DNA from: Gammaproteobacteria bacterium F7
Lineage (GTDB): Bacteria > Pseudomonadota > Gammaproteobacteria > Pseudomonadales > IMCC2047
Length of the DNA: 64,000 nucleotides
Direction: 5' to 3'
NCBI GenBank assembly: GCA_001593685.1
Contig: LUKI01000002.1
Span: forward strand, 16,077-80,076
The notes beneath the pieces were generated by a model. That model did not search any database. It saw only the letters and a program-made list of their open reading frames with translations, and was not told the origin of the DNA. Positions 1 to 64,000 of the stretch are shown here, piece after piece. The first letter of the stretch is position 1. Every line of letters starts with the position of its first letter. The position numbers were made by a program, and so were the translations under genes.

Positions 1-2
1 TG

Positions 3-110
3 ATCGCCGCTCTAGTTTGTAACGAAACGTTACCTGTCGAACAGCCACTCATTAATGCAATAAACCCTTGCCGTTTTATCATCCGCGACTTAATTCGCAA
101 CAAAATTTAA
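3..110 (+). CDS. 3' end of an unidentified CDS truncated by the window edge
   Basis: Frame 3 is open from the window start to TAA at 108-110 (...NPCRFIIRDLIRNKI*). Too short to assign a family. Confidence 0.3.
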   Translation: MAALVCNETLPVEQPLINAINPCRFIIRDLIRNKI

Positions 111-184
111 GATCAAAAAGTTATTTAAAATGAGTTGATTTCTGGCAAAACCAAAGCGGATAAGGTCTAGAGAAGCATTGATAG

Positions 185-207
185 TTTTCCACAGAAGCTG
201 TGGATAA
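185..207. promoter_or_regulatory. Inverted pair of DnaA-box-like 9-mers (TTTTCCACA-N5-TGTGGATAA)
   Basis: 185-193 TTTTCCACA fits TTWTNCACA. 199-207 TGTGGATAA is the reverse complement of the perfect box TTATCCACA. The pair also forms the palindrome CCACAG-N3-CTGTGG. About 34 bp here is repeated at 1295-1328. Confidence 0.45.
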
Positions 208-398
208 CTATGGGGATAGTAATTGGGTAGTTACCCCAAAGTCACGAAAACAGAGGGGTTTTGTTAAATTGGTCACATTTCAACCAAGAGAAACAAAATA
301 CTTATAAATCAACATGTTATGGTGTTTTTGTAATAATAAACAAAAAAAAACACCGCTATTTGACAGCAATCATAAAAAATCCAGGTAGTTTATTCAGT

Positions 399-407
399 TG
401 TGAATAA
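399..407. promoter_or_regulatory. DnaA-box-like 9-mer TGTGAATAA (reverse complement TTATTCACA)
   Basis: Matches TTATNCACA. It overlaps an 8-bp perfect inverted repeat, TTTATTCA-gttg-TGAATAAA (389-408), downstream of yheU. Confidence 0.3.
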
Positions 408-458
408 AGTCAACGCCTTTGTGTAAGAAAAAATTCATAAATGCTAAGCGCCATTACA

Positions 459-665
459 CTATGTCAATAGCACGATCTCACAAATCTCCATAGATTCATC
501 GTATTGAATTGCCGCCTTGCCCTGCTTTAAAAGCGACATCACCTGCACGACTTTCTCCTCTAAACTAAGCTCACATTCGCCATAGTCGGTACCATCGCGG
601 GTAACAAATTCTTCAATCATGTTACTTAAGGTTTCTTGGGAAATTGCTTGGTAGGGAATGTCCAT
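459..665 (-). CDS. yheU: YheU family protein (UPF0270)
   Basis: 68-aa ORF. The pattern IPYQ..S.ETL.N.IEEFV.R.GTDYGE..LSLEEKV matches my memory of E. coli YheU in both length and layout. Confidence 0.7.
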   Translation of the reverse strand: MDIPYQAISQETLSNMIEEFVTRDGTDYGECELSLEEKVVQVMSLLKQGKAAIQYDESMEICEIVLLT

Positions 666-684
666 TCTTTAATCTCTAGATAAA

Positions 685-1362
685 TCACATAAATAAACGC
701 CGGAACCAGCCGGCATCCAGCTCATCTTTACAGCCCCGATATTGAGCCCCATACCGGCTGGCACGCACACCTACTCTATCAGCTGTTTTTAATAGCCAAT
801 GTTTCTTTCGATACGTACCGCGCTTATAACCACCCCAACCATCGTGGTAATTTAAATATTGAGCTTTTGCATCCCACTTGGATACGTTATTAATACGGTG
901 GGTTTTATCCATAAACCAGCCCATGAAATCCACCGCATCGCTAAAATCATCCCGATCAGCCCAACGGTTTCCTGTCTCACGCTTATAGTCCTTCCAGGTG
1001 CCCGTTTTTGCTTGAGCATACCCATAGGCAGAACTGACTCGCCCCCAAGGAATCACACCCAGTAAATAATCGCGCGGAGGCCTCGCCTTAGCCTTAAAAC
1101 TGGATTCCTGGTACATAATCGCCATCGGCACCTGTAACGGCACCCGCCAGCGTTTTTCGCTACGTTTTGCTGCTTTATACCAGTCTCGCTTTTCTTTGAA
1201 GATCGCGCACAGGTTATCAGTTTGACGAGGCGCATTAGCCGTACAACCAACCATTAGTGCACTTAAAAGCAACACCGCAAAGAAAGGCTTCTTTTGTTCA
1301 CAAAATCTGTGGATAACTCTGAGGATATTATCTGAGTTAGTCTGAAAACTCTTTATATTCAT
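685..1362 (-). CDS. Putative lipoprotein, lysozyme-like / SLT-type transglycosylase domain
   Basis: Lipobox LMVGC. A YQESSF motif resembles the catalytic Glu-Ser of SLT-type transglycosylases. The unusually long 40-aa pre-Cys N-terminus contains a DnaA-box pair, so the true start is uncertain. Confidence 0.55.
   Translation of the reverse strand: MNIKSFQTNSDNILRVIHRFCEQKKPFFAVLLLSALMVGCTANAPRQTDNLCAIFKEKRDWYKAAKRSEKRWRVPLQVPMAIMYQESSFKAKARPPRDYLLGVIPWGRVSSAYGYAQAKTGTWKDYKRETGNRWADRDDFSDAVDFMGWFMDKTHRINNVSKWDAKAQYLNYHDGWGGYKRGTYRKKHWLLKTADRVGVRASRYGAQYRGCKDELDAGWFRRLFM
1294..1316. promoter_or_regulatory. Second inverted DnaA-box-like pair (TTGTTCACA-N5-TGTGGATAA)
   Basis: 1308-1316 is a perfect box (reverse complement TTATCCACA). 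1294-1302 has one mismatch. Architecture and spacing match 185-207. The 22-mer 1307-1328 matches 198-219 at 19/22 positions. Confidence 0.4.
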
Positions 1363-1495
1363 AGCCTTTCAACAAATTGATTATTTTTTAAACAAAAAAA
1401 CAATCTTCTTTTATTTCAACAAGTTATGTTTTGCAATAGATAAATTCAGGCAACTATAAAATAATTTAGCCTAAATTCACTAAAACTATAGAGCA

Positions 1496-1504
1496 TGTGA
1501 ATAA
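1496..1504. promoter_or_regulatory. DnaA-box-like 9-mer TGTGAATAA
   Basis: Same 9-mer as at 399-407. It lies in the 300-bp AT-rich spacer between the lipoprotein gene and fabY. Confidence 0.3.
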
Positions 1505-1626
1505 ACCGGAGGATGGTTTTTAAGAATCGACATAAATCAAGACATAAAAACAATTACTTTAGTTTAAATGACTTAAAATCTAATAAAGGATGAGGGCTAA
1601 ACTTAACCACTCAAAAAAATTTAAGT

Positions 1627-1656
1627 AAAAAAAAGCGGAGCCTGAGCTCCGCTTTT
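1627..1656 (-). terminator. Rho-independent terminator downstream of fabY
   Basis: Stem GCGGAGC (1635-1641) / GCTCCGC (1646-1652) with loop CTGA. On the minus strand it is followed by a run of 8 T (A-run 1627-1634). It sits 17 nt after the fabY stop. Confidence 0.8.
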
Positions 1657-1668
1657 GATACCTATAAA

Positions 1669-3573
1669 TTAACTCATATCACTATAAGGATTTTCCAGCT
1701 CTAAACTAATCGGGTTTTCATAACCAGCGATTCTTAATTCAGATTTATCCAGACTGACGTCATCTTCACCTTTCACATCCAGGCCAAACTTATAAATCAA
1801 TTCAGTTTGCCCTTTTCTGGCCGCTTCATCATATTCCTGAGATTTTGCTTTTACCGACTCATTGCGTTTTGTGTATTCCGCCAACACATCAGCGCCATGT
1901 TTTTTCTCCAGCATTTTGCGGACTACGTGCGGCGCAAGAATAGAAGCTGAGGCATTGTTGCCACCAAAGCCCTTGGAGTTCAGAATCGCCACATCCATGC
2001 CTTCAGCGCCTACATCCAGGTTTTCCGTTAAAATATTCAGTTCCGAGTTATGCACATCATCGGCGATGTGATCAATGGTGCTGATGCCAGGAATAATACC
2101 GTACTGCCAAACACCCAGTGTCGACATCAATTGATCACCGGCGGCCACGGCCAATGTATGGCCGATGTAACTTTTCACAGCGGTTACGGGCCAATTGCTA
2201 ATGCCAAAGGTTTTTGCCATTTCATTAAGAATATGCGATTCGGTGACACGGTTTTGCGGTGTACCCGTACCATGCGCTTGCACAAAGCTGCGTTTGATGC
2301 CTTCGTCACCCACAATCGCTCGCGCCGATGCCAGCGCTTTAGCCATAGTGACATAATTACCTACACCAGGGCTGGAAATTGATTTTTTGAAGCCATCGGC
2401 ATTCACAAACACATCGCCAACCGCGCCTAAAATATTGGCCCCTAACTCAATAGCCAGCTCATCATCAAACAACACAACAAACTGAGCGCCTTCAGCCAGG
2501 GTAAAGCCACAGTTTGAAGAAAACGGGCGGCAGGCACGGCGATGATTAACCACATCACCCTCATCTAGCGCTAACAGCTCTTTATCTTCAGCCAATGCGC
2601 CCATGGTCCTAAAACCATCTATGACCTCAGGCGTAATCGCAGCTTCGGCATCACCGACCACCACAACCCGTTTGCGTCCTGAACGGATTTCTTCCAACCC
2701 CTGTTTAAGGTTGTATAGGAACGTGGCGCAAGCGCCAACATTAGCCCCCGTTCCTCCCACATTACCGAGCACGTAAGCATTTACAAAATCGGCTGGCATT
2801 TCCGGAAAGCCCAGGGCCAGCTGCTTAGAGCTAACCCGCTTACCTTTCAGCGCGGATTGCAATAAACCACCATTACCATTCTCATCCATCTGAGAAATAC
2901 TACTACTGGCAAAAACACCCACTTCATCAGGTGATACATGACTCATCACCTTCTGCCAATCAATGCCAAGCGCATTTACCGCATCGGAAGCGCCATAAAC
3001 ACTCAGCTGTAGGCCTCGGGGATGACTACGTGATGCGTAAAGTTTGTCCGGCGTAAAGCCAGTCGGTAGCTGTCCAGCACTGTTCACCGTTGACGCACGC
3101 GAATCGTTGAAAAGAAGCTCCAAGTCACCAGCAACAGTCACTCGCACTCGGTCTGAGCCCTCGAGTTTTTCAACAGTCCAGTTATCTGGCACGGTGTTTG
3201 GCAGATGGCGAGCACGTAACTCAAAGCTCAGGGGTTGATCGCCAGTCGGTGAAATTTTAGAGGCCGCATGCACGGGCATGTTCTCTGGATCAAAGAGGTT
3301 CTTTTCAAGCTTGCGAACCAACGTATGATCGGTAATGTGTGGCCGGTAGTGTGCCAACCACTCGTCTAAATCAACGGGTTCGCCTTGAGCGTCGACATAA
3401 CCACCATCTTTGAATTTCAACAGTTTCATCAAAACCGCAAGGTCAGTGTAAGTCTGTTTGACCGTTTCCGTATCCAGCACATCGGCTAGCATACGGCGAT
3501 AGCCGTGGTGAAATGATGATCTGCCGGCAGGGCTAATCCCCCCAAAACTTACGATCACTGGTAACGATGCCAA
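1669..3573 (-). CDS. fabY: FabY-type beta-ketoacyl-ACP synthase (long KAS I/II-domain initiating synthase)
   Basis: The N-terminus LPVIVSFGG..AGRSSFHHGYRRM, plus GACATFLYNL (active-site Cys) and GFGGNNAS, matches my memory of P. aeruginosa FabY (PA5174). I place the start at TTG 3573, 6 nt after AGGAGA. That gives 634 aa; the ORF-track ATG at 3612 has no SD. Confidence 0.8.
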   Translation of the reverse strand: MASLPVIVSFGGISPAGRSSFHHGYRRMLADVLDTETVKQTYTDLAVLMKLLKFKDGGYVDAQGEPVDLDEWLAHYRPHITDHTLVRKLEKNLFDPENMPVHAASKISPTGDQPLSFELRARHLPNTVPDNWTVEKLEGSDRVRVTVAGDLELLFNDSRASTVNSAGQLPTGFTPDKLYASRSHPRGLQLSVYGASDAVNALGIDWQKVMSHVSPDEVGVFASSSISQMDENGNGGLLQSALKGKRVSSKQLALGFPEMPADFVNAYVLGNVGGTGANVGACATFLYNLKQGLEEIRSGRKRVVVVGDAEAAITPEVIDGFRTMGALAEDKELLALDEGDVVNHRRACRPFSSNCGFTLAEGAQFVVLFDDELAIELGANILGAVGDVFVNADGFKKSISSPGVGNYVTMAKALASARAIVGDEGIKRSFVQAHGTGTPQNRVTESHILNEMAKTFGISNWPVTAVKSYIGHTLAVAAGDQLMSTLGVWQYGIIPGISTIDHIADDVHNSELNILTENLDVGAEGMDVAILNSKGFGGNNASASILAPHVVRKMLEKKHGADVLAEYTKRNESVKAKSQEYDEAARKGQTELIYKFGLDVKGEDDVSLDKSELRIAGYENPISLELENPYSDMS

Positions 3574-3718
3574 ATTACTTCTCCTAATTACACTTAACCT
3601 ACATTGAGGCACATAGTAATGTGTAAGAAAAATGACAACTAGTGCATTCTAGCCATTTAATTAGGTATATTAGTCACAATTTTAAATTTGGCCACTTTTT
3701 CATCACCAATCGAGCACT

Positions 3719-4708
3719 ATGAAGCACATCACCGTATTAACGTTTCCCCGCGCGTTAGGCACCAGCATTACACTGCCCGTTGAAATGCTTAATGCTGCGG
3801 ATGCACATCAACGCGTCCAACAGCCCGGCAGTCCTCGTTTAACGATTGATATTGCCAGCATTGATGGAGAACCTGTTTCCATTACCGGCGGTATTGAAAT
3901 TCGTCCCAACAGGACGCTAGCCGACATAGAGCAAACCGATCTGATTATTATCCCCGGCATGTGGGGCAACCCCAAACCGATATTGCGGCGCTACCCTTTC
4001 ATCATGGATTGGCTGAGCAAACAGCACCAGCAGGAAGCCCTTATTTGCGCAACTGGCACCGGCGTATGCTTTTTGGCGGAGGCTGGGTTACTCGACAACA
4101 AAGCGGCGACAACTCACTGGTACTATTTCGAGCAGTTCAAAAAGGATTACCCGAAGGTTAAATTACAAACCAAACGTTTTATTACCAACTCCGGCAATAT
4201 TTATTGTGCCGGACGGATGAATTCCATTACGAACCTGATCATCCACTTCATTGAACGCTTCTATAACCACGGTATCGCCCGCCAGATTGAGCAGCACTTT
4301 GCTCACGAAATAAAACAAACCTACGAAAGTATTTTCTACGCCTTTGACGAACAACGCTCCCATCACGACGAAGAGGTCATTCAGGCGCAACAGTGGATGC
4401 TGAGAAATTACGCTAATGAAATCAGCCTGGTAGAAGTTGCCAAGCAGTTTGGCATGAGCCTGCGTACCTTTAATCGCCGCTTCAAACAGGCTACCGACAG
4501 CACTCCTTTGGAGTACTTGCAACATATCCGCCTTGGCACGGCTCGAGATTTACTCAAGGAAAGTAATCTTAGCGTGGCGGAAATCAGTTACCGCGTTGGC
4601 TTCAACGATCCGGGTTACTTTTCAGCACTCTTTAAACGCCGCGTCTCACTCAATCCTCGCGATTACCGCAAGCTGGTTCGAGCAAAATTATTCAGCCTCG
4701 ATGAATGA
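3719..4708 (+). CDS. GlxA-family transcriptional regulator (DJ-1/PfpI-like N-domain + AraC HTH)
   Basis: The N-terminal half has a class-I amidotransferase-like/DJ-1 layout (IIIPG..., ICATGTGVCFLAEAGLLD). The C-terminal half has a typical AraC HTH (FGMSLRTFNRRFKQATDSTPLEYLQHIRL...GYFSALFKR). Confidence 0.8.
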   Translation: MKHITVLTFPRALGTSITLPVEMLNAADAHQRVQQPGSPRLTIDIASIDGEPVSITGGIEIRPNRTLADIEQTDLIIIPGMWGNPKPILRRYPFIMDWLSKQHQQEALICATGTGVCFLAEAGLLDNKAATTHWYYFEQFKKDYPKVKLQTKRFITNSGNIYCAGRMNSITNLIIHFIERFYNHGIARQIEQHFAHEIKQTYESIFYAFDEQRSHHDEEVIQAQQWMLRNYANEISLVEVAKQFGMSLRTFNRRFKQATDSTPLEYLQHIRLGTARDLLKESNLSVAEISYRVGFNDPGYFSALFKRRVSLNPRDYRKLVRAKLFSLDE

Positions 4709-4850
4709 GCACCACTGCAGAATAACGGGAGCGCTCCAGAGAAACGCTAAATAACCACAAAAGATTGCCCGCTCCGCCCGCAATCACATTTATAGCGACT
4801 AATAACACAGGTATGATAACCGCTAATTTTCTAATGGACGGGTACTTTTT

Positions 4851-5180
4851 ATGGCTTACCTTTATCTCGCCATTGCGATCATCGCGGAAGTTATTGCGAC
4901 TAGCGCGCTGAAGGCCTCTGCTGAATTTACCAGGTTGATACCCAGTATCGTCGTTGTCATCGGCTACTGCGTGGCTTTTTATTTTCTGACACTAGTATTG
5001 CGCAGCATTCCAATCGGGGTCACCTACGCCATCTGGTCCGGGCTAGGCATCGTACTCATTACGCTGGTTGGCGTCTTTGCCTATAAAGAAATCCCTGACA
5101 CGCCCGCCTTAATTGGCATGGGATTGATTATTGCCGGCGTAATAGTCATTAACCTTTTCTCTAAAACCACAGCCCACTGA
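4851..5180 (+). CDS. SMR-family small multidrug/quaternary-cation efflux protein
   Basis: 109 aa with four hydrophobic helices. A conserved membrane-embedded Glu in AIIAEVIATSALK corresponds to the EmrE E14 position. Confidence 0.8.
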   Translation: MAYLYLAIAIIAEVIATSALKASAEFTRLIPSIVVVIGYCVAFYFLTLVLRSIPIGVTYAIWSGLGIVLITLVGVFAYKEIPDTPALIGMGLIIAGVIVINLFSKTTAH

Positions 5181-5791
5181 TGTCTGACTACCTCGTACCT
5201 GCTGATACGATTGTTGTTGAGCAGGAGCTAAAAAAAAGTCGCTTTATCGCCTCAGCCGGTCGCGCCAGCAACAAGGCAGAAGCAGCCGCGTTTATTCAGG
5301 CCGTACGCCAAACGTTTCCGGACGCCAGCCATAACTGCTGGGCTTATATCGCTGGCGAGCCCAATAACACTGTCGACATTGGTATGAGTGACGACGGTGA
5401 ACCTCAGGGCACAGCGGGCAAACCCATGCTCAATGTTTTGCAGCACAAAAATGTCGGCGAGGTCGTCGTCGTGGTGACTCGCTACTTTGGTGGTGTAAAG
5501 CTGGGCGCCGGCGGGCTGGTTCGTGCCTACTCTGGTGCCGTACAAGCGGTGATGGAAGAACTGCCCCTGACAAAAGTAGTGGCGGTTAAAGAGGCGCTGC
5601 TGCAATTTCCCTACGCTAACGAAAGCACTGTTCGCCGCCTGTTAGACAGTTTACAAATTGAGGTCACTGATACCGATTATCAAGAACAGGTACTAATGCA
5701 CATTAACGTACCTGAGAACCAGGCCGAAGAGCTTGAGGAAAAAGCCGTTAACCAAACCCACGGTGAGGCGATGCTGCGTTGGCAGGATTGA
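5180..5791 (+). CDS. yigZ: YigZ / IMPACT-family protein (UPF0029)
   Basis: Carries KKSRFIA, HNCWAY, DDGEP.GTAG.P and TRYFGG.KLG motifs typical of YigZ. Its start overlaps the SMR stop by 1 nt (TGATG). Confidence 0.75.
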   Translation: MSDYLVPADTIVVEQELKKSRFIASAGRASNKAEAAAFIQAVRQTFPDASHNCWAYIAGEPNNTVDIGMSDDGEPQGTAGKPMLNVLQHKNVGEVVVVVTRYFGGVKLGAGGLVRAYSGAVQAVMEELPLTKVVAVKEALLQFPYANESTVRRLLDSLQIEVTDTDYQEQVLMHINVPENQAEELEEKAVNQTHGEAMLRWQD

Positions 5792-5851
5792 AGCAGCAAA
5801 CGCCACTGTATAGTTGTGCCTCCCAAGCGGCCCCTTAAAGCCCTGCTAAAA

Positions 5852-5878
5852 AGGGACTGTGATATTCAACCAGTCCCT
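5852..5878 (-). terminator. Probable intrinsic terminator after acs
   Basis: 8-bp stem AGGGACTG (5852-5859) / CAGTCCCT (5871-5878), followed on the minus strand by T4-5. It lies 20 nt downstream of the acs stop. Confidence 0.5.
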
Positions 5879-5897
5879 CAAAGATTGAGAATAGAAA

Positions 5898-7844
5898 CTA
5901 GCGGTTCTTACGGTTAGCAATTAAATCATCCACAACGGAAGGATCAGCCAGTGTGGAGGTATCCCCTAACTGGCCGTAATCATTTTCCGCAATTTTACGA
6001 AGAATACGCCGCATAATTTTTCCGGAACGGGTTTTCGGCAGGCCCGGAGCCCACTGAATTAAATCAGGTTGCGCAATCGGACCAATCTCTTTACGCACCC
6101 ACTGACACAGCTCATCGGCCAATTCGTCACTGCCTTCAACGCCATGATTAAGGGTGACATAAACATAGATACCCTCCCCTTTAAGATGATGTGGATAGCC
6201 AACAACAGCAGCCTCAGCCACCTTGTCATGCAGCACCACCGCACTTTCAATTTCGGCTGTTCCTAAACGGTGACCGGAAACACTCAGGACATCATCGACA
6301 CGCCCCGTAATCCAGTAGTAGCCGTCAGCATCGCGCGAAGCACCGTCACCGGTAAAGAAGTGTTCAGGGTAGGCGGTAAAATAGGTTTTGATAAATCGAG
6401 GGTGATCACCATACACCGAGCGAGCCTGCCCCGGCCAACTATCCTCAATCACTAAAATCCCCTCGGCTTCACCCTCAAGTACCTGTCCGTCACCATCAAC
6501 CAAAGCCGGCTTTACACCAAAGAAAGGTCGAGTGGCAGAACCCGGTTTAAGGGGCGTAGCTCCCGGTAAAGGCGTGAGCATAAAACCACCGGTTTCAGTC
6601 TGCCACCAGGTATCAATAATTGGGCAGCTGGAATTACCCATTGTCTCGTAGTACCACTGCCAGGCGGCTGGGTTGATCGGCTCACCGACGGAGCCCAGTA
6701 TTTTTAGACTTTCACGCGTGGTGTTCTGTACCGCCGCATCGCCATCGGCCATCAAACCACGGATCGCTGTTGGTGCCGTGTAAAGAATATTAATCTGATG
6801 TTTATCCACCACCTGACTCATACGGTTAATACCCGGGTAAGTCGGCACGCCTTCAAACATCAATGTCGTTGCCCCGTTGGCCAGAGGCCCGTAAAGAATA
6901 TAGCTATGTCCCGTAATCCAGCCGACATCAGCAGTACACCAGTAAATATCTCCGTCATGGTAATCAAAGGCATATTGATGGGTCATGGAGGCGTACACCA
7001 TATAGCCTCCTGTGGTATGCATGACACCCTTCGGTACACCGGTCGAGCCTGACGTGTATAAAATGAACAACGGATCTTCGGCATTCATTGGTTCAGGCTC
7101 GCAGTCATCGGGCACTTGAGCAATGATATCCTGATAGATAACGTCACGCGTCTCTACCCAACCCACCTCTTCACCCGTGTAACGCACCATAACAACGGTT
7201 TCAACACATTCGGTTCCAGAACGGGTGAGTGCTTCATCAATATTCGCTTTTAGAGGAATAGTACGACCACCACGCACCCCCTCATCGGCGGTGATCACGG
7301 CATTACTGTTACAGGCCGCGATACGGTTAGCGATGGCGTCTGCGGAAAAACCACCAAAAATGACCGAATGAATAGCGCCGATGCGTGCACAGGCCAACAT
7401 TGCGTACGCCGCCTCCGGAATCATCGGCATGTAGATGGTGACCACGTCCCCCTTTTTAATGCCCTGCGCCTTAAGAGCATTGGCAAAGCGGCAAACATGG
7501 CGGTAAAGCTCACGATAAGTGATTTTGGTGTCAACGGCGGGGTCATCGGATTCCCAGATAATAGCCACCTGATCCCCGCGCGACTCCAAATGTCGATCAA
7601 TGCAGTTGGCTGAGGCATTTAGCACACCATCCTCGAACCACTTGATAGTAACGGCATCCTTACCAAACTCGGTATTTTTTACTTTCGTGTAGGGTTTTAT
7701 CCACTCCAGACGCTGCCCGTGTTCACGCCAGAATGCGTCCGGGTCAGCTACCGAAGCCTCATACATCGTCCGATAGGTCTCATCATCAATCCAGGTACGT
7801 GCAGCAATATCGGGCTTTACGGGGTAGAGGGTTGGCTCGGACAT
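5898..7844 (-). CDS. acs: Acetyl-CoA synthetase (AMP-forming)
   Basis: Contains [28 protein letters not shown] and [11 protein letters not shown] motifs. Start placed at ATG 7844 (MSEPTLYPV...), preceded by AAGGAGA; the ORF-track start at 7871 is 9 codons upstream. Confidence 0.93.
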
Positions 7845-7970
7845 GTGTTTTTTCTCCTTATAATCAATCACTAGCCTAATTACAGACTATTTAACTGGAT
7901 CGTTAAGGTAGCCGCAAGCCAATTTACCGCGTCGGGATGGAGAGAGTGACTCTCCCCTATTCAAAATAGC

Positions 7971-10505
7971 TCAACGTCTATTCAAAAGTTGCATCGGGCT
8001 CTGATTGACCGTGCGCTGTACTGCAATATTACCCACCACTGCAACCAGCAAACCAGCAAACACAGGTAACCCAAGCCAGAATGGCCAGTGCCAGTGCGGC
8101 GACAAATCAAAGACACGCTGATAAAGCAGTGCGGTAACCAGTTCCGCTCCCGCCATCGCCAACACGCCCGCCAGCAGCCCCAGTAGCGAAAATTCGATAT
8201 AATTAAGCCACTGCAAATAGCGCCGGCTGGCTCCTAACGCCCGCATCAAGGCACCTTCGCGAAGACGTTCATCAAGATCACTTTGAATAATCGCCAATAA
8301 CACACATAACCCAGCCAACAGCACAAAGAGCAGCATAATTTCCACCAACGTGGTGACCTGCTCAAGAATAGTCTGCAGCTGCGCAATCAGTGCATCTATC
8401 TCTAAGATCGTGATAGATGGAAACGCCTGCACGAGTTTCATCAATAGCTGGCGTTGTTCAGCATCCAGCCTGAAACTCGTCACATAGGTGGTTGGCAGGT
8501 TATTCAACGCCCCTGAAGAAAACAACATGTAGAAATTGGGTGTAAAGGATTCCCAGACCACACTGCGCAGGCTGGTCACGGTTGCCGTTAACGGCTGCCC
8601 GGCAATATCAAACTCCAGCTCATCCTGCAGACCAATGCCAAGCCGTTCAGCCAGCTCCTTCTCCACAGAGACCATTGCAGCGGCCTTTTCAACCGAGGCG
8701 CCAGAATGCCACTGACCTGAAACAATCTCATTGTCGGCTGGCAAACTATCCGTCCAGCTCAAGTTCAGCTCACGATTGAGACTACCATCGGAACGACGTT
8801 CAGCGGCTTCGTCCTTATCCGGAAACAGCTCGGCATTGATATCAACACCATTGATTTTTGTTAGCCGCCCTCGAACCATCGGATACAGTGGCGGAGCGCT
8901 CACACCCTGCTCCGAGAACGCCTGACTGAATTGTTCCGTATCAGTCGGCATGATATTAAACGCAAAATGATTAGGCACATCATCCGGAATTTGCGCCGAC
9001 CAATTATCCAGTAATTCGGCGCGTAACATACCAAGCACCGCCATCAGCATCAGCGTCATTGCCAGGGCCGTCATTTGTAACGTGTAACTCTTTGACCGCC
9101 TCAGAATCCGCTTAAAGCCCTGCCCCACTAGCCCCAGCTGAGTTATCCCGATGCCTTTACTGATACGTAACATAAACCAGATAACAGCAGCGAGCAGCAC
9201 CAATATCAGCGTCAAACCAACTAATAAAGCCAGTACCAGAAATAGCTCCCGGGTAAACAACAGTACCAGCAGACACAGCGCTAGCCACGCAGCGGAAAAA
9301 ACCAGCCAGCCCTTGATCGGCAGTGGCGCTAAATCGCGTCGAATAACCCGCAAAGGCGAAACACGCTTAAGCCGCCACAGTGGCGGCAACGCGGTGCCTA
9401 GCAAGACTAAAACGCCGGCGACAAAACCGACGAGCCAGGGTGCCCGGCTGCTATCAGGTAAAACCAGGCGAATCGTTTCCTGCAATGCATTCGCCAATAG
9501 CATTTGCACAAACCAGCCCAACAGTGTGCCCAACACACCGCACACTAACGCCAGCCCTAACAACTGAATACTATAAATACGGAAAATTGTTTTTTGCGTT
9601 GCCCCCAAACAACGCATCACCGCACTCACATCATATTGGCGCTGACTATAACGCCTTGTTGCCACTGCAATAGCAATGGCGGCCAAAATAATCGCCAGTA
9701 GTGCGGTTAACGCCAGATATTGCTGAGTTCGGCTTAACACTAACCCAGCCCCCTCACGTCCCTCTCCCGCACTTAACAGGCGATACCCCACCGCCATCTT
9801 TGGTAACAGGTAAGCTTTAAATTGCTCTATGGCGGGCCGATCACCGGCAAATAGGTATTTATAATTTGCCCGGCTACCAGCTTGCAGGACCTGTGCCACG
9901 GCCAGGTCCTGATGATTCATCAGAATTCTGGGCGCCAAATTAAAATAGTTGCCACCCCGATCAGGCTCCAGCAGCAAAACGCGACTGATTTGAAATGTAG
10001 CAGCACCAATATTAATTTGATCGCCAACATCAACCTGCAAGCGATCCAGTACTCGTGGGTCCACCCAAAGGCTACCAGGAGACGGCCCCCGCCTAAGCAA
10101 GTAAGCCTCACCATAACGTTGATCGGCCAACTGAACAGCCCCATAGAGCGGATAACGATCCGTGACCGCTTTCACACTGGCTAACAATAACCGTTCCTGG
10201 TGAATCGCAACGGTTGAAAACTCGGCTGTTTGCACGGCATTAAGGGCAGCCTTCTGCGCCGCATCCAGCCACTCCGCATTTAGCGGTCGCGTGCCACGCA
10301 CGACCAAATCACCGCCCAGCATTTCTGCAGAGCGATTCAGTAGCGCCGCGCCAAGGCGGTCAGTAAAAAAACTGATACTGGTGGTAGCCGTGATGGCAAT
10401 TAATAGCGCCAACGCCAGAATGCGCAACTCACCACTTCGCCACTCGCGTTTGAAGAGCCGCATGGACAGCATGAAGGTCGCCATCGCCCCCTGCTGATTC
10501 TTCAT
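7971..10505 (-). CDS. ybbP: ABC transporter permease, double FtsX-domain (YbbP-like)
   Basis: 844 aa with two blocks of four TM helices separated by large periplasmic domains. It overlaps the upstream ATPase gene by 4 nt. Synteny with ybbA and tesA is as in E. coli. Confidence 0.8.
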   Translation of the reverse strand: MKNQQGAMATFMLSMRLFKREWRSGELRILALALLIAITATTSISFFTDRLGAALLNRSAEMLGGDLVVRGTRPLNAEWLDAAQKAALNAVQTAEFSTVAIHQERLLLASVKAVTDRYPLYGAVQLADQRYGEAYLLRRGPSPGSLWVDPRVLDRLQVDVGDQINIGAATFQISRVLLLEPDRGGNYFNLAPRILMNHQDLAVAQVLQAGSRANYKYLFAGDRPAIEQFKAYLLPKMAVGYRLLSAGEGREGAGLVLSRTQQYLALTALLAIILAAIAIAVATRRYSQRQYDVSAVMRCLGATQKTIFRIYSIQLLGLALVCGVLGTLLGWFVQMLLANALQETIRLVLPDSSRAPWLVGFVAGVLVLLGTALPPLWRLKRVSPLRVIRRDLAPLPIKGWLVFSAAWLALCLLVLLFTRELFLVLALLVGLTLILVLLAAVIWFMLRISKGIGITQLGLVGQGFKRILRRSKSYTLQMTALAMTLMLMAVLGMLRAELLDNWSAQIPDDVPNHFAFNIMPTDTEQFSQAFSEQGVSAPPLYPMVRGRLTKINGVDINAELFPDKDEAAERRSDGSLNRELNLSWTDSLPADNEIVSGQWHSGASVEKAAAMVSVEKELAERLGIGLQDELEFDIAGQPLTATVTSLRSVVWESFTPNFYMLFSSGALNNLPTTYVTSFRLDAEQRQLLMKLVQAFPSITILEIDALIAQLQTILEQVTTLVEIMLLFVLLAGLCVLLAIIQSDLDERLREGALMRALGASRRYLQWLNYIEFSLLGLLAGVLAMAGAELVTALLYQRVFDLSPHWHWPFWLGLPVFAGLLVAVVGNIAVQRTVNQSPMQLLNRR

Positions 10506-11185
10506 GACTGTATCTGTCCTGCTTGCAAACGAATTTGACGATCACAACGCTGAGCTAAATTGGCATCATGGGTCACCATTATCAGCGTCGTATTATTGGA
10601 CTGATTGAGTTCAAACAGTAAATCAATGATGGTCGCGCCAGTGGCGCTATCAAGATTACCGGTCGGTTCATCGGCAAATAAAATGGTCGGTTCAGTCACA
10701 AAAGCTCGGGCTATAGCGACTCGTTGTTGCTCCCCCCCGGAAAGTTGACTCGGGTAATGGTGTTGGCGATCACTCAGGCCTACGCGCTTCATCAAGTCTT
10801 CAACATGCGCTTTTTGCCCCTCTTTGTTGGCAATCTCCAGGGGTAATAGCACATTTTCAAGTGCCGTGAGGTTCGGTAGTAACTGAAAGGACTGAAACAC
10901 AAAACCCACGTGCTCCGCTCGAACCAATGCCCGGCCATCTTCATCCAGTTTCGATAACGACTGGCCGCATAAACTGACCTCTCCACAAGTCGGCTCATCC
11001 AGGCCAGCCAACAGCCCCAACAAAGTCGACTTACCGGATCCGGACACACCAACAATCGCCACACTTTCTGCACGCTTGATCTGTAAACTAACGCCGGCCA
11101 AAATAGTCAAAGTTTCGAACTGACTGGCAACTTCTTTACCGAGATTATTCGCAATGACAATAGCTTCAGACTCGCATTTTTCCAT
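10502..11185 (-). CDS. ybbA: ABC transporter ATP-binding protein (YbbA-like)
   Basis: Walker [10 protein letters not shown], signature LSGGEQQR, Walker [14 protein letters not shown]-loop VTHD. Confidence 0.9.
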
Positions 11186-11789
11186 GTCACATATCCTGTT
11201 GGTGATCGTTTGTTGTTTACTGTCACCCTTATTGAGCGCTAAAACTGTACTGGTAGTGGGTGATAGTCTCAGTGCCGCCTATAACATGCCCGTTGAAAAT
11301 GGTTGGGTGGCGTTACTCGATAAACGCCTGAACCAGTTAACGGGTTCACATGACGTTATTAATGCCAGTATTTCCGGTGATACCACGAGCGGTGGGTTGA
11401 GCCGCCTTCCACAGGCACTGGCATCAAACCAACCGGACATCGTTATTCTGGCACTGGGTGCCAACGATGGTTTAAGGGCCCTCTCACTCAGTACATTAAA
11501 GCAAAATCTAACAGAGATGATCGAGTTATCAAAAGCGCAGGGCAGCAAGGTATTACTAGCGGGCATGTTATTACCGCCTAACTACGGGCCCTATTACACA
11601 AACCAGTTTAAAGCGATCTATGAAGAGCTGGCAACAAGCCATGACCTACCGTTGATACCCTTTCTGCTGAAAAACATCGGCGGTGTTGAGACACTAATTC
11701 AAAAAGATGGCTTACACCCTAATGCACAGGCACAGCCACTTATTCTAGATAATGTGTGGCCTTATCTGGAGCCTCTGTTAAAGGGCTGA
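11184..11789 (+). CDS. tesA: SGNH/GDSL arylesterase - acyl-CoA thioesterase I (TesA-like), secreted
   Basis: Carries GDSLSA, ISGDT, LGANDG and DGLHPN blocks. With the start at ATG 11184 there is a 19-aa signal peptide. That start shares the tetranucleotide CATG with the divergent ybbA start. Confidence 0.85.
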   Translation: MSHILLVIVCCLLSPLLSAKTVLVVGDSLSAAYNMPVENGWVALLDKRLNQLTGSHDVINASISGDTTSGGLSRLPQALASNQPDIVILALGANDGLRALSLSTLKQNLTEMIELSKAQGSKVLLAGMLLPPNYGPYYTNQFKAIYEELATSHDLPLIPFLLKNIGGVETLIQKDGLHPNAQAQPLILDNVWPYLEPLLKG

Positions 11790-11802
11790 AAAAGAGTATT
11801 AG

Positions 11803-12909
11803 TTAAGGTAAGCCTGCAGTCGCTTCCTGCTTATTTTCCGCCACCCGACGCTTCCATGCCTTACGGGTTAAGTGCGGAATCAACAGGTGCAAAGGCATAC
11901 GCAGGTAGTGCGAACGTATATACAACAATGATCTCGCCAGGCTGGTAAATGGCAGGTCACAGCTGGGGTGGTCTGGACGGAGCGCGCGCATAAACAGCCA
12001 ATCCATGACTCCGGACATCAACGCATTGGGTTTGCCTTTTTCTGCCTGCTTCAACACAAAATCAGGAATCTCTGACCCCAAGATAAGCTGACAATAGTGC
12101 AGTGCATAATACAGAGGGTTGATTAAATCCAACTCAATGGCACGCGGCACCAAGGCTTCCCAAAAACCCGGTTCATTGTCTGAAAAATGAATCAGCAAAC
12201 CATGCAAATCGATAATATCACGCAAACCGTGATCAAAATCGCCTTCATGGAACAGATGGGTGGCGCTGTGAATCACCATATCAACCGGACTCAGAGTATA
12301 AACATTTGGACTTACCTCACGAATATCAGCGAGGATTTTTTCAGCGTCCGGTTTATATTTGGCCGTGGGCGGCAGGATCGTATGGTGCACATCTAAAAAG
12401 CTGCCGCGGGTAATATGTTTTAAGGGGGGGATTTCGTGCATCCACTCGCGGTAATAGCGATCATCGTAACTATCTTGCTTCGAAGACCGCCAACCACGTG
12501 AATGTAGATTTTCTTCAACCTCATCCAACCTGTCCCGGGTAACAAGAATGTCAATGTCAGACAATAAACGTCCTGTCGAGACGGGCAACTTTGCTTGTAT
12601 ATAGGCTCCACCTTTCAGAAGAACCAGGGGGATTTCAAGACTACCTAAAGCTCTCTCTAATTTAAGTGCTTCCCAAGCCGTGGTCGCATGCTGTTTTTCG
12701 GAAGCCAGATAGGCTGACAAGGTATGATTCAGTGGTTTTTCAGGAAGCACCTTTAACAAATCCTGTTCAAGGATAAGCGCGTGCAATTTTCCCAATAACA
12801 AAGCATGCCGAGCCTGTGGAATCAGACGATTCCAGTCAGCCATGGAAAGTCTGGCTAATCGTTCAGGGGCGCGGATCACCTCTAACAGCAGGTATGACTG
12901 ATCACTCAT
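11803..12909 (-). CDS. Nucleotidyltransferase-fold protein (NTP_transf_5 / PF14907-like), third gene of the PqqD-kinase-NTase triad
   Basis: An LLKGGAY...TGRLLSDIDILV motif gives the G-x-(S/R)...DxD NTase signature. Overlaps the kinase gene by 4 nt. Confidence 0.7.
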   Translation of the reverse strand: MSDQSYLLLEVIRAPERLARLSMADWNRLIPQARHALLLGKLHALILEQDLLKVLPEKPLNHTLSAYLASEKQHATTAWEALKLERALGSLEIPLVLLKGGAYIQAKLPVSTGRLLSDIDILVTRDRLDEVEENLHSRGWRSSKQDSYDDRYYREWMHEIPPLKHITRGSFLDVHHTILPPTAKYKPDAEKILADIREVSPNVYTLSPVDMVIHSATHLFHEGDFDHGLRDIIDLHGLLIHFSDNEPGFWEALVPRAIELDLINPLYYALHYCQLILGSEIPDFVLKQAEKGKPNALMSGVMDWLFMRALRPDHPSCDLPFTSLARSLLYIRSHYLRMPLHLLIPHLTRKAWKRRVAENKQEATAGLP

Positions 12910-13826
12910 ACTGCTGTCGCACTCAATTTTTCAAAGGTTTCAACCGCTTCATCAAGGTTTGAATAGCTAAAATTATAACAGTCACAAGCCTCAATTAGCT
13001 TAGACATTGTTTCAAAACCTTTCGCGCCCAACAGGCTGTAATTAAATGACTGCTCGCCCGCTTTTAAAAAAGCCGTTTCCTTAATTCGCTCGGTCAAACG
13101 CGTCTCGCCCTCAACGATATATTTGGGGAAAACCATCCAGCCTGGTTTGACCGGCGTATCATCCAATTCAACAGAGCGCGCATCCGGCCTCATGTGCGTC
13201 ACGGTTCCCTTATGAGTATCCTTACAGAGTGGCCCAAACAAAGCCTTATTATCAAATTGCTCAATCACTTTGATCGACTTATTTTTCAGACTAATCGGGC
13301 GGCAAACAGGAATCAGGTGGCTATCGTGTAAAGAAACCAACGCATGCTCATCCGACAACAAACGCCAACCACGTAACATAAGCGCTGCACAAAGTGTGCT
13401 CTTACCAGAGCCAGGCGCTGCCGGCATGACCAATGCTCTACCATTTTTTTCCAAAACAGCAGCATGTAATTTCAAATATTGATTCATATGCACCGAGACA
13501 CACCAATTCATGCCCCACTCTAAAAAAGCAAAAGCCTGACTGATCGGTAACGGTTTGAACGGTGTTTGATGATCGAAATAGAAATCTAATTTGGGTCTAA
13601 ATCGCCGACGCAGACTATTGGGTGAATCAAGACGGATATCAAAATCCACAAATTCCATCTCAGGAAAAAATCGGTTCTGCCCGTAAAGTAGAAATAAGCC
13701 TTCGGCCACTGATCGTACCGACGAGCGAATTCGATAAGTGAAAGGCCCTGTTTTTAAAAACAGTCCAGAACTTTTTAAGAGGGCATGGAGGTGATCAATA
13801 TCGAAATCAGAAATACGAGACGTCAT
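12906..13826 (-). CDS. HprK-related (HPr kinase-like) P-loop kinase
   Basis: LHAAVLEKNGRALVMPAAPGSGKSTLCAALMLRGWRLLSDE matches the HprK C-terminal-domain P-loop plus SDE/D motif seen in 'HprK-related kinase A' and lasso-peptide kinases (from memory). 4-nt overlaps on both sides. Confidence 0.7.
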   Translation of the reverse strand: MTSRISDFDIDHLHALLKSSGLFLKTGPFTYRIRSSVRSVAEGLFLLYGQNRFFPEMEFVDFDIRLDSPNSLRRRFRPKLDFYFDHQTPFKPLPISQAFAFLEWGMNWCVSVHMNQYLKLHAAVLEKNGRALVMPAAPGSGKSTLCAALMLRGWRLLSDEHALVSLHDSHLIPVCRPISLKNKSIKVIEQFDNKALFGPLCKDTHKGTVTHMRPDARSVELDDTPVKPGWMVFPKYIVEGETRLTERIKETAFLKAGEQSFNYSLLGAKGFETMSKLIEACDCYNFSYSNLDEAVETFEKLSATAV

Positions 13827-14095
13827 TGTGCCGCTACGATATCCCGTTTCATTAAACCTGACAACACTTCTTCCATATGGCTTATAAACTCATCATCGAC
13901 TTCGTAATTGAGCTGTTCGGCCACATGCTCGAATAACGGTTGTTTATCTAAAGGCCCTTGTCTGAGTCGCTGCACCAACGGAACTGCCGTTGGACCTAAA
14001 AGTAACGTATCACCAGAAGCAGAATGGAATAATAGCGTTTCATTGCCATAGGATTTTAAAATTAATTCAAAATCTGGGGGGATATACAAAGACAC
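13823..14095 (-). CDS. PqqD-family protein (RiPP-recognition-element-like peptide chaperone)
   Basis: 90 aa. The pattern E.LLFHSASGDTLLLGPTAVPLVQRL followed by an acidic helical C-terminus is the typical PqqD/RRE layout. GTG start without a clear SD, so the start is uncertain. Confidence 0.6.
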   Translation of the reverse strand: MSLYIPPDFELILKSYGNETLLFHSASGDTLLLGPTAVPLVQRLRQGPLDKQPLFEHVAEQLNYEVDDEFISHMEEVLSGLMKRDIVAAQ

Positions 14096-14130
14096 AGGAG
14101 ATAGCCCGTTGTTTGGAATGAATGCGGCAT

Positions 14131-14165
14131 AAAAAAGTCAGGCCCTTAAAACTAAGAGCCTGACT
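14131..14165 (-). terminator. Rho-independent terminator between the Tat-signal protein gene and the PqqD-kinase-NTase operon
   Basis: 8-bp stem AGTCAGGC (14136-14143) / GCCTGACT (14158-14165), plus an inner 4-bp CTTA/TAAG stem and a 4-nt loop. On the minus strand it is followed by T5-6. Confidence 0.75.
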
Positions 14166-14180
14166 AAAACTAACTTGGAA

Positions 14181-14888
14181 TTACTGGTAGAAAATATTGT
14201 TTCTATCAGCGTTTAACGGACAACTACCGCGCTCATTAAGGCCTGCCATTTCTGCATGCCAGTTAGCCAACGGTCCCGAATTATTATTATCATTTTCCCA
14301 CGCTGTATAGGCCGCGCAGTAACCATTAACAATTTGTAGCGGTGTATAAGGTGAGTAATAAACGCCTAAAATATTAGCATTCAGCCATGCTGCAATGGAG
14401 TGTCTCGCTGACTGTTTAAGGAAGGCGGGACCAGCGCCATTGGGAATACAAAGAATATCTTCGAGCATGGTATCCGCACCATCTGGAAATAGTACTCTAT
14501 TGTTATTACCGTAAGACGCAGGACCAGGGCCACAGGAAAATATCTCGCTGAACTTGGACCAGGGCGAGATGCCTGTTCGGCTCGTAATCCACTCCCATGC
14601 ATATCGATCTGATGGCTGACCAGGGCACCAATAACCGGGCGTACAACCAAAGCGACACTCGTCAGGATCAAAATCATGCAGAGACGATCCGGCATCAATG
14701 GAGGCAAGAATAGACCCGGTACAACGGGGGTCATTATAGCCGGAACCCAAGGCTGGTCGGCTCAACAGGGACATCAGCACTGCGCCACCGCCCAGGCCTG
14801 CCTTGGTAAATTTTCGTCGTGACTCAACCGACTTTTCCTCAAGCGGCTGTTTGCTCTCTTCGTTATCTACTTTAGCGTCATCACTCAT
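14181..14888 (-). CDS. Tat-signal, Cys-rich secreted protein of unknown family
   Basis: The twin-arginine motif SRRKFTK is followed by a hydrophobic stretch and ALG|S. There are about 9 Cys in the mature part (CRFGCTPGYWCPG etc.). I recognise no family. Start placed at ATG 14888; the ORF-track start at 14909 is a TTG. Confidence 0.6.
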   Translation of the reverse strand: MSDDAKVDNEESKQPLEEKSVESRRKFTKAGLGGGAVLMSLLSRPALGSGYNDPRCTGSILASIDAGSSLHDFDPDECRFGCTPGYWCPGQPSDRYAWEWITSRTGISPWSKFSEIFSCGPGPASYGNNNRVLFPDGADTMLEDILCIPNGAGPAFLKQSARHSIAAWLNANILGVYYSPYTPLQIVNGYCAAYTAWENDNNNSGPLANWHAEMAGLNERGSCPLNADRNNIFYQ

Positions 14889-15115
14889 AGGGGCTTTCCG
14901 TAAAATCAAATCTATTTGAAATTATAAAGCCAACTTACCTACCGTACAAAATTTTAACGGTAAATAAAGGCTAGCAAATATTTTTCTATATACAGCGCAT
15001 ACTGCAATATTTACACCAATACAAATATGTTGTTTAAATACAATAAGTTAACAATAACGATTTTAACGTGGCTAATACCACTTACTGATAGTGTAAAAAT
15101 ACCCGACATTAAATG

Positions 15116-15898
15116 TTATGGCGATTTAATTTTCTCTAACAGTTTTCTCACATAACGCGACGGAATGGCATAGGTAATTCCACTCGGGTTTTCAATGGCA
15201 GCCTCTTTGGTCCCCTTAACAAACACGCTATTGATAACCCCTACGACCTGTCCACTAACCTGATCATAAAGTGGGCTGCCGCTATTACCTGGGTAAGCTG
15301 TCGCATCCAGCTGAAAAATTTCGTACCCATTTCTCAAACGCTTAATGAGCTCCGGGGTTAACTGTCGAGAACCACCCATGGGGGCCGCTATCGGAGTAAT
15401 ACTGGAAACAATCCCTTGATGTGTTGCTGGATATAAACCAAGGATACCCCCCAAGGGGAACCCTGTAAAAGCATAGCGTTCGCCCTCTCTAACCTGTTCA
15501 GAATCAGCCATTTTCAATGGTGGTAAGCGCGTACCCGAAATACGTAATAACGCGAGATCATGGGCCTCATCCAGCACTAGCACTCGCGCTTGACGAAATT
15601 GGGCGCGTTTGCCTTTACCCGTAAAAATGACTAACACCTCTTTCTGGTCAACAGCCAACTCAACCTTGACCACATGCGCATTGGTAACAACATGATAACC
15701 GTCAGCAACAACAAACCCTGTACCCTGTAGACGAGACTGCGGTGCGCGCGTTGGCTGATAGGTGCCCACCCCAACAACGGAAGGCTTCACCTTAGCAAGC
15801 GTATCAGGCAGGTTATCAGCATAGGCGGTCTGAAATAACGTCAAAACCACCAGGCAGCAGGCACGTATAACAAGACTTTTTCTAGAAAAAGCGGTCAT
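15116..15898 (-). CDS. Trypsin-like serine protease (S1C/DegP-like core, no PDZ domain), secreted
   Basis: Catalytic triad contexts VVTNAHVV (His), HDLALL (Asp) and GNSGSPL (Ser). Signal peptide from M8. Overlaps the dgkA 3' end by 17 nt. Confidence 0.8.
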   Translation of the reverse strand: MTAFSRKSLVIRACCLVVLTLFQTAYADNLPDTLAKVKPSVVGVGTYQPTRAPQSRLQGTGFVVADGYHVVTNAHVVKVELAVDQKEVLVIFTGKGKRAQFRQARVLVLDEAHDLALLRISGTRLPPLKMADSEQVREGERYAFTGFPLGGILGLYPATHQGIVSSITPIAAPMGGSRQLTPELIKRLRNGYEIFQLDATAYPGNSGSPLYDQVSGQVVGVINSVFVKGTKEAAIENPSGITYAIPSRYVRKLLEKIKSP

Positions 15899-16250
15899 AA
15901 ACCACTCCCAACCATACAAAGACCACTAGCATAACACTGACAAAAACGGCCGCTGAGCCCATGTCTTTAGCTCGCCCAGACAATAGATGATATTCATCAC
16001 CGGTCCGGTCAACCACGGCTTCAATAGCTGAATTTAGCAGTTCAACAATCACCACTAAAACACAGACGACAATTAACAATAACGTCTCAAGCAAACTACG
16101 CCCTAACCAAAATGCCAGCGGCAACATGATTAGCAATAAAATAATTTCCTGACGAAATGCCGCTTCACCACGCCATGCAGCCCTGAGCCCGGCTACCGAG
16201 TAACCGTATGCCTTAACAACTCGGTCTAATCCTTTATTTTTCTGTGTCAT
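15882..16250 (-). CDS. dgkA: Diacylglycerol kinase
   Basis: 122 aa with 3 TM helices. The N-terminal amphipathic G..R...A..YS..GL..AW..E.AFRQE and the later NSAIEAVVDR motif are typical DgkA. Confidence 0.88.
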   Translation of the reverse strand: MTQKNKGLDRVVKAYGYSVAGLRAAWRGEAAFRQEIILLLIMLPLAFWLGRSLLETLLLIVVCVLVVIVELLNSAIEAVVDRTGDEYHLLSGRAKDMGSAAVFVSVMLVVFVWLGVVYDRFF

Positions 16251-16331
16251 AGTGTCCCAACGATTTACCTTTAAAAATCTGTGCGGTGAGATTACCCTTG
16301 TACACCATTAAAGCAAACACTCCCGCCCTCA

Positions 16332-18752
16332 ATGATAAAAAAAGCCCTTAAATATTATCTCATCGGATGCGGTATCGCCCTACACATTGGCGCACTAGCG
16401 GGGCTGTATTATGTGCTTGATCATTTTGCACTCACGCCTCGACAGTTTTTGGTAAAACTCGTTGAAAAATCAGGTCTTGATTCACCGCTGCTCATCTCTG
16501 CTGTTGAACCTGCATCCCGTTATGATGACCACCTATTTGATGGAACTATAAAAACAAGTCATCCGCGGGTACTGCTACCCGAAATTGCCGGCCTTTCGCC
16601 CCAGGACCGCATAAACTTTTTTAAAAACCGCCAATACCTATACCAAAACAGCCCAATCAGCGCGCCCGCCTTACCCTGTAACCAATCAAGTTTGTCGGCC
16701 TTAACAACCTGCTGGCTAACAACGGGCAACCCGGAAAAATTCGATTTAGCCATCAACAAGCTACTAAATTTCAAGGTGGAAACTCCCGACGCCAGTGCTC
16801 GATACGGCAACGCCTGGTTATTGGCCTTTAGCTATGACTTACTCGCAATCAGTCCCAAGCTCACTAACGAGCAACACCAACAAATACAAAATAAACTCGA
16901 AACCGCGCTCATCGAGTATCTGCGGGTACTTGATGAAAACTCGCCCTCACTCTGGCACGGTCGTTTATCCCTCTCGTCCAATGCCTGGCTGGTTGCCACA
17001 ACACTCGAGGCTAACACTGATAAACGCCGTAACCTGGTAACCCGCGCCCAGGGTCACTTCCTTGACTCCGTGCAATCCGTCGCCATTACTGAGGTTTGGC
17101 CAGAGGGCTACAACTACTGGATTAACAACCGAGCCTTTTACTTTGCGCTCGCCGCTTCTGCTTACATAAACGGGCTTGCCAATAGCGAGCATGCGGGTGA
17201 AATAAAACAACTTCTTGAACGCGTCGGACGCTGGCATATCTACGCAACCCGCCCGGACAACAAAATACAGGGCTACGCTGACGAAGGCCCACGCCTTGAT
17301 CTTAAGGACGAAACCCGTCGCGTCATAGACATTATTGCCAGCACAACCGGTGATGAACAATTAGCCAATTACTCCCTCTACCTGCAAAATCTGCACGGGC
17401 GCGAGAGCTACTACAGAGACTTCCGCTGGGGCTTCCACCTATTTAACAACCCGCGACTGCTGTCACCTCTGGCCAAGGGTAATCTTGCCGATTTTTCAAA
17501 TAACCTACCCCAAGCGGCCCTATTTGGTCGCAATGGCAGTAATGCACTTTACCTACGTTCAAGCTGGGATAAGAGTGCCACTCACCTGACCTACCGGGCC
17601 GGTCACAGCTTTACTCACCACGGCCATTATGATGCCGGACACTTCACGCTGTTCAAGGGCCAGCCGCTGGCGGTCAATAGCAGCACCTATGGCGACTATA
17701 CCGGTGAAAACCGATTGAATTACTCCATTCGCACCATTGCTAAAAACGCCCTGTTGATTCAACGTCCTGGCGAAGAGGTCTCACCTAATCGGTTTTTCAA
17801 AGAAAATGTCAGTGATGGTGGACAACGCCTTACGCTGCCAACCGGCAGCGCCCTACAATCCACCCAGCACTGGCAGGAAAATCTTTATAAAAACCAGCAC
17901 CTGGAAGGCGCCGAACTGGAACAGTTCTCTGACAGCGCCAACTACACTTTTATTCAAAGTGACCTGACAGCAGCCTATAACAACAGTAAATACGATGAAA
18001 ATAGTGACGGCGGCAAGGTCAACAAAGTACAACGCTCGCTGTTTTATTTAAAAAACGAAGACATTTTATTAGTCCGCGACCACATAAAAACAAACGATCA
18101 ATCATATCATGCAAAATGGCTTTTGCACTCTCTCAACAAACCTGAGATCAGCTCAGAAAAAGTCCTTAAAGGTCACCGCGATAATGGCATTTTAGCCAGC
18201 ACAAACGGTCAAGCCTTGATCAGGGAAAAACAGAGCCGCCTCTCGGTCGACGCACTATACCCCACCGATGCCAGAATTCACTTAATCGGCGGCCACGCTT
18301 ACCGCTACTACGTTGAAGTGGATGGCGACGACCAAACACTTGATGGGAAAAATATGAGTGCCGGTAGCAATGACGCGGCCTGGTTTGAAAAAGCCAACTG
18401 GCGCATGGAAATTTTTTCACCGACACCAAACACAGAACAGGATTTCCTGGTCGCGCTTGCCCCTTCCATCAATAAGCCTCACCCCATCAAAGCAACGCGC
18501 CTGACGACCTCAGACAACCAGTACGGTGCGCTGTTAGGCAATACAGCCGTGATTTACACTGACTCACGGGGAGAGTTCTCGATTGAACTGCCCGGCAACA
18601 TCAAACACCTTTATCTCATTGGTCCGATTCACCAGCCTCGACATATTTCAACAAATAGCCAGCCCTTACAATCCGTCACACACAAAGACATCATTACCCG
18701 AGTGCTATTACCCGATAACCTCACCAACAAAACCCTGCATATTCAGTTGTAA
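16332..18752 (+). CDS. Membrane-anchored heparinase II/III-family (polysaccharide lyase-like) protein
   Basis: N-terminal TM anchor. HSFTHHGHYDAGHFTLFKGQPLAVNSSTYGDY matches the Hepar_II_III signature (H.H.D.G.F...G......Y). Substrate unknown. Confidence 0.6.
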   Translation: MIKKALKYYLIGCGIALHIGALAGLYYVLDHFALTPRQFLVKLVEKSGLDSPLLISAVEPASRYDDHLFDGTIKTSHPRVLLPEIAGLSPQDRINFFKNRQYLYQNSPISAPALPCNQSSLSALTTCWLTTGNPEKFDLAINKLLNFKVETPDASARYGNAWLLAFSYDLLAISPKLTNEQHQQIQNKLETALIEYLRVLDENSPSLWHGRLSLSSNAWLVATTLEANTDKRRNLVTRAQGHFLDSVQSVAITEVWPEGYNYWINNRAFYFALAASAYINGLANSEHAGEIKQLLERVGRWHIYATRPDNKIQGYADEGPRLDLKDETRRVIDIIASTTGDEQLANYSLYLQNLHGRESYYRDFRWGFHLFNNPRLLSPLAKGNLADFSNNLPQAALFGRNGSNALYLRSSWDKSATHLTYRAGHSFTHHGHYDAGHFTLFKGQPLAVNSSTYGDYTGENRLNYSIRTIAKNALLIQRPGEEVSPNRFFKENVSDGGQRLTLPTGSALQSTQHWQENLYKNQHLEGAELEQFSDSANYTFIQSDLTAAYNNSKYDENSDGGKVNKVQRSLFYLKNEDILLVRDHIKTNDQSYHAKWLLHSLNKPEISSEKVLKGHRDNGILASTNGQALIREKQSRLSVDALYPTDARIHLIGGHAYRYYVEVDGDDQTLDGKNMSAGSNDAAWFEKANWRMEIFSPTPNTEQDFLVALAPSINKPHPIKATRLTTSDNQYGALLGNTAVIYTDSRGEFSIELPGNIKHLYLIGPIHQPRHISTNSQPLQSVTHKDIITRVLLPDNLTNKTLHIQL

Positions 18753-18772
18753 TCACGCCGCCAACACCTAAA

Positions 18773-20413
18773 ATGACAGCATTCTCAATTTTGCCTCATT
18801 TCAGGATTACAACTTTCTCAATGACGAGTCTTGTTCACAGCGGTATTCAGCAACACGCCACCACTTCGCCACAACGAGTAGCGGTCACATTCAAGAATGA
18901 AACACTGACCTACCAAGCGTTATGGCAACAACTTGAACAGTTTGCTAACGCCATCAAGTCACTCGGCTGCCAACGTGGTGACCGTATTGCCGTATACTTG
19001 CCTAAACAGTTCGAAACCCTCATTACGCTGTTTGGCAGTAGTCTTGCCGACTGTGTCTTTGTGCCAGTCAACCCCGTTTTGAAAGCTAAGCAGGTCGGCC
19101 ATATTCTACGGGACTGTGATGCCAAGCTACTGCTGACTTCCGCAGAACGCGCCAAACAGCTAAGCGATACACTGATCGAATGCCCCAGTCTTGAGCATGT
19201 TGTTTTCAGTAACCAGGCAAAAACCGAATTTGAGCTAGGCGCAATACAAATTCACCACTGGCAGCAGCTGCTGACCAACCACACAGGTTTACCGTTAACA
19301 CAACAAAGCGCGATTGATGCGGATGTCGCCGCCATTCTTTATACCTCAGGCAGTACCGGCAAACCCAAGGGCGTAGTGTTATCACACCGCAATATCGTGG
19401 CTGGCGCGGAAAGTGTGTCCAGCTATCTCAATAACACCCCCGAAGACAAGCTGCTGGCCGTACTACCGCTAAGTTTTGACTATGGTTTCAGCCAGCTCAC
19501 CACCGCTTTTTTAGTGGGCGCTGAAGTCGTGCTTATGGACTACCTGTTACCGCGTGATGTGTTAAAAGCGATTGCCAAACACCAAATTACCGGCTTAGCC
19601 GCCGTACCGCCGCTATGGAAACAATTGGTTAATCTTGAATGGCCAGACGAAGCAAAAGACTGCTTACGCTTCATCACCAACTCTGGCGGTCACATGCCAT
19701 CCAGTATTGTTAGCCACTTACAAAGCACCCTGCCAAATACCGATATTTACTTAATGTACGGCCTGACAGAAGCCTTCCGCTCCACCTACTTGCCACCCGA
19801 CGAAATTGGCCAACGCCCAGGCTCCATTGGCAAAGCTATTCCCAATGCAGAGGTCATGGTGGTGCGCCCTGATGGCTCCGAGTGCGACGCAGAGGAGCCC
19901 GGCGAACTTGTTCACCGTGGCGTGCATGTCGCGCTAGGCTACTGGAACGACCCAGCAAAAACAGCTGAACGTTTTAAGCCAGCGCCCAGCAAACACCGCG
20001 CCCTGCCACTACAGGAAATTGCCGTTTGGTCTGGCGATCAGGTCAAACGAGACAAAGACGGTTATCTGTACTTTATGACCCGCCAGGACGAAATGATCAA
20101 AACCTCTGGCTACCGTGTCAGCCCTGGCGAAGTGGAAGAGGAAATTCAGAGCAGCGGCCTCGTCACTGACTTGGCTGTATTCGGCCTTCCACACCCACTG
20201 CTCGGACAGGGCATCGTCGTTATTGCTGAAAGCAACGGTGAGCCGGACAGCCAGGCACTACAGCGCTATTGCCAAAAAAACTTGCCCAATTTTATGGTGC
20301 CGCATCATATCGAATGGCATGACAGCCTGCCACGCAACCCAAACGGCAAAATTGACCGTAACAGCCTGAAAAATGCATTACCGCAAGATTTATTTGAGGA
20401 TAAAAATTCATGA
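18773..20413 (+). CDS. Acyl-CoA/acyl-carrier ligase (AMP-forming), exosortase A system-associated type
   Basis: Adenylate-forming core motifs YTSGSTGKPKG, GYRVSPGEVE and PRNPNGKIDR. Invariably paired with the next gene in XrtA loci (family recalled as TIGR03098). An alternative start at ATG 18821 (MTSLVHSG...) is possible. Confidence 0.8.
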   Translation: MTAFSILPHFRITTFSMTSLVHSGIQQHATTSPQRVAVTFKNETLTYQALWQQLEQFANAIKSLGCQRGDRIAVYLPKQFETLITLFGSSLADCVFVPVNPVLKAKQVGHILRDCDAKLLLTSAERAKQLSDTLIECPSLEHVVFSNQAKTEFELGAIQIHHWQQLLTNHTGLPLTQQSAIDADVAAILYTSGSTGKPKGVVLSHRNIVAGAESVSSYLNNTPEDKLLAVLPLSFDYGFSQLTTAFLVGAEVVLMDYLLPRDVLKAIAKHQITGLAAVPPLWKQLVNLEWPDEAKDCLRFITNSGGHMPSSIVSHLQSTLPNTDIYLMYGLTEAFRSTYLPPDEIGQRPGSIGKAIPNAEVMVVRPDGSECDAEEPGELVHRGVHVALGYWNDPAKTAERFKPAPSKHRALPLQEIAVWSGDQVKRDKDGYLYFMTRQDEMIKTSGYRVSPGEVEEEIQSSGLVTDLAVFGLPHPLLGQGIVVIAESNGEPDSQALQRYCQKNLPNFMVPHHIEWHDSLPRNPNGKIDRNSLKNALPQDLFEDKNS

Positions 20414-21651
20414 GCACGAACAAACCCACTCCGCAACACGCGCCCATGGATCAATTCCCCATTAAAGACGGCTGTTTGAGCGTCGCTGGCCGCAGCATCC
20501 TAGACATCGCCCAACAAATCGGAAGCACACCCTTTTATGTCTATGACAGCGACCTCATGGAGCAACGCGTTACACAATTACGCAACGCGCTTCCCAAAAA
20601 AATTCACCTGCATTACGCCATGAAAGCCAATCCCATGCCCATTGTTGTCAGCCATATGGCCAACTTTGTTGACGGCCTGGATGTAGCCTCAGGTGGAGAG
20701 CTCGATGTCGCACTGGCCTGCGGTGTAAGCGCCAAAGATATCAGTTTCGCAGGCCCCGGCAAGCAGGACTGGGAACTCGAAGCCGCCATCAAAGCCGGCA
20801 TCACGCTTAACATAGAATCCGAAAATGAACTCAGACGTGCGGCCCGCATCAGCTCGGAATTATGCAAACAGGCCAACATCGCCATTCGTGTCAATCCAGA
20901 TTTTGAATTAAAAGCCTCCGGCATGAAAATGGGCGGAGGCCCCAAGCAGTTTGGCATAGACGCTGAACGTGTACCCGATGTACTCAAAGAAATTGGTGAG
21001 CTAGGCCTGCATTTTCGCGGTTTTCACATCTTCTGCGGTTCGCAAAACTTGAAACCAGAAGCCATCATCGAAGCCCACGACAATACCTTTGAGCTGGCGC
21101 TACGTCTTGCCAAAGACGCGCCCAGTCCAGTCGAGCTGCTCAATATCGGCGGCGGCCTCGGTATCCCCTATTTTCCCGGCGAAACCCGTATCGACCTAGG
21201 CCCCATTGCAGCTAACCTGGAAGCAAAGTTACCCGCTGTTTGTGAAGCGCTACCAGAGGCAGAAATCGTCATGGAGCTGGGCCGCTATCTAGTTGGCGAA
21301 GCCGGCCTTTACGTCAGCAAAGTGATCGACAAAAAAGTATCGCGCGGCCATACCTACCTCATCGTCGATGGCGGGCTACACCACCACCTTTCAGCTTCTG
21401 GAAACTTCGGCCAGGTAATTCGGAAAAACTATCCGGTTGCTATCGCCAATCGTATGGAAAGCACGGAAACCGAAGAGGTCTCTGTAGTTGGCCCGTTATG
21501 CACGCCACTCGATATTCTGGCCAATAACATGACGCTGCCCAAAGCTGATATTGGCGATCTAGTAGCCGTCTACCAATCTGGTGCCTATGGCTACTCCGCC
21601 AGCCCCCATCAGTTTTTGAGTCATCCGGGTGCGAAGGAGTTATTAATATGA
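20410..21651 (+). CDS. PLP-dependent decarboxylase (Orn/DAP/Arg decarboxylase fold III), exosortase A system-associated type
   Basis: YAMKANP (PLP-Lys), GGGLGIPY and the C-terminal CTPLD/GAYG blocks. ATGA overlap with the ligase gene. Family recalled as TIGR03099. Confidence 0.8.
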   Translation: MSTNKPTPQHAPMDQFPIKDGCLSVAGRSILDIAQQIGSTPFYVYDSDLMEQRVTQLRNALPKKIHLHYAMKANPMPIVVSHMANFVDGLDVASGGELDVALACGVSAKDISFAGPGKQDWELEAAIKAGITLNIESENELRRAARISSELCKQANIAIRVNPDFELKASGMKMGGGPKQFGIDAERVPDVLKEIGELGLHFRGFHIFCGSQNLKPEAIIEAHDNTFELALRLAKDAPSPVELLNIGGGLGIPYFPGETRIDLGPIAANLEAKLPAVCEALPEAEIVMELGRYLVGEAGLYVSKVIDKKVSRGHTYLIVDGGLHHHLSASGNFGQVIRKNYPVAIANRMESTETEEVSVVGPLCTPLDILANNMTLPKADIGDLVAVYQSGAYGYSASPHQFLSHPGAKELLI

Positions 21652-21762
21652 TCGGCATAGTACTGCCTGCCAACATTGACACCAATAGTGCTATTGCGTC
21701 ACTGATGAAGAGGTTATAGGCTTTTAATTCGGGATCATGACCGACTGGAGGCACCAAATATT

Positions 21763-23130
21763 ATGTGGAACCCCCTGCCTTATCAATGGCCCAGGGTAAG
21801 ATCAAAACATTTCTGTGCCCGGCCATTATTGTTTTTATTGCTATTTCCCGTTGCTTACCTGGTCATAGGTAACACAGCCCCCGTCAACGCGAAACAGTCG
21901 TCAGTAGCACCCGCCTCCCAGCCACTAAACCAATTTTCAGCAAGCAACTTGCCAGCAAAAATACACGGCCAAAACCTCAAACAGTGCCTCACCAAACTAA
22001 ACGCTCAGGGTGCTGGCTGGTGTGAAATTTATCGCAGCAGGCAGCACCCTTCCATCTCTTCTGTGTGGCCAAAAAAACTTGATAAGAAAACAAAAATGAG
22101 GACAGGGCCTGCATCCATATTAATTGCATGGAATGGCGCCGCATTTGATGAAGAGAACAGAGTGCTTTACTTTTTTGGTGGCGGCCACAAAGATTATGGA
22201 GGTAATGAAGTCTACCGTTTTAAGCTTGATAGCGGCGAATGGACGCGTCTGACGGACCCGTCTCCCCTCGACTATTTATACGTCGTAGCCAATTATAATG
22301 CGCGTCCCGACAAGCCTTGGCGGATGCTCTGCTGGATTCCCGATATCGATAAAATACCCGCCAGCACTCACACCTATGATGGCTTTATTTTTAGTCATAA
22401 AACAAAAACCCTATTTCTTTATGCTCAAGGCATCGCAAACGGCTCTTGTTTTGAAGATAAAAATGATACTTACAAAAACACCCCCGGCATTACGAGTTCA
22501 GGATACAGAGCTCTAGGTTGGTATGAATTTAACCCTTCACCAAATTCACTAAACAACGGTTTAGCGCCATTAAGCTGGCGTAAAGTATTTAATTCAGATC
22601 AACTAGAAAAATTTAACATCCATAAAGGTTATCCTGCATCCGTTGAGTTCCAAGATGGAAAAATTGCATTTGGTTCGAAATACCGTACAGCAATATATGA
22701 CCCAACAAACCCAATAATGAGTTCAATAAAACCCTTTACCTACCAAGCAGACTGGGGAGATGGAACTAAAATATATGACCACCAAAGAAAAGTCATCTGG
22801 TCACTACATAAGGATACATTATTAAGCTTTAATGCGATTAATGGCCGTTCAATTTTAAAAATTAAAGCTAACGTAGATCATGGAAAATCATTAGCTATAG
22901 ATAATCGGGGTCGTATTTTATCCTGGAATGGTAAATCCAAAATTTACTCTTTAGCTTCTGACAAAGAAACACCCTATTGGAAGGAGTTTAATTGGGGAGA
23001 AAATGGTCCTCAACTAGGGGATAACAGAGTCTATGGGAAGTGGGTTTATCTTCCAAAGTATGATGTTTTTGTTGGCTTATCAAGTCATAAAACTGGCGTC
23101 TGGGTCTATAAACATTCAGCCCAATGGTAA
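21763..23130 (+). CDS. Hypothetical signal-anchored/secreted protein, possibly beta-propeller (Kelch-like)
   Basis: 455-aa ORF with an N-terminal hydrophobic segment. FFGGGHKDYGGNEVYRFKLDSGEWTRL resembles a Kelch blade. No confident family. First gene of the AT-rich block. Confidence 0.5.
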   Translation: MWNPLPYQWPRVRSKHFCARPLLFLLLFPVAYLVIGNTAPVNAKQSSVAPASQPLNQFSASNLPAKIHGQNLKQCLTKLNAQGAGWCEIYRSRQHPSISSVWPKKLDKKTKMRTGPASILIAWNGAAFDEENRVLYFFGGGHKDYGGNEVYRFKLDSGEWTRLTDPSPLDYLYVVANYNARPDKPWRMLCWIPDIDKIPASTHTYDGFIFSHKTKTLFLYAQGIANGSCFEDKNDTYKNTPGITSSGYRALGWYEFNPSPNSLNNGLAPLSWRKVFNSDQLEKFNIHKGYPASVEFQDGKIAFGSKYRTAIYDPTNPIMSSIKPFTYQADWGDGTKIYDHQRKVIWSLHKDTLLSFNAINGRSILKIKANVDHGKSLAIDNRGRILSWNGKSKIYSLASDKETPYWKEFNWGENGPQLGDNRVYGKWVYLPKYDVFVGLSSHKTGVWVYKHSAQW

Positions 23131-23241
23131 AACAGTTACAGCCCTTGAAAAGCTCTCAGCTAGATTTTTGGGCTATAAACCGTAGCAAACTTGTTACAGT
23201 TACCATCATCCGAACCATTATTCTCTTGCCATTTACTATGG

Positions 23242-24477
23242 CTAATTTGACGTCGCTAACGCAGTAACTAAATCTGCTAATTCTTTGGTAAGCACTTTCC
23301 TATCAAATTGCTTATAGCCTTTGCACTTACTCTGCCAATCCCCTATAGAGATGAACCTAGAGAGAGTTTCTTCAATTCTTATTACATCATCTAATGGGGC
23401 AATAAAATCACCAATATTACAATCCTCAAGAATCTTAGCTGTATCGCTATCCGGGTCAACCCAACCAAGCACTGGCCGCTGCGCATACATATATTCAAAA
23501 ACCTTGGCGGGAATTTGCCAATTACAGGTTTTATCCTGAAATACCATAAGTGCATCGGCGTTAAGCATTTCCAACAAAGCGTCTTCATAGGAAATTGGGG
23601 CAGGAAAACTCACTAAGTCACTAATCCCCAGTTCGGTGACACGCTGACGGTAAAGCGACTCAAAACCGCAAGCGCGCAAGCGAAACTCGTGCAGATCCGC
23701 ACGAAGAACACCCTGTTCTTTAAGATTGCTAATTGCTTTAAAAAAGTTCTCAGGATTACGTTCGTAAACCGGAATAATGCCGCTATGCAGAAATACCTTT
23801 TTTTTATTCCTCTTTGGTACACCAGTTATCACAGGAAAATTATCACTATCAAAGCCATTGGTAATGAGCATACTCTTACCGGCAATTAAACTGGGGTAAC
23901 GGCCACGGTATTTTTCGATAGTGCCAGGCGAAGTAAAAACGATACGGTCTGCAAGGGTTAATAAACGTGCCTCAAACTTTTTTAGCCACTTAAAACGCCT
24001 CGTATCCTGATAGGTTTCCTCTTCCCAGATGGGGTCTCTCAAATCACAAATTAATGGCAACCCAGTTATCTTTTTTAGCCAATAGCCAATCACCAGCGCT
24101 GAAACAATTGGGTAAGTCACCCAAATCACTTCAGCTTTAGTACGCTTTATCAGTCGCAGCCCCTTAAATACGCCGAAAGGAATCCAGCTTGCCCAACGAT
24201 CGGGCGATGCAAGCATTCGTAAATATTTCCCCCGCCACGCAAAGTCACGCGCACCATCTTTAGCCGTACACCGGTAAACCTTTACCTTATCGAGGTCATC
24301 CAGTAACTGATAATTTTTGGCGTTTACCTGTTCGTAAGCATTAGGTTTTACCGTTAAAACCATCGGCTCCACGCCATAACCCGGTAAATATTTAGCAAAC
24401 TTCAAGGTGCGTAAAAATCCGCTACTAGCAGCAACTGGCGGGAAGTGATACGCAATCATTAAAACCTTATGGGGCAT
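23242..24477 (-). CDS. Glycosyltransferase (GT-B, GT4-like)
   Basis: KVLMIAYHFPP N-terminus and a C-terminal E(x7)E-like region (FEYMYAQRPVLG) typical of GT-B sugar transferases. Start placed at ATG 24477; the ORF-track start is TTG. Confidence 0.65.
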   Translation of the reverse strand: MPHKVLMIAYHFPPVAASSGFLRTLKFAKYLPGYGVEPMVLTVKPNAYEQVNAKNYQLLDDLDKVKVYRCTAKDGARDFAWRGKYLRMLASPDRWASWIPFGVFKGLRLIKRTKAEVIWVTYPIVSALVIGYWLKKITGLPLICDLRDPIWEEETYQDTRRFKWLKKFEARLLTLADRIVFTSPGTIEKYRGRYPSLIAGKSMLITNGFDSDNFPVITGVPKRNKKKVFLHSGIIPVYERNPENFFKAISNLKEQGVLRADLHEFRLRACGFESLYRQRVTELGISDLVSFPAPISYEDALLEMLNADALMVFQDKTCNWQIPAKVFEYMYAQRPVLGWVDPDSDTAKILEDCNIGDFIAPLDDVIRIEETLSRFISIGDWQSKCKGYKQFDRKVLTKELADLVTALATSN

Positions 24478-24687
24478 CGATCCATTACCTAAAATCAACA
24501 ATAGCTGAAATGTAGCACATCCTCAGCTGACAAACGCTTCCGTAGTAAATTAAAGAGAAATTCAACAACCCGGTTACATTGAAGTTAATTTATTCAAATA
24601 GCGTGCATAAAGCCCCTAATACTCTAGAATTACTGTCTTACCTGGATCACGAACCCACCGAATTATCGCGATTAAAAGAAAGGAAAA

Positions 24688-25707
24688 ATGGCAGACCAAT
24701 CAGTTCAATGGACAACGCACCCCATTCAAGCATTCGACGAAATTGCGACGCAGTGGCAACAACTCAACCAAAAAACAGCTAACTCGCTATTACTAGACCC
24801 GCGCTTTGTTAAACCGCTAATCAAATACTTTGGTGAGAGTGAAATGCTGATCGCATTAGCTCGTCATCATGAAACGCTGGTTGCTGCCAGCATCCTCACA
24901 AAAGTCGGCTTTGGACAATGGCAAACCTTTCAGCCCTCTCAAGCGCCATTAGGCATGTGGCTCTGCACACCAGATTACTTTCACAATCGATCACTCTATC
25001 AGTCACTGACCCGCTCACTGCCTGGTACGGTGCTAACAATTAGCATCACACAACAGGATCCGAAACTTTTAGCACGCCCAGTTGATGATAAACATTTTTC
25101 TACACTTGATTACATCACAACCGCACGCCTGGACATTCCAGAAGACTTTGAAGCCTACTGGCAATCACGCAGTAAAAACGTACGCACCAGTGTCGGAAAA
25201 GCCAAACGGCGTTTGGAGAAAGAAGGGAAGAAAATCACATTTGACGTTGGGAAAGCGCTAAACAACATTCATGACGATGTAAAAAAATATGGTCAACTAG
25301 AGAGTGACGGTTGGAAAAATAATACAGGCACCGCCGTACATATCGATAATGACCAAGGAAAGTATTACACAGAAATGCTCAGTGCATTTGCTCCAGAACA
25401 GTGTCAAATCTGGCGCTATTATTTCGACTCAGAATTGGTCGCTACTGATCTATGCATCAATGATGACGAGACCATTTTTATTTTAAAAACCACTTATGCA
25501 GAACCCTGGCAACGCTACTCCCCCGCCTTCAGTCTGCATGTTGATGGTATCGAACATTGCTCAAAGATTGGCTTAAAGTCCATCGAGTTCTACGGCCCTT
25601 CGATGCAGTGGCATAAAAAGCTCACCGACGATGAGCGCGTCATGTATCATCTAACCTATTACACCTCGTCATTTGTAAAAACCTTAAAAGAACGACTTAA
25701 GACATAG
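24688..25707 (+). CDS. GNAT-fold acetyltransferase of the CelD/BioF2-like (FemAB-fold related) type
   Basis: 339 aa. The layout and C-terminal ..ILKTTY.E....YSP...L....IE.... resemble Acetyltransf_6 (PF13480) proteins found in polysaccharide loci. Good SD (AAGGAAAA). Confidence 0.55.
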   Translation: MADQSVQWTTHPIQAFDEIATQWQQLNQKTANSLLLDPRFVKPLIKYFGESEMLIALARHHETLVAASILTKVGFGQWQTFQPSQAPLGMWLCTPDYFHNRSLYQSLTRSLPGTVLTISITQQDPKLLARPVDDKHFSTLDYITTARLDIPEDFEAYWQSRSKNVRTSVGKAKRRLEKEGKKITFDVGKALNNIHDDVKKYGQLESDGWKNNTGTAVHIDNDQGKYYTEMLSAFAPEQCQIWRYYFDSELVATDLCINDDETIFILKTTYAEPWQRYSPAFSLHVDGIEHCSKIGLKSIEFYGPSMQWHKKLTDDERVMYHLTYYTSSFVKTLKERLKT

Positions 25708-25756
25708 TGACAGCCAACTTTGTAGCGCAATTTTCTAACTACCTCTTAACGATCAA

Positions 25757-26797
25757 ATGGACATGACTGACAATATAAAAACAAAAAAGAACCGACTTGA
25801 GTCACTTGATTCATTGAGGGGTATCGCGGCACTGGCCGTTGTACTTTTCCATTACACGATCATTGTCCATCGCTTTGTTCCTGACCTTGAAAGCCCTTTC
25901 ACCTTCGAATATGGTCACTATGGCGTAGAACTGTTTTTCATCATCAGCGGATTCGTTATTTTTATGACGATTACACGCTGTAAAACCGGAATGGATTTTA
26001 TTGTTTCGCGTTTCTCCCGCCTCTATCCAGCCTTTTGGCTTTGTGTATCCCTCACCTTCATTTTGGGCATCAGTTATCCCCTACAAGGCCAGAACTATAG
26101 TTTTTCACAATATTTGATCAACCTGAGCATGGCCCAGGAATATTTAAAACAACCTAATATTGATGGTGTTTATTGGAGCCTGACCTACGAGTTAGGTTTC
26201 TATTTTGCGATTTTTTGTATTTATAAACTCAGATTACTTGGCAAGATCGACTACATCTGCCTTGCTTGGGCAGGCTGTGCGATTCTATTCTATTTCTACT
26301 CAGCCTATATCCCTCACCCGCTCCACTATTTGTTACTCATCAATAAATACGCACACCTTTTTGCCGCGGGAATTTGTTTTTACCAAATCCAAAAAAGTGG
26401 CTTCACCCCACTAAGAGTCCTGACCTTATTAGTTGGAATCAGCGCACAGTTTATCGTTGATGACCTGCTTGGCGGCTTTGTTGTGACTGGCTTCTTTTTA
26501 TTATTCTATTTAGCTGTTAACGAACGACTCCCTTTTTTGAAAAACCGAGTGCTCATATTTTTTGGTTCAATTTCGTACCCCCTCTACCTGCTGCATCAGA
26601 TGATTGGTTTTCAGCTAATTGATTACATTTCACACAGCCTAAACTTTACGATGATGCCGGCTATAATTTTTACAACAATTATCGTTGTACTACTTGCCTC
26701 TATCGTTACCTTTGTTTTTGATAAGCCAACAACCAAACTCATACGCGTTCGTTATAAAAACTGGCAGCTCTCTAACATTGAAAAAAGCGCAGGATAA
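25757..26797 (+). CDS. Acyltransferase family 3 (membrane O-acyltransferase)
   Basis: LDSLRGIAALAVVLFH N-terminus and about 10 TM helices, typical of Acyl_transf_3. Confidence 0.8.
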   Translation: MDMTDNIKTKKNRLESLDSLRGIAALAVVLFHYTIIVHRFVPDLESPFTFEYGHYGVELFFIISGFVIFMTITRCKTGMDFIVSRFSRLYPAFWLCVSLTFILGISYPLQGQNYSFSQYLINLSMAQEYLKQPNIDGVYWSLTYELGFYFAIFCIYKLRLLGKIDYICLAWAGCAILFYFYSAYIPHPLHYLLLINKYAHLFAAGICFYQIQKSGFTPLRVLTLLVGISAQFIVDDLLGGFVVTGFFLLFYLAVNERLPFLKNRVLIFFGSISYPLYLLHQMIGFQLIDYISHSLNFTMMPAIIFTTIIVVLLASIVTFVFDKPTTKLIRVRYKNWQLSNIEKSAG

Positions 26798-27025
26798 GCA
26801 AGAATAGCCGGGAAGTGCCTATGTAAGACGGGGCGTCCACAACTGTCCTAAGGTGCTCACACAAAATGCGACATAGTAGACGTCATTCTAGGTCAGGTGA
26901 CAGCGGGACCATCAATATCGTTAGTGGTGTTTCGATTCAGAGCCCAAGTCCTTCAACACCAGCCTAGTACACACTAATTCTTCAATTAGTGACAACAAAC
27001 TTCAGCCATAAAGAGCTACAAAACC

Positions 27026-28213
27026 GTGACAAACTCAACTCCCTGTTATATCTATCTGCTAAACAGTTTCCCGAACCTTTCGGAAACCTTTATTTCCGAT
27101 GAGATTCACTGTTTATTAAAGCAAGGGGTAGCGATCAAAGTATTTAGCTTACACAAGCCCGACCTTAGCACGGTACATCCCAACGCTAAAGAGATCTTGG
27201 AGTCTGGTGTCGTAGAGTATTTAGACCAGCCAACACCACTGAAAAAGCTGTCATCCCTCCTCCGCTTAATACTGATTAACCCTTCACGACTAGTGTCTCT
27301 TTTAAAACTGGATGTCGCGAGTTGGATAAAATTTGAAGCGCTCGGTTACTTAAGTAAGTTAACCTCCACCCACCCAGCCCATATCCATTGCCATTATGCG
27401 GCCCATTCATCGCAAATTGCCCTGGTGGTTAACCACTGCAAAGACATTCCTTTTTCGATAACCACCCACGGCTACGATGTGTTTTTTGAAGCGCCCGACA
27501 ATTACGACGTCCTAGCAAATTACGCGCAAACCATATTTACAATATCTAACTACAACCGTGAATATTTATTGCAGCATTATCAGCTCAATCCAGCCAAGCT
27601 CATGACCCGTTATTGTGGCGTTGACACCGCCAAGTTTAATACTATGGCATTCAAAGAAATTAACTTAAACGAGCCAATCAACATCCTAACCGTCGCTCGT
27701 TTACATCCTGTCAAAGGTCATAAAATCCTGCTAAAGGCCGCTGCTGAATTAAAAACACAATATTCCTGGCAGTTAAATTTTTGGTTTGCAGGCGATGGTC
27801 CACTACGCAATGAGTTGGAAGCATTAGCTAAACAACTGAACCTAACGGAGCACGTGCACTTTCTTGGAAACCAGTCACAGGATCAGGTAAGAGAGCTCAT
27901 CAACAACAGTCATCTGTTTGTACTACCCAGTCTTTCCGAAGGGATTCCTATCTCACTCATGGAGGCGATGGCTGGCAATACACCCGTCATTGGGCCTAAC
28001 ATTAACGGTGTCCCAGAACTCATCCAAAATAAAAAAGAGGGCCTTCTATTTGAGCCCGGTAATGTTGCCAGCTTAACTGATTCAATTTGTGAGATAATCA
28101 AAAATCATAAGCAGCTGAACACGATAACAACAAATGCACGCCTCAAAGTAGAATCAGTTTTTTCTCTAGAAAAAAATACATTGGAAAAGTTTTCCCAGTA
28201 TTCAAACCAATAA
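27026..28213 (+). CDS. Glycosyltransferase family 4 (WcaL-like)
   Basis: N-terminal YLLNSFPNLSETFI motif. The C-terminal PSLSEGIPISLMEAMAGNTPVIG is the GT4 EX7E region. GTG start. Confidence 0.8.
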   Translation: MTNSTPCYIYLLNSFPNLSETFISDEIHCLLKQGVAIKVFSLHKPDLSTVHPNAKEILESGVVEYLDQPTPLKKLSSLLRLILINPSRLVSLLKLDVASWIKFEALGYLSKLTSTHPAHIHCHYAAHSSQIALVVNHCKDIPFSITTHGYDVFFEAPDNYDVLANYAQTIFTISNYNREYLLQHYQLNPAKLMTRYCGVDTAKFNTMAFKEINLNEPINILTVARLHPVKGHKILLKAAAELKTQYSWQLNFWFAGDGPLRNELEALAKQLNLTEHVHFLGNQSQDQVRELINNSHLFVLPSLSEGIPISLMEAMAGNTPVIGPNINGVPELIQNKKEGLLFEPGNVASLTDSICEIIKNHKQLNTITTNARLKVESVFSLEKNTLEKFSQYSNQ

Positions 28214-28241
28214 AAATAACAACCAGAAAGGACTGCTAATC

Positions 28242-29438
28242 ATGAAAGTCGCTTTATTGGTAAACGAGTTTTTTACTAATGAACTTCACCTATACAATGG
28301 GTTTGGTGGTTACGGCATTATCGCTAGAAACTATGTAACTGAGTTTACTCCCTGTGAAGATATACATATTGAGACCATTATTGGCGTCAATAATAAGCCT
28401 CTGGCTCAAGAAAAAATTCTTGATGACAATAAAAAAGTTATCTTTTTCCCTGCCCGTCCTTCAGGGTTAAATATCAAATCAGCAATTAATTGGCTGGCAG
28501 AAAAAGTATCTAAAAACCCAGACCTATCAACCCGAAAATTTATCAATGAATATGATTATGACGGTTATCTCAGTCTTGAAATGCAAGGTGTTTCCTATGA
28601 GATCTTGAAAGCTGACCCTCACAGAAAGGTGATTTTGTGGCTTCAAGATCCAAGGCCTGAAAGTGACTGGGATGAACTCGATTCAATGTCTATTCCCCAA
28701 TCAGGTTACCGTCCAACAGAAAAAGTCCGACGTTTGGCTCGTAAGCTCCAAGACCAAAACCGATTAACCGTTATTAGCCAGGGTAAATTTTTAAATGCCA
28801 AGGGGCGTGAATTCTATCAACTCGATGACTCAATCGAAATCACCTATGTTCCCAATCCAATTTCAGTTGATTCGCACTTCGATATTGAAAAGCAGGACAA
28901 AGAAAACGCAATTGTTTTTCTAGGTCGGCTCGACTCAGTAAAAAGACCCTGGCTATATTTTGAAATTGCCAAAAATCTTCCTAACTATATATTTTATGTC
29001 TGCGGTCAATCGCACGAGCAAGATTTAGAAGAAGTCAAAGCTAAATATGCCGACATTCCAAACTTAAAATTTATGGGGCACGTGGATGGCGAAGAGAAAA
29101 TCAACCTTCTCAAAAAAGCAAAAATTCTAGTCAACACCTCTATACATGAAGCTGTCCCTGTATCCTTTCTTGAAGCTCTATCCTACGGGTGCCTTCTGGT
29201 CAGTTGTCAAAACCCTGATGACATGACTAGTAACTATGGCATAGCCATTGATCAAGTTTGGGGAGATGGTTATGAAATGGTCGAGCCTTTTTCACAAGCG
29301 GTTGAAACACTCATGGAAAATGATTCTTTTCGTAAAGAGAAAGCACAAAAGGCGGTAAGCTACATCCGAGACGTCCACTCAATTGAAAGCTTTACAAACA
29401 ATATGCGTAGAATAATTCGAAAAACATTCCAAAACTAA
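28242..29438 (+). CDS. Glycosyltransferase (GT-B, GT4-like)
   Basis: The C-terminal NTSIHEAVPVSFLEALSYGCLLVS is an EX7E-type motif. The gene is very AT-rich. Confidence 0.7.
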   Translation: MKVALLVNEFFTNELHLYNGFGGYGIIARNYVTEFTPCEDIHIETIIGVNNKPLAQEKILDDNKKVIFFPARPSGLNIKSAINWLAEKVSKNPDLSTRKFINEYDYDGYLSLEMQGVSYEILKADPHRKVILWLQDPRPESDWDELDSMSIPQSGYRPTEKVRRLARKLQDQNRLTVISQGKFLNAKGREFYQLDDSIEITYVPNPISVDSHFDIEKQDKENAIVFLGRLDSVKRPWLYFEIAKNLPNYIFYVCGQSHEQDLEEVKAKYADIPNLKFMGHVDGEEKINLLKKAKILVNTSIHEAVPVSFLEALSYGCLLVSCQNPDDMTSNYGIAIDQVWGDGYEMVEPFSQAVETLMENDSFRKEKAQKAVSYIRDVHSIESFTNNMRRIIRKTFQN

Positions 29439-29504
29439 AGATAGCTATACAGGCATTAAGATACTCTAGCTAGAGTGACTTAATTAAAAATCGAGGGATT
29501 GATC

Positions 29505-30245
29505 ATGCTGAAGAAATCTATCAAAAGCTTTTTGTTATTTTTAACTGCGCCTATAAGATTCGCAGTTCGATATGAACTTTATAATACCGCTTCAGTTCGC
29601 CGCGATGTTAATCAAGCGCTGAGTCAACGTGATATAAACCAGGTTCTCTTAAAGAAAGCTCTGGAAAGTACGGCCGACTATGTTGCAAAAGAAATGGCGC
29701 ATGTCGACTCAGTAACTTCGAAATTTGACTTGCTTACCCTGGCAGTTGATAAGGCCAATCTAGCCAATAAGTTAATCTGTGAATTTGGTGTTTACTCTGG
29801 CCATACAATCAACCACATAGCATCACTGACTGACGAGATAGTTTTCGGCTTTGATTCATTTGAAGGATTACCAGAGCGTTGGCGTGATGGTTTTGAAAAA
29901 GGGCACTTTAAGAAAGACGGTTTACCAAGTACCCGAGAGAATGTAGAACTAATTGTCGGTTGGTTCGATGAAACACTACCTAAATTTATCGAAGAACATC
30001 CAAAGCCGGTTGGTTTTCTTCACATTGATTGTGACCTTTACTCATCAACAAAAACAATTTTTGATCTGCTCACGCCATACATTCAGCCTGGATGCGTCAT
30101 TGTTTTTGATGAGTATTTTAACTACCCCGGATGGGAGGAAGGTGAGTTTAAAGCGCTACACGAATTTTTAAGAAAAACTGGATTAAACTATGACTATTTA
30201 GGTTTTAACCGCCTAAGTGAACAAGTGGCCATCATTATTAAATAG
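29505..30245 (+). CDS. Class I SAM-dependent methyltransferase, TylF/MycF (macrocin O-methyltransferase)-like
   Basis: EFGVYSG, FDSFEGLP and LHIDCDLYSST motifs typical of the TylF family. ATG 29505 lies 6 nt after GAGGGA. Confidence 0.75.
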   Translation: MLKKSIKSFLLFLTAPIRFAVRYELYNTASVRRDVNQALSQRDINQVLLKKALESTADYVAKEMAHVDSVTSKFDLLTLAVDKANLANKLICEFGVYSGHTINHIASLTDEIVFGFDSFEGLPERWRDGFEKGHFKKDGLPSTRENVELIVGWFDETLPKFIEEHPKPVGFLHIDCDLYSSTKTIFDLLTPYIQPGCVIVFDEYFNYPGWEEGEFKALHEFLRKTGLNYDYLGFNRLSEQVAIIIK

Positions 30246-30261
30246 CTACCCCTCTGAAAAC

Positions 30262-31272
30262 TTAATTATTAGACACTTTCTCTTTAATAATCTTAAACGG
30301 AAAAACCAATAACAAAGGCAATACTGAAGGCACCATTTTCAAGATGTCTGCCAGCAAGTGCATAGGAACCGGTTTAAAATGTCCAATCCTATGCACCAAA
30401 TCACGCACTACGGACTCTTTCAAATTACGAATGGTTTTCCTATTCGCGGCCAATAAATCAGCAGGCAAATGATAAAAGCGCTCCACCGATGTCCAAATAA
30501 ATAACTCATTTCGAATACGTTGCAGAGACTTATCGGTTCCCCAACCAGACCCCGAATAAATATTAATTCCCGTACCACAATGGCAGTGTATCTGTGTCGA
30601 AAAGCACCATTTAGCACCTTGATCACTCAAATCCATCCAAAAGAAAAAGTCCTGCCCATTATAAAACTCTTCACGGAAACGCAATTTTGGGAAGGTCCTA
30701 TATCGATAAACGGCATTTGAAGTCCCAATAACACCGCCACCATCAGCAACAATATGGTCAATCATCGAAATATTCATTCCGAATATTTCTCTACTTTCAT
30801 CAAGTAATTGATGCTCAGTCACTTTCAAGGTGCCAATACGGGTGAAGTTACTAATGTCCTTATATAGCGCGGCAAAATGATCTGAAAAATAGGCATCAAA
30901 CCCCATTTCAAGTGCTGTCACCGCGTTTTCAAGATGCTCAGGCACCCATTCATCATCTGAATCTAGAAAAGCAACGTACTCGATACCTTCCGGAAGGTTA
31001 TTTAATGCCCTATTTCTAGCACTACCGGCACCGCCATTAGGCTGTTCAATTAGAAGAATTGAGCTCTGTTCTTTAACATCAAGCACCTCCACTTCCTGTC
31101 GAGCTGGCAGTGGCGAACCGTCATCAACGATAACCACCACTAATCTATCGGCAATTGTTTGGCTTAGTGCCGATCGAATCGCTTTTGTTAAAACACCCAC
31201 ACTTTTTTGATAAAAAGGTACAACAACCGCAATATCTACAGCCGCCACTTTGTCAGTTTGCTTATTTTCCAT
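30262..31272 (-). CDS. Glycosyltransferase family 2
   Basis: VVVPFYQ..., VVIVDDGSP and FLDSDDEW (DXD) motifs. Confidence 0.85.
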   Translation of the reverse strand: MENKQTDKVAAVDIAVVVPFYQKSVGVLTKAIRSALSQTIADRLVVVIVDDGSPLPARQEVEVLDVKEQSSILLIEQPNGGAGSARNRALNNLPEGIEYVAFLDSDDEWVPEHLENAVTALEMGFDAYFSDHFAALYKDISNFTRIGTLKVTEHQLLDESREIFGMNISMIDHIVADGGGVIGTSNAVYRYRTFPKLRFREEFYNGQDFFFWMDLSDQGAKWCFSTQIHCHCGTGINIYSGSGWGTDKSLQRIRNELFIWTSVERFYHLPADLLAANRKTIRNLKESVVRDLVHRIGHFKPVPMHLLADILKMVPSVLPLLLVFPFKIIKEKVSNN

Positions 31273-31469
31273 TTCTGTCCAAAGGTTAAAATTTATATGG
31301 CTCAGCCAAAGTAAATGATGGCTTATTTATGCTTGGCGCTAAGTTAACACGCCACAACCATTATTTGGGGATTGAGAGCTACTTTTTTAGCTATCCGTCG
31401 GGCAGCTCAAAGGTTTTATGCTAAAGTTCACGGATAACATTTCAACCACCTTTTTCACAGCGATCTTTC

Positions 31470-32927
31470 ATGACATCTATTCGAAAATCTCTTTTTTGGT
31501 CACTGTGTGAAAGGCATCTCAGCCAAGTTATCACTCTAATAAGCTCAATGATTCTTGCCCGGCTACTAACGCCGGAAGAAATTGGTATATTCTCTCTTTG
31601 TGCGGCTTTCCTTGCTATCGCCAGTATTTTCAGAGATTTTGGCGTCAGCGAATACATAATTCAGGAAAAAGACCTAACAAAAGAAAAACTTAGTGGTGCC
31701 TTTGCTCTAACGGCTATTTCAGCCTGGAGCATGGCATTACTTCTTTATTTGGCTCGCCCGGCAATTGCAGACTTTTATAACGAACCAGCCCTGACCGACA
31801 TACTGAATATTCTTTGTATCAACTTTTTAATTCTACCTTTAGCCTCACCCGCCTTTGCTGTTTTAAACCGGGAAATGGCATTTCGCAGTATTTTTATTAT
31901 CCAGTTAAGTACCACCGCCGTGCATGCCATCGTTGCGGTAGGTCTAGCTATGCAAGGCCACAGCTACATGAGCCTGGCTTGGGCATCGCTTTTAAGTATT
32001 GTGGCGCAAACACTTATCATCACTTTTTTCCGTCCAAAATATTCAATGATTTTACCTAACCCCAGATATATGTCTCATGTCTGGAAATTTGGCCTGATGT
32101 TCAGCTCATCACGCACCATTGAAGTAGTGATGAACAATTCCCACGAATTTATTATTGGTCGGCAATTTGGCTTTGAAGCATTGGGCTTGTTCAGCCGAGC
32201 ATTGGGGTTAATCAACTTATTCTGGCAGAACGTCACCTCAGCGATTACAAGGGTGGCTGCCCCTGCTTTTGCCTCAACACATCGTCAATCAACGGAGGAT
32301 TTACAGTTCCTCTATAAAAAGTCCGTTTCAATTTTTACCGTTATTGCCTGGCCATTTTTCTGTTTCGCCATTTTTGAATCGAAAGGCATTATTCTGCTGT
32401 TGTTTGGTGATCAGTGGCTTGCAGCTGCCCCTATCACTTCTATCATGGCAACTGGCACGCTCATTGGATCAGTGTGTGCTCTAGCGCCCAACGTACTAAT
32501 AGCAACCGGGCAAGTAAAACGACGGTTACACATTAGTCTAATGGTAGCCCCTGTACATATTGTTGGTGTTACCATCGCTTCATTTTTCGATTTATGGGCG
32601 ATTGCTTCTGTTTGGATTTTTGGGTCCGTATTTGCCCTCGCCCTCTACAATTATCATCTATCTAAAACCATTGGTTTTAGTTATCGACAAATCATAGAAA
32701 GCGCGAAAGAAAGCGCGCTAGTAGCCTTAGTATGCACCGCAGTATTGCTCGTAGTCACCCAAGCTTTAAATACAACCGGCATGAATGCCTTGATCATGTT
32801 ACCTATCAAGGCATTTTTCTTTAGCCTAGTTTGGCTATTCGCTATCTATATATTCAAACACCCAATTCGGTCAGAAATTGATGACCTGTTGGCACAGGTG
32901 AAAGACAAACTTGCTAAGAAGACTTAA
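31470..32927 (+). CDS. Polysaccharide flippase (Wzx / MOP superfamily)
   Basis: 485 aa with about 12-14 TM helices. The N-terminus ...LISSMILARLLTPEEIGIFSL is typical of the polysaccharide biosynthesis protein family. Confidence 0.8.
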   Translation: MTSIRKSLFWSLCERHLSQVITLISSMILARLLTPEEIGIFSLCAAFLAIASIFRDFGVSEYIIQEKDLTKEKLSGAFALTAISAWSMALLLYLARPAIADFYNEPALTDILNILCINFLILPLASPAFAVLNREMAFRSIFIIQLSTTAVHAIVAVGLAMQGHSYMSLAWASLLSIVAQTLIITFFRPKYSMILPNPRYMSHVWKFGLMFSSSRTIEVVMNNSHEFIIGRQFGFEALGLFSRALGLINLFWQNVTSAITRVAAPAFASTHRQSTEDLQFLYKKSVSIFTVIAWPFFCFAIFESKGIILLLFGDQWLAAAPITSIMATGTLIGSVCALAPNVLIATGQVKRRLHISLMVAPVHIVGVTIASFFDLWAIASVWIFGSVFALALYNYHLSKTIGFSYRQIIESAKESALVALVCTAVLLVVTQALNTTGMNALIMLPIKAFFFSLVWLFAIYIFKHPIRSEIDDLLAQVKDKLAKKT

Positions 32928-33819
32928 TCCTGGAAACAAACTCGTAAGTACAATCAATCACCTCATCCATTGACGACCTTTTAGAAAACGTATGATCCGC
33001 TTCAGGTAGCGTTTTTTGGTGACAATTTTGGCTTTTCGTAATCTTCCGCCAACGCTTCTCAGCGTTAATAACATCTAAAAATTCAGCGGCAGTCAGGTCG
33101 TTACCGCTTATTATCAAGAGCACAGAATTAGGAAAGCTTTTCAAACTCTGATAAAAACGGTCCGGCAACGATAAATTATTTAACCCTGCTGGTAGCTCAG
33201 CATTGTGCTCAAGAACAGGGCTCTCTGATTTAGTCTGGGTATTAAAAGACTTCTGACACAGCGACATTAATGATCGCAGAGAACCACTTAAATCAAATTT
33301 TCCTGACACTAGTTTTGACCAAAACTCCTTGTTCATTAGGCGGCTCAAATAATAGTGTTTTAGGTATGCTTTGGCTTCACCCTGCTCAGTTCTAATCCAA
33401 GGATTAGCCAACACCAGTGCCACAACACGCGGGTCACTCGGCGCATAAAAACTTGCGGCAGAAGCGCCATCACAGAGCCCCCAAATAACGACTTCTTTTA
33501 TCGTAGGAACCAGTTCGAAAAAGGTATTTATTGCGGCATGAATATCTTCATCAATATTTTCAAAACCAGGGAATTCACCCTCACTGTCGCCCATACCACG
33601 GCAATCAAAACGGAAGACAGGTATACCCTGAGCAGCCAGTCCTCTAGCGAGCAATAAAAACTGGCGATGACTTCCAACTCGATACTGAGGCCCGCCAACA
33701 ACAATGACAACACCACGGTTTGAATCACTTTCAGCTGAATGAGCAACACCCATCAGCTGTTTATTACTACAACTGAAAATAACAGGTGTTTCGTCAAGTG
33801 AAGAGGCGCTATTAGTCAT
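32914..33819 (-). CDS. Alpha/beta-hydrolase, 'hydrolase 1, exosortase A system-associated' type, with Cys at the nucleophile elbow
   Basis: GGPQYRVGSHRQF...FRFDCRGMGDSEG. The nucleophile elbow reads G-L-C-D-G (Cys116, nt 33472-33474) instead of GxSxG. The 1-versus-2 assignment is from memory of TIGR03100/03101. Confidence 0.7.
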   Translation of the reverse strand: MTNSASSLDETPVIFSCSNKQLMGVAHSAESDSNRGVVIVVGGPQYRVGSHRQFLLLARGLAAQGIPVFRFDCRGMGDSEGEFPGFENIDEDIHAAINTFFELVPTIKEVVIWGLCDGASAASFYAPSDPRVVALVLANPWIRTEQGEAKAYLKHYYLSRLMNKEFWSKLVSGKFDLSGSLRSLMSLCQKSFNTQTKSESPVLEHNAELPAGLNNLSLPDRFYQSLKSFPNSVLLIISGNDLTAAEFLDVINAEKRWRKITKSQNCHQKTLPEADHTFSKRSSMDEVIDCTYEFVSRIKSS

Positions 33820-33826
33820 ACTTGGA

Positions 33827-34636
33827 CTACTCAGAAAATAATGACGTTGTTTGGGAAATTAAATTTTCAGCCCATACTATTTCTTGATTAGACCAAAACT
33901 GCTTTCCCTCTACAGCTTCAGATTTAATGGCCAAGCTATGAGCGTCTTTCCATTCTGAAAGCTGTTTCTGGGAAGGTATTGCTAATTCTTTTTTTGTTCC
34001 CGTTACTTCCAGCCAATACAGCCCTTTCAAGTCTTCAGGCAATGACATTGACTTCATGCTACTTTGGGCAATTCCAGCAAACAGTTCTGGTGATAAATCA
34101 TAACCAGCTATTTCAAGCGGAGTACCATCATCCAACTGAGCTTTGAGAGATTTTACAGTTTCCTTTTCACCGCCGCCCATCATGTTGGCTGCAAGTCTCA
34201 AACGCAGAAACTGCTGCGAGAACAGCTCCCCGTTAATCACGGGTTGCCAAAATAACAGCTGTTTAACAGCCGGATTAGCAGGCACGCAGGATAGCGCTAA
34301 AAGCGCTCCAAGCCGTAAACCCCATAACGTAATATCTTTATATTCACGACGCTGTAACCAGTCGACCAATAAGCCAATATCCCGCTGCCAAATATGCCAC
34401 CTAGCCTCGACAAACTCACCTTCGCTATCACCAGTCCCAAATAAATCAGCCAGCAGTACTCCATAACCACACTGAGCTAATTCTCGTGCCTGTTGAACCA
34501 CCATGTGGCGAGACTTATTCATCTCTTCGGCAAAAGCTGGCATATGAAGAACAGCGCCTTTGTTTTGACTACCTTGAGCAGGAAAATAAAGACAAAACAA
34601 TTTGCCTGCACAGCCGTCGAAAAAGAATGGTTGCAT
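33827..34636 (-). CDS. Alpha/beta-hydrolase-fold protein, 'hydrolase 2, exosortase A system-associated' type, elbow lacks Ser
   Basis: PAFAEEMNKSRHM...DLFGTGDSEGEF. The nucleophile-elbow position reads G-L-R-L-G (Arg in place of Ser). Confidence 0.7.
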   Translation of the reverse strand: MQPFFFDGCAGKLFCLYFPAQGSQNKGAVLHMPAFAEEMNKSRHMVVQQARELAQCGYGVLLADLFGTGDSEGEFVEARWHIWQRDIGLLVDWLQRREYKDITLWGLRLGALLALSCVPANPAVKQLLFWQPVINGELFSQQFLRLRLAANMMGGGEKETVKSLKAQLDDGTPLEIAGYDLSPELFAGIAQSSMKSMSLPEDLKGLYWLEVTGTKKELAIPSQKQLSEWKDAHSLAIKSEAVEGKQFWSNQEIVWAENLISQTTSLFSE

Positions 34637-34647
34637 CGTTAAGCAGA

Positions 34648-34887
34648 TCAGACTTTTGAGTTCACAAATTCCGCTAAACTACCGACAGTTTCAAAAATCG
34701 AAGCATCGATTTCATCATCGTCAACCATAAAACCATAACGCTCTTCCAACGCTGTCAATACAGAGACAACAGCCATTGAATCAAACTCTGGAATAGCACC
34801 GAGTACAGCGGAGCTTTCATCTAAATCGCCTTCAGGCAAGCTTAATGTATCGGCTAAGACTTCAATGACATCATTTTCGACAGACAT
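34648..34887 (-). CDS. Acyl carrier protein
   Basis: 79 aa and acidic, with a phosphopantetheine-site motif FDSMAVV. Start placed at ATG 34887, preceded by AAGGAA; the ORF-track start is 12 codons upstream. Confidence 0.8.
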   Translation of the reverse strand: MSVENDVIEVLADTLSLPEGDLDESSAVLGAIPEFDSMAVVSVLTALEERYGFMVDDDEIDASIFETVGSLAEFVNSKV

Positions 34888-34983
34888 AAAACAAATTCCT
34901 TGCAGTGCTAATAATAGCGACAATATTTAAATCATTTTTTAGAAATTAAATTATACTTAGCCACATATAAATTTTGCGACGGG

Positions 34984-36237
34984 ATGCGATTATACCCAAT
35001 AATGGACACGACCAAAGAAAACGACCTCACTTATGAGGAAAATTCTAACAATTACCCACCTGCAAAGGCGCCAATTTCACCCGTTCTCTCATTTTCCAGT
35101 TTTTCGGGAAATGATCATCAAAACGCACCTTCAATCGCCAGCGCCAAATATAAACGTTTTGTCACCAGTGGACGAATCGCCACGGCACTCGCCCTAATCA
35201 ATGAAAACATTGGCGCAGGCGATGAAGTTCTTGTGCCAGCCTACCACTGTGAATCTATGGTAGCGCCGGTTCGTCATACTGGTGCAACGGCTGTGTTTTA
35301 CCGAATTAATGCTGACACCAGTATAAACATAGACTCAATTACTGAGCTGCTCACCCCAAAAACAAAAGTAATTGTTGTGACGCACTTTTTTGGTTTTCCG
35401 CAAAATGTTAAAGAATTAAGGTCTTTTTGCGATCAGCATGACCTGATTATGATTGAAGACTGTGCGCATAGTTTTTTTGGTAAATTTTGCGGCCATCCAG
35501 TGGGCTATTATGCGGATTACGCCATTGCTAGCACGATGAAGTTTTTCCCCGTATTTGATGGGGGTCTCCTCGCGTCAAATAAGCATCCGCTTAACCAAAT
35601 CAAACTTGAAAAGCCCAGCGTTCACATGGAAGTAAAGGCTTTTTTAACCATCATTGAACGCGCTATTTCATTCAACCGGTTGTCATTCGTCGGAAAAATT
35701 TTAGGTTTTTTCACGCGTATCAAAGATTATCTTTGGAGCGCAATAAAAGCTGTTTTTTTCAAAGATCGTGGGTCAGCTTCAATTGGCCCTAGCGCGGCAG
35801 AGGGAGGGTTCTCATTTGATCCGGCCTGGTTAAATACCAAAGCAAGTAAAGTCAGCCGTTTTATCATCAAAAAAACGGCCATGACTGAGCTTGTAAAAAA
35901 GCGCCGTCAAACCTATATGCGATATGTTGAAGCCCTGAAAGACATCGAAGGCTGCCATATATTGCATACAAAACTGGCTGATCACATCGCTCCAGTCGTC
36001 GTTCCTGTTTACTTTAATCACTGCGCACAGGTCTTCGATAAGCTCAAAAAGAAAGGTGTTCCAATATGGCATTTCGGTGAGTTTTTGGACCCAGAAGTGA
36101 GCGTTTCCACGTGTCCTATTAGCTATGAATACTCTCAAAAAGTCATTCAATTTCCCTGTCACCAAGAGCTAAAAGAAAAGGAGATTGAGTGGGTGATTAG
36201 AGAGATAAAAGCCACATGCTTAGCAGCAAACAAATAG
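34984..36237 (+). CDS. DegT/DnrJ/EryC1/StrS-family (PLP sugar aminotransferase-like) protein
   Basis: GDEVLVPAYHCESMV, VVTHFFGFP...IEDCAHSF and a candidate PLP-Lys in ASTMKFF. Divergent from the ACP gene. Confidence 0.6.
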   Translation: MRLYPIMDTTKENDLTYEENSNNYPPAKAPISPVLSFSSFSGNDHQNAPSIASAKYKRFVTSGRIATALALINENIGAGDEVLVPAYHCESMVAPVRHTGATAVFYRINADTSINIDSITELLTPKTKVIVVTHFFGFPQNVKELRSFCDQHDLIMIEDCAHSFFGKFCGHPVGYYADYAIASTMKFFPVFDGGLLASNKHPLNQIKLEKPSVHMEVKAFLTIIERAISFNRLSFVGKILGFFTRIKDYLWSAIKAVFFKDRGSASIGPSAAEGGFSFDPAWLNTKASKVSRFIIKKTAMTELVKKRRQTYMRYVEALKDIEGCHILHTKLADHIAPVVVPVYFNHCAQVFDKLKKKGVPIWHFGEFLDPEVSVSTCPISYEYSQKVIQFPCHQELKEKEIEWVIREIKATCLAANK

Positions 36238-36342
36238 AAGTATTGATATATATCCCCTTACTTCTTGTCTAAAGCTGTCCAACCAAATAACCTTCTTAGT
36301 ATATTTTTTAAATTTTCGTGGTTTTATTGCTGGGTATTTACA

Positions 36343-37098
36343 ATGACTAAATCAAAATCAACAAACGTCAAAAAAAATAATATTTTCTACTTAGCTAATG
36401 TACTAATAGTACTAACAACCTCTTTAATAGCAAGTAGCACGATATACGCTGTACCGCCTAAAGACCCGAGCTTATTAGTCTCAACAGCCCAACCACTTCC
36501 GGATCCGGGCTGGCCAGGATTAACTCTCACAGGCGTTACATGTAAAGCACACTACTCAAAACCATCAAACTTTGGCCCTTTTGACTACACGAACCCGGGA
36601 CATCGAGGTACAGAGCTATTTTTAGTTGAGTCAACACACTTCACCAAAGATGTAGAGACGTTAAAAAGAGGCCATTCTTCAACTGAACCTGACGGAGATT
36701 TAGACTACACCTTAAGAGCCTTCCCAAACCATCATCGTGCGCTATATGCAATGAGCCGATACCAGTTAAAAACGAAAGGAAAAACGAATTATGGCAAGCC
36801 TGAGTGCTACTTCCAGCGAGCAATAAAACTCAAGCCAAACGATCACCGTGTTTACCAGTTATATGCACACTATTTAAAGAAAAAGAAAATGCTCTCAATG
36901 GCAGTAAAAACCTATCAGCAAGCGCTAACTTATAAACCTGCTCCGGCGGACATGTATTACAGCTTGGGTATGCTCCAGTTTAAAATGAAGGATTATTCCG
37001 GTGCCGTTGAAAACGCAAAGCTAGCCAAAGACGCCGGCTTTAAAAAAACAACATTAATCAAAAAACTAAAAGCAGCAAATCAATGGCCATCCAGTTAA
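36343..37098 (+). CDS. Secreted TPR-like repeat protein of unknown function
   Basis: Signal peptide from M27 of the ORF. The C-terminal half has TPR-like helical pairs (YFQRAIKLKPNDHRVYQLYAHYL..., YQQALTYKPAPADMYYSLGML). Start uncertain; a TTG at 36265 is possible. Confidence 0.5.
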   Translation: MTKSKSTNVKKNNIFYLANVLIVLTTSLIASSTIYAVPPKDPSLLVSTAQPLPDPGWPGLTLTGVTCKAHYSKPSNFGPFDYTNPGHRGTELFLVESTHFTKDVETLKRGHSSTEPDGDLDYTLRAFPNHHRALYAMSRYQLKTKGKTNYGKPECYFQRAIKLKPNDHRVYQLYAHYLKKKKMLSMAVKTYQQALTYKPAPADMYYSLGMLQFKMKDYSGAVENAKLAKDAGFKKTTLIKKLKAANQWPSS

Positions 37099-37126
37099 CT
37101 GGCTATTTATAGAAGGAACCTAATTC

Positions 37127-38950
37127 GTGGCTAGTATTTCTGGTATTGTGTCTAAGGGCTTAGACGCAGAAAACTACAATTTATCGACTATAACCTCGCC
37201 TGATAAGAGCAACTGTATCCAGTCTGATCGAATCTTTGCATCGCAGCAGGATGGCGGCCATCTTTACCAACTGGGCAGCATTGTCATTTTATTTACAGGC
37301 GCTCCTTACTGGCAGGAGAATAGTCCTGAAAACAGCTTAACGAATCCAGCTATTCAGGAAAAGCTTGCTACTACATACCTTGAGCAGGGTAATCAGGTAT
37401 TAACGAGCATTCGTGGCCATTTCGCACTTGCTATAGTCAACCTATCATCTAATGACGCATTACTTGCCACTGATCGTATTGGAGTTCACCGCCTTTACTG
37501 GCACCAAACGGCTTCTGGTGATCTGATTTTCAGCACTCGCCTTAGAAATATTAAAGCAATCTGCAATCAAGAGTTTAATATTTCCAGTAATGCCGTTTAT
37601 AACTATATGTATTTTCATATGGTACCAACTCCGCTCAGCATCTATGAAGGCATTCAAAAATTACCTCCTGCACAAGCACTATCATTTAGTGAAAGCTCGG
37701 CAACCTTAACCTCGTCCTGGGTGCCTAAATTTGTAGAAGAAAATAACTGCGATGAAGATGCTTTATCAGCAGAGTTGCTTACCACAATAGAACAATCTGT
37801 TTCCTCATCTTTAAAGCCAGAAAATAAAAATGCGGCATTCCTAAGCGGGGGCATTGATAGTTCAACGGTTGTGGGCATGATGTCCCGTATTCAAGAAGGA
37901 ACAACCGATAGTTACTGTATCGGGTTCGATGCTGAACAATATGATGAAACGCCCTTTGCCAGAATCACTGCTGAACACTTCTCGGCAAAGCTTCACGAGC
38001 ACAGTGTGACGCCTGATGACGTGGTAAGCATCGTCCCCAAAATTGCACAAACCTATGAGGAACCTTTTGGAAATTCATCAGCTGTCCCAGCCTATTACTG
38101 TGCAAAATTTGCCCATGACGATGGTGTAACTACAATGCTGGCCGGTGATGGTGGCGACGAACTATTTGCCGGTAATGAGCGCTATGCCACACAGGATTAT
38201 TACCAATATTATTTATCAGTACCTAAAGCTCTGAGAAAATACGTATTTGACCCTATTTTTCTCAACCTGCCAAATTGGTTTCCTCTATCATCCAAGATTA
38301 AAAGCTATGTTTCCCATGCGAATATCCCGCTGCCAGAACGTTTACAAGTTTATAATTTCTTACATCGCCACCCTCCAGAGGAGTTGTTTAACCACAACTT
38401 CTTAAGGTCAGTAGATGTCAACTTACCTATAACGCTCCAAAAAAAGCAGTATCACAAACCAGATAACGCATCACCACTCCACCGCATGCTGTACTTTGAT
38501 TGGCAATTCACTCTTGCCGATAATGATTTACGCAAAGTAAGCACTATGTGTGAATTAGCCAATATACATGTCGAATATCCCTTGATATCTGACGAACTGC
38601 TCGAGCTATCCCTCCAAGTCCCTCCAACATTAAAACTGAGGGATAAAAAACTTCGCTATTTCTTCAAAAAAGCCATGCGAGGCTTTCTCAACGATAAAAC
38701 TATCAGTAAATCAAAACACGGTTTTGGCCTCCCATTTGGTGTTTGGCTAAGTGACTATGAACCACTCAATAAGCTGGCCTACGACAGTTTGGAGAACCTG
38801 AAAAAACGTGAAATCTTCAACCCTGAATTCATTTCGAAAGCCGTCGACATGCATTCAAATCAACACGCTGCCTACTATGGAGAGCTTATCTGGATCATGA
38901 TGATGCTGGAGCTTTGGTTACAAAAAAATATTGACGAGCCTCATGTCTAA
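37127..38950 (+). CDS. Asparagine synthetase B-family protein lacking the N-terminal Cys nucleophile (ATP-dependent amide-forming enzyme)
   Basis: GTG start 8 nt after AAGGAA gives MASISGIV..., versus canonical MCGIAGI. There is no HRGPD motif. The PP-loop AFLSGGIDSS and the synthetase domain are intact. Confidence 0.75.
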   Translation: MASISGIVSKGLDAENYNLSTITSPDKSNCIQSDRIFASQQDGGHLYQLGSIVILFTGAPYWQENSPENSLTNPAIQEKLATTYLEQGNQVLTSIRGHFALAIVNLSSNDALLATDRIGVHRLYWHQTASGDLIFSTRLRNIKAICNQEFNISSNAVYNYMYFHMVPTPLSIYEGIQKLPPAQALSFSESSATLTSSWVPKFVEENNCDEDALSAELLTTIEQSVSSSLKPENKNAAFLSGGIDSSTVVGMMSRIQEGTTDSYCIGFDAEQYDETPFARITAEHFSAKLHEHSVTPDDVVSIVPKIAQTYEEPFGNSSAVPAYYCAKFAHDDGVTTMLAGDGGDELFAGNERYATQDYYQYYLSVPKALRKYVFDPIFLNLPNWFPLSSKIKSYVSHANIPLPERLQVYNFLHRHPPEELFNHNFLRSVDVNLPITLQKKQYHKPDNASPLHRMLYFDWQFTLADNDLRKVSTMCELANIHVEYPLISDELLELSLQVPPTLKLRDKKLRYFFKKAMRGFLNDKTISKSKHGFGLPFGVWLSDYEPLNKLAYDSLENLKKREIFNPEFISKAVDMHSNQHAAYYGELIWIMMMLELWLQKNIDEPHV

Positions 38951-39914
38951 ACTAATTCCTGACTTTGTTTTCCGCCGGTTATTTGATGCGCTATCGCTCT
39001 CTGAATCAAAACTAAACATTCTTATCTATCACCGAGTTTTAGCTGAACCGGATCCATTACGCCCGTGGGAAATAGATGCTAAGAACTTTGAGAATCATCT
39101 AAGCTGGCTGACAAATACCTTTAATGTCATCCCTCTCCGTGATGGCGTGCAAGCGATGCGTGATGGCACTTTAAAAAATCGTAGCCTGTGCATTACTTTC
39201 GATGACGGCTATTTAGACAACCTTGAGGTTGCACTACCTCTTCTAAAAAAATATAAAATGCCAGCAACTTTTTTTTGCACATCAGCCTTTATTGGTGGTG
39301 GCATGATGTGGAATGACCAGATAATAGAAGCCGTTCGAAGCTGGCCTTCAGAAAGCATCAGCGTATCTGAATTGGCTTTAGATAATTTACCCTTAAATAC
39401 GCTTGAAGATCGCGCAAAAAGCGCCGAGAAAATACTTAATAAGCTGAAATACATTGAGAAAACAGGGCGAGCGAATATTGCTCAAACACTGTTTGAAGAG
39501 TCTGGGGCTAACCCAGGCCAGCAGATGATGTCCGCTAAAGAAATTCTTCACATGCATAATCAGGGAATGGAAATCGGTGGCCACACTCACAACCACCCTA
39601 TTTTATCCAATCTAAATAGCGATAATGCCCGTTACGAGATTGAACATAACAAGAAAACCCTAGAGGCCATTATTAACCAGAAAATCAGCTCTTTTGCATA
39701 CCCGAACGGCAAACCTGGAAAGGACTTTTTAGTCGAACATAGCCAAATGGTTTCCGACTTAGGCTATGAAACTGCTGTATCAACTTCACCCGGCGTCAGC
39801 GACCATGACACCAACACATTGCAACTCCCTCGTTTCACCCCTTGGGATAAGTCGAGAGACAAGTTTTTACTCCGTTTGGCTCTAAATCACTTTCAAAAAA
39901 CATCTTTCGCCTAG
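38943..39914 (+). CDS. Polysaccharide deacetylase (NodB/CE4 family)
   Basis: CITFDDGYLDN, GGHTHNHP and AYPNG motifs. The start overlaps the AsnB-like stop by 8 nt (20 nt if the TTG at 38931 is used). Confidence 0.8.
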   Translation: MSKLIPDFVFRRLFDALSLSESKLNILIYHRVLAEPDPLRPWEIDAKNFENHLSWLTNTFNVIPLRDGVQAMRDGTLKNRSLCITFDDGYLDNLEVALPLLKKYKMPATFFCTSAFIGGGMMWNDQIIEAVRSWPSESISVSELALDNLPLNTLEDRAKSAEKILNKLKYIEKTGRANIAQTLFEESGANPGQQMMSAKEILHMHNQGMEIGGHTHNHPILSNLNSDNARYEIEHNKKTLEAIINQKISSFAYPNGKPGKDFLVEHSQMVSDLGYETAVSTSPGVSDHDTNTLQLPRFTPWDKSRDKFLLRLALNHFQKTSFA

Positions 39915-39933
39915 TCGGCTAACATTATAATAG

Positions 39934-41394
39934 CTAGTCTTTATTAACGGGGCCTATGTAGTCTTTAGCAACGACAAAATTGTCTATGTATACCGTTTGT
40001 TCAAAAGGAGACGGATCAAGCCCGCCATGGTAGATATTCATCCACACCTCTTCGATTTTAAGCTTATCGCTGGTGCGGAACTGAAGATTTTTTCGTTCGA
40101 AAACTTTTCGCCCATCAAGCCAGGCTATTAGCTCACCATCAGCTTCTCCCGGTGTATTTAAACGAACAAACTGCTCAATACAGTACCAGGTATTATTTTT
40201 TAACAGCGCTGCATTTCCCATATTCCAAGCCCAGGTATTCCCATAGTTACCACCTTGCCCCAAATGGTAAACATAACTGCCCATCGGCGTAACTCTGTCG
40301 CCCCCTTGCTTGAGAGTTTTAATAAACGCCCCTCGAGTTGACCAGCCATTCGTGCCATTAGGCTTTCTACTTCCCCAACCGGCTGTGTTATAGGTACCAG
40401 CAAAACCTGGCATTTTCCCCCCAGACATCACTTGATTCCAGTTATCACCAAGCCTGAGGTAATAACGGAAATAAGCCTGCTCCGGTTCAGGGATACCGTT
40501 TTCGGAAAACTTAAAGCGCTGGTTCAAGGCTAAGTTCTGGCCTTTCCCCATGGTTGCAGCAATTGATCGACCTGAAAAGGGCTCATATTTGTTAGCTCCT
40601 GAACTAATGACCTCTCCCATTTTCCCGCCATCGCTCCACCCTTCCTCCCAGTCACGAGATTCAAAATTACTGGCGAAATAAACCTGTGGATTAGTATTCA
40701 AGCCATTATCCCAAGAATAGGAAGATGCTAGCCCCTGCTTAATTTCAGCAGGTTTACTTGTGCGAGGCGCTGGCGTTATTTCAAATACACCGACTTTAAT
40801 CTTGTCACGCCGATAAAGTTTCTGAACAGACAATTCAAGATAAGCGTTCTCAATTACTTCGCCATCAGGCAAAAGAGAGAAATCAAAATCCAATAAAATT
40901 GGGGTGTAGGTCGTCACCTGTAATTTATTTTGCGTCCCCAATGGCTTATAGGTCGTGGAGTTTAAATAGGTATCTTGTACAGGGTTCAGAATAACCCGAT
41001 TAAAGCTCGTCAATACGACTAACTTAGGCCTTAGCTCTTGGGCCCCGGATTGTAGGCTATGAAACTCTATAACACTGGAACCTTCGAGGCCGCGTAAATA
41101 AAAGCCATTAGTGTCAAAGTTACGCGTTTTCCACAGGTTAACGAGCCCGGTAACATCAATACGCACCTTACCGCCATAAGGCTCTGCAGTAACGACCATC
41201 TCAGAGAACGGGTCTCGCCCCCATGCCTTGCCCTGAGCATCAGTCCAATCTCCTAACTGCTTATCCCATGGCAGTTTTGCAGCGGCATTGTAAAAATCTC
41301 TGGTGGCCGTTGCTTCACCCCATTTGGCAGCATGCGCTGGTGAAACCATCAGGCAAAACAACAAAAATAAAAGTGTCACTCGCTCAATTTTCAC
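39934..41394 (-). CDS. Secreted concanavalin-like / polysaccharide-lyase-like protein (PF14099-type, tentative)
   Basis: Signal peptide ...SPAHA|AKW. The C-terminal GGKMPGF...GW.STRG...NTWYCIEQFVRLNTPGEADGELIAWLDGRKVF...VYIDNFVV resembles the heparin-lyase-I/PL14-like jelly-roll family. Confidence 0.45.
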   Translation of the reverse strand: MKIERVTLLFLLFCLMVSPAHAAKWGEATATRDFYNAAAKLPWDKQLGDWTDAQGKAWGRDPFSEMVVTAEPYGGKVRIDVTGLVNLWKTRNFDTNGFYLRGLEGSSVIEFHSLQSGAQELRPKLVVLTSFNRVILNPVQDTYLNSTTYKPLGTQNKLQVTTYTPILLDFDFSLLPDGEVIENAYLELSVQKLYRRDKIKVGVFEITPAPRTSKPAEIKQGLASSYSWDNGLNTNPQVYFASNFESRDWEEGWSDGGKMGEVISSGANKYEPFSGRSIAATMGKGQNLALNQRFKFSENGIPEPEQAYFRYYLRLGDNWNQVMSGGKMPGFAGTYNTAGWGSRKPNGTNGWSTRGAFIKTLKQGGDRVTPMGSYVYHLGQGGNYGNTWAWNMGNAALLKNNTWYCIEQFVRLNTPGEADGELIAWLDGRKVFERKNLQFRTSDKLKIEEVWMNIYHGGLDPSPFEQTVYIDNFVVAKDYIGPVNKD

Positions 41395-41428
41395 AATAAA
41401 ACCAACGTAGTTTGTAGTTATAGGCTAC

Positions 41429-43309
41429 CTATAATGCGACATTTAGTTGTATGCGGAATTCCCTGCCAGGATTGGAAAACCCAACCGTTTCCTCATAACC
41501 ACTGTTAAACAGGTTATTCGCTATAAATTTTAATTCAACCCCGTCATTTAACCGCCACCCTAACGTGCTATCAACTTTCGTATAACCCGTCATTTTGATA
41601 AAGCCTGTACGCACCGAGCTATCAAAAAAGCTGTCGACATAGTTAGCACGCACATCCAGGTAGTGACTATCCTGAGGTTGCCAGAGCAACGAAACGCCAC
41701 CGGTCCAATCCGGACGACGCCTTAGTTTCACACCCGCATCCGCTGAGTAACCCGTATAGGTCACATACAAGGACGTTTGGACTTGCTGATTCGGCAGATA
41801 GGTCAATTTAAGTTCCTGCCCGCTAGCCACAACCTTCGAGCGGTTTACATTAGTAAACAGTACTGGATCGAAGTCGACCAAATCAGTGTACCGGTTATAA
41901 AAGTAGGTTGCCGCCAGCTTTAACTGGCCTCCTAGCAACATTTGCTCAACACCAACTGAAGCATTTTTACTGAATTCAGGCTGCAAAGCCGCATTACCAA
42001 CCAGCGGGTGCCCCAATGCAAAGAAGCTGGGCAACTTGAAACCTTCGCCATAATTGAGCAAAACATCAGTTCCTGTTTTTGCTACGTGATAGTGCGACGC
42101 AAGCCGGTAAGTCGTTTCCTCAATACCGTCTGCATCATCACGACGCACGCCCCCCGTCATACTAAACGCATCCGAAAACTGGTGATTTAACTCAACAAAT
42201 CCGGCACGAATACGACGCTCAATCTTAAAGTTGGCTGGCACGGGGATACCAAAGTCAATAAAACTATCGAACTCGCCTTTTTCTTTGCTCCATTCCGCTC
42301 CAACCCCCAAAGTAGTCTTTTCTGACAATGTCAGAGTATTCGTCACATTGACCCGACTATTTCGATATTTGGAATCACTCGTAACGGCAGGGACAGCCGC
42401 TAAAACACCAGCGGCAATACCCGGGTTATCAAGCACCTCATCATGAACACTATGGGCTGCAGACACATCCACTCGCCACCAATCACTCAACGACCAGCCC
42501 ATAGATCCGCCAAGATTATTTTGCTCAAACTCGCGCTTTTCCGCCTCCCGAATAACCGCTAACTGATCGCCGCCGCTATCCTCAGGAAAGGATGACGAGT
42601 TACCCTTTGCGTGAAAGAAATTCAACTTCCAATCAACCTCAGCACCCGCTTTGGAATTTAACTTAACATTGAGCTGACTGCGTGTTAAAGAATCGCCCTG
42701 AACCGCATGCCCGCCATCTCGATAAGCACCAGAAACATTGGCAACCGCTCCCTCGCCAACTGGAGTGGCAATATGGAAAGCGCCCGCAGATTGACCATCA
42801 CTACCCCCCTCTAGCGTAAGCACCTGAGTTTCATATTGTTCACTCAATGTCGTAATGCTGACCACACCACCTAACGCTTCAGAGCCGTATACCGATGACA
42901 ACCCACCAAAGTAGACATCAACACTTTTGATTAACAGAGGGTCCAAGCCGACAAAGTCATAGCCACCGCCACGCGAGTTAATAATGTCGTTGACCTTAAC
43001 GCCGTCAATCATCACAACAGTGAAGTTAGGCTCTCCCCCGCGAAGCGAGATAAAGGTTAAACCGCCTTTGCCCCCCTGCTGGGTGACGCCAACGCCCGGT
43101 ACATTTCTTAACAAATCAACAACGGTCACAGGCGCTATCGCCAATACTTCTTGCCGGGATAAACGGTGACGATCAACATGTTTAAGTGCAAGTTCATTTT
43201 TGACAACAGTCCCGGTAACTTCCAGCTCTTTAACGTTGCCTTCACCTGCCTGTGAATTACTTCCATATATGGCTAAAAGAGCCAATAACGCCATGCGGTA
43301 ACTTGTCAA
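41429..43309 (-). CDS. TonB-dependent outer-membrane receptor (BtuB-size class)
   Basis: Signal peptide, plug-domain motifs (VTVVDLLRNVPGV, ISLRGG, VMIDGV..ND) and a C-terminal beta-barrel with a terminal aromatic-rich strand. Confidence 0.85.
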   Translation of the reverse strand: MTSYRMALLALLAIYGSNSQAGEGNVKELEVTGTVVKNELALKHVDRHRLSRQEVLAIAPVTVVDLLRNVPGVGVTQQGGKGGLTFISLRGGEPNFTVVMIDGVKVNDIINSRGGGYDFVGLDPLLIKSVDVYFGGLSSVYGSEALGGVVSITTLSEQYETQVLTLEGGSDGQSAGAFHIATPVGEGAVANVSGAYRDGGHAVQGDSLTRSQLNVKLNSKAGAEVDWKLNFFHAKGNSSSFPEDSGGDQLAVIREAEKREFEQNNLGGSMGWSLSDWWRVDVSAAHSVHDEVLDNPGIAAGVLAAVPAVTSDSKYRNSRVNVTNTLTLSEKTTLGVGAEWSKEKGEFDSFIDFGIPVPANFKIERRIRAGFVELNHQFSDAFSMTGGVRRDDADGIEETTYRLASHYHVAKTGTDVLLNYGEGFKLPSFFALGHPLVGNAALQPEFSKNASVGVEQMLLGGQLKLAATYFYNRYTDLVDFDPVLFTNVNRSKVVASGQELKLTYLPNQQVQTSLYVTYTGYSADAGVKLRRRPDWTGGVSLLWQPQDSHYLDVRANYVDSFFDSSVRTGFIKMTGYTKVDSTLGWRLNDGVELKFIANNLFNSGYEETVGFSNPGREFRIQLNVAL

Positions 43310-43369
43310 AACGATCCCCTGTCAGTGTGTAATTGGAGGGCGATTTTTACACAAGCATCAACTGAGTAA

Positions 43370-43383
43370 AACAATCAATTGTT
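43370..43383. promoter_or_regulatory. 14-bp palindrome AACAAT-CA-ATTGTT in the divergent receptor / dehydrogenase promoter region
   Basis: Perfect 6-bp arms, centrally placed in the 148-bp divergent intergenic region. Candidate operator with no known match. Confidence 0.3.
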
Positions 43384-43457
43384 ACAAATTGCCCTCGTTA
43401 CGCCGCTATGCTAACGTCGCTGCCAAAATACCACCGGATTTAGGTTAAGGATTCCCT

Positions 43458-45557
43458 ATGCGCAAAGTAATCAGTCTGATTGCCGAACTACTCATCATCA
43501 CAGCGGCGCTCTTTATCGCTGATTATTGGCAAGCGCACGCCAATGTTATCCCTCGCTCATTGATTCACTTGCCGCAGGTAGACTATACCCAAGCCGAGTT
43601 CTGGCAAATTCTGAAAATATTTCTAGGTCTACACCTAATCGCTATTTTGTTAATGCAGCTAAAAGCCGGCGCCTGGACAATGTCTAACGCCAAACGCAGC
43701 ACTAATGAGCTATTCCTTCTGGTTGCCACTTACTCCATCTCCGCACTCACGATTTTCCTCGCTACCACTATCAACTTCGATCCTGATTTGATGGCCGGCA
43801 TTGGCATTTCTACCGTAGGACTCATTCTTCTCACCCACATCACCGCCGCGCTGATCAATGGCACCCGTTTTCCTGCGTTATTTACGGCGCTTTTTTCTGC
43901 CCTGTTTAAACGCCTGTTTTCAGTCATTGGCCTGTTAGTGCTAGTGCTGGCGATCACCCCCGCCATCATGGCCTATTTTTTCACCAGTAACCGCGACTTC
44001 GCCAATGTTGTTACGCAAATGCGTATTAATATCAGCGGTTTTTTCAGCGCTGAGCTCAACTACAGCCTAGTTTCCGCAACCGGCGACTACCGCTTTCATC
44101 AACCGATGCTGGCGCGCATGGCTCCGAACGATAACAGCACGCTTTACGTGCTCGAACGCTCCGGGCGTATTCTGAAATTACCGTACCCCTACTCAGCCTC
44201 AACACCACCTGAGGTAGTGATGAACTTACAGGATAAGGTTGGGTATGTTGAGGTCGAAAATGGCGCCCTTGGGTTTACCTTTCACCCTGAATTTGGCAAA
44301 ACTGATTCAAGCAATTCGGGATTTCTTTATATCTATTACACCGATGTACGAGACGACAAACAGGTCAATCGAGTATCACGTTTTAACCTCCATGCAGGAT
44401 CAACCACTGATATCATTCAGTCTGAAACACCGCTACTAACACTCAACAGGGAGTCGAGTGGCTTCCACAATGGCGGCTCTGTTGAGTTTGGTCCGGACGG
44501 TTTTCTCTATATCGCCCTTGGTGAAGGCATTCACCTGAAAGAAAGATCACAGGCAAAAACACTGCGTCAGGGCATTATCCGTGTTGATGTTGATATGCAA
44601 GGCGGCGAGATTAGCCATCCAATACGAAAAAACCCGATAAACGGTAAGTCTGAGAATTACTATATTCCAAACGACAATCCCTTCGTTGGCCGCAATGATA
44701 TCCGAGAAGAGTATTGGGCGATTGGATTACGTAACCCTTTTAGAATTTCGTTTGATCAGGAAACCAATGAGCTATGGGTTGGTGACGTTGGTTCCACCAA
44801 ATGGGAAGAGGTTAATCGCATTGAAAAAGGCGGTAACTATCAATTCCCGTATGCCGAAGGTTATGAGCAAGCCTGGGCAAGTAAACCTGATCCTCTGATT
44901 GGCAATGAATCTGAGCCAGTCTACACCTATCTGCATACGGCTTATGACCGAGCGGTCATTGGTGGCATCGTTTACCGAAACGGCAAATTTACAAAACTTT
45001 CAGGTCAATATGTGTTTGCCGATAATTACTCGTCAAAAATATTCGCCATGCCGACAGATCAAACTCGTATTGAAACAGTTCAAGAGATTGCCAGAGCCAG
45101 CCAGTACGCACAGCGAGGCGTCAGCTCTGTCTCCCAGTTACCTAATGGTGATGTTCTTGTTACTACTTTAGGCCGGGCAAGTGCCCCAACCGGAGAGGTG
45201 CTAAAATTAAGCGATGGCGATATCGTTCAAACAACTGTCCCTACAGAAACCTCTGTCCCTATCATTGTTTCAAAACAAGAAGCCAAAAGTTTGTATGTTA
45301 CAAATTGCGCTCGTTGTCATGGCGAACAAGGAAAAGGCGAGGGCCCAGACTCCAGTTTACTTGGCGTGAATCTACCCGATTTTTCCAGTTCAACTTTTCA
45401 CTCTACTCGAACAAACAGCGCCATAAGCCAAGTTATTCGTGATGGCGGAAACGAAGTCGGTTTAAGCCCCTTGATGCCACCCTGGAAAGAGATACTGGAA
45501 GAGGAAGAAATAGAGGCACTGACACAACACATTCGGTCACTTCAAAAACAGAACTAA
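43458..45557 (+). CDS. PQQ-dependent sugar (glucose/sorbosone-type) dehydrogenase with an N-terminal 5-TM domain and a C-terminal cytochrome c domain
   Basis: About 5 TM helices in residues 1-180. The SGDH beta-propeller motifs are GLRNPFRISFD and GGNYQFPYAEG. Heme motif CARCHG with a distal PLMPPW. SD AAGGA. Confidence 0.75.
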   Translation: MRKVISLIAELLIITAALFIADYWQAHANVIPRSLIHLPQVDYTQAEFWQILKIFLGLHLIAILLMQLKAGAWTMSNAKRSTNELFLLVATYSISALTIFLATTINFDPDLMAGIGISTVGLILLTHITAALINGTRFPALFTALFSALFKRLFSVIGLLVLVLAITPAIMAYFFTSNRDFANVVTQMRINISGFFSAELNYSLVSATGDYRFHQPMLARMAPNDNSTLYVLERSGRILKLPYPYSASTPPEVVMNLQDKVGYVEVENGALGFTFHPEFGKTDSSNSGFLYIYYTDVRDDKQVNRVSRFNLHAGSTTDIIQSETPLLTLNRESSGFHNGGSVEFGPDGFLYIALGEGIHLKERSQAKTLRQGIIRVDVDMQGGEISHPIRKNPINGKSENYYIPNDNPFVGRNDIREEYWAIGLRNPFRISFDQETNELWVGDVGSTKWEEVNRIEKGGNYQFPYAEGYEQAWASKPDPLIGNESEPVYTYLHTAYDRAVIGGIVYRNGKFTKLSGQYVFADNYSSKIFAMPTDQTRIETVQEIARASQYAQRGVSSVSQLPNGDVLVTTLGRASAPTGEVLKLSDGDIVQTTVPTETSVPIIVSKQEAKSLYVTNCARCHGEQGKGEGPDSSLLGVNLPDFSSSTFHSTRTNSAISQVIRDGGNEVGLSPLMPPWKEILEEEEIEALTQHIRSLQKQN

Positions 45558-45563
45558 CACCGA

Positions 45564-45593
45564 CTGCAGGTAGGCTTATGCCTTACCTGCCAG
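45564..45593. terminator. Bidirectional hairpin between convergent genes
   Basis: 12-bp stem with two single-nt bulges: CTGCAGGTAGGC (45564-45575) / GCCTTACCTGCCAG (45580-45593). The loop TTAT contains the stop codon of the minus-strand gene. Both flanks are T-rich. Confidence 0.5.
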
Positions 45594-46874
45594 TTGTTGG
45601 TGCGGCTGATCAACTCCAACTTTAGATTTGTCATTGAGCTCATTGATTACAATCACTCGACAAATAATGATGATTGAGACAAGGTGCCAGGGCAAATCAA
45701 AATAAGAAAGTTGCAGGAAAGCGCCACCAACCCCATAGGCAATAAAGCTCACATGCATCATACGCATGAGGTCAGCTGCCCATTTCAAGTCAGGACTACC
45801 CCTCGCTTTTTTAATAATGCCGCTAGCCATCCGCCAAGCACTAATAAAGATACTGGCAAATAAAATAAAACCTATCCAGCCATGCTCGCCAATCATATTA
45901 AAGTAAATACTGTGCGCGGCCGTATAGCGATCCCAATCTTCAGGGTTATCACTGTAAAGGCGATAAGTGGTGGGTTTCCAGGTATTAAATCCTCCTCCCG
46001 TAATGCGCCCGTTACCTAGATTGAATGCCATTTTCCACGCCGCAATACGGCCCATGGCGGAATCATCTTCCTGGTAGTTTTCAATCAATCCCATTCGATC
46101 ATGCCAGCTCTGAGGCATAAACGAAAATATCCCGATAGCTAAGAGAACCATCAGCACGCCACTCAGCAGCTTTCCTGGTGTCTTTAACCACAAAAAAGCG
46201 CCCGTGGCACAAATAGCTAACAAAGCACCACGAGACTGGGAGCCAATAACCGATATAACCATCAATAGCATGGCTCCAAGCATCAAATGCCGGACAATGG
46301 CTCTCTTAGCCTGCATTCTTAGATAATAAAAAAGCGGTAGAACCATTAACAATGCGACTGCAAGCGCATTATTTTCCTGAATATAGCCCCCCGGCGGCCC
46401 CCAGACTCGCCCACCACCAAGTGTTTGTATTGTAAAAAGGCCGCCTTTAATGCCATAAAAGCCAATGGAAAGGGCAATAACCCATAATAAAATATCAACC
46501 TCTTTACGGGTTCTGATGACCATCATCGTTAAGAAAATGATCAGCTGAATCTTCATTACTTTTGCATATTGTTCCCAGGCATGATCCGAATACATGGCAA
46601 AAATAGTCGTGACCAATAGCCAGGCAAGAAAAACGAACCACAAAACCACTAAGCCATTCATGGGAATTCGCTTTGGCTGCTTCCAAAACAAAATACTCAA
46701 TAAAGTCGCTAACGCTACGGACTGTGCAAAAGGAAAGCTATAGGCAAAACCAAATGTCAGCCTATGTGGGTTCATATAACCCAACCAGCTCCAGGCGTAA
46801 ATCCCCACCTGCGGTCGCATTAGAATCCAAGGAAGTAGCCCCCCAACAATGATCAATAAAGCTATATCGCGCAT
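45576..46874 (-). CDS. O-antigen ligase-like membrane protein ('putative O-glycosylation ligase, exosortase A system-associated' type)
   Basis: 432 aa with about 10-12 TM helices and a Wzy_C-like loop (GSQSRGALLA). Last gene of the XrtA array. Family recalled as TIGR03097. Confidence 0.7.
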   Translation of the reverse strand: MRDIALLIIVGGLLPWILMRPQVGIYAWSWLGYMNPHRLTFGFAYSFPFAQSVALATLLSILFWKQPKRIPMNGLVVLWFVFLAWLLVTTIFAMYSDHAWEQYAKVMKIQLIIFLTMMVIRTRKEVDILLWVIALSIGFYGIKGGLFTIQTLGGGRVWGPPGGYIQENNALAVALLMVLPLFYYLRMQAKRAIVRHLMLGAMLLMVISVIGSQSRGALLAICATGAFLWLKTPGKLLSGVLMVLLAIGIFSFMPQSWHDRMGLIENYQEDDSAMGRIAAWKMAFNLGNGRITGGGFNTWKPTTYRLYSDNPEDWDRYTAAHSIYFNMIGEHGWIGFILFASIFISAWRMASGIIKKARGSPDLKWAADLMRMMHVSFIAYGVGGAFLQLSYFDLPWHLVSIIIICRVIVINELNDKSKVGVDQPHQQLAGKA

Positions 46875-46914
46875 CTAACTCTTCGTTCCCTGGTCAACCA
46901 TTTTCAGTTCTTTC

Positions 46915-48264
46915 TTAAAGCGCATGACTAATGACGTAACGCATTTTACCAGAGCGCTCAGCTGCAATATCAGCCACCTTATCGATGACAATCTCAACCG
47001 TCTGCCCTAACCGTTGTTGAAAACCCGTTTTAATCTGTAGCTCTTTTTGCTCATCAAAATTCGCATTCACCACCACCAACACTCGTGTTTTATCACGCGA
47101 CTCCTGCACAATTTTGAACTGCTCGACTCCTTCCAGGTCGCGAACAATATAAATCAGTGCTAACCCGTGCATCAGCGTGCCGTCCTGCGCAACAATAAAG
47201 TCCGTGGTGCGCCCTTCGATCTCGGCTAATACAGGCAAGCCTCGTCCACAGCTGCAAAGCTCATCACTTAACACCCCAATGTCACCCGTTTTATAACGGA
47301 TAAAAGGGTAATGCTGTGTCGCCAAATGCGTTACAACAATTTCACCGCTCTCACCTGCCGGTAATACATGCCCCTGCTCATCGACTATTTCGACAATAAT
47401 ATCTTCCGACGTGATGTGCAGACTACCGGACGGACATTGATGGGCAATAAACCCTGCATCACGCCCGCCATAGCCATTCGCCACCGGGCAGGCAAAGGTT
47501 TTCTCAATCACGTCTCGTTGATGGTCATAGAGCCGCTCTGAGGTGACAAACACCACTTTAATGCCCAAGTCGTTAAGCTGAATATTTCGCTCTGCTGCAT
47601 GTTTAGCTAACAACGCAAAGGCCGAGGGGTAACCAAACAACATCTTAGGCCGAAAGCTTTTGATCTCTTCGATAAAGCCATCCAGTTTTGCCTCGGTCAT
47701 TTCAAACGCTGGCAGCAGCTTTGTGCGCAGCAATTTATCACGCACAAGACGGACATAGTCCTGGGAGCCCAGCTCAATCGGTGATCCCCACAACACAATT
47801 TCCCGGTCTCCTATATCCACGTCCCACCAACGTGTTGCCCTCCATTTAGCGGCAACATCATGGCTAACCCTTTCATTGCCGATGTAAAAAACCAAAGGCT
47901 CGCCACTGGAACCACCGGTATTAAAGCGTGCCAAGCCAGACGCGTTATCGGCCTTTAAATCATCGCTGTTCTCGCGAATAACCGGCTTGGTTAAAAAGGG
48001 TAGTTTCTGGAGATCGGCGGCTGTTTTGATGCTGTCGACATCCAAACCAAGATCGGTAAACAGGCGCTGATAGTAGGGTACGTGTTCGTTCACACTCCGC
48101 AAAAACGACTGCAAACGCTGGTTTTGGTAGTCACTTAGCTTTTCTGGTGACCACCACTGGCTTTGCTCCATGGCATTTTTAACAGCCACGGTATCGTGCT
48201 TCTTGAGCTTCTCATGCACAGGAAACACACAGCGTGTAATGAAGTTGGTATAGAGACTGGCCAT
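46915..48264 (-). CDS. Phenylacetate-CoA ligase family (PaaK/CapK/F390-synthetase-like) adenylating enzyme
   Basis: NTGGSSGEPLVFY P-loop variant, GYGGRDAGF, YKTGDIG and a C-terminal GKMRYV motif, typical of PaaK-like proteins in capsule loci. Confidence 0.7.
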   Translation of the reverse strand: MASLYTNFITRCVFPVHEKLKKHDTVAVKNAMEQSQWWSPEKLSDYQNQRLQSFLRSVNEHVPYYQRLFTDLGLDVDSIKTAADLQKLPFLTKPVIRENSDDLKADNASGLARFNTGGSSGEPLVFYIGNERVSHDVAAKWRATRWWDVDIGDREIVLWGSPIELGSQDYVRLVRDKLLRTKLLPAFEMTEAKLDGFIEEIKSFRPKMLFGYPSAFALLAKHAAERNIQLNDLGIKVVFVTSERLYDHQRDVIEKTFACPVANGYGGRDAGFIAHQCPSGSLHITSEDIIVEIVDEQGHVLPAGESGEIVVTHLATQHYPFIRYKTGDIGVLSDELCSCGRGLPVLAEIEGRTTDFIVAQDGTLMHGLALIYIVRDLEGVEQFKIVQESRDKTRVLVVVNANFDEQKELQIKTGFQQRLGQTVEIVIDKVADIAAERSGKMRYVISHAL

Positions 48265-49358
48265 TATCGCCTGACCACTCGACTATAACTTTCTGCTAAT
48301 GCCTCTAGCACCTTATGTTTATCAAATCGATCGGCCACGCTTTTACCTTGCTGTACCAACTGATCACGGAGTCCCCGATCTTCAAACACCCGCAACACAG
48401 CCTCAGCCAACATCTCGGGTTGCTGCGGTGGAACCAGCAGTGCTGATTCGCCATCACAAACCAAGTCAGGAATACCGCCGACATTTGAGCTCACCACGGG
48501 CACACCAGACGCCAATGCTTCAATTAAAGAGTTGGGAGAATTATCAACGGTACTGGCATTCAAGAGCAGGTCGGCGTCCTTGTACAATTGAGCAATTTGT
48601 TCTGGATCCAGACGGCCAGTGAAGGTTACCTCAGCCTCAATACCCAGTTTTGATACCTGCTCTTTGAGTACCCCCTCTTCCGGCCCACTGCCGGCGACCG
48701 TTAATCTGGCTTCTGGGTATTGCTGTTTTAGCAATGCAAAGGCGCTAAGCACCGTATCAACACCATAAATCTTTTCCAGATTGCGCGTCACCACTAAATG
48801 TGGAGCTTTATCGTTAAAGATTTTTTTATCTTCAAACTGGAATCGCTGTAAATCTAAAATATTTGGTACCACACTGCTCGGCACCATGCGTCGGGCAAAT
48901 ACCCGTTGTAAAAAAGCAGAAGGCACGACCACTACCCGACATCTATTAACGGTCGGTGAAACCCATAGCCAAGAGCGCTCAAAAAAAGCGTCTGCTTCAC
49001 CACCTCGGTAATTCAGCACCACCGGTTTTCTCAAAAGCCAAGCAACCCAGACAGCCGGAGCTGCAAACAAATGCCAGGACCAGCCCGAGTTCGCCAGAAC
49101 ATGAACCAGGTCAGACCTACGAATTTGCAGAATTAACTGCCAGAAATAAGGGATCAGACGAAACAGTGCACGCACGCCTTTAACATTTTCAATAAAGGCA
49201 GGCTTATAGGGTGAATTGACGCGGACAAAATTAACCTGCGCACCGCCTGACTGTAACAAAGCCACCAGCTGCTGCGCTTGATTGGCCATACCACCAGCTG
49301 GCGGCGGCAAAGGACCAACCACGGCAATACTTAATGTTTTAAGGATATCCTTCGGCAA
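48264..49358 (-). CDS. Glycosyltransferase family 4
   Basis: N-terminal GPLPPPAGGMANQ and C-terminal NASTVDNSPNSLIEALASGVPVVS (EX7E). Shares 1 nt with the downstream gene's start. Confidence 0.8.
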   Translation of the reverse strand: MPKDILKTLSIAVVGPLPPPAGGMANQAQQLVALLQSGGAQVNFVRVNSPYKPAFIENVKGVRALFRLIPYFWQLILQIRRSDLVHVLANSGWSWHLFAAPAVWVAWLLRKPVVLNYRGGEADAFFERSWLWVSPTVNRCRVVVVPSAFLQRVFARRMVPSSVVPNILDLQRFQFEDKKIFNDKAPHLVVTRNLEKIYGVDTVLSAFALLKQQYPEARLTVAGSGPEEGVLKEQVSKLGIEAEVTFTGRLDPEQIAQLYKDADLLLNASTVDNSPNSLIEALASGVPVVSSNVGGIPDLVCDGESALLVPPQQPEMLAEAVLRVFEDRGLRDQLVQQGKSVADRFDKHKVLEALAESYSRVVRR

Positions 49359-49361
49359 GGG

Positions 49362-50564
49362 TTAGCCCACCAAACTACTATAGAGCGGCTGATAATTAGC
49401 AACGCTGTTGGCCCAGTTGCGTTCATTCTCCACGTACTCCCGCCCATTGATTCGGATGTTCGCCCAGCCAGACTGCTGATCAAACACCTCAAGTACTGTT
49501 GAAGCCAGTGACGATTCATCGCCGCTTTTGAACAAGTACCCATTTTCCCGATCGCGAATCAGCTCCTTGTGGCCGCCCACATCAGAGGCCACCACAATCT
49601 TACCCTGCGCCATTGCCTCCAGCGGTTTCAGGGGCGTCACCAGCTCTGTCAGACGCATCGGTAAACGCGGATAAACCAGCACATCCACCAAGTCATAGTA
49701 ACCCTGCACCTGCTCGTGTGGCACTCGTCCGGTGAAAACCACCTTGTCTTCGAGTCCTAAGCTTTTTACCTGCTGTTTCAGGTTTTCATCCTGTGGACCG
49801 CCACCCACCAGCAATACTCGTATGCTGTTATCCTGCGTTAATAGTGATGGCAACGCAGATACCAACAAGTCCAGCCCTTCGTAAGCGTAAAAAGAACCCA
49901 GAAAGCCCAGTACTTTGCAGCCGTCAAAACCCAGTTTAGTTTTCAGGTCGGCGTCAGCTTCACCACCTTCGCTGAATTTATCAATATCAACCGCATTTGG
50001 AATCACGGTAATTTTTTGGGCCGCAATGCCACGATCAATCATTTCATTACGCAGCCCCTCACAGATCGTGGTCACTGCAGAGGCCCGTTTAAGCAGATAG
50101 GTTTCACTCGCCCGTGTCAGCCGGTAGCGAAGCCCCCACTCACTGCTGGTGCCGTGATCTACCGCAGCATCTTCCCAAAAGGCACGGACTTCATAGACCA
50201 ACGGTAAATTAAACTGTTTGGCAACCTTCAAAGCCGCCAAGCCATTTAATGAGGGTGAATGTGCATGCAGCACATCGGGCTTAACTTCCTGAACCACTTC
50301 AATCAACCGCTTTTGTAACGCACTAACAATACTGAACTGGCTCAGAATCGGTACAGTGCTCAGGCCTCCAGAAACAGGGGAGGTACGATAGAAGGTTAAA
50401 CCATCAACCTCTTCTTTAAGTGTTTCAACCTCACCCTGTTTCGGGCTGGTCACATGAAAGGTTTCCCAGCCCCGCGCACGCTGCTGATTAAGAATATTAC
50501 GCGTACGGAAGGTATAACCACTGTGTAGCGGGATCGAGTGATCAAGAATATGAAGAATGCGCAT
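49362..50564 (-). CDS. Glycosyltransferase family 4, exosortase A system-associated type
   Basis: MRILHILDHSIPLHSGY N-terminus and the EX7E region PLKPLEAMAQGKIVVASDVGG. The position next to the amidotransferase is as recalled for XrtA loci. Confidence 0.8.
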   Translation of the reverse strand: MRILHILDHSIPLHSGYTFRTRNILNQQRARGWETFHVTSPKQGEVETLKEEVDGLTFYRTSPVSGGLSTVPILSQFSIVSALQKRLIEVVQEVKPDVLHAHSPSLNGLAALKVAKQFNLPLVYEVRAFWEDAAVDHGTSSEWGLRYRLTRASETYLLKRASAVTTICEGLRNEMIDRGIAAQKITVIPNAVDIDKFSEGGEADADLKTKLGFDGCKVLGFLGSFYAYEGLDLLVSALPSLLTQDNSIRVLLVGGGPQDENLKQQVKSLGLEDKVVFTGRVPHEQVQGYYDLVDVLVYPRLPMRLTELVTPLKPLEAMAQGKIVVASDVGGHKELIRDRENGYLFKSGDESSLASTVLEVFDQQSGWANIRINGREYVENERNWANSVANYQPLYSSLVG

Positions 50565-50576
50565 CAGTTTCTTTAC

Positions 50577-52505
50577 CTAGGCTGCTTTGCGTTGTTCAAT
50601 GCCTAGCACGCACTGACGGTAGAAAGATTCAAACATCAACAACGACCAAAGGGCCGCACTGTGATCATTACGGCCGCTCTGATGGTTATCGACCAATTGT
50701 TTGATATAGGCCATGTCAAACAATCCGGTATTGGCCATCGTTTCACTTAGCAATGAATCTCGGATACGTTGTTTTAACGGCCCTCTAAACCATTTACCCA
50801 GAGGCACACCGAAGCCCATTTTGGGGCGGTATAAAATATCATGCGGCAGATGCGGTTCCAGGCATTTTTTGAAAATATCTTTGCCGCTGCTCCCTTTAAG
50901 CTTCAGTCGCGAAGGTATGGCCGTCGCCCACTCCACCAGCTTGTGATCCAACAGAGGAACTCGCACCTCTAAGGCATGGGCCATGCTGGCACGGTCCACC
51001 TTGGTTAAAATATCACCCGGCAGGTAAGTTTTCATATCGATGTACTGAATTAACGACAACTTATCTTTAGTTGGCGCCTGACTAGCGTGCTCGTGAAAAA
51101 CACTGACTGCGTTATATCCCTTCAAATCGTCCTTTAACTGTTTGGAAAACAACTTCTGCCGCTGCGCGTCAGTGGTCAGGGATACACTGTGGAAATAGCT
51201 TTCAACCGAATCACGGGCAAAGCCCTGAAAGGTTGATTTAGCCCGGAATATTTTCGGTGCCCAATCGGCTTTAGGATAGATTTTACCCAACAAACCGAAC
51301 ACCGGTTTACGGATCGCCAGCGGCAGATAGCCACGCACTTTCTCTTCGTTCATGTGCCAGCGGTAACGACGATAGCCCGCAAATAGTTCGTCGCCTCCAT
51401 CACCAGACAAGGCAACGGTAACACGCTTTTTCGCTAACTCGCAGACTCGATAGGTCGGCATTGCAGAGCTATCCGCATAAGGCTCGTCATAAAGCAAGGC
51501 CAGCTGATCAATCAGGTCAAAGTCATCCGGCTCAACCGTACTTTCATGGTGGTTGGTTTTATATTGGTCCGCCACCATTTGCGCGAACTCTGTTTCGTTA
51601 AAGTTCTTTTCATTAAAGCCAATGGCACAGGTGTTAACGGCGCCTTCGCCCCGCTCTTCGCTTAGCTGTGCCATCATCGCTACGACACCGCCGGAGTCCA
51701 CACCACCCGATAAAAACGCTCCCAGCGGCACTTCTGCCAACATGCGAATGTCGACCGCTTCTTTAAAACGATCAACCAATTCATTATTAATTTCCTCATC
51801 CGTCAGCTGGTTGGTATCCACAAAGGGGATTTTCCAATACTCACGTGGCGCGGGTAACTTACCATCACGTTTAAGGGTTAACGTATGCGCAGGCGGCAGT
51901 TTATAAACGCCTTCATAGATAGTTCGAGGTTCAGGGATATAGCCCAGCGCGAAGTAATCTTCTACTGCATGATGATCAATGTTTTTAGGTAAATCCGGAT
52001 GCGCTGCCAGTACCTTCAGCTCAGAGCCAAACACCAGCTGATTGTTTGGTAACACGGTGTAATACAACGGCTTGATACCAAGCCGGTCACGCGCCATAAA
52101 CAGCGTTTCTTTATTTCGATCCCAAATCGCAAAGGCAAACATGCCTCGTAGATGGTCCACGCAGTTTTCGCCCCAGGCCTCCCAGGCATGCACGATGGCT
52201 TCGGTATCAGAATGCGTTTTAAACTCGTAACCAAGCGGCTCCAGTTCCTGTCGCAGTTCCTTGAAATTATAAACTTCACCGTTGAATACAATCACCACAC
52301 TGCCATCATGATTGAAGAGTGGCTGTTGGCCAGTGGAGATATCAATAATCGACAATCGACGGTGAGCCAAACCAACACCCGGTTCAAAATGCAAACCGCC
52401 TTCATCCGGCCCACGATGAAACTGTCGATCATTCATGTCAGCCAAAAGCTGTTGGTTAATCTCGCTTTTTTGCTGGAGATCAAAAATGCCTGCAATGCCG
52501 CACAT
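50577..52505 (-). CDS. Asparagine synthetase (glutamine-hydrolysing) family amidotransferase, 'amidotransferase 1, exosortase A system-associated' type
   Basis: Canonical Ntn start MCGIAGIF, then HRGPDE and the PP-loop FLSGGVDS. Family recalled as TIGR03108. Confidence 0.85.
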   Translation of the reverse strand: MCGIAGIFDLQQKSEINQQLLADMNDRQFHRGPDEGGLHFEPGVGLAHRRLSIIDISTGQQPLFNHDGSVVIVFNGEVYNFKELRQELEPLGYEFKTHSDTEAIVHAWEAWGENCVDHLRGMFAFAIWDRNKETLFMARDRLGIKPLYYTVLPNNQLVFGSELKVLAAHPDLPKNIDHHAVEDYFALGYIPEPRTIYEGVYKLPPAHTLTLKRDGKLPAPREYWKIPFVDTNQLTDEEINNELVDRFKEAVDIRMLAEVPLGAFLSGGVDSGGVVAMMAQLSEERGEGAVNTCAIGFNEKNFNETEFAQMVADQYKTNHHESTVEPDDFDLIDQLALLYDEPYADSSAMPTYRVCELAKKRVTVALSGDGGDELFAGYRRYRWHMNEEKVRGYLPLAIRKPVFGLLGKIYPKADWAPKIFRAKSTFQGFARDSVESYFHSVSLTTDAQRQKLFSKQLKDDLKGYNAVSVFHEHASQAPTKDKLSLIQYIDMKTYLPGDILTKVDRASMAHALEVRVPLLDHKLVEWATAIPSRLKLKGSSGKDIFKKCLEPHLPHDILYRPKMGFGVPLGKWFRGPLKQRIRDSLLSETMANTGLFDMAYIKQLVDNHQSGRNDHSAALWSLLMFESFYRQCVLGIEQRKAA

Positions 52506-52588
52506 ACGTGAGTGGAATCCCTTAAAAAATCGTTATAAATCTATTAGTTAAAGATAGTCGCTTGCCTGTATTTGTGAAGCGCTGACCG

Positions 52589-53743
52589 TTAATTTACTAG
52601 TAATCCGTCATAAACACTTTGGTACTCATTAACCATGTGTTGCAGGCTAAATGCTTGCTCTGCTCGCTGCCTGCCAGCCAGCGCATGTTTTTTCAATAAC
52701 GCATCGTCATCAAGGTATTTCATCAACCTATCTGTCAGCTCAGGCACCGAATCACTCTGAATAATAAAGCCCGTTTCCGCATCAACAACCAGTTGCGCAT
52801 TGCCTCCAACATCCGTGGCAATAACTGGTAAGCCTGTGGCCATAGCTTCTAAAATAGTATTAGAAATACCTTCGGCCTTGGAGGGTAAAACAAACACATC
52901 CATCACCGTCATTAACTCCGGCACATCATTTCTTGAGCCGGTCATCCACACAAGTTCTTCAATGCCCGCTTCTTTAACACGCTGTTCAATGGCGCTTCGC
53001 ATGGACCCATCACCAACCAATACCAAACGCGCCCGTTGCTTAAACTCGGGAAAGCTCGTTATAAGATTTGCAAAGCCTTCGACCAGCAACAATTGGTTTT
53101 TTACTGTCTCTAATCGACCAACCGTTCCAATCAGAACACCACCAGCAGGTAAAAAACCCTCCGGCAATATTGTCGATGCAGGGAAGGCGGAAGGCCTAAA
53201 GCGTTCAGTATCAACACCATTACAAATTTTGTGACTTTTTGGGTGTTTAACTGACACCTGGTCGATGAGAAAAAGTTCAAGCTCATCCGACAGCGGTACA
53301 TAAAGCTGCACCAAATAATCCATTAGCTTATAAAGCTTTAAATGCCTGCTATTTACTGCGTTATCAGCGCTGGTATCCCACCCGTGCAGCCCATGAACTC
53401 GATGCTTTACACCAGCCAGCCAAGCCGGTAACTGCGCCTCAAGCGCGGCAAGGTTACGAGTATGCAAAATATCCGGACGTAACCGTCTAAAAATTTTAAA
53501 CAACCGCCAGTACATGCCAAGATCGTTACCCGGTTTTTTGTGCAACGCAATTAACTCAACATCCGGCTTAATTTTTTTATGAAAATCGGTGAAGTCTGCC
53601 AGGCAAATAATGACATGGCGGTACTGCCCTTCCGGCAACCCGTTAATGATATTAACCAAGCCATTTTCCAGGCCGCCCACATCGAGCCGATAAATAACAT
53701 GGGCGATCAAGGGTGATTTATTATGCACCGTTAAACTCGACAT
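52589..53743 (-). CDS. Sugar transferase, PEP-CTERM/EpsH1 system-associated (GT4-like)
   Basis: HVIYRLDVGGLENG N-terminus and the EX7E region PSKAEGISNTILEAMATGLPVIATDVGG. Start placed at ATG 53743, just after the xrtA stop; the ORF-track start at 53773 would overlap xrtA by 20 nt. Confidence 0.8.
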   Translation of the reverse strand: MSSLTVHNKSPLIAHVIYRLDVGGLENGLVNIINGLPEGQYRHVIICLADFTDFHKKIKPDVELIALHKKPGNDLGMYWRLFKIFRRLRPDILHTRNLAALEAQLPAWLAGVKHRVHGLHGWDTSADNAVNSRHLKLYKLMDYLVQLYVPLSDELELFLIDQVSVKHPKSHKICNGVDTERFRPSAFPASTILPEGFLPAGGVLIGTVGRLETVKNQLLLVEGFANLITSFPEFKQRARLVLVGDGSMRSAIEQRVKEAGIEELVWMTGSRNDVPELMTVMDVFVLPSKAEGISNTILEAMATGLPVIATDVGGNAQLVVDAETGFIIQSDSVPELTDRLMKYLDDDALLKKHALAGRQRAEQAFSLQHMVNEYQSVYDGLLVN

Positions 53744-53753
53744 ACTCAAAGCA

Positions 53754-55301
53754 CTATTGCAATGCGCGCTCAAGCTCAGGTATCAGCTGGTTAGCCACGG
53801 CTATAAGCTCATCCACTGCTTGGGCTTTGCTATCTTGAGTAAAGTCATCCAACTCAACATAGAGACTGATTGCCGCCCCATGGCGCGGCTGACCAGTGAG
53901 TTTGGCCCATCCCTCTAAGGCTTTCAAATAAAAGTCATTATCTGTGTGGGTGCCATTGAAATACTTCCAGTTCCAAACCAGCAAAGACTGCCGGGATGAT
54001 TTCATCTGTATTTCCTTTAAGCCAATATCAGTCGAAGCAAGTGTTATATGACGAGACTGCCTAGAAATGTCCTTCCAGCGAATACCATTCGGACCACCAG
54101 CGATCAGCCTGTGACTACTATTCACCAACTCGGCTCCCTGCTGTTGGTTGGCAAAGAAAGCGATATGAACCCCCGCCACCTGATCTTGTTGGCGATAAGT
54201 GGCGGTTATTATTTGCGACGCTCCACGATACTCCGGCTGCCACGTGCTCAACGCATGTTCCTGCTGCTGCCAATCACCAACGATAGCCGGCAGGTGAATC
54301 GTTTTTTCAGGGTTCAGTTCACTACTGTTTATTTTCTGCAGCAATAGAATCGGCGCCAACAATACAAGAGCCGCACAAAAAGCGACAACGCCCACACGTT
54401 TAGCGTTAACTGCTTGTCCTGTTAACGGACTTGCCTGCGGGGTCTCGGACACAGGTGATTTTTGTTGCCAGAAGCTGCCAATCCAGAACATCACAAACAT
54501 CACGATACCAAACCACACCCAGCCATAGATCAGGTGATCAACGCCCACAGCCAACTCCATACCGCTAAAATGGCCAATCATGACGATCATAAACGCACGC
54601 AAGCCATTAGCGGCAATTGGCACAAGCAGCGCTAACAACATAAAAGCGGCCCGGCGCCAGAAGCTGTGGTATGTCAGGTAAGCAAACAAAGCACCTAGCG
54701 TCAAAGAGGCCAGAATATAGCGAAAACCGCTACAGGCTTCGACTACCGACCATGAACCGCTAGGCAGGCTAAAGTACATGCCTTCCCAGAATACGGGAAT
54801 CCCCATCATTCTGACGGCATTAACGGTAAATACCGCGGTAAACTCCATCAAAGGGTAAACAAGGAACTCTCCAAAGGGCACAGCAAATAATAAAAAGGCC
54901 AGCGGAAACGCAATAACAGCGGTGAATTTAAAGCCCTGCACCAACCACACCAAAAGAGGCAACATCAATACCGCAGCAAACTGCTCGACCACTAAGACAT
55001 CGACGGTCTTGGCAACCAGCCAAAGCAAACAAACACCCAGCAATGGCAAAAATGACCATACATCCGGACGACCAGGCGTTGCTGCCAACAACTGTCGCTT
55101 TTTCCAGATTAGATAAGCGCTGATAGGCACAATAAAAAAGCCATGGGCAAAAGTTTCCGAGCGCCACCAGATGTCGACCATACTTTGGTAGGTTGGAAAA
55201 TAAAGGCTCAATTGTAGAACCAACAGGCCAGCTAACCATGTCAGTGGACTGCGCAAGAAGCCCACCTTACTCTTTTGCTCCGCCATTAGTGTTTCACTCA
55301 C
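53754..55301 (-). CDS. xrtA: Exosortase A (XrtA) fused to a C-terminal EpsI-family domain
   Basis: 8 TM helices with exosortase motifs: catalytic Cys in VVEACSGFRY (Cys190, nt 54732-54734), the ANGLRAF Arg, and GHFSG...HLIYGWVWF His. About 200 aa of periplasmic EpsI-like C-terminus. The GTG start overlaps the upstream stop (GTGA). Confidence 0.88.
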   Translation of the reverse strand: MSETLMAEQKSKVGFLRSPLTWLAGLLVLQLSLYFPTYQSMVDIWWRSETFAHGFFIVPISAYLIWKKRQLLAATPGRPDVWSFLPLLGVCLLWLVAKTVDVLVVEQFAAVLMLPLLVWLVQGFKFTAVIAFPLAFLLFAVPFGEFLVYPLMEFTAVFTVNAVRMMGIPVFWEGMYFSLPSGSWSVVEACSGFRYILASLTLGALFAYLTYHSFWRRAAFMLLALLVPIAANGLRAFMIVMIGHFSGMELAVGVDHLIYGWVWFGIVMFVMFWIGSFWQQKSPVSETPQASPLTGQAVNAKRVGVVAFCAALVLLAPILLLQKINSSELNPEKTIHLPAIVGDWQQQEHALSTWQPEYRGASQIITATYRQQDQVAGVHIAFFANQQQGAELVNSSHRLIAGGPNGIRWKDISRQSRHITLASTDIGLKEIQMKSSRQSLLVWNWKYFNGTHTDNDFYLKALEGWAKLTGQPRHGAAISLYVELDDFTQDSKAQAVDELIAVANQLIPELERALQ

Positions 55302-56587
55302 AAAACAGCCTCTTGAGCCGTTGTCGAAAAACCGCCAATCTCTGACTTTTCTGTCGACTCGTTATCACCAAACAGCTGTTCCAGTTTGAGCAGATTTTCA
55401 TCCCAGCTGAAGTCCTTTAATACCCGTTCACGTCCAGCAATCCCCGTCTTATCAAGGTCACCCTGCTGCAATAGTTGTAAACAATAATTAAAAAAGCTAT
55501 CGGCATCGTCACAAATTTTCTGACCTGGCACCTTTTCAATCCCCTCCATGGCAGCGCTGGTCACAACCACTGGTCTCTCCATTGCCATCGCTTCAAGTAC
55601 TTTATTTTGCACACCGCGAGCGATTCTCATAGGAGCGACAATAACATCAGCACACACTATGTAGGGCCTTATATCTTCGACTGAACCGGTCACTTCAATG
55701 CCTGCTCTGTTAGCCAGTTTCAGTACGGCATCGGTTGGCCGAGCGCCTACAATGTAAAAGCGGGCTTCAGGTAGTTGCTGCTGAATACGCGGAAATACCT
55801 GCTGGGCAAACCAGGTCACTGCATCGACATTTGCCCAATAATCCATCGCCCCTGTAAACGCTAAAACAGGCACTTCGGGATACGGGCTTTTATGTGACTC
55901 GACCGGGTCAAAATAGTGATAATCAACCCCGTTATTGATGTAGGTAATTCGTTGTTTAGATTCCGGAGCCAGCTGCTGAAAAAGGGACGCCTCACTGGCA
56001 GACACAAACACACTGGCGTCAAAACGAGTCGCCAGTTTTCGATCATAGTCTAATAATTCACGTGATTCACGGCGATACAGCCAGCTCATCGGCCAAATAC
56101 GGCGTTCACTGTATTCCCGCCATTTCTCTGAATCGACGTCGACAAAATCAATCACTCGGTGCAGCTGCTGGTACTGTTCATTCTGGACATACTGAGCCAT
56201 CGCCGAGGAGTAAACAAACACGCGTTGCAGCTGCTGTTTGTTAATGGTTTGATCAACCCAATGCTGCATTCGTGATTGCCGATAATAGGGCACACTCAGA
56301 GCTTCACCAGTCAACAGCCCCTTTAATGAAACATATTTACGTCGACTATTGAGTTCGAGTAGAAAGACTTCTGCACAGTACTCATCCAGCTCGCTTTGAT
56401 ATTTCCAATCCTGAGGATCATCCACGAAAGCACCCAGATAAACGCGATAATCCTTCGCCAGCGCTTTTAATAAATTAAAGGAACGGATTTTATCGCCTTT
56501 ATTCGGCGGATAAGGAATACGGTGCGCTAAAAATAATAACGGGGGTTTTTCCATCGTCTTTTGATCTTTTACCAGCTTGAGGCTCAT
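55298..56587 (-). CDS. Sugar transferase, PEP-CTERM/EpsH1 system-associated (GT-B)
   Basis: PLLFLAHRIPYPPNKGDKIRSFN N-terminus is characteristic of the family recalled as TIGR03087. The C-terminal motif is RGVQNKVLEAMAMERPVV. Confidence 0.8.
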   Translation of the reverse strand: MSLKLVKDQKTMEKPPLLFLAHRIPYPPNKGDKIRSFNLLKALAKDYRVYLGAFVDDPQDWKYQSELDEYCAEVFLLELNSRRKYVSLKGLLTGEALSVPYYRQSRMQHWVDQTINKQQLQRVFVYSSAMAQYVQNEQYQQLHRVIDFVDVDSEKWREYSERRIWPMSWLYRRESRELLDYDRKLATRFDASVFVSASEASLFQQLAPESKQRITYINNGVDYHYFDPVESHKSPYPEVPVLAFTGAMDYWANVDAVTWFAQQVFPRIQQQLPEARFYIVGARPTDAVLKLANRAGIEVTGSVEDIRPYIVCADVIVAPMRIARGVQNKVLEAMAMERPVVVTSAAMEGIEKVPGQKICDDADSFFNYCLQLLQQGDLDKTGIAGRERVLKDFSWDENLLKLEQLFGDNESTEKSEIGGFSTTAQEAVL

Positions 56588-56613
56588 CCTTGATTCCTAG
56601 TTAGCCACATTTT

Positions 56614-57648
56614 TTAGCCCAGATACTTGGATAAAAAAGGCCCTAAAAACTGGCTCAGTTTTAGCGGTAGCTTTTTCCAACACTTAATCATCAATGCATA
56701 CTTGGGATTGGTCGGGTTTAGCTCCGGCATTGCCTGTGCTTTTACTAAATAATACTCATAGTGTAATAGCTGCGGCTCAAAACCCCAGTTTTTCTTAAAG
56801 TTATAGGGACCTGTACCCGCCTTGCTACGCCCAAAATCGAAAACTCGACAACCACGTTCATTGGCACGGCACATTAACTGCCAATACATAAAGTCATTGC
56901 CTTTGAGTGTTCGAGCCAGCACCGAGCCACCACCGTAATAGGGCAGCACCTGATCACGAAAATAAAAACTCATCACACTGGAAACCATCTGACCGTCTTT
57001 TCGAATACTCAGGACATCGCACTGCCCCTTAAAAACGTCACGTAAAATTTTAAAATATTTTTTCGAAAAGACAGGGGTTCCCAAGTTTCTGACACTGGTC
57101 GAGTAGGCATCAAAAAATGGCTCAATTTGCTCATCAAAGGTCGCATCAAGGCCAAGCGTTAAGGACTTTCGAACCACGGCGCGCTGTTTGCGGGGAATTG
57201 CCTTCAGGTTTTCATCTTCATTGTCACTGATTTCCCGCCGAAAGGTGTAATACAGTTCCTTGCAGGGCCAGTCTTCACGCAAACGCTTCTGGTTACGCAG
57301 TTCCAAGTGATCTACCTGCAACTCATCGGCAAGCTGACAAGCTCGCTCAATCAGCTGCTGGAGAATGTCGTCAGTATCCGCTACCGGGCCACCATACACA
57401 CAAAAAGGCGTCGAAATAAGCGAATGTCCAAACAATACACTTTTCACTTCCGCAAGCGGCAAAATGCCGACAATCTGTCCATCCTGCTCCGCGTACAAGT
57501 AATGGGAGCGATGCCCAAAGGCCCGTTTTAACACCTGTTGCCAATCGGCCTTATGGAAGAAAGTAGCATTCGCTGCCGTTTCAACATAAGCATCCCAACG
57601 GCTATTATCGGTCGCTTGCAGCGGCTTGATTTTAATATCGGTTGTCAC
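56614..57648 (-). CDS. FemAB-related protein, PEP-CTERM system-associated
   Basis: 344 aa with two GNAT-like halves (FFHKADW..., ...YYGGGS...ND..YW....A...G...FDFGRS). Family recalled as TIGR03019. Confidence 0.75.
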   Translation of the reverse strand: MTTDIKIKPLQATDNSRWDAYVETAANATFFHKADWQQVLKRAFGHRSHYLYAEQDGQIVGILPLAEVKSVLFGHSLISTPFCVYGGPVADTDDILQQLIERACQLADELQVDHLELRNQKRLREDWPCKELYYTFRREISDNEDENLKAIPRKQRAVVRKSLTLGLDATFDEQIEPFFDAYSTSVRNLGTPVFSKKYFKILRDVFKGQCDVLSIRKDGQMVSSVMSFYFRDQVLPYYGGGSVLARTLKGNDFMYWQLMCRANERGCRVFDFGRSKAGTGPYNFKKNWGFEPQLLHYEYYLVKAQAMPELNPTNPKYALMIKCWKKLPLKLSQFLGPFLSKYLG

Positions 57649-57672
57649 AATTAATGGTCAGAAAAGTAAAGT

Positions 57673-58512
57673 CTAAAGGTGCGACGTATCAGCCAAGTAA
57701 ATATCATCCATACGCCCCCAGTTAAAATCCTCTAACAGGCGCGTAATACGCTTTTCCATACGGGACAGGTTCAAGTAATGCCTGAAGGTCGACTTAAAAC
57801 CTGCCCCCTTTTGTCGCGGCTGGTCAGGATCGATTTCCCAGGGGTGGAAATAAAAAATAGCCGGGCGCTTTTCATTTTCATTAATGGAGCTAAACGCCCA
57901 CTTTGAAAATTTATAGGGATAGAGCCTAAAGTAACCACCGCCGCCTACCGGCACATTGTGTTTACCCACAGGTAGTGTCGTGATTGGAATTTCAAACAGC
58001 TGTTCACGACAGCGAAAAATATGGCGTGGCGCCTCCGGAAAACCATATAAATCATGATGTACCGGGTAAACGCTGGAGCTATAAAGATAGCCCGCTGCTT
58101 CCACCTCTTCGTGAGCCCATAGGTTGGCCTTGCCAATCGAATAACTGGGTGCGCGGTAGCCTTTTACTTCGTGCCCTGAAAGATCTTCTAACAGCTTTTT
58201 AGCATCTTCGATATCCTGGCGAAATTCCTGCCGTGATTGCTGTGTTGCGCGACGATGCGACGTACCGTGACTGGCCAGCTCATGGCCTTCATCACAAATA
58301 CGTTTGACCAATTCAGGATAACGCTTAGCCACCCACCCCAAGGTAAAAAAAGTCGCCTTGGTATTATGTTTGGCAAACAAGTCCAGAATACGATTGGTGT
58401 TTAGATCCACCCGCACTGGCATATTATCCCAGTTGTTACGGCTGATATGATCTTCAAAAGCGGAGACCTGAAAATAGTCCTCCACGTCCACCGTCATGGC
58501 ATTTGTGATCAA
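57673..58512 (-). CDS. Polysaccharide deacetylase, PEP-CTERM locus subfamily (CE4)
   Basis: MTVDVEDYFQV, ATFFTLGWVA, HELASHG and RAPSYS motifs. Family recalled as TIGR03006. Confidence 0.85.
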   Translation of the reverse strand: MITNAMTVDVEDYFQVSAFEDHISRNNWDNMPVRVDLNTNRILDLFAKHNTKATFFTLGWVAKRYPELVKRICDEGHELASHGTSHRRATQQSRQEFRQDIEDAKKLLEDLSGHEVKGYRAPSYSIGKANLWAHEEVEAAGYLYSSSVYPVHHDLYGFPEAPRHIFRCREQLFEIPITTLPVGKHNVPVGGGGYFRLYPYKFSKWAFSSINENEKRPAIFYFHPWEIDPDQPRQKGAGFKSTFRHYLNLSRMEKRITRLLEDFNWGRMDDIYLADTSHL

Positions 58513-58529
58513 AGTAATATCCCGATTAT

Positions 58530-59663
58530 TTACGCGTTTGACCGTTCCGAAAACCAGCTAGCCAGGTGGTGAGCAATACGAACTGCTGCCTGCCCATCCC
58601 ACAGCTCCGGCTGACGACCCGCTTTACCGCCCTGTTGAAGCACAACATTGGCTTCCCTAAGGATAGCAGCAGAATCGGTTCCGACAATGGTATTGGTACC
58701 TTGATCAACGGTAATTGGCCGTTCGGTGTTTTCACGTAAAGTAATGCAAGGTACGCCCAACGCGGTTGTTTCCTCCTGAATACCACCGGAGTCAGTCAGC
58801 ACCATACGGGCATTAGCCATCACACCAAGCATTTCCATATAGCCTAGTGGCCCCAGGCAATGGATATTGGCTGATTTAAGTTTCTCCTCGAGACCAAACT
58901 CCTGAATACGCTGACGCGTACGTGGATGAACCGGAAAAACTATGGGTATGCTGTTGCTGACTTCAGCCAACGTATCAAGTAGACGAGTTAACACCAGCTG
59001 CTCATCAACATTTGATGGGCGGTGCATCGTTAACAACGCATAGCCCTCTTTGCTCGCTAGAACCGTTTCAGGGTTATCGAGATCAGCCAGCGTTTCAGCA
59101 ACTGGCGTTGCGCGCTCAACATGCTTTTTCAGGGTATCAATCATCACGTTGCCAACAAAATGTACCCGCGACAAGTCGACGCCTTCACGCTGCAAATTAT
59201 CCGCTGCAGTACGCTCAGTGGTATACAGCAAGTCGGATATCTGGTCAGTCAAAACCCGGTTAATTTCCTCTGGCATCTCCCGGTCACCACTGCGTAACCC
59301 TGATTCCACGTGAATAACCGGCACATGATTTTTCACTGCCACCAAGGCACAGGCGATGGTGGAGTTCACATCACCAACAACCAGAACCGCATCGGCCTGA
59401 AAATCGATCATGACCGGTTCAAAACGCTTCATAATCTCTGCTGTTTGCACACTATGACTTCCCGAGCCAACACCTAAATCAATATCCGGCTCAGGAATAC
59501 CTAGTTGCACAAAAAACTGATGCTTCATGGCCTCATCATAATGTTGTCCGGTATGTACCAACTTAACATCAATTTCCGGCGATTCGGCTTTTAACGCCGC
59601 CATGATCGGAGCCATCTTCATAAAATTTGGGCGTGCGCCCACAATACAAATTAGTCGATACAT
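58530..59663 (-). CDS. wecB: UDP-N-acetylglucosamine 2-epimerase (non-hydrolysing)
   Basis: VGARPNFMKMAPI, VHTGQHYD, VGDVNST, HVESGLRS and DSGGIQEE motifs. Confidence 0.9.
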   Translation of the reverse strand: MYRLICIVGARPNFMKMAPIMAALKAESPEIDVKLVHTGQHYDEAMKHQFFVQLGIPEPDIDLGVGSGSHSVQTAEIMKRFEPVMIDFQADAVLVVGDVNSTIACALVAVKNHVPVIHVESGLRSGDREMPEEINRVLTDQISDLLYTTERTAADNLQREGVDLSRVHFVGNVMIDTLKKHVERATPVAETLADLDNPETVLASKEGYALLTMHRPSNVDEQLVLTRLLDTLAEVSNSIPIVFPVHPRTRQRIQEFGLEEKLKSANIHCLGPLGYMEMLGVMANARMVLTDSGGIQEETTALGVPCITLRENTERPITVDQGTNTIVGTDSAAILREANVVLQQGGKAGRQPELWDGQAAVRIAHHLASWFSERSNA

Positions 59664-59688
59664 AATTTACTCAATCAAAAGTCAGGTA

Positions 59689-60699
59689 TTATTTTTTCAG
59701 ACGCTCAATGACTTGCTTCAAATGGCCAATCTTTTCATCAAAACCGCGCTCAAGCGACTGCACAGCCATTTCCAAACGCTCAAGCTGGCAATCACTGATA
59801 GGCGTATCAGCTGAACTGGAGGTTGATGCTGCTGCGCTCTCAGCCTTCTGCTCAGTTTGCAATGCAGTCACAGGCTTGGAAGGCACAGACACTTCCGCAG
59901 CTAACTCATCAGCAACCTTATTAATCACCTCAGGCTTGAAGACAAACAACTCTTCCAGATAGCCAAATAACAATAGGCGATCACAAAAAACATTAATGCG
60001 GCGAGGCACCCCGTTGGTAAAGTTATGAATCAGCTCAAAGGCGATATCCGTGATAACGGGACGAGATGACCAGCCCACCTCTTTGAGGCGGTGCTCAATG
60101 TAGAGACGAGTCTCTTTTTTATCTAAGGGTGACAAATGGCATGAAGCAATAATACGCTGGCGTAATTGCTCCATTCCCGGCGAGTTGATCGTTTGGCGGA
60201 ACTCTTCCTGGCCAAGCAAAAAGCTCTGGATCAAAGAACGCTTATCGGTCTGAAAATTTGACAGCATGCGTAACTCTTCAACGGTTTCTGCTGGCAAGTT
60301 TTGCGCCTCATCAACGACCAGCAGCACACGCTTATCTTGAAAGTCACATTTCTTCAGAAAGGTTTCAAACTGCTTCAGCAGTGATGCCTTGGAAAGGCCT
60401 TCATAGGGTAAACCAAAGGAAGACGACACCATCTTCAATAGTTCGTCTGGCTGCAATTTAGTTGTGACCAGTTGAGCCGCCACAATTTTCTGCTGATCCA
60501 GCTCCGCAAACAGGTTTCGCACCAGTGTTGTCTTACCGGTACCAATGCCACCGGTAATGACAATAAACCCTTCGCCTTGACTTAACCCATAGCGTAAATA
60601 AGACATCGCGCGTTTGTGTACGCTACTGTCAAAAAAGAAGCGGGGGTCAGGGCTTAACTGAAAGGGCTTAGTTGATAAATTGTAAAAAGCTTCATACAT
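59689..60699 (-). CDS. AAA-type secretion ATPase, PEP-CTERM locus subfamily (ExeA/EpsE-like)
   Basis: MYEAFYNL..KPF..SPDPRFFF N-terminus, Walker A GGIGTGKTT and Walker B LLVVDEAQNL. Family recalled as TIGR03015. Confidence 0.8.
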   Translation of the reverse strand: MYEAFYNLSTKPFQLSPDPRFFFDSSVHKRAMSYLRYGLSQGEGFIVITGGIGTGKTTLVRNLFAELDQQKIVAAQLVTTKLQPDELLKMVSSSFGLPYEGLSKASLLKQFETFLKKCDFQDKRVLLVVDEAQNLPAETVEELRMLSNFQTDKRSLIQSFLLGQEEFRQTINSPGMEQLRQRIIASCHLSPLDKKETRLYIEHRLKEVGWSSRPVITDIAFELIHNFTNGVPRRINVFCDRLLLFGYLEELFVFKPEVINKVADELAAEVSVPSKPVTALQTEQKAESAAASTSSSADTPISDCQLERLEMAVQSLERGFDEKIGHLKQVIERLKK

Positions 60700-60782
60700 A
60701 GGCGTTATTTATATCAACCGTCTTAAAGGTTATTGATGTCAAACCCACTAGGCAATCACCTAACGGGTCTACAGAAGATCAC

Positions 60783-62378
60783 TTAGAAAAACTTTTGGAA
60801 ACTCACCGTCAAACGGTTTTCATCATATTCACGACTTGCGACGTCGGAATCACGGTCATTTGCCTGAAATTCCACATAAAACACCGAGCTATCCGCAATT
60901 TGACGTGTGACCCGCCAGGCATAGCGCATAAAGTCATCTTCCTCGCTATTATCAAACTGCTCTTTGGTATGTCCAATTGTCAGCCGGGAATCAGTGCGCG
61001 CAGCAAGTTGATGGGTCCATGACACATCAACAGAGGAATCTTCTTCCGTATTATTATCGGCAACGAAGGTTCGCTTAGTATCGGTTAACGAAAAGGTGAC
61101 CGTGTTTTGTGCACCCACGATAGAAACCGATGCCCGTGCTGTTTCGTTGATAAAGGTATCATCAGAAATACTACCTCTAAATCTTGTCGGCCCACCAGTC
61201 AAAGTGCTTAGAGGAACTTCTCCTGGTTGAGCCACCTCGCCTGGCAATAAAATACGGCATTCTAAATATGAAACAGCAGTAGCTGGGCATACCGCAATCT
61301 CATCTATAAAAAGACTTCGGAAATCGGAAACTCCCTCGTTATAGGAAAGATTCCAACGCGTCCAACGCGTGCGATGGTTAATGCTGCCATTATAGGTTTT
61401 ACCAAAAAAACGACTGCCATAACCGAGACTGATGTCGGTTCTGGCCGTTGGTGCCCAGAATAGGTCACCGCTCAAGAAGTTTTCATCTTCATTGGGACGC
61501 GGGTCGAGGCGCTTGTTGTGGGCAATAGTAAAACTAAAATCCTGCGAAGGCGTCCATGTAACCCCGATCCCGGAAGTACTATCCTCAGGTTCGTTATCAC
61601 CCCGATTACCGGAAAACTCGTTATCCTCCTCAGTCCGAGAAACGAAAGCATTCAGGGTTCGAGTCAACTGATAGCCTAATCTTGCATTGGTTAGCTCAGT
61701 ATCCGACTTGCCACCATCATCATAACGAATTTGCTCGCTCTGGTGGCTAATAGTCCAATTAATACGGCCGGTTGCGGGGCCATTTTGCATATCAAAGGAT
61801 ACACCATTGCTGTCGCTATCATCTCCGCTTCCCACCGAGTCATCACTTGTAACCCTGTCAAAGGTATAGCGCAGCTCAAAATCAGCGACATCACCCAAAC
61901 GCTGTTGCCAATAGGGCGAAATCGAATAGGACGTCACATCACTTAAATTGCCTGACCCTGCAATTCCATCAGAAGAAGCACTCGCTCTGCGATCAGTCAG
62001 CTGTTGACTGATCGAGCTTCGTAGATCCAGAAAAAGCGTCTCCGCCAGCAGTTCAGAGTTAGCACTGGCTGATAATCGGTGATTAGAGCTATCAAGATCA
62101 CCATTATCCGCGTAGGTGAGATTTTGCAGATTATAATCCAGGTTAACCCTTAGTCGGCGGCCTTCTCGGCTAATACTAACCCCTGGCGAGACCTCTAACA
62201 CCAAGTCACTTTCACCATTAGCTTCCAACTCAATATTATCAGAGTAAATGGTCGCGACCTTCACCGTTGGTTCGACTTTCCAATCTTTCGCAAGCAAAGA
62301 GCTGGATAACAAACCTGGAATCAAGCTGATAAAAATGACTGAGGGTAGCTTTTTTAACTTACCATTTTTAATTGTCAT
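60783..62378 (-). CDS. PEP-CTERM system-associated outer-membrane beta-barrel protein
   Basis: Signal peptide, alternating beta-strand pattern rich in Asp/Ser/Asn loops, and a C-terminal ...LTVSFQKFF terminal Phe. Family recalled as TIGR03016. Confidence 0.7.
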   Translation of the reverse strand: MTIKNGKLKKLPSVIFISLIPGLLSSSLLAKDWKVEPTVKVATIYSDNIELEANGESDLVLEVSPGVSISREGRRLRVNLDYNLQNLTYADNGDLDSSNHRLSASANSELLAETLFLDLRSSISQQLTDRRASASSDGIAGSGNLSDVTSYSISPYWQQRLGDVADFELRYTFDRVTSDDSVGSGDDSDSNGVSFDMQNGPATGRINWTISHQSEQIRYDDGGKSDTELTNARLGYQLTRTLNAFVSRTEEDNEFSGNRGDNEPEDSTSGIGVTWTPSQDFSFTIAHNKRLDPRPNEDENFLSGDLFWAPTARTDISLGYGSRFFGKTYNGSINHRTRWTRWNLSYNEGVSDFRSLFIDEIAVCPATAVSYLECRILLPGEVAQPGEVPLSTLTGGPTRFRGSISDDTFINETARASVSIVGAQNTVTFSLTDTKRTFVADNNTEEDSSVDVSWTHQLAARTDSRLTIGHTKEQFDNSEEDDFMRYAWRVTRQIADSSVFYVEFQANDRDSDVASREYDENRLTVSFQKFF

Positions 62379-62399
62379 CGAGCCTGCTCCACAGCCATG

Positions 62400-63302
62400 T
62401 TAATCGCTGTAATAATAGCCATAATAACCTGCGCCCAGGGTATGAGATTTATTAAGAATCAAGCCACTTATCTTTGCATTATCAAGCTTTTCTAAGGCGT
62501 CTTTTACCGACTGCTGAGCCGTCTTATCCTGCTCAACCACAAGTGCAATTTGACCAACCACATCAGAAAGCACCTTCGCCTCACTGGTAATTAATACCGG
62601 CGGAGAATCAAAAATAATAATACGATCACGGTAACGACTGGCCAGCTCTTTAGCCAGTTCGCGCATTGAGTTACTGGCTAACAGCTCGTGGGATAGGTGG
62701 TGAGTTTTACCCGCAGGCAAGACCGTCAAATTATTGATATTGGTGGTCAATAAAACTTCTGAAAGACTTTCTACTTCGCCATTAAGGTACTCCACCAAAC
62801 CTGGCTTATCTTCCACGTTAAGCGTACGCCCCAGGCCGGGTTTGACGACATCAGCATCAATCAGCAAGACTCGACAATCACGCTCGACAGCAATGCTGAG
62901 AGCCAGATTCAACGAACTGAATGTTTTCCCTTCGCCTGAATACGCACTGGTCACCATAATTAAATTATCAGGGCTATCAGAATCCATTCTTGCCATCGCT
63001 TTTTGCAAGAGGGGTCGCTTAATGTGTTTATATTCTTCCTTGATTTTACTTCTGGAATCATCAGGCAAGATTGCCCCCATACGATCCAAAGCATCAATAT
63101 CAATCTCTAATGAGTTGATCGTTTTGTCACCTTGTGCACGGGACTTATCAAATTGGCTGGCATCAACACCAACCACGCTTTCATGCGCGCGTTGATCAAT
63201 CTCGCTCGTTTGTTCTAGCGCCTCACCTTTTACAGAGTCATTCTCAAGCTCAGCTTGAGCTGCCTGACGATGTTTACTTAGCGCTTTTTCAATTGTATCC
63301 AT
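62400..63302 (-). CDS. epsG: Chain-length-determinant BY-kinase (EpsG-type protein tyrosine kinase)
   Basis: Walker A SAYSGEGKTF, Walker A' LLIDADV, Walker B IIIFDSPP and a C-terminal Tyr cluster GAGYYGYYYSD. Confidence 0.85.
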   Translation of the reverse strand: MDTIEKALSKHRQAAQAELENDSVKGEALEQTSEIDQRAHESVVGVDASQFDKSRAQGDKTINSLEIDIDALDRMGAILPDDSRSKIKEEYKHIKRPLLQKAMARMDSDSPDNLIMVTSAYSGEGKTFSSLNLALSIAVERDCRVLLIDADVVKPGLGRTLNVEDKPGLVEYLNGEVESLSEVLLTTNINNLTVLPAGKTHHLSHELLASNSMRELAKELASRYRDRIIIFDSPPVLITSEAKVLSDVVGQIALVVEQDKTAQQSVKDALEKLDNAKISGLILNKSHTLGAGYYGYYYSD

Positions 63303-63333
63303 ACCAAACTCTCAACTAAATACGGGCGCCAAA

Positions 63334-64000
63334 TCAGGCATTAAATAAAAGTTGGAACAATAATAATGCAGAATAGGCCATCAGTAGCATGAATGTGCAG
63401 CTAATGAAAAGATAAAGGTATCTACGATTAACCTTAATCTTCCCAGAGTCCTCCACTAAAGAAACCGTACCTAACACCGTCATGCCGGTACTTAACGCCA
63501 ACATTCGTACCGATGAATAGGTTGGCTTAAGCAGCACAAGCAGCAAGCTCACGGCAATACCAATAGCAACGCCGGCAATCAGTACCGCCGTCATAAAAAT
63601 AATCCGCGGAGGGCCTGCCGGCTCAAAGGGTACTCGCGCAGGGTCCACAACACGGAACTCGATATCATCCGATGCCTGACTGGCTTTTTGAGTAATTTGC
63701 GCCTGTTCGCGGCGCGTCAACAGCTCTTGATATTTTCGTTTTACCACATCGTAATCACGGTTCAAGTCGGCCATTTGAGCCTCTACCGCAGGAATGGTAT
63801 GTACTAACTGTTGTAATTTTTCGACTTTCTTTTCGTGTGCTTTAACTCGCGCTCGAAGTGCCGCCACCTGAGATTTGGCATTACCGTAACTTAACTTCAA
63901 AGACTGAAGAACCGGATTTTCCGCTTCAATCGAGCCACTCTCAGCGCGCGCTTCCAACTCTTCATCACGCCTTGTTTCCAAGTCCGCTAATTGTGCTTTA
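63334..64000 (-). CDS. Polysaccharide chain-length determinant (Wzz/PCP) protein, PEP-CTERM locus subfamily, 5'-truncated by window end
   Basis: The frame is open to the window edge. It shows a coiled-coil region (LRARVKAHEKKVEKLQQL), a proline-rich PARVPFEPAGPPR motif and a C-terminal TM helix, typical of PCP proteins. Confidence 0.75.
   Translation of the reverse strand, partial: KAQLADLETRRDEELEARAESGSIEAENPVLQSLKLSYGNAKSQVAALRARVKAHEKKVEKLQQLVHTIPAVEAQMADLNRDYDVVKRKYQELLTRREQAQITQKASQASDDIEFRVVDPARVPFEPAGPPRIIFMTAVLIAGVAIGIAVSLLLVLLKPTYSSVRMLALSTGMTVLGTVSLVEDSGKIKVNRRYLYLFISCTFMLLMAYSALLLFQLLFNA

Follow-up and report, generated by a model that had tools for sequence, protein, structure and literature searches.

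The locus raises two questions: what chemistry is carried out by the coupled ligase and decarboxylase genes that recur in exosortase A (XrtA) loci, and what is to be made of the fact that an acyl carrier protein (ACP) and two alpha/beta-fold proteins, their presumed partners, are encoded at a distance and on the other strand. The window analysed here is a stretch of 64,000 nt from Gammaproteobacteria bacterium F7 (GCA_001593685.1, LUKI01000002.1:16077-80076), and its relevant features are listed in Table 1. An earlier note on this DNA had stated that no substrate or product was demonstrated for the pair. This agrees with the 'hypoth_equivalog' status of the family models and with our literature searches, in which we found no published function and no paper that brings BtrK, VinN or beta-alanine together with the TIGR03098-03101 families or with exosortase.

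Table 1. Features of the window discussed in the text (positions counted from the first nucleotide of the window).
Feature	Position	Strand	Family match or remark
Heparinase II/III-like protein; its gene immediately precedes that of the ligase	16332-18752	+	Weak HepB match
Ligase ORF (adenylate-forming, TIGR03098 family)	18773-20413; probable start 18821	+	TIGR03098, 770 bits (cut-off 592; profile positions 1-515 of 517)
Fold-III (alanine-racemase fold) PLP decarboxylase, TIGR03099 family	20410-21651	+	TIGR03099, 621 bits (cut-off 478)
AT-rich variable glycosyltransferase/flippase/modification block	22000-40000		GC 0.38-0.44
'Hydrolase 1' (hydr1), alpha/beta fold, Cys-Asp-His triad	32914-33819	-	TIGR03100, 340 bits (cut-off 168)
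'Hydrolase 2' (hydr2), alpha/beta fold without nucleophile	33827-34636	-	TIGR03101, 279 bits (cut-off 203)
Stand-alone carrier protein (ACP), 79 aa	34648-34887; alternative TTG start 34923	-	PF00550 (PP-binding)
DegT/DnrJ/EryC1-type PLP aminotransferase	34984-36237	+	PF01041, 121 bits; divergent from the ACP gene
Glutaminase-dead asparagine-synthase paralogue	37127-38950	+	Complete Asn_synthase domain; recurrent neighbour of both sub-modules
Core XrtA locus	45576-64000	-	stp1, stp2, stp3, FemAB, deacetylase, amidotransferase and others neighbouring XrtA
Exosortase A (XrtA) with EpsI domain	53754-55301	-	TIGR03109, 337 bits

In an NCBIfam profile search the ligase, the decarboxylase, hydr1 and hydr2 all scored above the curated cut-offs of TIGR03098, TIGR03099, TIGR03100 and TIGR03101, respectively. 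The motifs YTSGSTGKPKG and PNGKIDR of the ligase and AMKANP of the decarboxylase are present, and the two genes overlap by the four bases ATGA (20410-20413), with GAGGA 9 nt upstream, so that the pair is as first described, now with family membership. Since homologues of the ligase are 523-534 aa long and cover 97% of the ORF, translation probably starts at the second Met (18821) and not where the ORF opens. The coupling recurs: the two genes are neighbours within 300 bp in 59 of 72 related loci, the 4-bp overlap is kept in an 84%-identical relative (locus L081), and the pair is conserved inside polysaccharide loci of alpha-, beta- and gammaproteobacteria. Its description as the head of the XrtA locus is loose: XrtA lies 32 kb away, and the region is broken up at 39934-45557 by genes unrelated to EPS, which encode a PQQ dehydrogenase and a TonB receptor.

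Alignment of the substrate-specificity residues, a check proposed in the earlier note, revealed a VinN-like pocket in the ligase. Its full-length matches in the PDB were NRPS A domains, VinN and beta-aminoacyl-ACP synthetases, with fatty acyl-CoA ligases not among them, and the family name 'acyl-CoA ligase' is probably misleading. For the pocket region VinN was the top PDB match, and the alignment is gapless through the beta13-beta14 loop, where GrsA and LgrA each require a gap of two residues. The loop is short as in VinN; according to PMC11253843, it is shorter in VinN-type enzymes than in alpha-amino-acid A domains. Mapping of the Stachelhaus code on GrsA by hhalign was ambiguous at positions 299/301 and 330/331, which the gapless VinN alignment settled: with a SEQRES offset of 16, D220, S288 and R320 of the ligase stand at the places of VinN D230, S299 and R331. 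Throughout the 81 sequences of the ligase family, D220 is D, R320 is R and S288 is S or T, and F319 and K510 are likewise conserved (81/81). D230 of VinN binds the substrate amino group, and S299 and R331 bind the alpha-carboxyl (PMC7756342, PMC12186527); in AfcQ the equivalent of the pocket Arg accounts for the activation of the Asp side chain (PMC12186527). By this analogy the ligase is predicted to be a VinN/AfcQ-type enzyme, which would activate Asp (or Glu) at its side-chain carboxyl and load it on the ACP. The position of VinN K330 is, however, occupied by F in all 81 family sequences and that of F231 by Y in 58 and A in 23 of them, so the substrate could differ from Asp.

The best solved relative of the decarboxylase is BtrK, an L-glutamyl-[BtrI ACP] decarboxylase, with 267 bits and 40% identity over 373 aa. 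It is followed by 6knh, probably SbnH (175 bits, 32% identity), and by DAP decarboxylases with at most 162 bits; by score comparison BtrK is thus a nearer relative than the decarboxylases of DAP, Orn or Arg (at most 175 bits). Its motifs GGLHH(H) and CTPLD correspond to GGMHHH and CTPED of BtrK and are conserved in this BtrK-like form within the TIGR03099 family, and the PLP-binding Lys, K72 in AMKAN, is present in 68 of 68 family sequences. The decarboxylase is predicted to act on an aminoacyl-S-ACP. Gene context lends support to a carrier thioester as the substrate, since in Sinorhizobium meliloti SM11 the decarboxylase gene lies between those of the ligase and the ACP.

The ACP and the two alpha/beta-fold proteins were indeed found about 11 kb away on the opposite strand, with 11,263 bp between the stop codons of the decarboxylase and hydr1. 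Ser37 of the ACP, located in a DSM motif, is present in 37 of 37 sequences, and 2lki is a solved, orthologue-like structure. In a comparison with 1.84 billion representatives, the best 150 of 816 matches were all stand-alone proteins of 60-153 aa, with no fusions to ligase, decarboxylase or hydrolases. The hydr1 and hydr2 genes are 7 bp apart, and the ACP-hydr2-hydr1 trio is compact in 24 of 27 loci. Neither 'hydrolase' has the complete set of Ser (in G-x-S-x-G), His and acid of serine hydrolases. In hydr1 the nucleophile elbow carries Cys116 (32/32), which is accompanied by Asp241 (30/32) and His276 (29/32), all three being invariant in 27 database homologues; the AF2 model (pLDDT 85) has a canonical alpha/beta hydrolase fold with a lid, and the nearest structures are ordinary esterases and lipases. 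In hydr2 the elbow position is Arg (G-x-R-x-G, 29/29), there is no conserved His, and F247-W248 stand at the expected His site. From these residues we predict hydr1 to be a thioester-accepting acyltransferase or a thioesterase and hydr2 to be its non-catalytic partner, which, despite its name, probably hydrolyses nothing.

The family memberships, conserved residues and gene neighbourhoods observed here lead us to favour, at a probability of roughly 0.55, a carrier-protein-tethered amino-acid decarboxylation unit, in which ligase, ACP and decarboxylase would feed a transfer by hydr1/hydr2 to the exopolysaccharide (EPS). By homology to reconstituted systems, the ligase would adenylate L-aspartate, or with lower likelihood L-glutamate, at the side-chain carboxyl and attach it as a thioester to the phosphopantetheine arm of the ACP. 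The BtrK-like PLP enzyme would then decarboxylate the free alpha-amino/alpha-carboxyl end on the carrier, yielding beta-alanyl-S-ACP (or GABA-S-ACP), or possibly an oligo-beta-alanyl chain as in AfcQ/AfcK/AfcP. Conjecturally, hydr1 with its Cys nucleophile, paired with the nucleophile-less hydr2, would accept the acyl group from the ACP and deliver it at the cytoplasmic stage of EPS assembly. Within the repeat unit, the most plausible acceptor would be an amino sugar, or else some other amine or a hydroxyl. Against this reading as a whole stand the level of identity to BtrK (40%), the substitutions at VinN K330 and F231, the lack of ACP fusions among the best 150 of 816 matches, the likeness of hydr1 to esterases and lipases, the occurrence of the triad without hydrolases in S. 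meliloti and Aureimonas, and the 25 of 57 full-flank loci in which 10 kb of flank contained no partner module.

The five genes had been read before as one pathway of adenylation, loading and transfer resembling Dlt, with a decarboxylation that would yield an amine. Our analysis supports the single pathway, but Dlt is not its best analogy: as far as residues and motifs indicate, the closest characterised logic is that of VinN/VinL/VinO, AfcQ/AfcK/AfcP and BtrJ/BtrI/BtrK, with a VinN/AfcQ-type enzyme, an ACP and a decarboxylase of the BtrK/VinO/AfcP kind. For VinN, the likeness consists of the gapless pocket alignment, the conserved D230/S299/R331 equivalents and the short loop, and the difference of the substitutions at K330 and F231 described above. 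BtrJ is an ATP-grasp ligase and is not known as an ANL enzyme, and BtrH is not known to be an alpha/beta hydrolase. BtrK is the closest solved decarboxylase, and in the formation of the AHBA side chain of butirosin BtrH finally hands the ACP-bound acyl group over to the amine of a sugar, which is in our view the likeliest outcome for the system in the window too; Btr differs in its Glu substrate and in a gamma-glutamyl protecting-group step that is not evident here. CmaE and SyrC have a Cys-containing alpha/beta fold. These aminoacyl-shuttling transferases (PMC8748450) are by description similar to hydr1, which has the alpha/beta fold, Cys for Ser in the elbow and an adjoining carrier-protein gene, although the nearest structures of hydr1 are those of esterases and lipases. 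There is precedent for carrier-bound decarboxylation in BtrJ/I/K, where BtrJ is termed an adenylating enzyme, in FlvN/L/O and CtaD/E/F (PMC11350588), and in VinN/L/O (PMC11284099). The AfcQ/AfcK/AfcP system of the Burkholderia lipopeptide AFC-BC11 was reconstituted in vitro, where these three proteins suffice to give (beta-Ala)1-3-S-carrier (PMC12186527). Like the window, it combines a separate carrier with a stand-alone adenylating enzyme of the VinN type, which has the pocket Arg, and with a PLP decarboxylase, which converts carrier-bound Asp to beta-Ala, the likeness of AfcQ, AfcP and also VinO to our proteins being one of published description, not of sequence. In bolagladin biosynthesis (BolO/BolC/BolN), BolN is described as BtrK-like. 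What sets the window apart is its setting: Afc belongs to secondary metabolism, with downstream FAAL and KAS III-like enzymes, and the vicenistatin and bolagladin systems continue with VinM/VinK/VinJ or KAS III and make polyketide or lipopeptide starter units instead of glycan decorations, whereas here an EPS/XrtA locus contributes a Cys alpha/beta-fold enzyme and its nucleophile-less paralogue.

Other chemistries have to be weighed against the tethered decarboxylation. A truly Dlt-like scheme, with an ordinary alpha-amino acid loaded on the ACP through its alpha-carboxyl and transferred to a polymer, while the decarboxylase separately makes a diamine from free DAP, Orn or Lys, would be in line with the combination of an ANL ligase and a small carrier protein (the DltA/DltC pattern) and with the score of the decarboxylase on the lysA model (262 bits, slightly below the cut-off of 298). 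In the D-alanylation of teichoic acids, too, a small carrier protein is charged by an ANL ligase, and a cell-surface polymer finally receives the acyl group. There, D-Ala is activated via its alpha-carboxyl, no decarboxylase takes part, and an MBOAT (DltB) and DltD are required, whereas the window encodes a decarboxylase and has, by NCBIfam/Pfam matches, no MBOAT/DltB or DltD among its annotated ORFs. The VinN-like pocket, with its short loop and the Arg expected to bind the alpha-carboxyl of the substrate, argues against this scheme too, as do the score of BtrK far above those of DAP decarboxylases and the motif CTPLD, which replaces the C-E-S-G-D of DAP decarboxylases. The tight coupling of ligase and decarboxylase would be left unexplained, and we consider the scheme unlikely.

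Decarboxylation could also follow transfer, if side-chain attachment of the amino acid to a sugar or lipid-linked intermediate came first, in the manner of MccE, SbnH, AcsE and FigC, whose substrates are conjugated amino acids. The probable identity of the second solved relative, 6knh, with SbnH fits this order of events. So does the DAPDC-related clade, which comprises several enzymes acting on conjugates (PMC7857480). Still, BtrK is much closer than 6knh in both score and identity, the gene order in S. meliloti joins decarboxylase to ACP, and in the reconstituted homologous systems the ACP thioester is the substrate, which together make this order improbable. As for housekeeping genes, namely a long-chain fatty acyl-CoA ligase beside a DAP decarboxylase of lysine biosynthesis, the orthologue EGG99948.1 of IMCC2047 is named 'Long-chain-fatty-acid--CoA ligase' in GenBank and generic fatty-acid ligase models match at 200-320 bits. 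These models all stay far under their cut-offs, while the XrtA-specific ones are exceeded; moreover, the nearest solved relatives are amino-acid adenylating enzymes, Asp220, the equivalent of the Asp that binds the amino group, is invariant, and the pair is kept within polysaccharide loci of three proteobacterial classes, so that this explanation is effectively refuted.

Regarding the distance between the pair and the trio, the five genes had been thought to be usually adjacent and their split to be due to an insertion or inversion. Synteny, the proposed check, overturned this assumption. Among 57 loci with full 10-kb flanks, the distance is below 1 kb in just 7 and 1-10 kb in 25, while in the remaining 25 the partner module is more than 10 kb away or absent, i.e. 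unseen within 10 kb; in 8 loci the ACP adjoins the pair without the hydrolases. The separation is the normal arrangement and not a rearrangement. A recent insertion or inversion in this genome would be consistent with the AT-richness of the intervening block (GC 0.38-0.44, compared with 0.51-0.52 for the pair) and with the variable content of the block among relatives: gene content past 25707 differs in L081, while 27026-38950 is conserved in another relative, L083. The glycosyltransferase block, correctly called AT-rich before, does not merely lie in between but also contains the ACP and hydrolase genes. Neither a tRNA nor any meaningful repeats, direct or inverted, were found at its boundaries, and there is no transposase among the annotated ORFs. 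In addition, L081 has the same pair and three conserved downstream genes, with the trio not within 10 kb downstream, and no close hydr1 from this 84% relative (GCA_942492345.1) was among the top matches. Given how common the separation is, a recent event of this kind appears very unlikely.

Several neighbours recur with the module. The asparagine-synthase paralogue, whose N-terminus reads V-A-S-I-S-G as compared with M-C-G-I-A-G in the canonical copy (50577-52505), adjoins the pair in 16 of 80 loci and the trio in 5 of 80. The DegT-type aminotransferase adjoins the pair in 7 loci and the trio in 3, and its arrangement is kept in L083. A heparinase-like homologue stands beside the pair or the trio in eight loci (L009, L026, L037, L044, L081, L095, L110 and L122). 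Promoter, terminator and sigma-54 scans yielded nothing exceeding shuffled controls, and a regular-expression scan of the window for PEP-CTERM tails returned spurious antisense ORFs only.

The NCBIfam models TIGR03098/03099/03100/03101 are 'exosortase A system-associated' hypothetical equivalogs, yet members also occur on replicons without exosortase: the triad of ligase, decarboxylase and ACP is found in polysaccharide clusters of S. meliloti pSymB and Aureimonas pAU20a. In S. meliloti SM11, pSymB carries a compact ligase-decarboxylase-ACP operon, in which the ACP gene directly follows that of the decarboxylase. The hydrolases are missing from both contexts and thus are not obligatory partners of the triad. 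A conserved protein of S. meliloti and Aureimonas, whose gene there precedes that of the ligase, was considered as a counterpart of the Acetyltransf_6 gene of the window and rejected, as there was no match.

It is tempting to speculate further, although we hold it to be distinctly doubtful, that the module equips an amino sugar of XrtA-type EPS with a beta-alanyl arm, or with a short oligo-beta-alanyl one, and that the free primary amine of this arm, perhaps after extension by the FemAB-like protein of the locus, is the long-sought nucleophile to which exosortase A transfers PEP-CTERM proteins by transpeptidation. This would have a parallel in the archaeosortase acceptor, an ethanolamine headgroup made by a decarboxylase. 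For such an amine acceptor speaks that conservation across XrtA loci is far higher for the pair than for the glycosyltransferases and that a sugar deacetylase and a FemAB homologue are among the products of the core locus; the presence of the triad on the exosortase-free replicons weakens it.

The assignments are important for several reasons. Thousands of genomes from environmental samples, wastewater flocs and the rhizosphere carry annotations for the four 'exosortase A system-associated' families, under names that say little and are probably partly wrong. The VinN/AfcQ- and BtrK-type assignment replaces them by a concrete chemical prediction, the conversion of isoaspartyl-S-ACP to beta-alanyl-S-ACP, and implies that XrtA-type exopolysaccharides should contain an amide or ester of the beta-alanine or GABA type. 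If it is true that an EPS amine anchors PEP-CTERM proteins, this would answer to what the exosortase attaches its substrates, a question which, as far as the searched literature shows, has stood since the description of the system in 2006, and the EPS-borne amine would play in Gram-negative bacteria the part that the Lys/pentaglycine acceptor plays for sortase.

Matches to TIGR03098, TIGR03099, TIGR03100 and TIGR03101 confirmed the overlapping ligase and decarboxylase genes and, about 11 kb away, the genes of two alpha/beta-fold proteins (hydrolases 1 and 2), which adjoin that of a PP-binding carrier protein (ACP), as reported in the earlier note. The NCBIfam titles of the first two families are 'acyl-CoA ligase (AMP-forming), exosortase A system-associated' (TIGR03098) and 'pyridoxal-dependent decarboxylase, exosortase A system-associated' (TIGR03099). 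None of the four proteins is unusual within its family, and these families are catalogued but uncharacterised; the pair is typical and the genes are known markers.

Features of the window
Feature	Position	Strand	Remarks
NTP_transf_5 protein	11803-12909	-	first of the five-gene cluster 11803-15919
HprK-related kinase A	12906-13826	-	TIGR04352, 428 bits
90-aa ORF	13823-14095	-	overlaps start of HprK-related kinase gene
Cys-rich protein	14181-14909	-	242 aa
Trypsin-like protease	15116-15919	-	last of the five-gene cluster
Heparinase II/III-like gene	16332-18752		
Ligase	18773-20413	+	546-aa ORF; TIGR03098, 770 bits (cut-off 592)
Decarboxylase	20410-21651	+	413 aa; TIGR03099, 621 bits (cut-off 478)
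Kelch-like gene	21763-23130		455 aa; 3' of decarboxylase
Acetyltransf_6 gene	24688-25707	+	FemAB/CelD-like GNAT, PF13480
GT4	28242-29438		
Hydrolase 1	32914-33819	-	TIGR03100, 340 bits
Hydrolase 2	33827-34636	-	TIGR03101, 279 bits
ACP	34648-34887	-	PP-binding carrier protein, 79 aa
DegT-type aminotransferase	34984-36237		
Asparagine-synthase paralogue	37127-38950		glutaminase-dead
O-antigen-ligase-like gene	45576-46874	-	TIGR03097; XrtA core
PaaK/F390-synthetase-like gene	46915-48264	-	DVU_1553-family match, 154 bits
Exosortase A	53754-55301	-	within canonical core locus
FemAB gene	56614-57648		TIGR03019; XrtA core

The two ORFs of the pair share ATGA, and GAGGA is located 9 nt upstream of the decarboxylase ATG. 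Ligase homologues, 523-534 aa in length, align with 97% of the ORF, so that translation probably begins at its second Met (18821). Gamma proteobacterium IMCC2047 has a protein with 99% identity to the ligase. Between the stop codons of the decarboxylase and hydrolase 1 lie 11.3 kb. The GC content is 0.51-0.52 across the pair versus 0.38-0.44 at 22-40 kb, and this AT-rich block includes the ACP and hydrolase genes themselves. The description of the pair as the head of the XrtA locus is only loosely true: the core locus is present (45576-64000, with stp1, stp2, stp3, amidotransferase, FemAB, deacetylase, WecB, ATPase, outer-membrane protein, tyrosine kinase and chain-length determinant genes), but the region is broken up at 39934-45557, between the variable block and the core, by genes for a DNRLRE-domain protein, a TonB-dependent receptor and a PQQ-dehydrogenase/cytochrome c fusion, which have no obvious EPS role. 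Despite the full core, no gene for a PEP-CTERM-tailed protein was seen in the 64 kb by a crude pattern scan.

Full-length PDB matches of the ligase were NRPS adenylation domains (LgrA module 2, 275 bits), VinN (188 bits), a prolyl-carrier-protein ligase and beta-aminoacyl-ACP synthetases, while fatty acyl-CoA synthetases scored lower. With the pocket-bearing core only (19301-19900), VinN was the best match (90.9 bits); its alignment was gapless through the specificity loop, and those of GrsA and LgrA each had a two-residue gap there. Taking into account a 16-residue tag offset in the PDB sequence and numbering the ligase from Met 18821, VinN D230/F231 correspond to D220/Y221, N298/S299 to N287/S288, and K330/R331 to F319/R320. 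The alignment of specificity residues proposed in the earlier note revealed that the VinN-type set D220, S/T288 and R320 is kept in 81/81 family members (S in 55 and T in 26 at position 288), as are F319 and the catalytic lysine K510 (81/81 each), while position 221 is Y in 58 and A in 23. According to PMC7756342, VinN D230 holds the alpha-amino group and S299 and R331 the alpha-carboxyl group of Asp-type substrates, which are activated at the beta-carboxyl. In AfcQ, the equivalent Arg accounts for activation of L-Asp at the side chain (PMC12186527).

For the decarboxylase, the best match among all PDB sequences was, by a wide margin, BtrK (2j66/7ru7; 267 bits, 40% identity over 373 residues), annotated there as 'L-glutamyl-[BtrI acyl-carrier protein] decarboxylase'. 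The second match was 6knh (175 bits, 32% identity), which we believe to be SbnH, and genuine DAP decarboxylases reached at most 162 bits. The PLP lysine is kept in 68/68 family members. Like BtrK, the family has a GG(L/M)HHH segment and a C-T-P-x-D motif, at the positions where DAP decarboxylases have R-P-x-x-Y and C-E-S-G-D. In a published phylogeny, BtrK, SbnH, AcsE, MccE and FigC form with DAPDC a clade acting on side-chain-conjugated amino acids (PMC7857480).

In the butirosin (BtrJ/I/K), fluvirucin (FlvN/L/O) and closthioamide (CtaD/E/F) systems, an adenylating enzyme works with a free-standing carrier and a PLP decarboxylase whose substrate is the tethered amino acid (PMC11350588); the same three-protein logic is known from vicenistatin (VinN/L/O; PMC11284099) and bolagladin (BolO/C/N), where a bolN deletion was not rescued by beta-alanine. 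For AFC-BC11, AfcQ, AfcK and AfcP sufficed to make (beta-Ala)1-3-S-AfcK in vitro (PMC12186527). For decarboxylation on the carrier, the amino acid must be attached via another carboxyl, and a VinN-like pocket would provide for exactly this. We thus propose that L-Asp would be converted to beta-linked aspartyl-S-ACP and then to beta-alanyl-S-ACP; substrate, ACP loading and order of steps are predicted from homology (at most 40% identity to solved proteins) and gene neighbourhoods. Alternatively, Glu would be converted to GABA on the ACP, because the solved decarboxylase relative, BtrK, uses Glu. The beta-alanyl route, like its alternative, replaces the Dlt analogy of the earlier note: MBOAT and DltD belong to Dlt and neither is among the annotated ORFs of the window, whereas the module described here has a decarboxylase and a pocket of the side-chain-activating type. 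A second adenylate-forming enzyme, the PaaK/F390-synthetase-like protein, is encoded next to the O-antigen-ligase-like gene in the XrtA core and might be the enzyme that works with the ACP instead. With respect to the ACP itself, PDB 2lki, a 105-aa 'putative uncharacterized protein', matches it at 69 bits and is probably its orthologue from another XrtA organism; a weak match is 6cxt, whose 77-aa carrier chain bears the name 'Alpha/beta hydrolase fold protein'.

The distance between the pair and the unit of ACP and hydrolases had been read as a possible insertion or inversion separating usually adjacent genes. For comparison, a ligase alignment served as query against GTDB, with a single genome for each species; 80 loci, with flanks of at most 10 kb, were kept, and the window proteins were placed on them by tblastn. 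Ligase and decarboxylase genes are at most 300 bp apart in 59 of the 72 loci with enough downstream sequence, and ACP, hydrolase 2 and hydrolase 1 follow in this order, compactly and on the same strand, in 24/27 loci. Among the 41 loci with full flanks, the two units are at most 1 kb apart in six, 1-3 kb in six and 3-10 kb in ten, and in 19 the flanking 10 kb showed no partner unit. A second, independent scan, of metagenomes and starting from hydrolase 1, placed 1, 6, 3 and 6 of its 16 loci with full flanks in these four classes. Convergent, divergent and co-directional orientations were all seen, and no tRNA or bounding repeats were found at the AT-rich block. Separate units are the usual state in both scans and the split is typical; the insertion or inversion reading was therefore rejected.

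Two related loci fit this picture. One, in an 84%-identical relative (GCA_942492345.1), keeps the genes before the pair, the pair itself, which again overlaps by 4 bp, and three genes after it; other glycosyltransferases come next, and no trio lies within 10 kb. A related contig has the block of the window (AsnB-like, TPR, DegT; ACP, hydrolase 2, hydrolase 1; flippase, GT2, methyltransferase, GT4, GT4), with both hydrolases at 73-74% identity (73% for hydrolase 1), below the neighbouring ACP (92%), GT4 (28242-29438; 91%), flippase (88%) and DegT (87%).

The ACP gene adjoins the pair without hydrolases in eight loci. The asparagine-synthase paralogue, with the N-terminus V-A-S-I-S-G versus M-C-G-I-A-G in the canonical copy, adjoins the pair in 16 loci and the trio in five; the DegT-type aminotransferase and the heparinase II/III-like gene are also recurrent neighbours. 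The occurrence of the ACP with the pair alone, and the neighbours common to both units, speak for a functional connection between the five genes. The idea of one pathway was right in this respect, and homology supports its logic of adenylation, loading and decarboxylation.

The triad was also found on replicons on which no exosortase was seen. On pSymB of S. meliloti SM11, ligase (51% identity), decarboxylase (53%) and ACP (41%) genes are consecutive on the same strand and followed by GT2 and polysaccharide deacetylase genes, within a polysaccharide cluster. Neither hydrolase was found at this locus (6 kb flanks) or in S. meliloti RCAM1750 (14 kb flanks). In a Wzx/Wzy-type locus of Aureimonas pAU20a, the two genes of the pair overlap and an ACP gene lies 1.9 kb upstream of them. 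A search confined to these S. meliloti and Aureimonas replicons revealed no exosortase. These contexts identify ligase, ACP and decarboxylase as the functional unit and show that genes labelled 'exosortase A system-associated' occur more widely than this name implies. In RCAM1750, the decarboxylase homologue lies in two frames (L164 15521-16736), with no CDS listed in PLSDB's incomplete table, and is intact in SM11 (L165 7518-8732). Directly upstream of the ligase, RCAM1750 (L164 13225-13911) and pAU20a (L166 14101-14970) encode proteins 62% identical to each other and without Pfam family. A motif in them is reminiscent of GNAT acyltransferases, and they may be the transferase where the hydrolases are absent; they showed no similarity to the Acetyltransf_6 gene of the window.

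In 32/32 sequences of hydrolase 1, the nucleophile elbow (G-x-C-x-G/A) carries Cys instead of Ser; Asp241 is kept in 30/32 and His276 in 29/32, and none of the three residues varies among 27 database homologues. The AF2 model of hydrolase 1 (pLDDT 85) shows the canonical fold of a lidded alpha/beta hydrolase, with esterases and lipases as nearest structures. Hydrolase 2 has Arg at the nucleophile position (29/29) and no conserved His, and by sequence is very probably no enzyme of this class. No obvious signal peptide was seen in the N-termini of either, read by eye. CmaE and SyrC have a Cys nucleophile and an alpha/beta fold. They are functional precedents for transthioesterification and acyl transfer (PMC8748450). 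Since a Cys-based alpha/beta-fold enzyme adjoins the carrier protein, this analogy suggests, conjecturally, the same role for hydrolase 1. Candidate acceptors are an amino sugar from the DegT-type enzyme or one unmasked by a deacetylase, and the asparagine-synthase paralogue could form a further amide bond.

The five-gene set at 11803-15919 is conserved, being found ahead of the ligase gene also in the relative with 84% identity. The 90-aa ORF of the set is possibly a PqqD-like partner of HprK-related kinase systems. The Kelch-like gene corresponds in this relative to two called genes (162 and 278 aa; L081 13049-14445), possibly a pseudogene. The Acetyltransf_6 gene, the second FemAB/CelD-like gene besides that of the core, is kept there with 76% identity, three genes downstream of the pair.

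The front-end chemistry predicted here is the same as in characterised systems of the VinN/AfcQ/BtrK type, but these have an antibiotic context, while here the context is exopolysaccharide with a downstream alpha/beta-fold pair. We found no literature linking the TIGR03098-03101 families or exosortase systems to this chemistry, and the genes described here do not figure in the founding PEP-CTERM paper. The chemical prediction is cheap to test and bears on the target to which exosortase systems attach proteins.

Follow-up and report, generated by a model that had tools for sequence, protein, structure and literature searches.

The window, a stretch of 64,000 nucleotides, encodes an AsnB-family synthetase, AsnX, that lacks the N-terminal Cys and overlaps at its stop codon with a gene for a CE4 deacetylase, CE4b. 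This raises two questions: what an AsnB-type enzyme without a working glutaminase might do in a polysaccharide locus, and whether the two overlapping genes form a dedicated pair, as an original prediction made from the sequence had proposed, with re-acylation of a freed sugar amine or amidation of a uronic acid as its possible chemistry. Coordinates of the features discussed are collected in Table 1.

Table 1. Features of the AsnX locus in window coordinates.
Feature	Position	Strand	Remarks
AMP-ligase and PLP decarboxylase	18773-21651	+	ligase 18773-20413, decarboxylase 20410-21651; front end of carrier-protein cassette; within the AsnX operon in Porticoccus loci
PF13480 (FemAB/BioF2-like) acyltransferase	24688-25707	+	between DegT and TPR in the module of relatives
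Part of exosortase-A-associated cassette	32914-34923	-	hydrolase 1, hydrolase 2, carrier protein
Exosortase-A-associated hydrolase 1	32914-33819	-	
Exosortase-A-associated hydrolase 2	33827-34636	-	
Exosortase-associated carrier protein	34648-34923	-	
DegT/DnrJ/EryC1-type aminotransferase-like gene	34984-36237	+	opens co-directional run DegT-TPR-AsnX-CE4b
TPR protein	36265-37098	+	N-terminal hydrophobic anchor; directly 5' of AsnX in 7/7 loci of the window's bacterial family
Shine-Dalgarno-like AAGGAA	37113-37118	+	8 nt 5' of AsnX GTG
In-frame TAA	37121-37123	+	two codons 5' of AsnX GTG
AsnX, Cys-less, glutaminase-dead AsnB-family synthetase	37127-38950	+	607 aa, GTG start; Pfam/NCBIfam, alignment, AF2
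Degenerate Ntn-glutaminase-like domain of AsnX	37127-37726	+	residues ~1-200; fold kept, nucleophile and glutamine-binding motifs lost
PP-loop SGGIDSS of AsnX	37844-37864	+	residues 240-246; invariant in family
CE4b, NodB/CE4 de-N-acetylase, PgaB/IcaB/PplD type	38943-39914	+	323 aa from ATG 38943; alternative TTG 38931
Overlap ATGTCTAA of CE4b start with AsnX stop	38943-38950	+	8 nt
CE4 motif 1 TFDDGY	39195-39212	+	predicted catalytic base and metal-binding Asp; invariant in orthologs
CE4 motif 2 HTHNH	39582-39596	+	His214 and His218, predicted metal-binding
Canonical XrtA/PEP-CTERM amidotransferase	50577-52505	-	MCGIAGIF start; TIGR03108, 1060 bits
Canonical FemAB-family protein (TIGR03019) and XrtA-system CE4 deacetylase (TIGR03006)	56614-58512	-	

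AsnX has lost its glutaminase site and kept its synthetase site

The GTG start originally assigned to AsnX on the strength of the upstream AAGGAA holds. The N-terminus that it produces is kept in the closest homologs, with P0002 and P0003 also beginning MASISGIV and P0004 beginning MASITGIV, which supports this start. An upstream start that would give the protein an N-terminal Cys, the observation that would have spoken against the prediction, is ruled out because the frame is blocked by the in-frame TAA.

When AsnX was aligned with the Cys-bearing paralog from the same window, the nucleophile Cys2 was found replaced by Ala. The HRGPD and RLSIID stretches are deleted or replaced, NGEVYN has become TGAPYW and SDTE has become PAIQE, whilst the Pfam GATase_7 match is confined to residues 82-143. 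The prediction had noted MASISGIV in place of MCGIAGI and the missing HRGPD; the loss in fact extends to all glutaminase motifs. It is also shared by the whole family. None of 150 representative clusters at 50% identity has a Met-Cys start, HRGPD or NGE[IVL][YF]N, and none of the 120 closest homologs has a Met-Cys start. The family's nucleophile column most often holds S, T, N, F, A, P or I. Many relatives begin with G-L-C-G-W, and the Cys of this N-terminus was considered as a substitute nucleophile and rejected, as an ungapped alignment with MCGIAG places it three positions too late; AsnX itself has Ser there. Since the same losses recur throughout the 120 closest homologs and the 150 clusters, they are not a chance or pseudogene feature of AsnX. 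Together with the strongly conserved synthetase motifs, they rule out a pseudogene or local accident.

In the other half of the protein, Pfam Asn_synthase (PF00733) covers residues 218-599 (E 1.6e-70). The PP-loop is intact, and EPFGNSS, GDGGDELFAGNERY, LRKV and KHGFGLPFG are likewise intact and common to the canonical paralog; identity between the two proteins is ~27%. Across the AsnX family the PP-loop, EPFGNSS, GDGGDELFAGNERY, LADNDLRKV and KHGFGLPFG show little or no variation. The AF2 model (pLDDT 91.2, pTM 0.90) has the two-domain AsnB fold, and its best PDB matches are TsnB9 (TM 0.71-0.74), AsnB, beta-lactam synthetase and carbapenam synthetase. Measured against class II (Ntn) amidotransferases, AsnX lacks the first-residue Cys and the glutamine-binding motifs but possesses the PP-loop and the Asn_synthase domain. 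Motif alignment and family-wide conservation thus agree with the original view of AsnX as an AsnB-type synthetase with a dead glutaminase, otherwise intact.

Existing profile models place AsnX poorly. Its best NCBIfam match, TIGR03108, begins at residue 82 and reaches 282 bits against a cut-off of 816.9, and TIGR01536, the model for glutamine-hydrolysing asparagine synthase, gives 209.3 bits, below the curated cut-off of 267.1. The lasso cyclase model NF033535 scores 111.6 bits (cut-off 525) and the macrolactam cyclase model NF033561 49 bits (cut-off 300). The lasso match is generic, since the Cys-bearing paralog scores higher on the same model.

The AsnX family and its place in XrtA loci

Judged by its scores, AsnX belongs to a large, discrete, unnamed family for which NCBIfam has no dedicated model. 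Against the AsnX query, members reach 366-1084 bits, compared with 173-219 bits for canonical TIGR03108 paralogs. Co-occurrence of AsnX, CE4b and XrtA was sampled in 120 gammaproteobacterial families, in which 17 genomes carry AsnX. XrtA and a canonical WbpS-type amidotransferase are present in 15 of these 17, compared with XrtA in 7 of the 103 genomes without AsnX, and a canonical Cys-bearing paralog accompanies AsnX in 15-16 of the 17. Conversely, about three quarters of the sampled genomes with a canonical XrtA amidotransferase also have AsnX. Most exosortase (XrtA) loci for slime polysaccharides in Gammaproteobacteria include the family, as a near-core accessory. Cultivable bacteria with an AsnX locus include Neptunomonas marina HPM-16, Haliea salexigens DSM 19537, Sedimenticola selenatireducens and Thioalkalivibrio versutus AL2.

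The window conforms to this pattern, with AsnX located in an exosortase A polysaccharide locus. The canonical MCGIAGIF paralog is present where the original prediction had put it but lies on the minus strand rather than the plus strand, which has 19 stops over the same interval. The window's true TIGR03006 member (57673-58512, minus strand) scores 443 bits. The TIGR03108 amidotransferase, the TIGR03019 FemAB protein and the TIGR03006 deacetylase make up the core Vim-like trio. We also considered AsnX as a lasso cyclase for an orphan PqqD/kinase cassette (11.8-14.1 kb) and rejected this on its low, generic lasso score and its position among sugar genes 23 kb away. There is no lasso precursor peptide or B-protease beside AsnX, and its neighbours are polysaccharide genes.

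Elsewhere, the commonest neighbours of AsnX are the exosortase-associated carrier protein and hydrolases 1 and 2. XrtA-locus markers were found in 43 of 46 AsnX loci with full flanks, and the carrier protein and hydrolases in 33. In Porticoccus loci one strand carries the genes for ligase, decarboxylase, ACP, hydrolase 2, hydrolase 1 and AsnX in an unbroken row. The module order in relatives is DegT, PF13480, TPR, AsnX, CE4b. Another locus (L107) reads Wzy_C, TPR, PF13480 and AsnX, the last only 3 nt past the PF13480 stop, followed by a convergent CE4b; the genome concerned is without hydrolase 1. Finally, protein P0198 is a fusion of PF13480 and AsnX. Rosetta-stone and neighbourhood links thus connect AsnX to FemAB-like transferases.

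CE4b as a frequent, non-obligatory partner

The predicted overlap between the AsnX stop and the deacetylase start was found as described, though the start codon is most likely the ATG at 38943, from whose Met homologs align, rather than the TTG at 38931. The CE4 motifs read earlier as FDDGYLDN and HTHNHP were recovered as TFDDGY and HTHNH, and TFDDGY, H214 and H218 do not vary among 27 and among 32 orthologs. PF01522 matches CE4b with E 3.8e-26, and the AF2 model (pLDDT 95) has PplD, PgaB and IcaB as its closest structures. CE4b has the NodB fold, the Asp-Asp of motif 1 and, in motif 2, the His-x3-His; it is apparently an active de-N-acetylase. Its score on TIGR03006, the model for the XrtA system deacetylase, is 23.5 bits, below the cut-off of 276.2.

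The original prediction of AsnX and CE4b as a dedicated functional pair is not supported. Their overlapping layout occurs only in the window and in one relative (G003, 76% identical), and in five other loci from the same bacterial family the genes are separated by 18-65 nt. In more distant loci with full flanks, a CE4b ortholog lies within 8 kb of AsnX in 11 of 46 and adjacent to it in 4. The 120-family sample gives a similar picture, with a CE4b ortholog in 9 of the 17 AsnX genomes and none found in the other 8, and with AsnX missing from 3 of the 12 genomes that have a CE4b ortholog. CE4b tracks the carrier-protein hydrolase more closely (10 of 12 genomes) than it does AsnX. An apparent CE4b fusion in G110, an open frame of 1175 aa, looks to be just a long frame, the large neighbouring ORF being Mfd/TRCF. 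Neighbourhood and co-occurrence counts thus rule out an obligatory pair, and CE4b is a frequent, non-obligatory partner of AsnX. CE4b is missing from 8 of the 17 AsnX genomes and hydrolase 1 from 9, so the basic reaction of AsnX is independent of either. The context of polysaccharide tailoring does stand, with AsnX adjoining an apparently active CE4 enzyme. The overlap is a lineage-specific arrangement, in a predicted operon, of a larger module for sugar-amine tailoring with parallels to the Wbp/Vim pathway.

Proposed reaction and likeness to known systems

We infer that AsnX is probably an ATP-dependent, glutamine-independent amide synthetase. It would adenylate a carboxylate, and a nitrogen nucleophile not derived from glutamine would then attack the acyl-adenylate. 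The carboxylate would most likely be C6 of a hexosaminuronic acid, in the repeat unit of an XrtA-type exopolysaccharide or in its precursor. We propose it because uronic acids are the substrate type of the nearest relatives, the WbpS/TIGR03108 uronamide formers; the argument is weak at an identity of only ~27% between AsnX and the paralog. The nucleophile could be free ammonia, or else an amine or an aminoacyl group supplied via the neighbouring tailoring genes. The module parallels the Wbp/Vim linking-sugar pathway one for one, with the DegT-like aminotransferase corresponding to WbpE, PF13480 to VimA and CE4b to VimE, and with AsnX in the WbpS position. CE4b would probably free the sugar amine, and the exosortase-associated ligase, decarboxylase, carrier protein and two hydrolases could be an alternative source of the aminoacyl group. 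A Wbp/Vim-like route of sugar-amine and uronate tailoring by the DegT-like, FemAB-like, CE4 and AsnB-like enzymes and the carrier cassette is plausible.

It is possible, though less likely than not, that AsnX is a missing ligase joining the amino group of a carrier- or FemAB-delivered amino acid (e.g. of the beta-alanine type) to the uronic acid carboxylate. It is also possible, though we doubt it, that AsnX is a plain ammonia-dependent uronamide synthase, converting a second uronic acid to the primary amide with NH4+ or with ammonia passed on by the paralog in a mixed dimer. AsnB enzymes accept ammonia in vitro, the nearest family of AsnX is the WbpS-type TIGR03108, and AsnX is present in genomes without CE4b and the carrier cassette. 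The near-constant presence of the canonical paralog also fits simple ammonia-dependent amidation or ammonia borrowed from that paralog. However, an enzyme using free ammonia would not need the folded, catalytically empty N-domain that has been kept over very long distances, and two enzymes for one primary amide per locus would require two distinct uronates. The PF13480 fusion and tight coupling, along with membership of the carrier-cassette operon, suggest a more specific nucleophile.

To our knowledge, every characterised Cys-less AsnB homolog forms intramolecular amides. An analogous AsnX would join an amine freed by CE4b, or an aminoacyl amine, to the carboxylate of the same sugar unit, and both the fold match to beta-lactam and carbapenam synthetase and the adjacent amine-freeing deacetylase are in line with such a lactam. 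We nevertheless regard it as very unlikely, given that AsnX is frequent without CE4b, that AsnX matches beta-lactam synthetase in sequence only marginally (E 7.8e-5), that the lasso model gives 112 bits against a cut-off of 525 and that we know of no sugar lactam from XrtA-type polysaccharides. Hardly any weight attaches to the idea of a non-catalytic pseudoenzyme, serving as scaffold or substrate-binding partner for the canonical amidotransferase or the carrier-protein cassette. A dead glutaminase half and an almost invariable association with the canonical paralog would suit this role, but across more than 150 clusters no part of the protein is as conserved as its ATP-pyrophosphatase and synthetase motifs, which is unexpected for a scaffold.

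Environmental bacteria and the floc formers of wastewater commonly carry XrtA/PEP-CTERM loci. Proteins of the AsnX family go by generic names alone, for example 'asparagine synthetase B family protein'. Our findings correct the misleading annotation 'asparagine synthase (glutamine-hydrolysing)'. An amide synthetase of the kind proposed would extend the few Cys-less amide synthetases of the AsnB fold by a polysaccharide-tailoring branch; no characterised Cys-less AsnB homolog from a polysaccharide locus turned up in a literature search. That AsnX cannot use glutamine and keeps company with carrier-protein, FemAB-like and CE4 genes offers a concrete, testable starting point for working out how the polysaccharide or linking sugar is built. 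If AsnX is an amino acid-uronate ligase, its product would be either a uronamide with an N-substituent or an amide cross-link, placed on an exosortase-type polysaccharide or PEP-CTERM linking sugar. The AsnB fold would thereby gain a new substrate class, and the widespread 'exosortase A-associated' cassette its first assigned end product.

Among known enzymes, the uronamide-forming amidotransferases of TIGR03108 type (WbpS, WbqG, PGN_1234) provide the best-scoring model for AsnX. They share its two-domain AsnB architecture, its synthetase motifs and its kind of locus, near CE4 and FemAB-like genes. Unlike them, AsnX is without the N-terminal Cys and glutamine-binding motifs, and it falls in a separate score class at ~27% identity. 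In beta-lactam and carbapenam synthetase (PDB 1jgt, 1q15), whose fold is that of AsnB, the glutaminase-like N-domain is non-functional; these enzymes form amides in an ATP-dependent manner without glutamine, as AsnX probably does. Only the fold is held in common: the phmmer match to 1jgt covers a partial stretch and TM is 0.53-0.57 (query-normalised). These synthetases cyclise small-molecule antibiotic precursors, whereas AsnX is located in polysaccharide loci. Lasso and macrolactam cyclases are also Cys-less AsnB homologs, which form ATP-driven isopeptide bonds, but AsnX lies far below the cut-offs of their models. The hydroxyamidotransferase TsnB9 (PDB 7ylz) is both the best structural match of AsnX and its best PDB sequence match (E 6.8e-9, 16% identity). 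This AsnB-like enzyme transfers a nitrogen nucleophile that is not plain ammonia; unlike AsnX, it keeps a working N-terminal nucleophile domain, and its substrate is a polyketide acid.

A parallel for the locus as a whole is the Wbp/Vim linking-sugar pathway (PMC7468200), known from Porphyromonas gingivalis and Tannerella forsythia. In P. gingivalis, VimE (CE4), VimA (FemAB-like) and WbpS (TIGR03108-type) build 2-N-seryl-3-N-acetylglucuronamide, and according to the same authors this type of trio is present in XrtA loci (PMC7468200). Like that pathway, the window brings together DegT-type, CE4, FemAB-like and AsnB-like enzymes. Besides the canonical trio it has a second, diverged set, and differs in that the AsnB-like member of this set, AsnX, is incapable of using glutamine. 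Across AsnX loci, moreover, a carrier-protein cassette is often found in place of the FemAB-like enzyme or in addition to it.

AsnX and its protein family

AsnX, the Cys-less AsnB-like protein, begins at a GTG with AAGGAA 8 nt ahead of it, as the original prediction held. The frame cannot be extended upstream because an in-frame TAA lies two codons 5' of this GTG, excluding the possibility that an upstream start restores an N-terminal Cys. The N-terminus, MASISGIV, is kept in the closest homologs (64-76% identity), which supports the GTG start. In an alignment with the Cys-bearing paralog of the window, the nucleophile Cys2 is replaced by Ala in AsnX, HRGPD and RLSIID are deleted or replaced, NGEVYN has become TGAPYW and SDTE has become PAIQE. 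The predicted lack of both Cys and HRGPD was thus confirmed. The two proteins share the PP-loop SGGIDSS (AsnX residues 240-246), EPFGNSS, GDGGDELFAGNERY, the LRKV lysine and KHGFGLPFG. By Pfam, the Asn_synthase domain is complete (residues 218-599, E 1.6e-70), in agreement with the predicted intact PP-loop and synthetase domain, and only the last third of the GATase domain is recognised (residues 82-143). The canonical paralog, which starts MCGIAGIF, is present where predicted, with its strand corrected to minus.

A confident AlphaFold model of AsnX, built on an alignment of 39 sequences, showed both domains folded (pLDDT 91.2, pTM 0.90). Its top PDB match was TsnB9 (TM 0.71-0.74), and the other best matches were E. 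coli and human asparagine synthetase, beta-lactam synthetase and carbapenam synthetase. Across family representatives, residues 1-80 are the least conserved (mean top-residue frequency 0.23) and the ATP-site region, residues 216-360, the most (0.61). Taken together, conservation, model and motif losses indicate that AsnX keeps the AsnB architecture and predicted adenylation machinery, and that the glutaminase site, judged by sequence, is lost family-wide. The nucleophile column is occupied by S, T, N, F, A, P or I across the family. The Cys of an N-terminal G-L-C-G-W motif found in many relatives was rejected as a nucleophile; it lies three positions past that column, is not conserved and is Ser in AsnX itself.

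The closest 120 proteins in a collection of 5.8 billion were 43-76% identical to AsnX, and none has a Met-Cys start. HMMER, run exhaustively over 1.84 billion representatives, returned at least 150 clusters (50% identity) scoring 366-584 bits, and none of those listed has an MC start, NGE[IVL][YF]N or HRGPD. Canonical TIGR03108 paralogs from the same and related genomes scored only 173-219 bits against the AsnX query, with no scores between these and family members. Because of this gap, the AsnX family is discrete at the level of sequence. No NCBIfam model covers it: TIGR03108 comes closest, at 282 bits where the cut-off is 817, and AsnX relatives carry generic names in their sources. Cys-less AsnB-fold amide synthetases are already known, namely beta-lactam synthetase, carbapenam synthetase and lasso cyclases. 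By membership tests AsnX belongs to none of the three, nor to TIGR03108 or TIGR01536, and is a separate, uncharacterised family within this known kind. A literature search found no study of a Cys-less AsnB-type enzyme in polysaccharide loci. One ortholog, in genome G106 (C3:138065-139696), contains a single in-frame TGA, possibly through decay, recoding or a sequencing error.

The deacetylase CE4b and the layout of the locus

The original prediction that the AsnX stop overlaps the start of a deacetylase, CE4b, stood, with an overlap of 8 nt; the CE4b start was corrected. It is most likely ATG 38943 (context ATGTCTAA), and CE4b homologs align from this Met. The CE4b model (pLDDT 95) most resembles PplD, PgaB, IcaB and BpsB, de-N-acetylases acting on GlcNAc-containing polymers. 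Between motifs 1 and 2 lies an insertion of ~80 residues (about 120-200), modelled as ordered helices and strands, with M122, W123, N124, D125, E129, K169, Y170 and R176 invariant. TFDDGY, H214, H218, FAYPNG, R297, W301 and several insertion residues are invariant in the orthologs (27 from fetched loci, 32 from the protein collection). CE4b looks catalytically competent and lacks an obvious signal peptide. It is distinct from the XrtA-system deacetylase (TIGR03006), which is encoded by a separate gene in the window. The ortholog in genome G044 (C38:62445-63344) carries one in-frame TAA, which may reflect decay, sequencing error or recoding.

Features of the window, with positions and strands
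Feature	Position	Strand	Remarks
Tailoring block	21763-39914		
PF13480 FemAB/BioF2-like acyltransferase	24688-25707	+	farther upstream
Acyl_transf_3 gene	25757-26797		adjoins PF13480 gene
TPR protein	36265-37098	+	
AsnX	37127-38950	+	607 aa, GTG start
CE4b	38943-39914	+	CE4/NodB enzyme, PF01522 E 3.8e-26
XrtA core, set a	45.6-64 kb	-	O-antigen-ligase-like gene, PaaK-like ligase, several GT4 glycosyltransferases
XrtA core, set b	45.6-64 kb	-	canonical amidotransferase, XrtA-EpsI, FemAB-family protein, TIGR03006 deacetylase
XrtA core, set c	45.6-64 kb	-	WecB, ATPase, outer-membrane protein, tyrosine kinase, chain-length determinant
PaaK-like adenylate-forming ligase	46915-48264	-	in XrtA core
Canonical amidotransferase	50577-52505	-	TIGR03108
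XrtA-system deacetylase	57673-58512	-	TIGR03006

The exosortase A (XrtA) locus is complete within the window. Separate from its minus-strand core, a second block comprises co-directional DegT-like, TPR, AsnX and CE4b genes (gaps of 27, 28 and -8 nt), with carrier protein, hydrolase 2 and hydrolase 1 divergent from this run and an AMP-ligase/PLP-decarboxylase pair also upstream. The PF13480 gene, whose ortholog in relatives lies between DegT and TPR, is displaced ~10 kb upstream here. The TPR protein carries a hydrophobic N-terminal anchor or signal, and its real start is perhaps an internal Met (MTKSKS...); its gene is conserved directly upstream of AsnX in the bacterial family of the window and lies near AsnX in distant loci as well (22 of 80). 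G+C is 41.5-43% in the tailoring block, 47% in the XrtA core and 50% in the ligase/decarboxylase pair. This low G+C, together with AsnX identities of 52-76% between same-genus genomes, fits a variable, exchangeable cassette.

A second complete module in the same assembly (214 contigs, 86% complete), outside the window on contig C53 (locus L091, 1-10645), is a new finding. It encodes CE4b (49% identical), AsnX (54%), TPR, DegT-like, PF13480, carrier protein, hydrolase 2 and hydrolase 1. The AsnX encoded there has its nearest relative in a genome of another genus (G008, 66%) rather than in the same-genus genome G001 (52%). The module represents a cassette of old paralogous or horizontal origin, unless its contig is mis-binned.

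Conserved neighbours and co-occurrence

Pattern scanning, with one genome per species, turned up 590 stretches encoding an AsnX relative. Nearly all of the best 80 of these 590 are gammaproteobacterial (Porticoccaceae, Halieaceae, Sedimenticola, Thioalkalivibrio, Ectothiorhodospira, Methylococcales, Woeseiaceae). Of the 46 loci flanked by 6 kb or more on each side, 43 contained XrtA-locus markers, 33 the carrier protein and hydrolases, and 11 a CE4b ortholog within 8 kb of AsnX. Genes within 600 nt of AsnX were the carrier protein (12), hydrolase 1 (10), TPR (7), hydrolase 2 (5) and CE4b (4). When the two genes immediately flanking AsnX in these loci were matched against Pfam, they came out as alpha/beta hydrolases (14), MBOAT (7), TPR, GT4 and CE4 (4). 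In Porticoccus loci an uninterrupted run on a single strand leads from ligase through decarboxylase, carrier protein, hydrolase 2 and hydrolase 1 to AsnX. TPR-AsnX-CE4b was co-directional in all seven loci from the window's bacterial family, AsnX and CE4b overlapping only in the window and G003 (76% identity) and being 18-65 nt apart in the other five.

Co-occurrence was counted in 120 gammaproteobacterial genomes of at least 90% completeness, sampled evenly with one genome per family. AsnX was found in 17, XrtA above cut-off in 22, canonical TIGR03108 above cut-off in 19, and hydrolase 1 and CE4b in 12 each. We quantified the association of AsnX with XrtA (15/17 AsnX genomes against 7/103 without AsnX) and the canonical amidotransferase (15/17, a sixteenth having a copy cut by a contig end), treating these counts as descriptive because the sampled genomes are related to one another. 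CE4b is tied more closely to the carrier-protein hydrolase than to AsnX, a new observation: ten of the 12 co-occur with hydrolase 1, and AsnX and CE4b occur together in nine genomes, AsnX without CE4b in eight and CE4b without AsnX in three. Two genomes are flagged unpublished, G150 (counted as hydrolase 1 and XrtA positive, AsnX negative) and G072 (only among sub-cut-off TIGR03108 matches); the conclusions are independent of both. All five further genomes reached from loci have AsnX; three have both CE4b and hydrolase 1, neither of which was found in the other two. In a phylum-level sample, 1/150 genomes had the family.

Proposed role in amide formation

AsnX would still form amides in an ATP-dependent manner but be severed from glutamine. 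Its nucleophile may be free ammonia; alternatively, neighbouring genes may supply an amine or aminoacyl group. In one metagenomic protein (P0198, 1032 aa), a PF13480 FemAB-like domain (residues 189-327) is naturally fused to a Cys-less AsnX-type protein (residues 511-1027). The G044 locus runs Wzy_C, TPR, PF13480, AsnX, starting 3 nt past the PF13480 stop, and convergent CE4b; hydrolase 1 was not found in this genome. In relatives of the window the order is DegT, PF13480, TPR, AsnX, CE4b, and PF13480 genes also lie within Halieaceae-type modules. Both the fusion and the operon shared with the carrier cassette speak for a specific amine as nucleophile rather than for plain ammonia-dependent amidation. 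The latter stays alive because AsnX also occurs without both partners and is almost always accompanied by the canonical paralog. By analogy with beta-lactam synthetase, AsnX could possibly form an intramolecular lactam, a reading for which we found no specific support.

Halieaceae-type loci (L009, L010, L011, L026, L029, L042, L051) have a DltB/AlgI-like MBOAT membrane acyltransferase directly upstream of and divergent from AsnX, and two successive hydrolase 1/hydrolase 2 pairs plus carrier protein downstream. Their MBOAT, carrier protein and ligase recall the Dlt D-alanylation system. The PaaK-like VpsH of Vibrio cholerae was assigned as adding glycine to the GulNAcA carboxylate of VPS (2026 study, PMC13463779). 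The PaaK-like ligase of the XrtA core may likewise be an amino-acid:uronate ligase, in which case the locus would have three distinct amide-forming enzymes.

The canonical XrtA core contains a CE4/FemAB-like/WbpS-type amidotransferase trio. In Porphyromonas gingivalis, their homologs VimE, VimA and WbpS de-N-acetylate, aminoacylate and amidate a di-N-acetyl-glucuronic acid, producing the linking sugar by which secreted proteins are attached to the surface, and the authors noted this trio in XrtA loci too (PMC7468200). Since the AsnX block repeats this logic in diverged form, through a DegT-like enzyme, CE4b, the PF13480 enzyme and AsnX, we read AsnX as a putative WbpS-position enzyme in a second tailoring route, its substrates suggested by context alone. 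The AsnX block also has a carrier-protein route for acyl or aminoacyl delivery, as an addition or, in some genomes, as a substitute.
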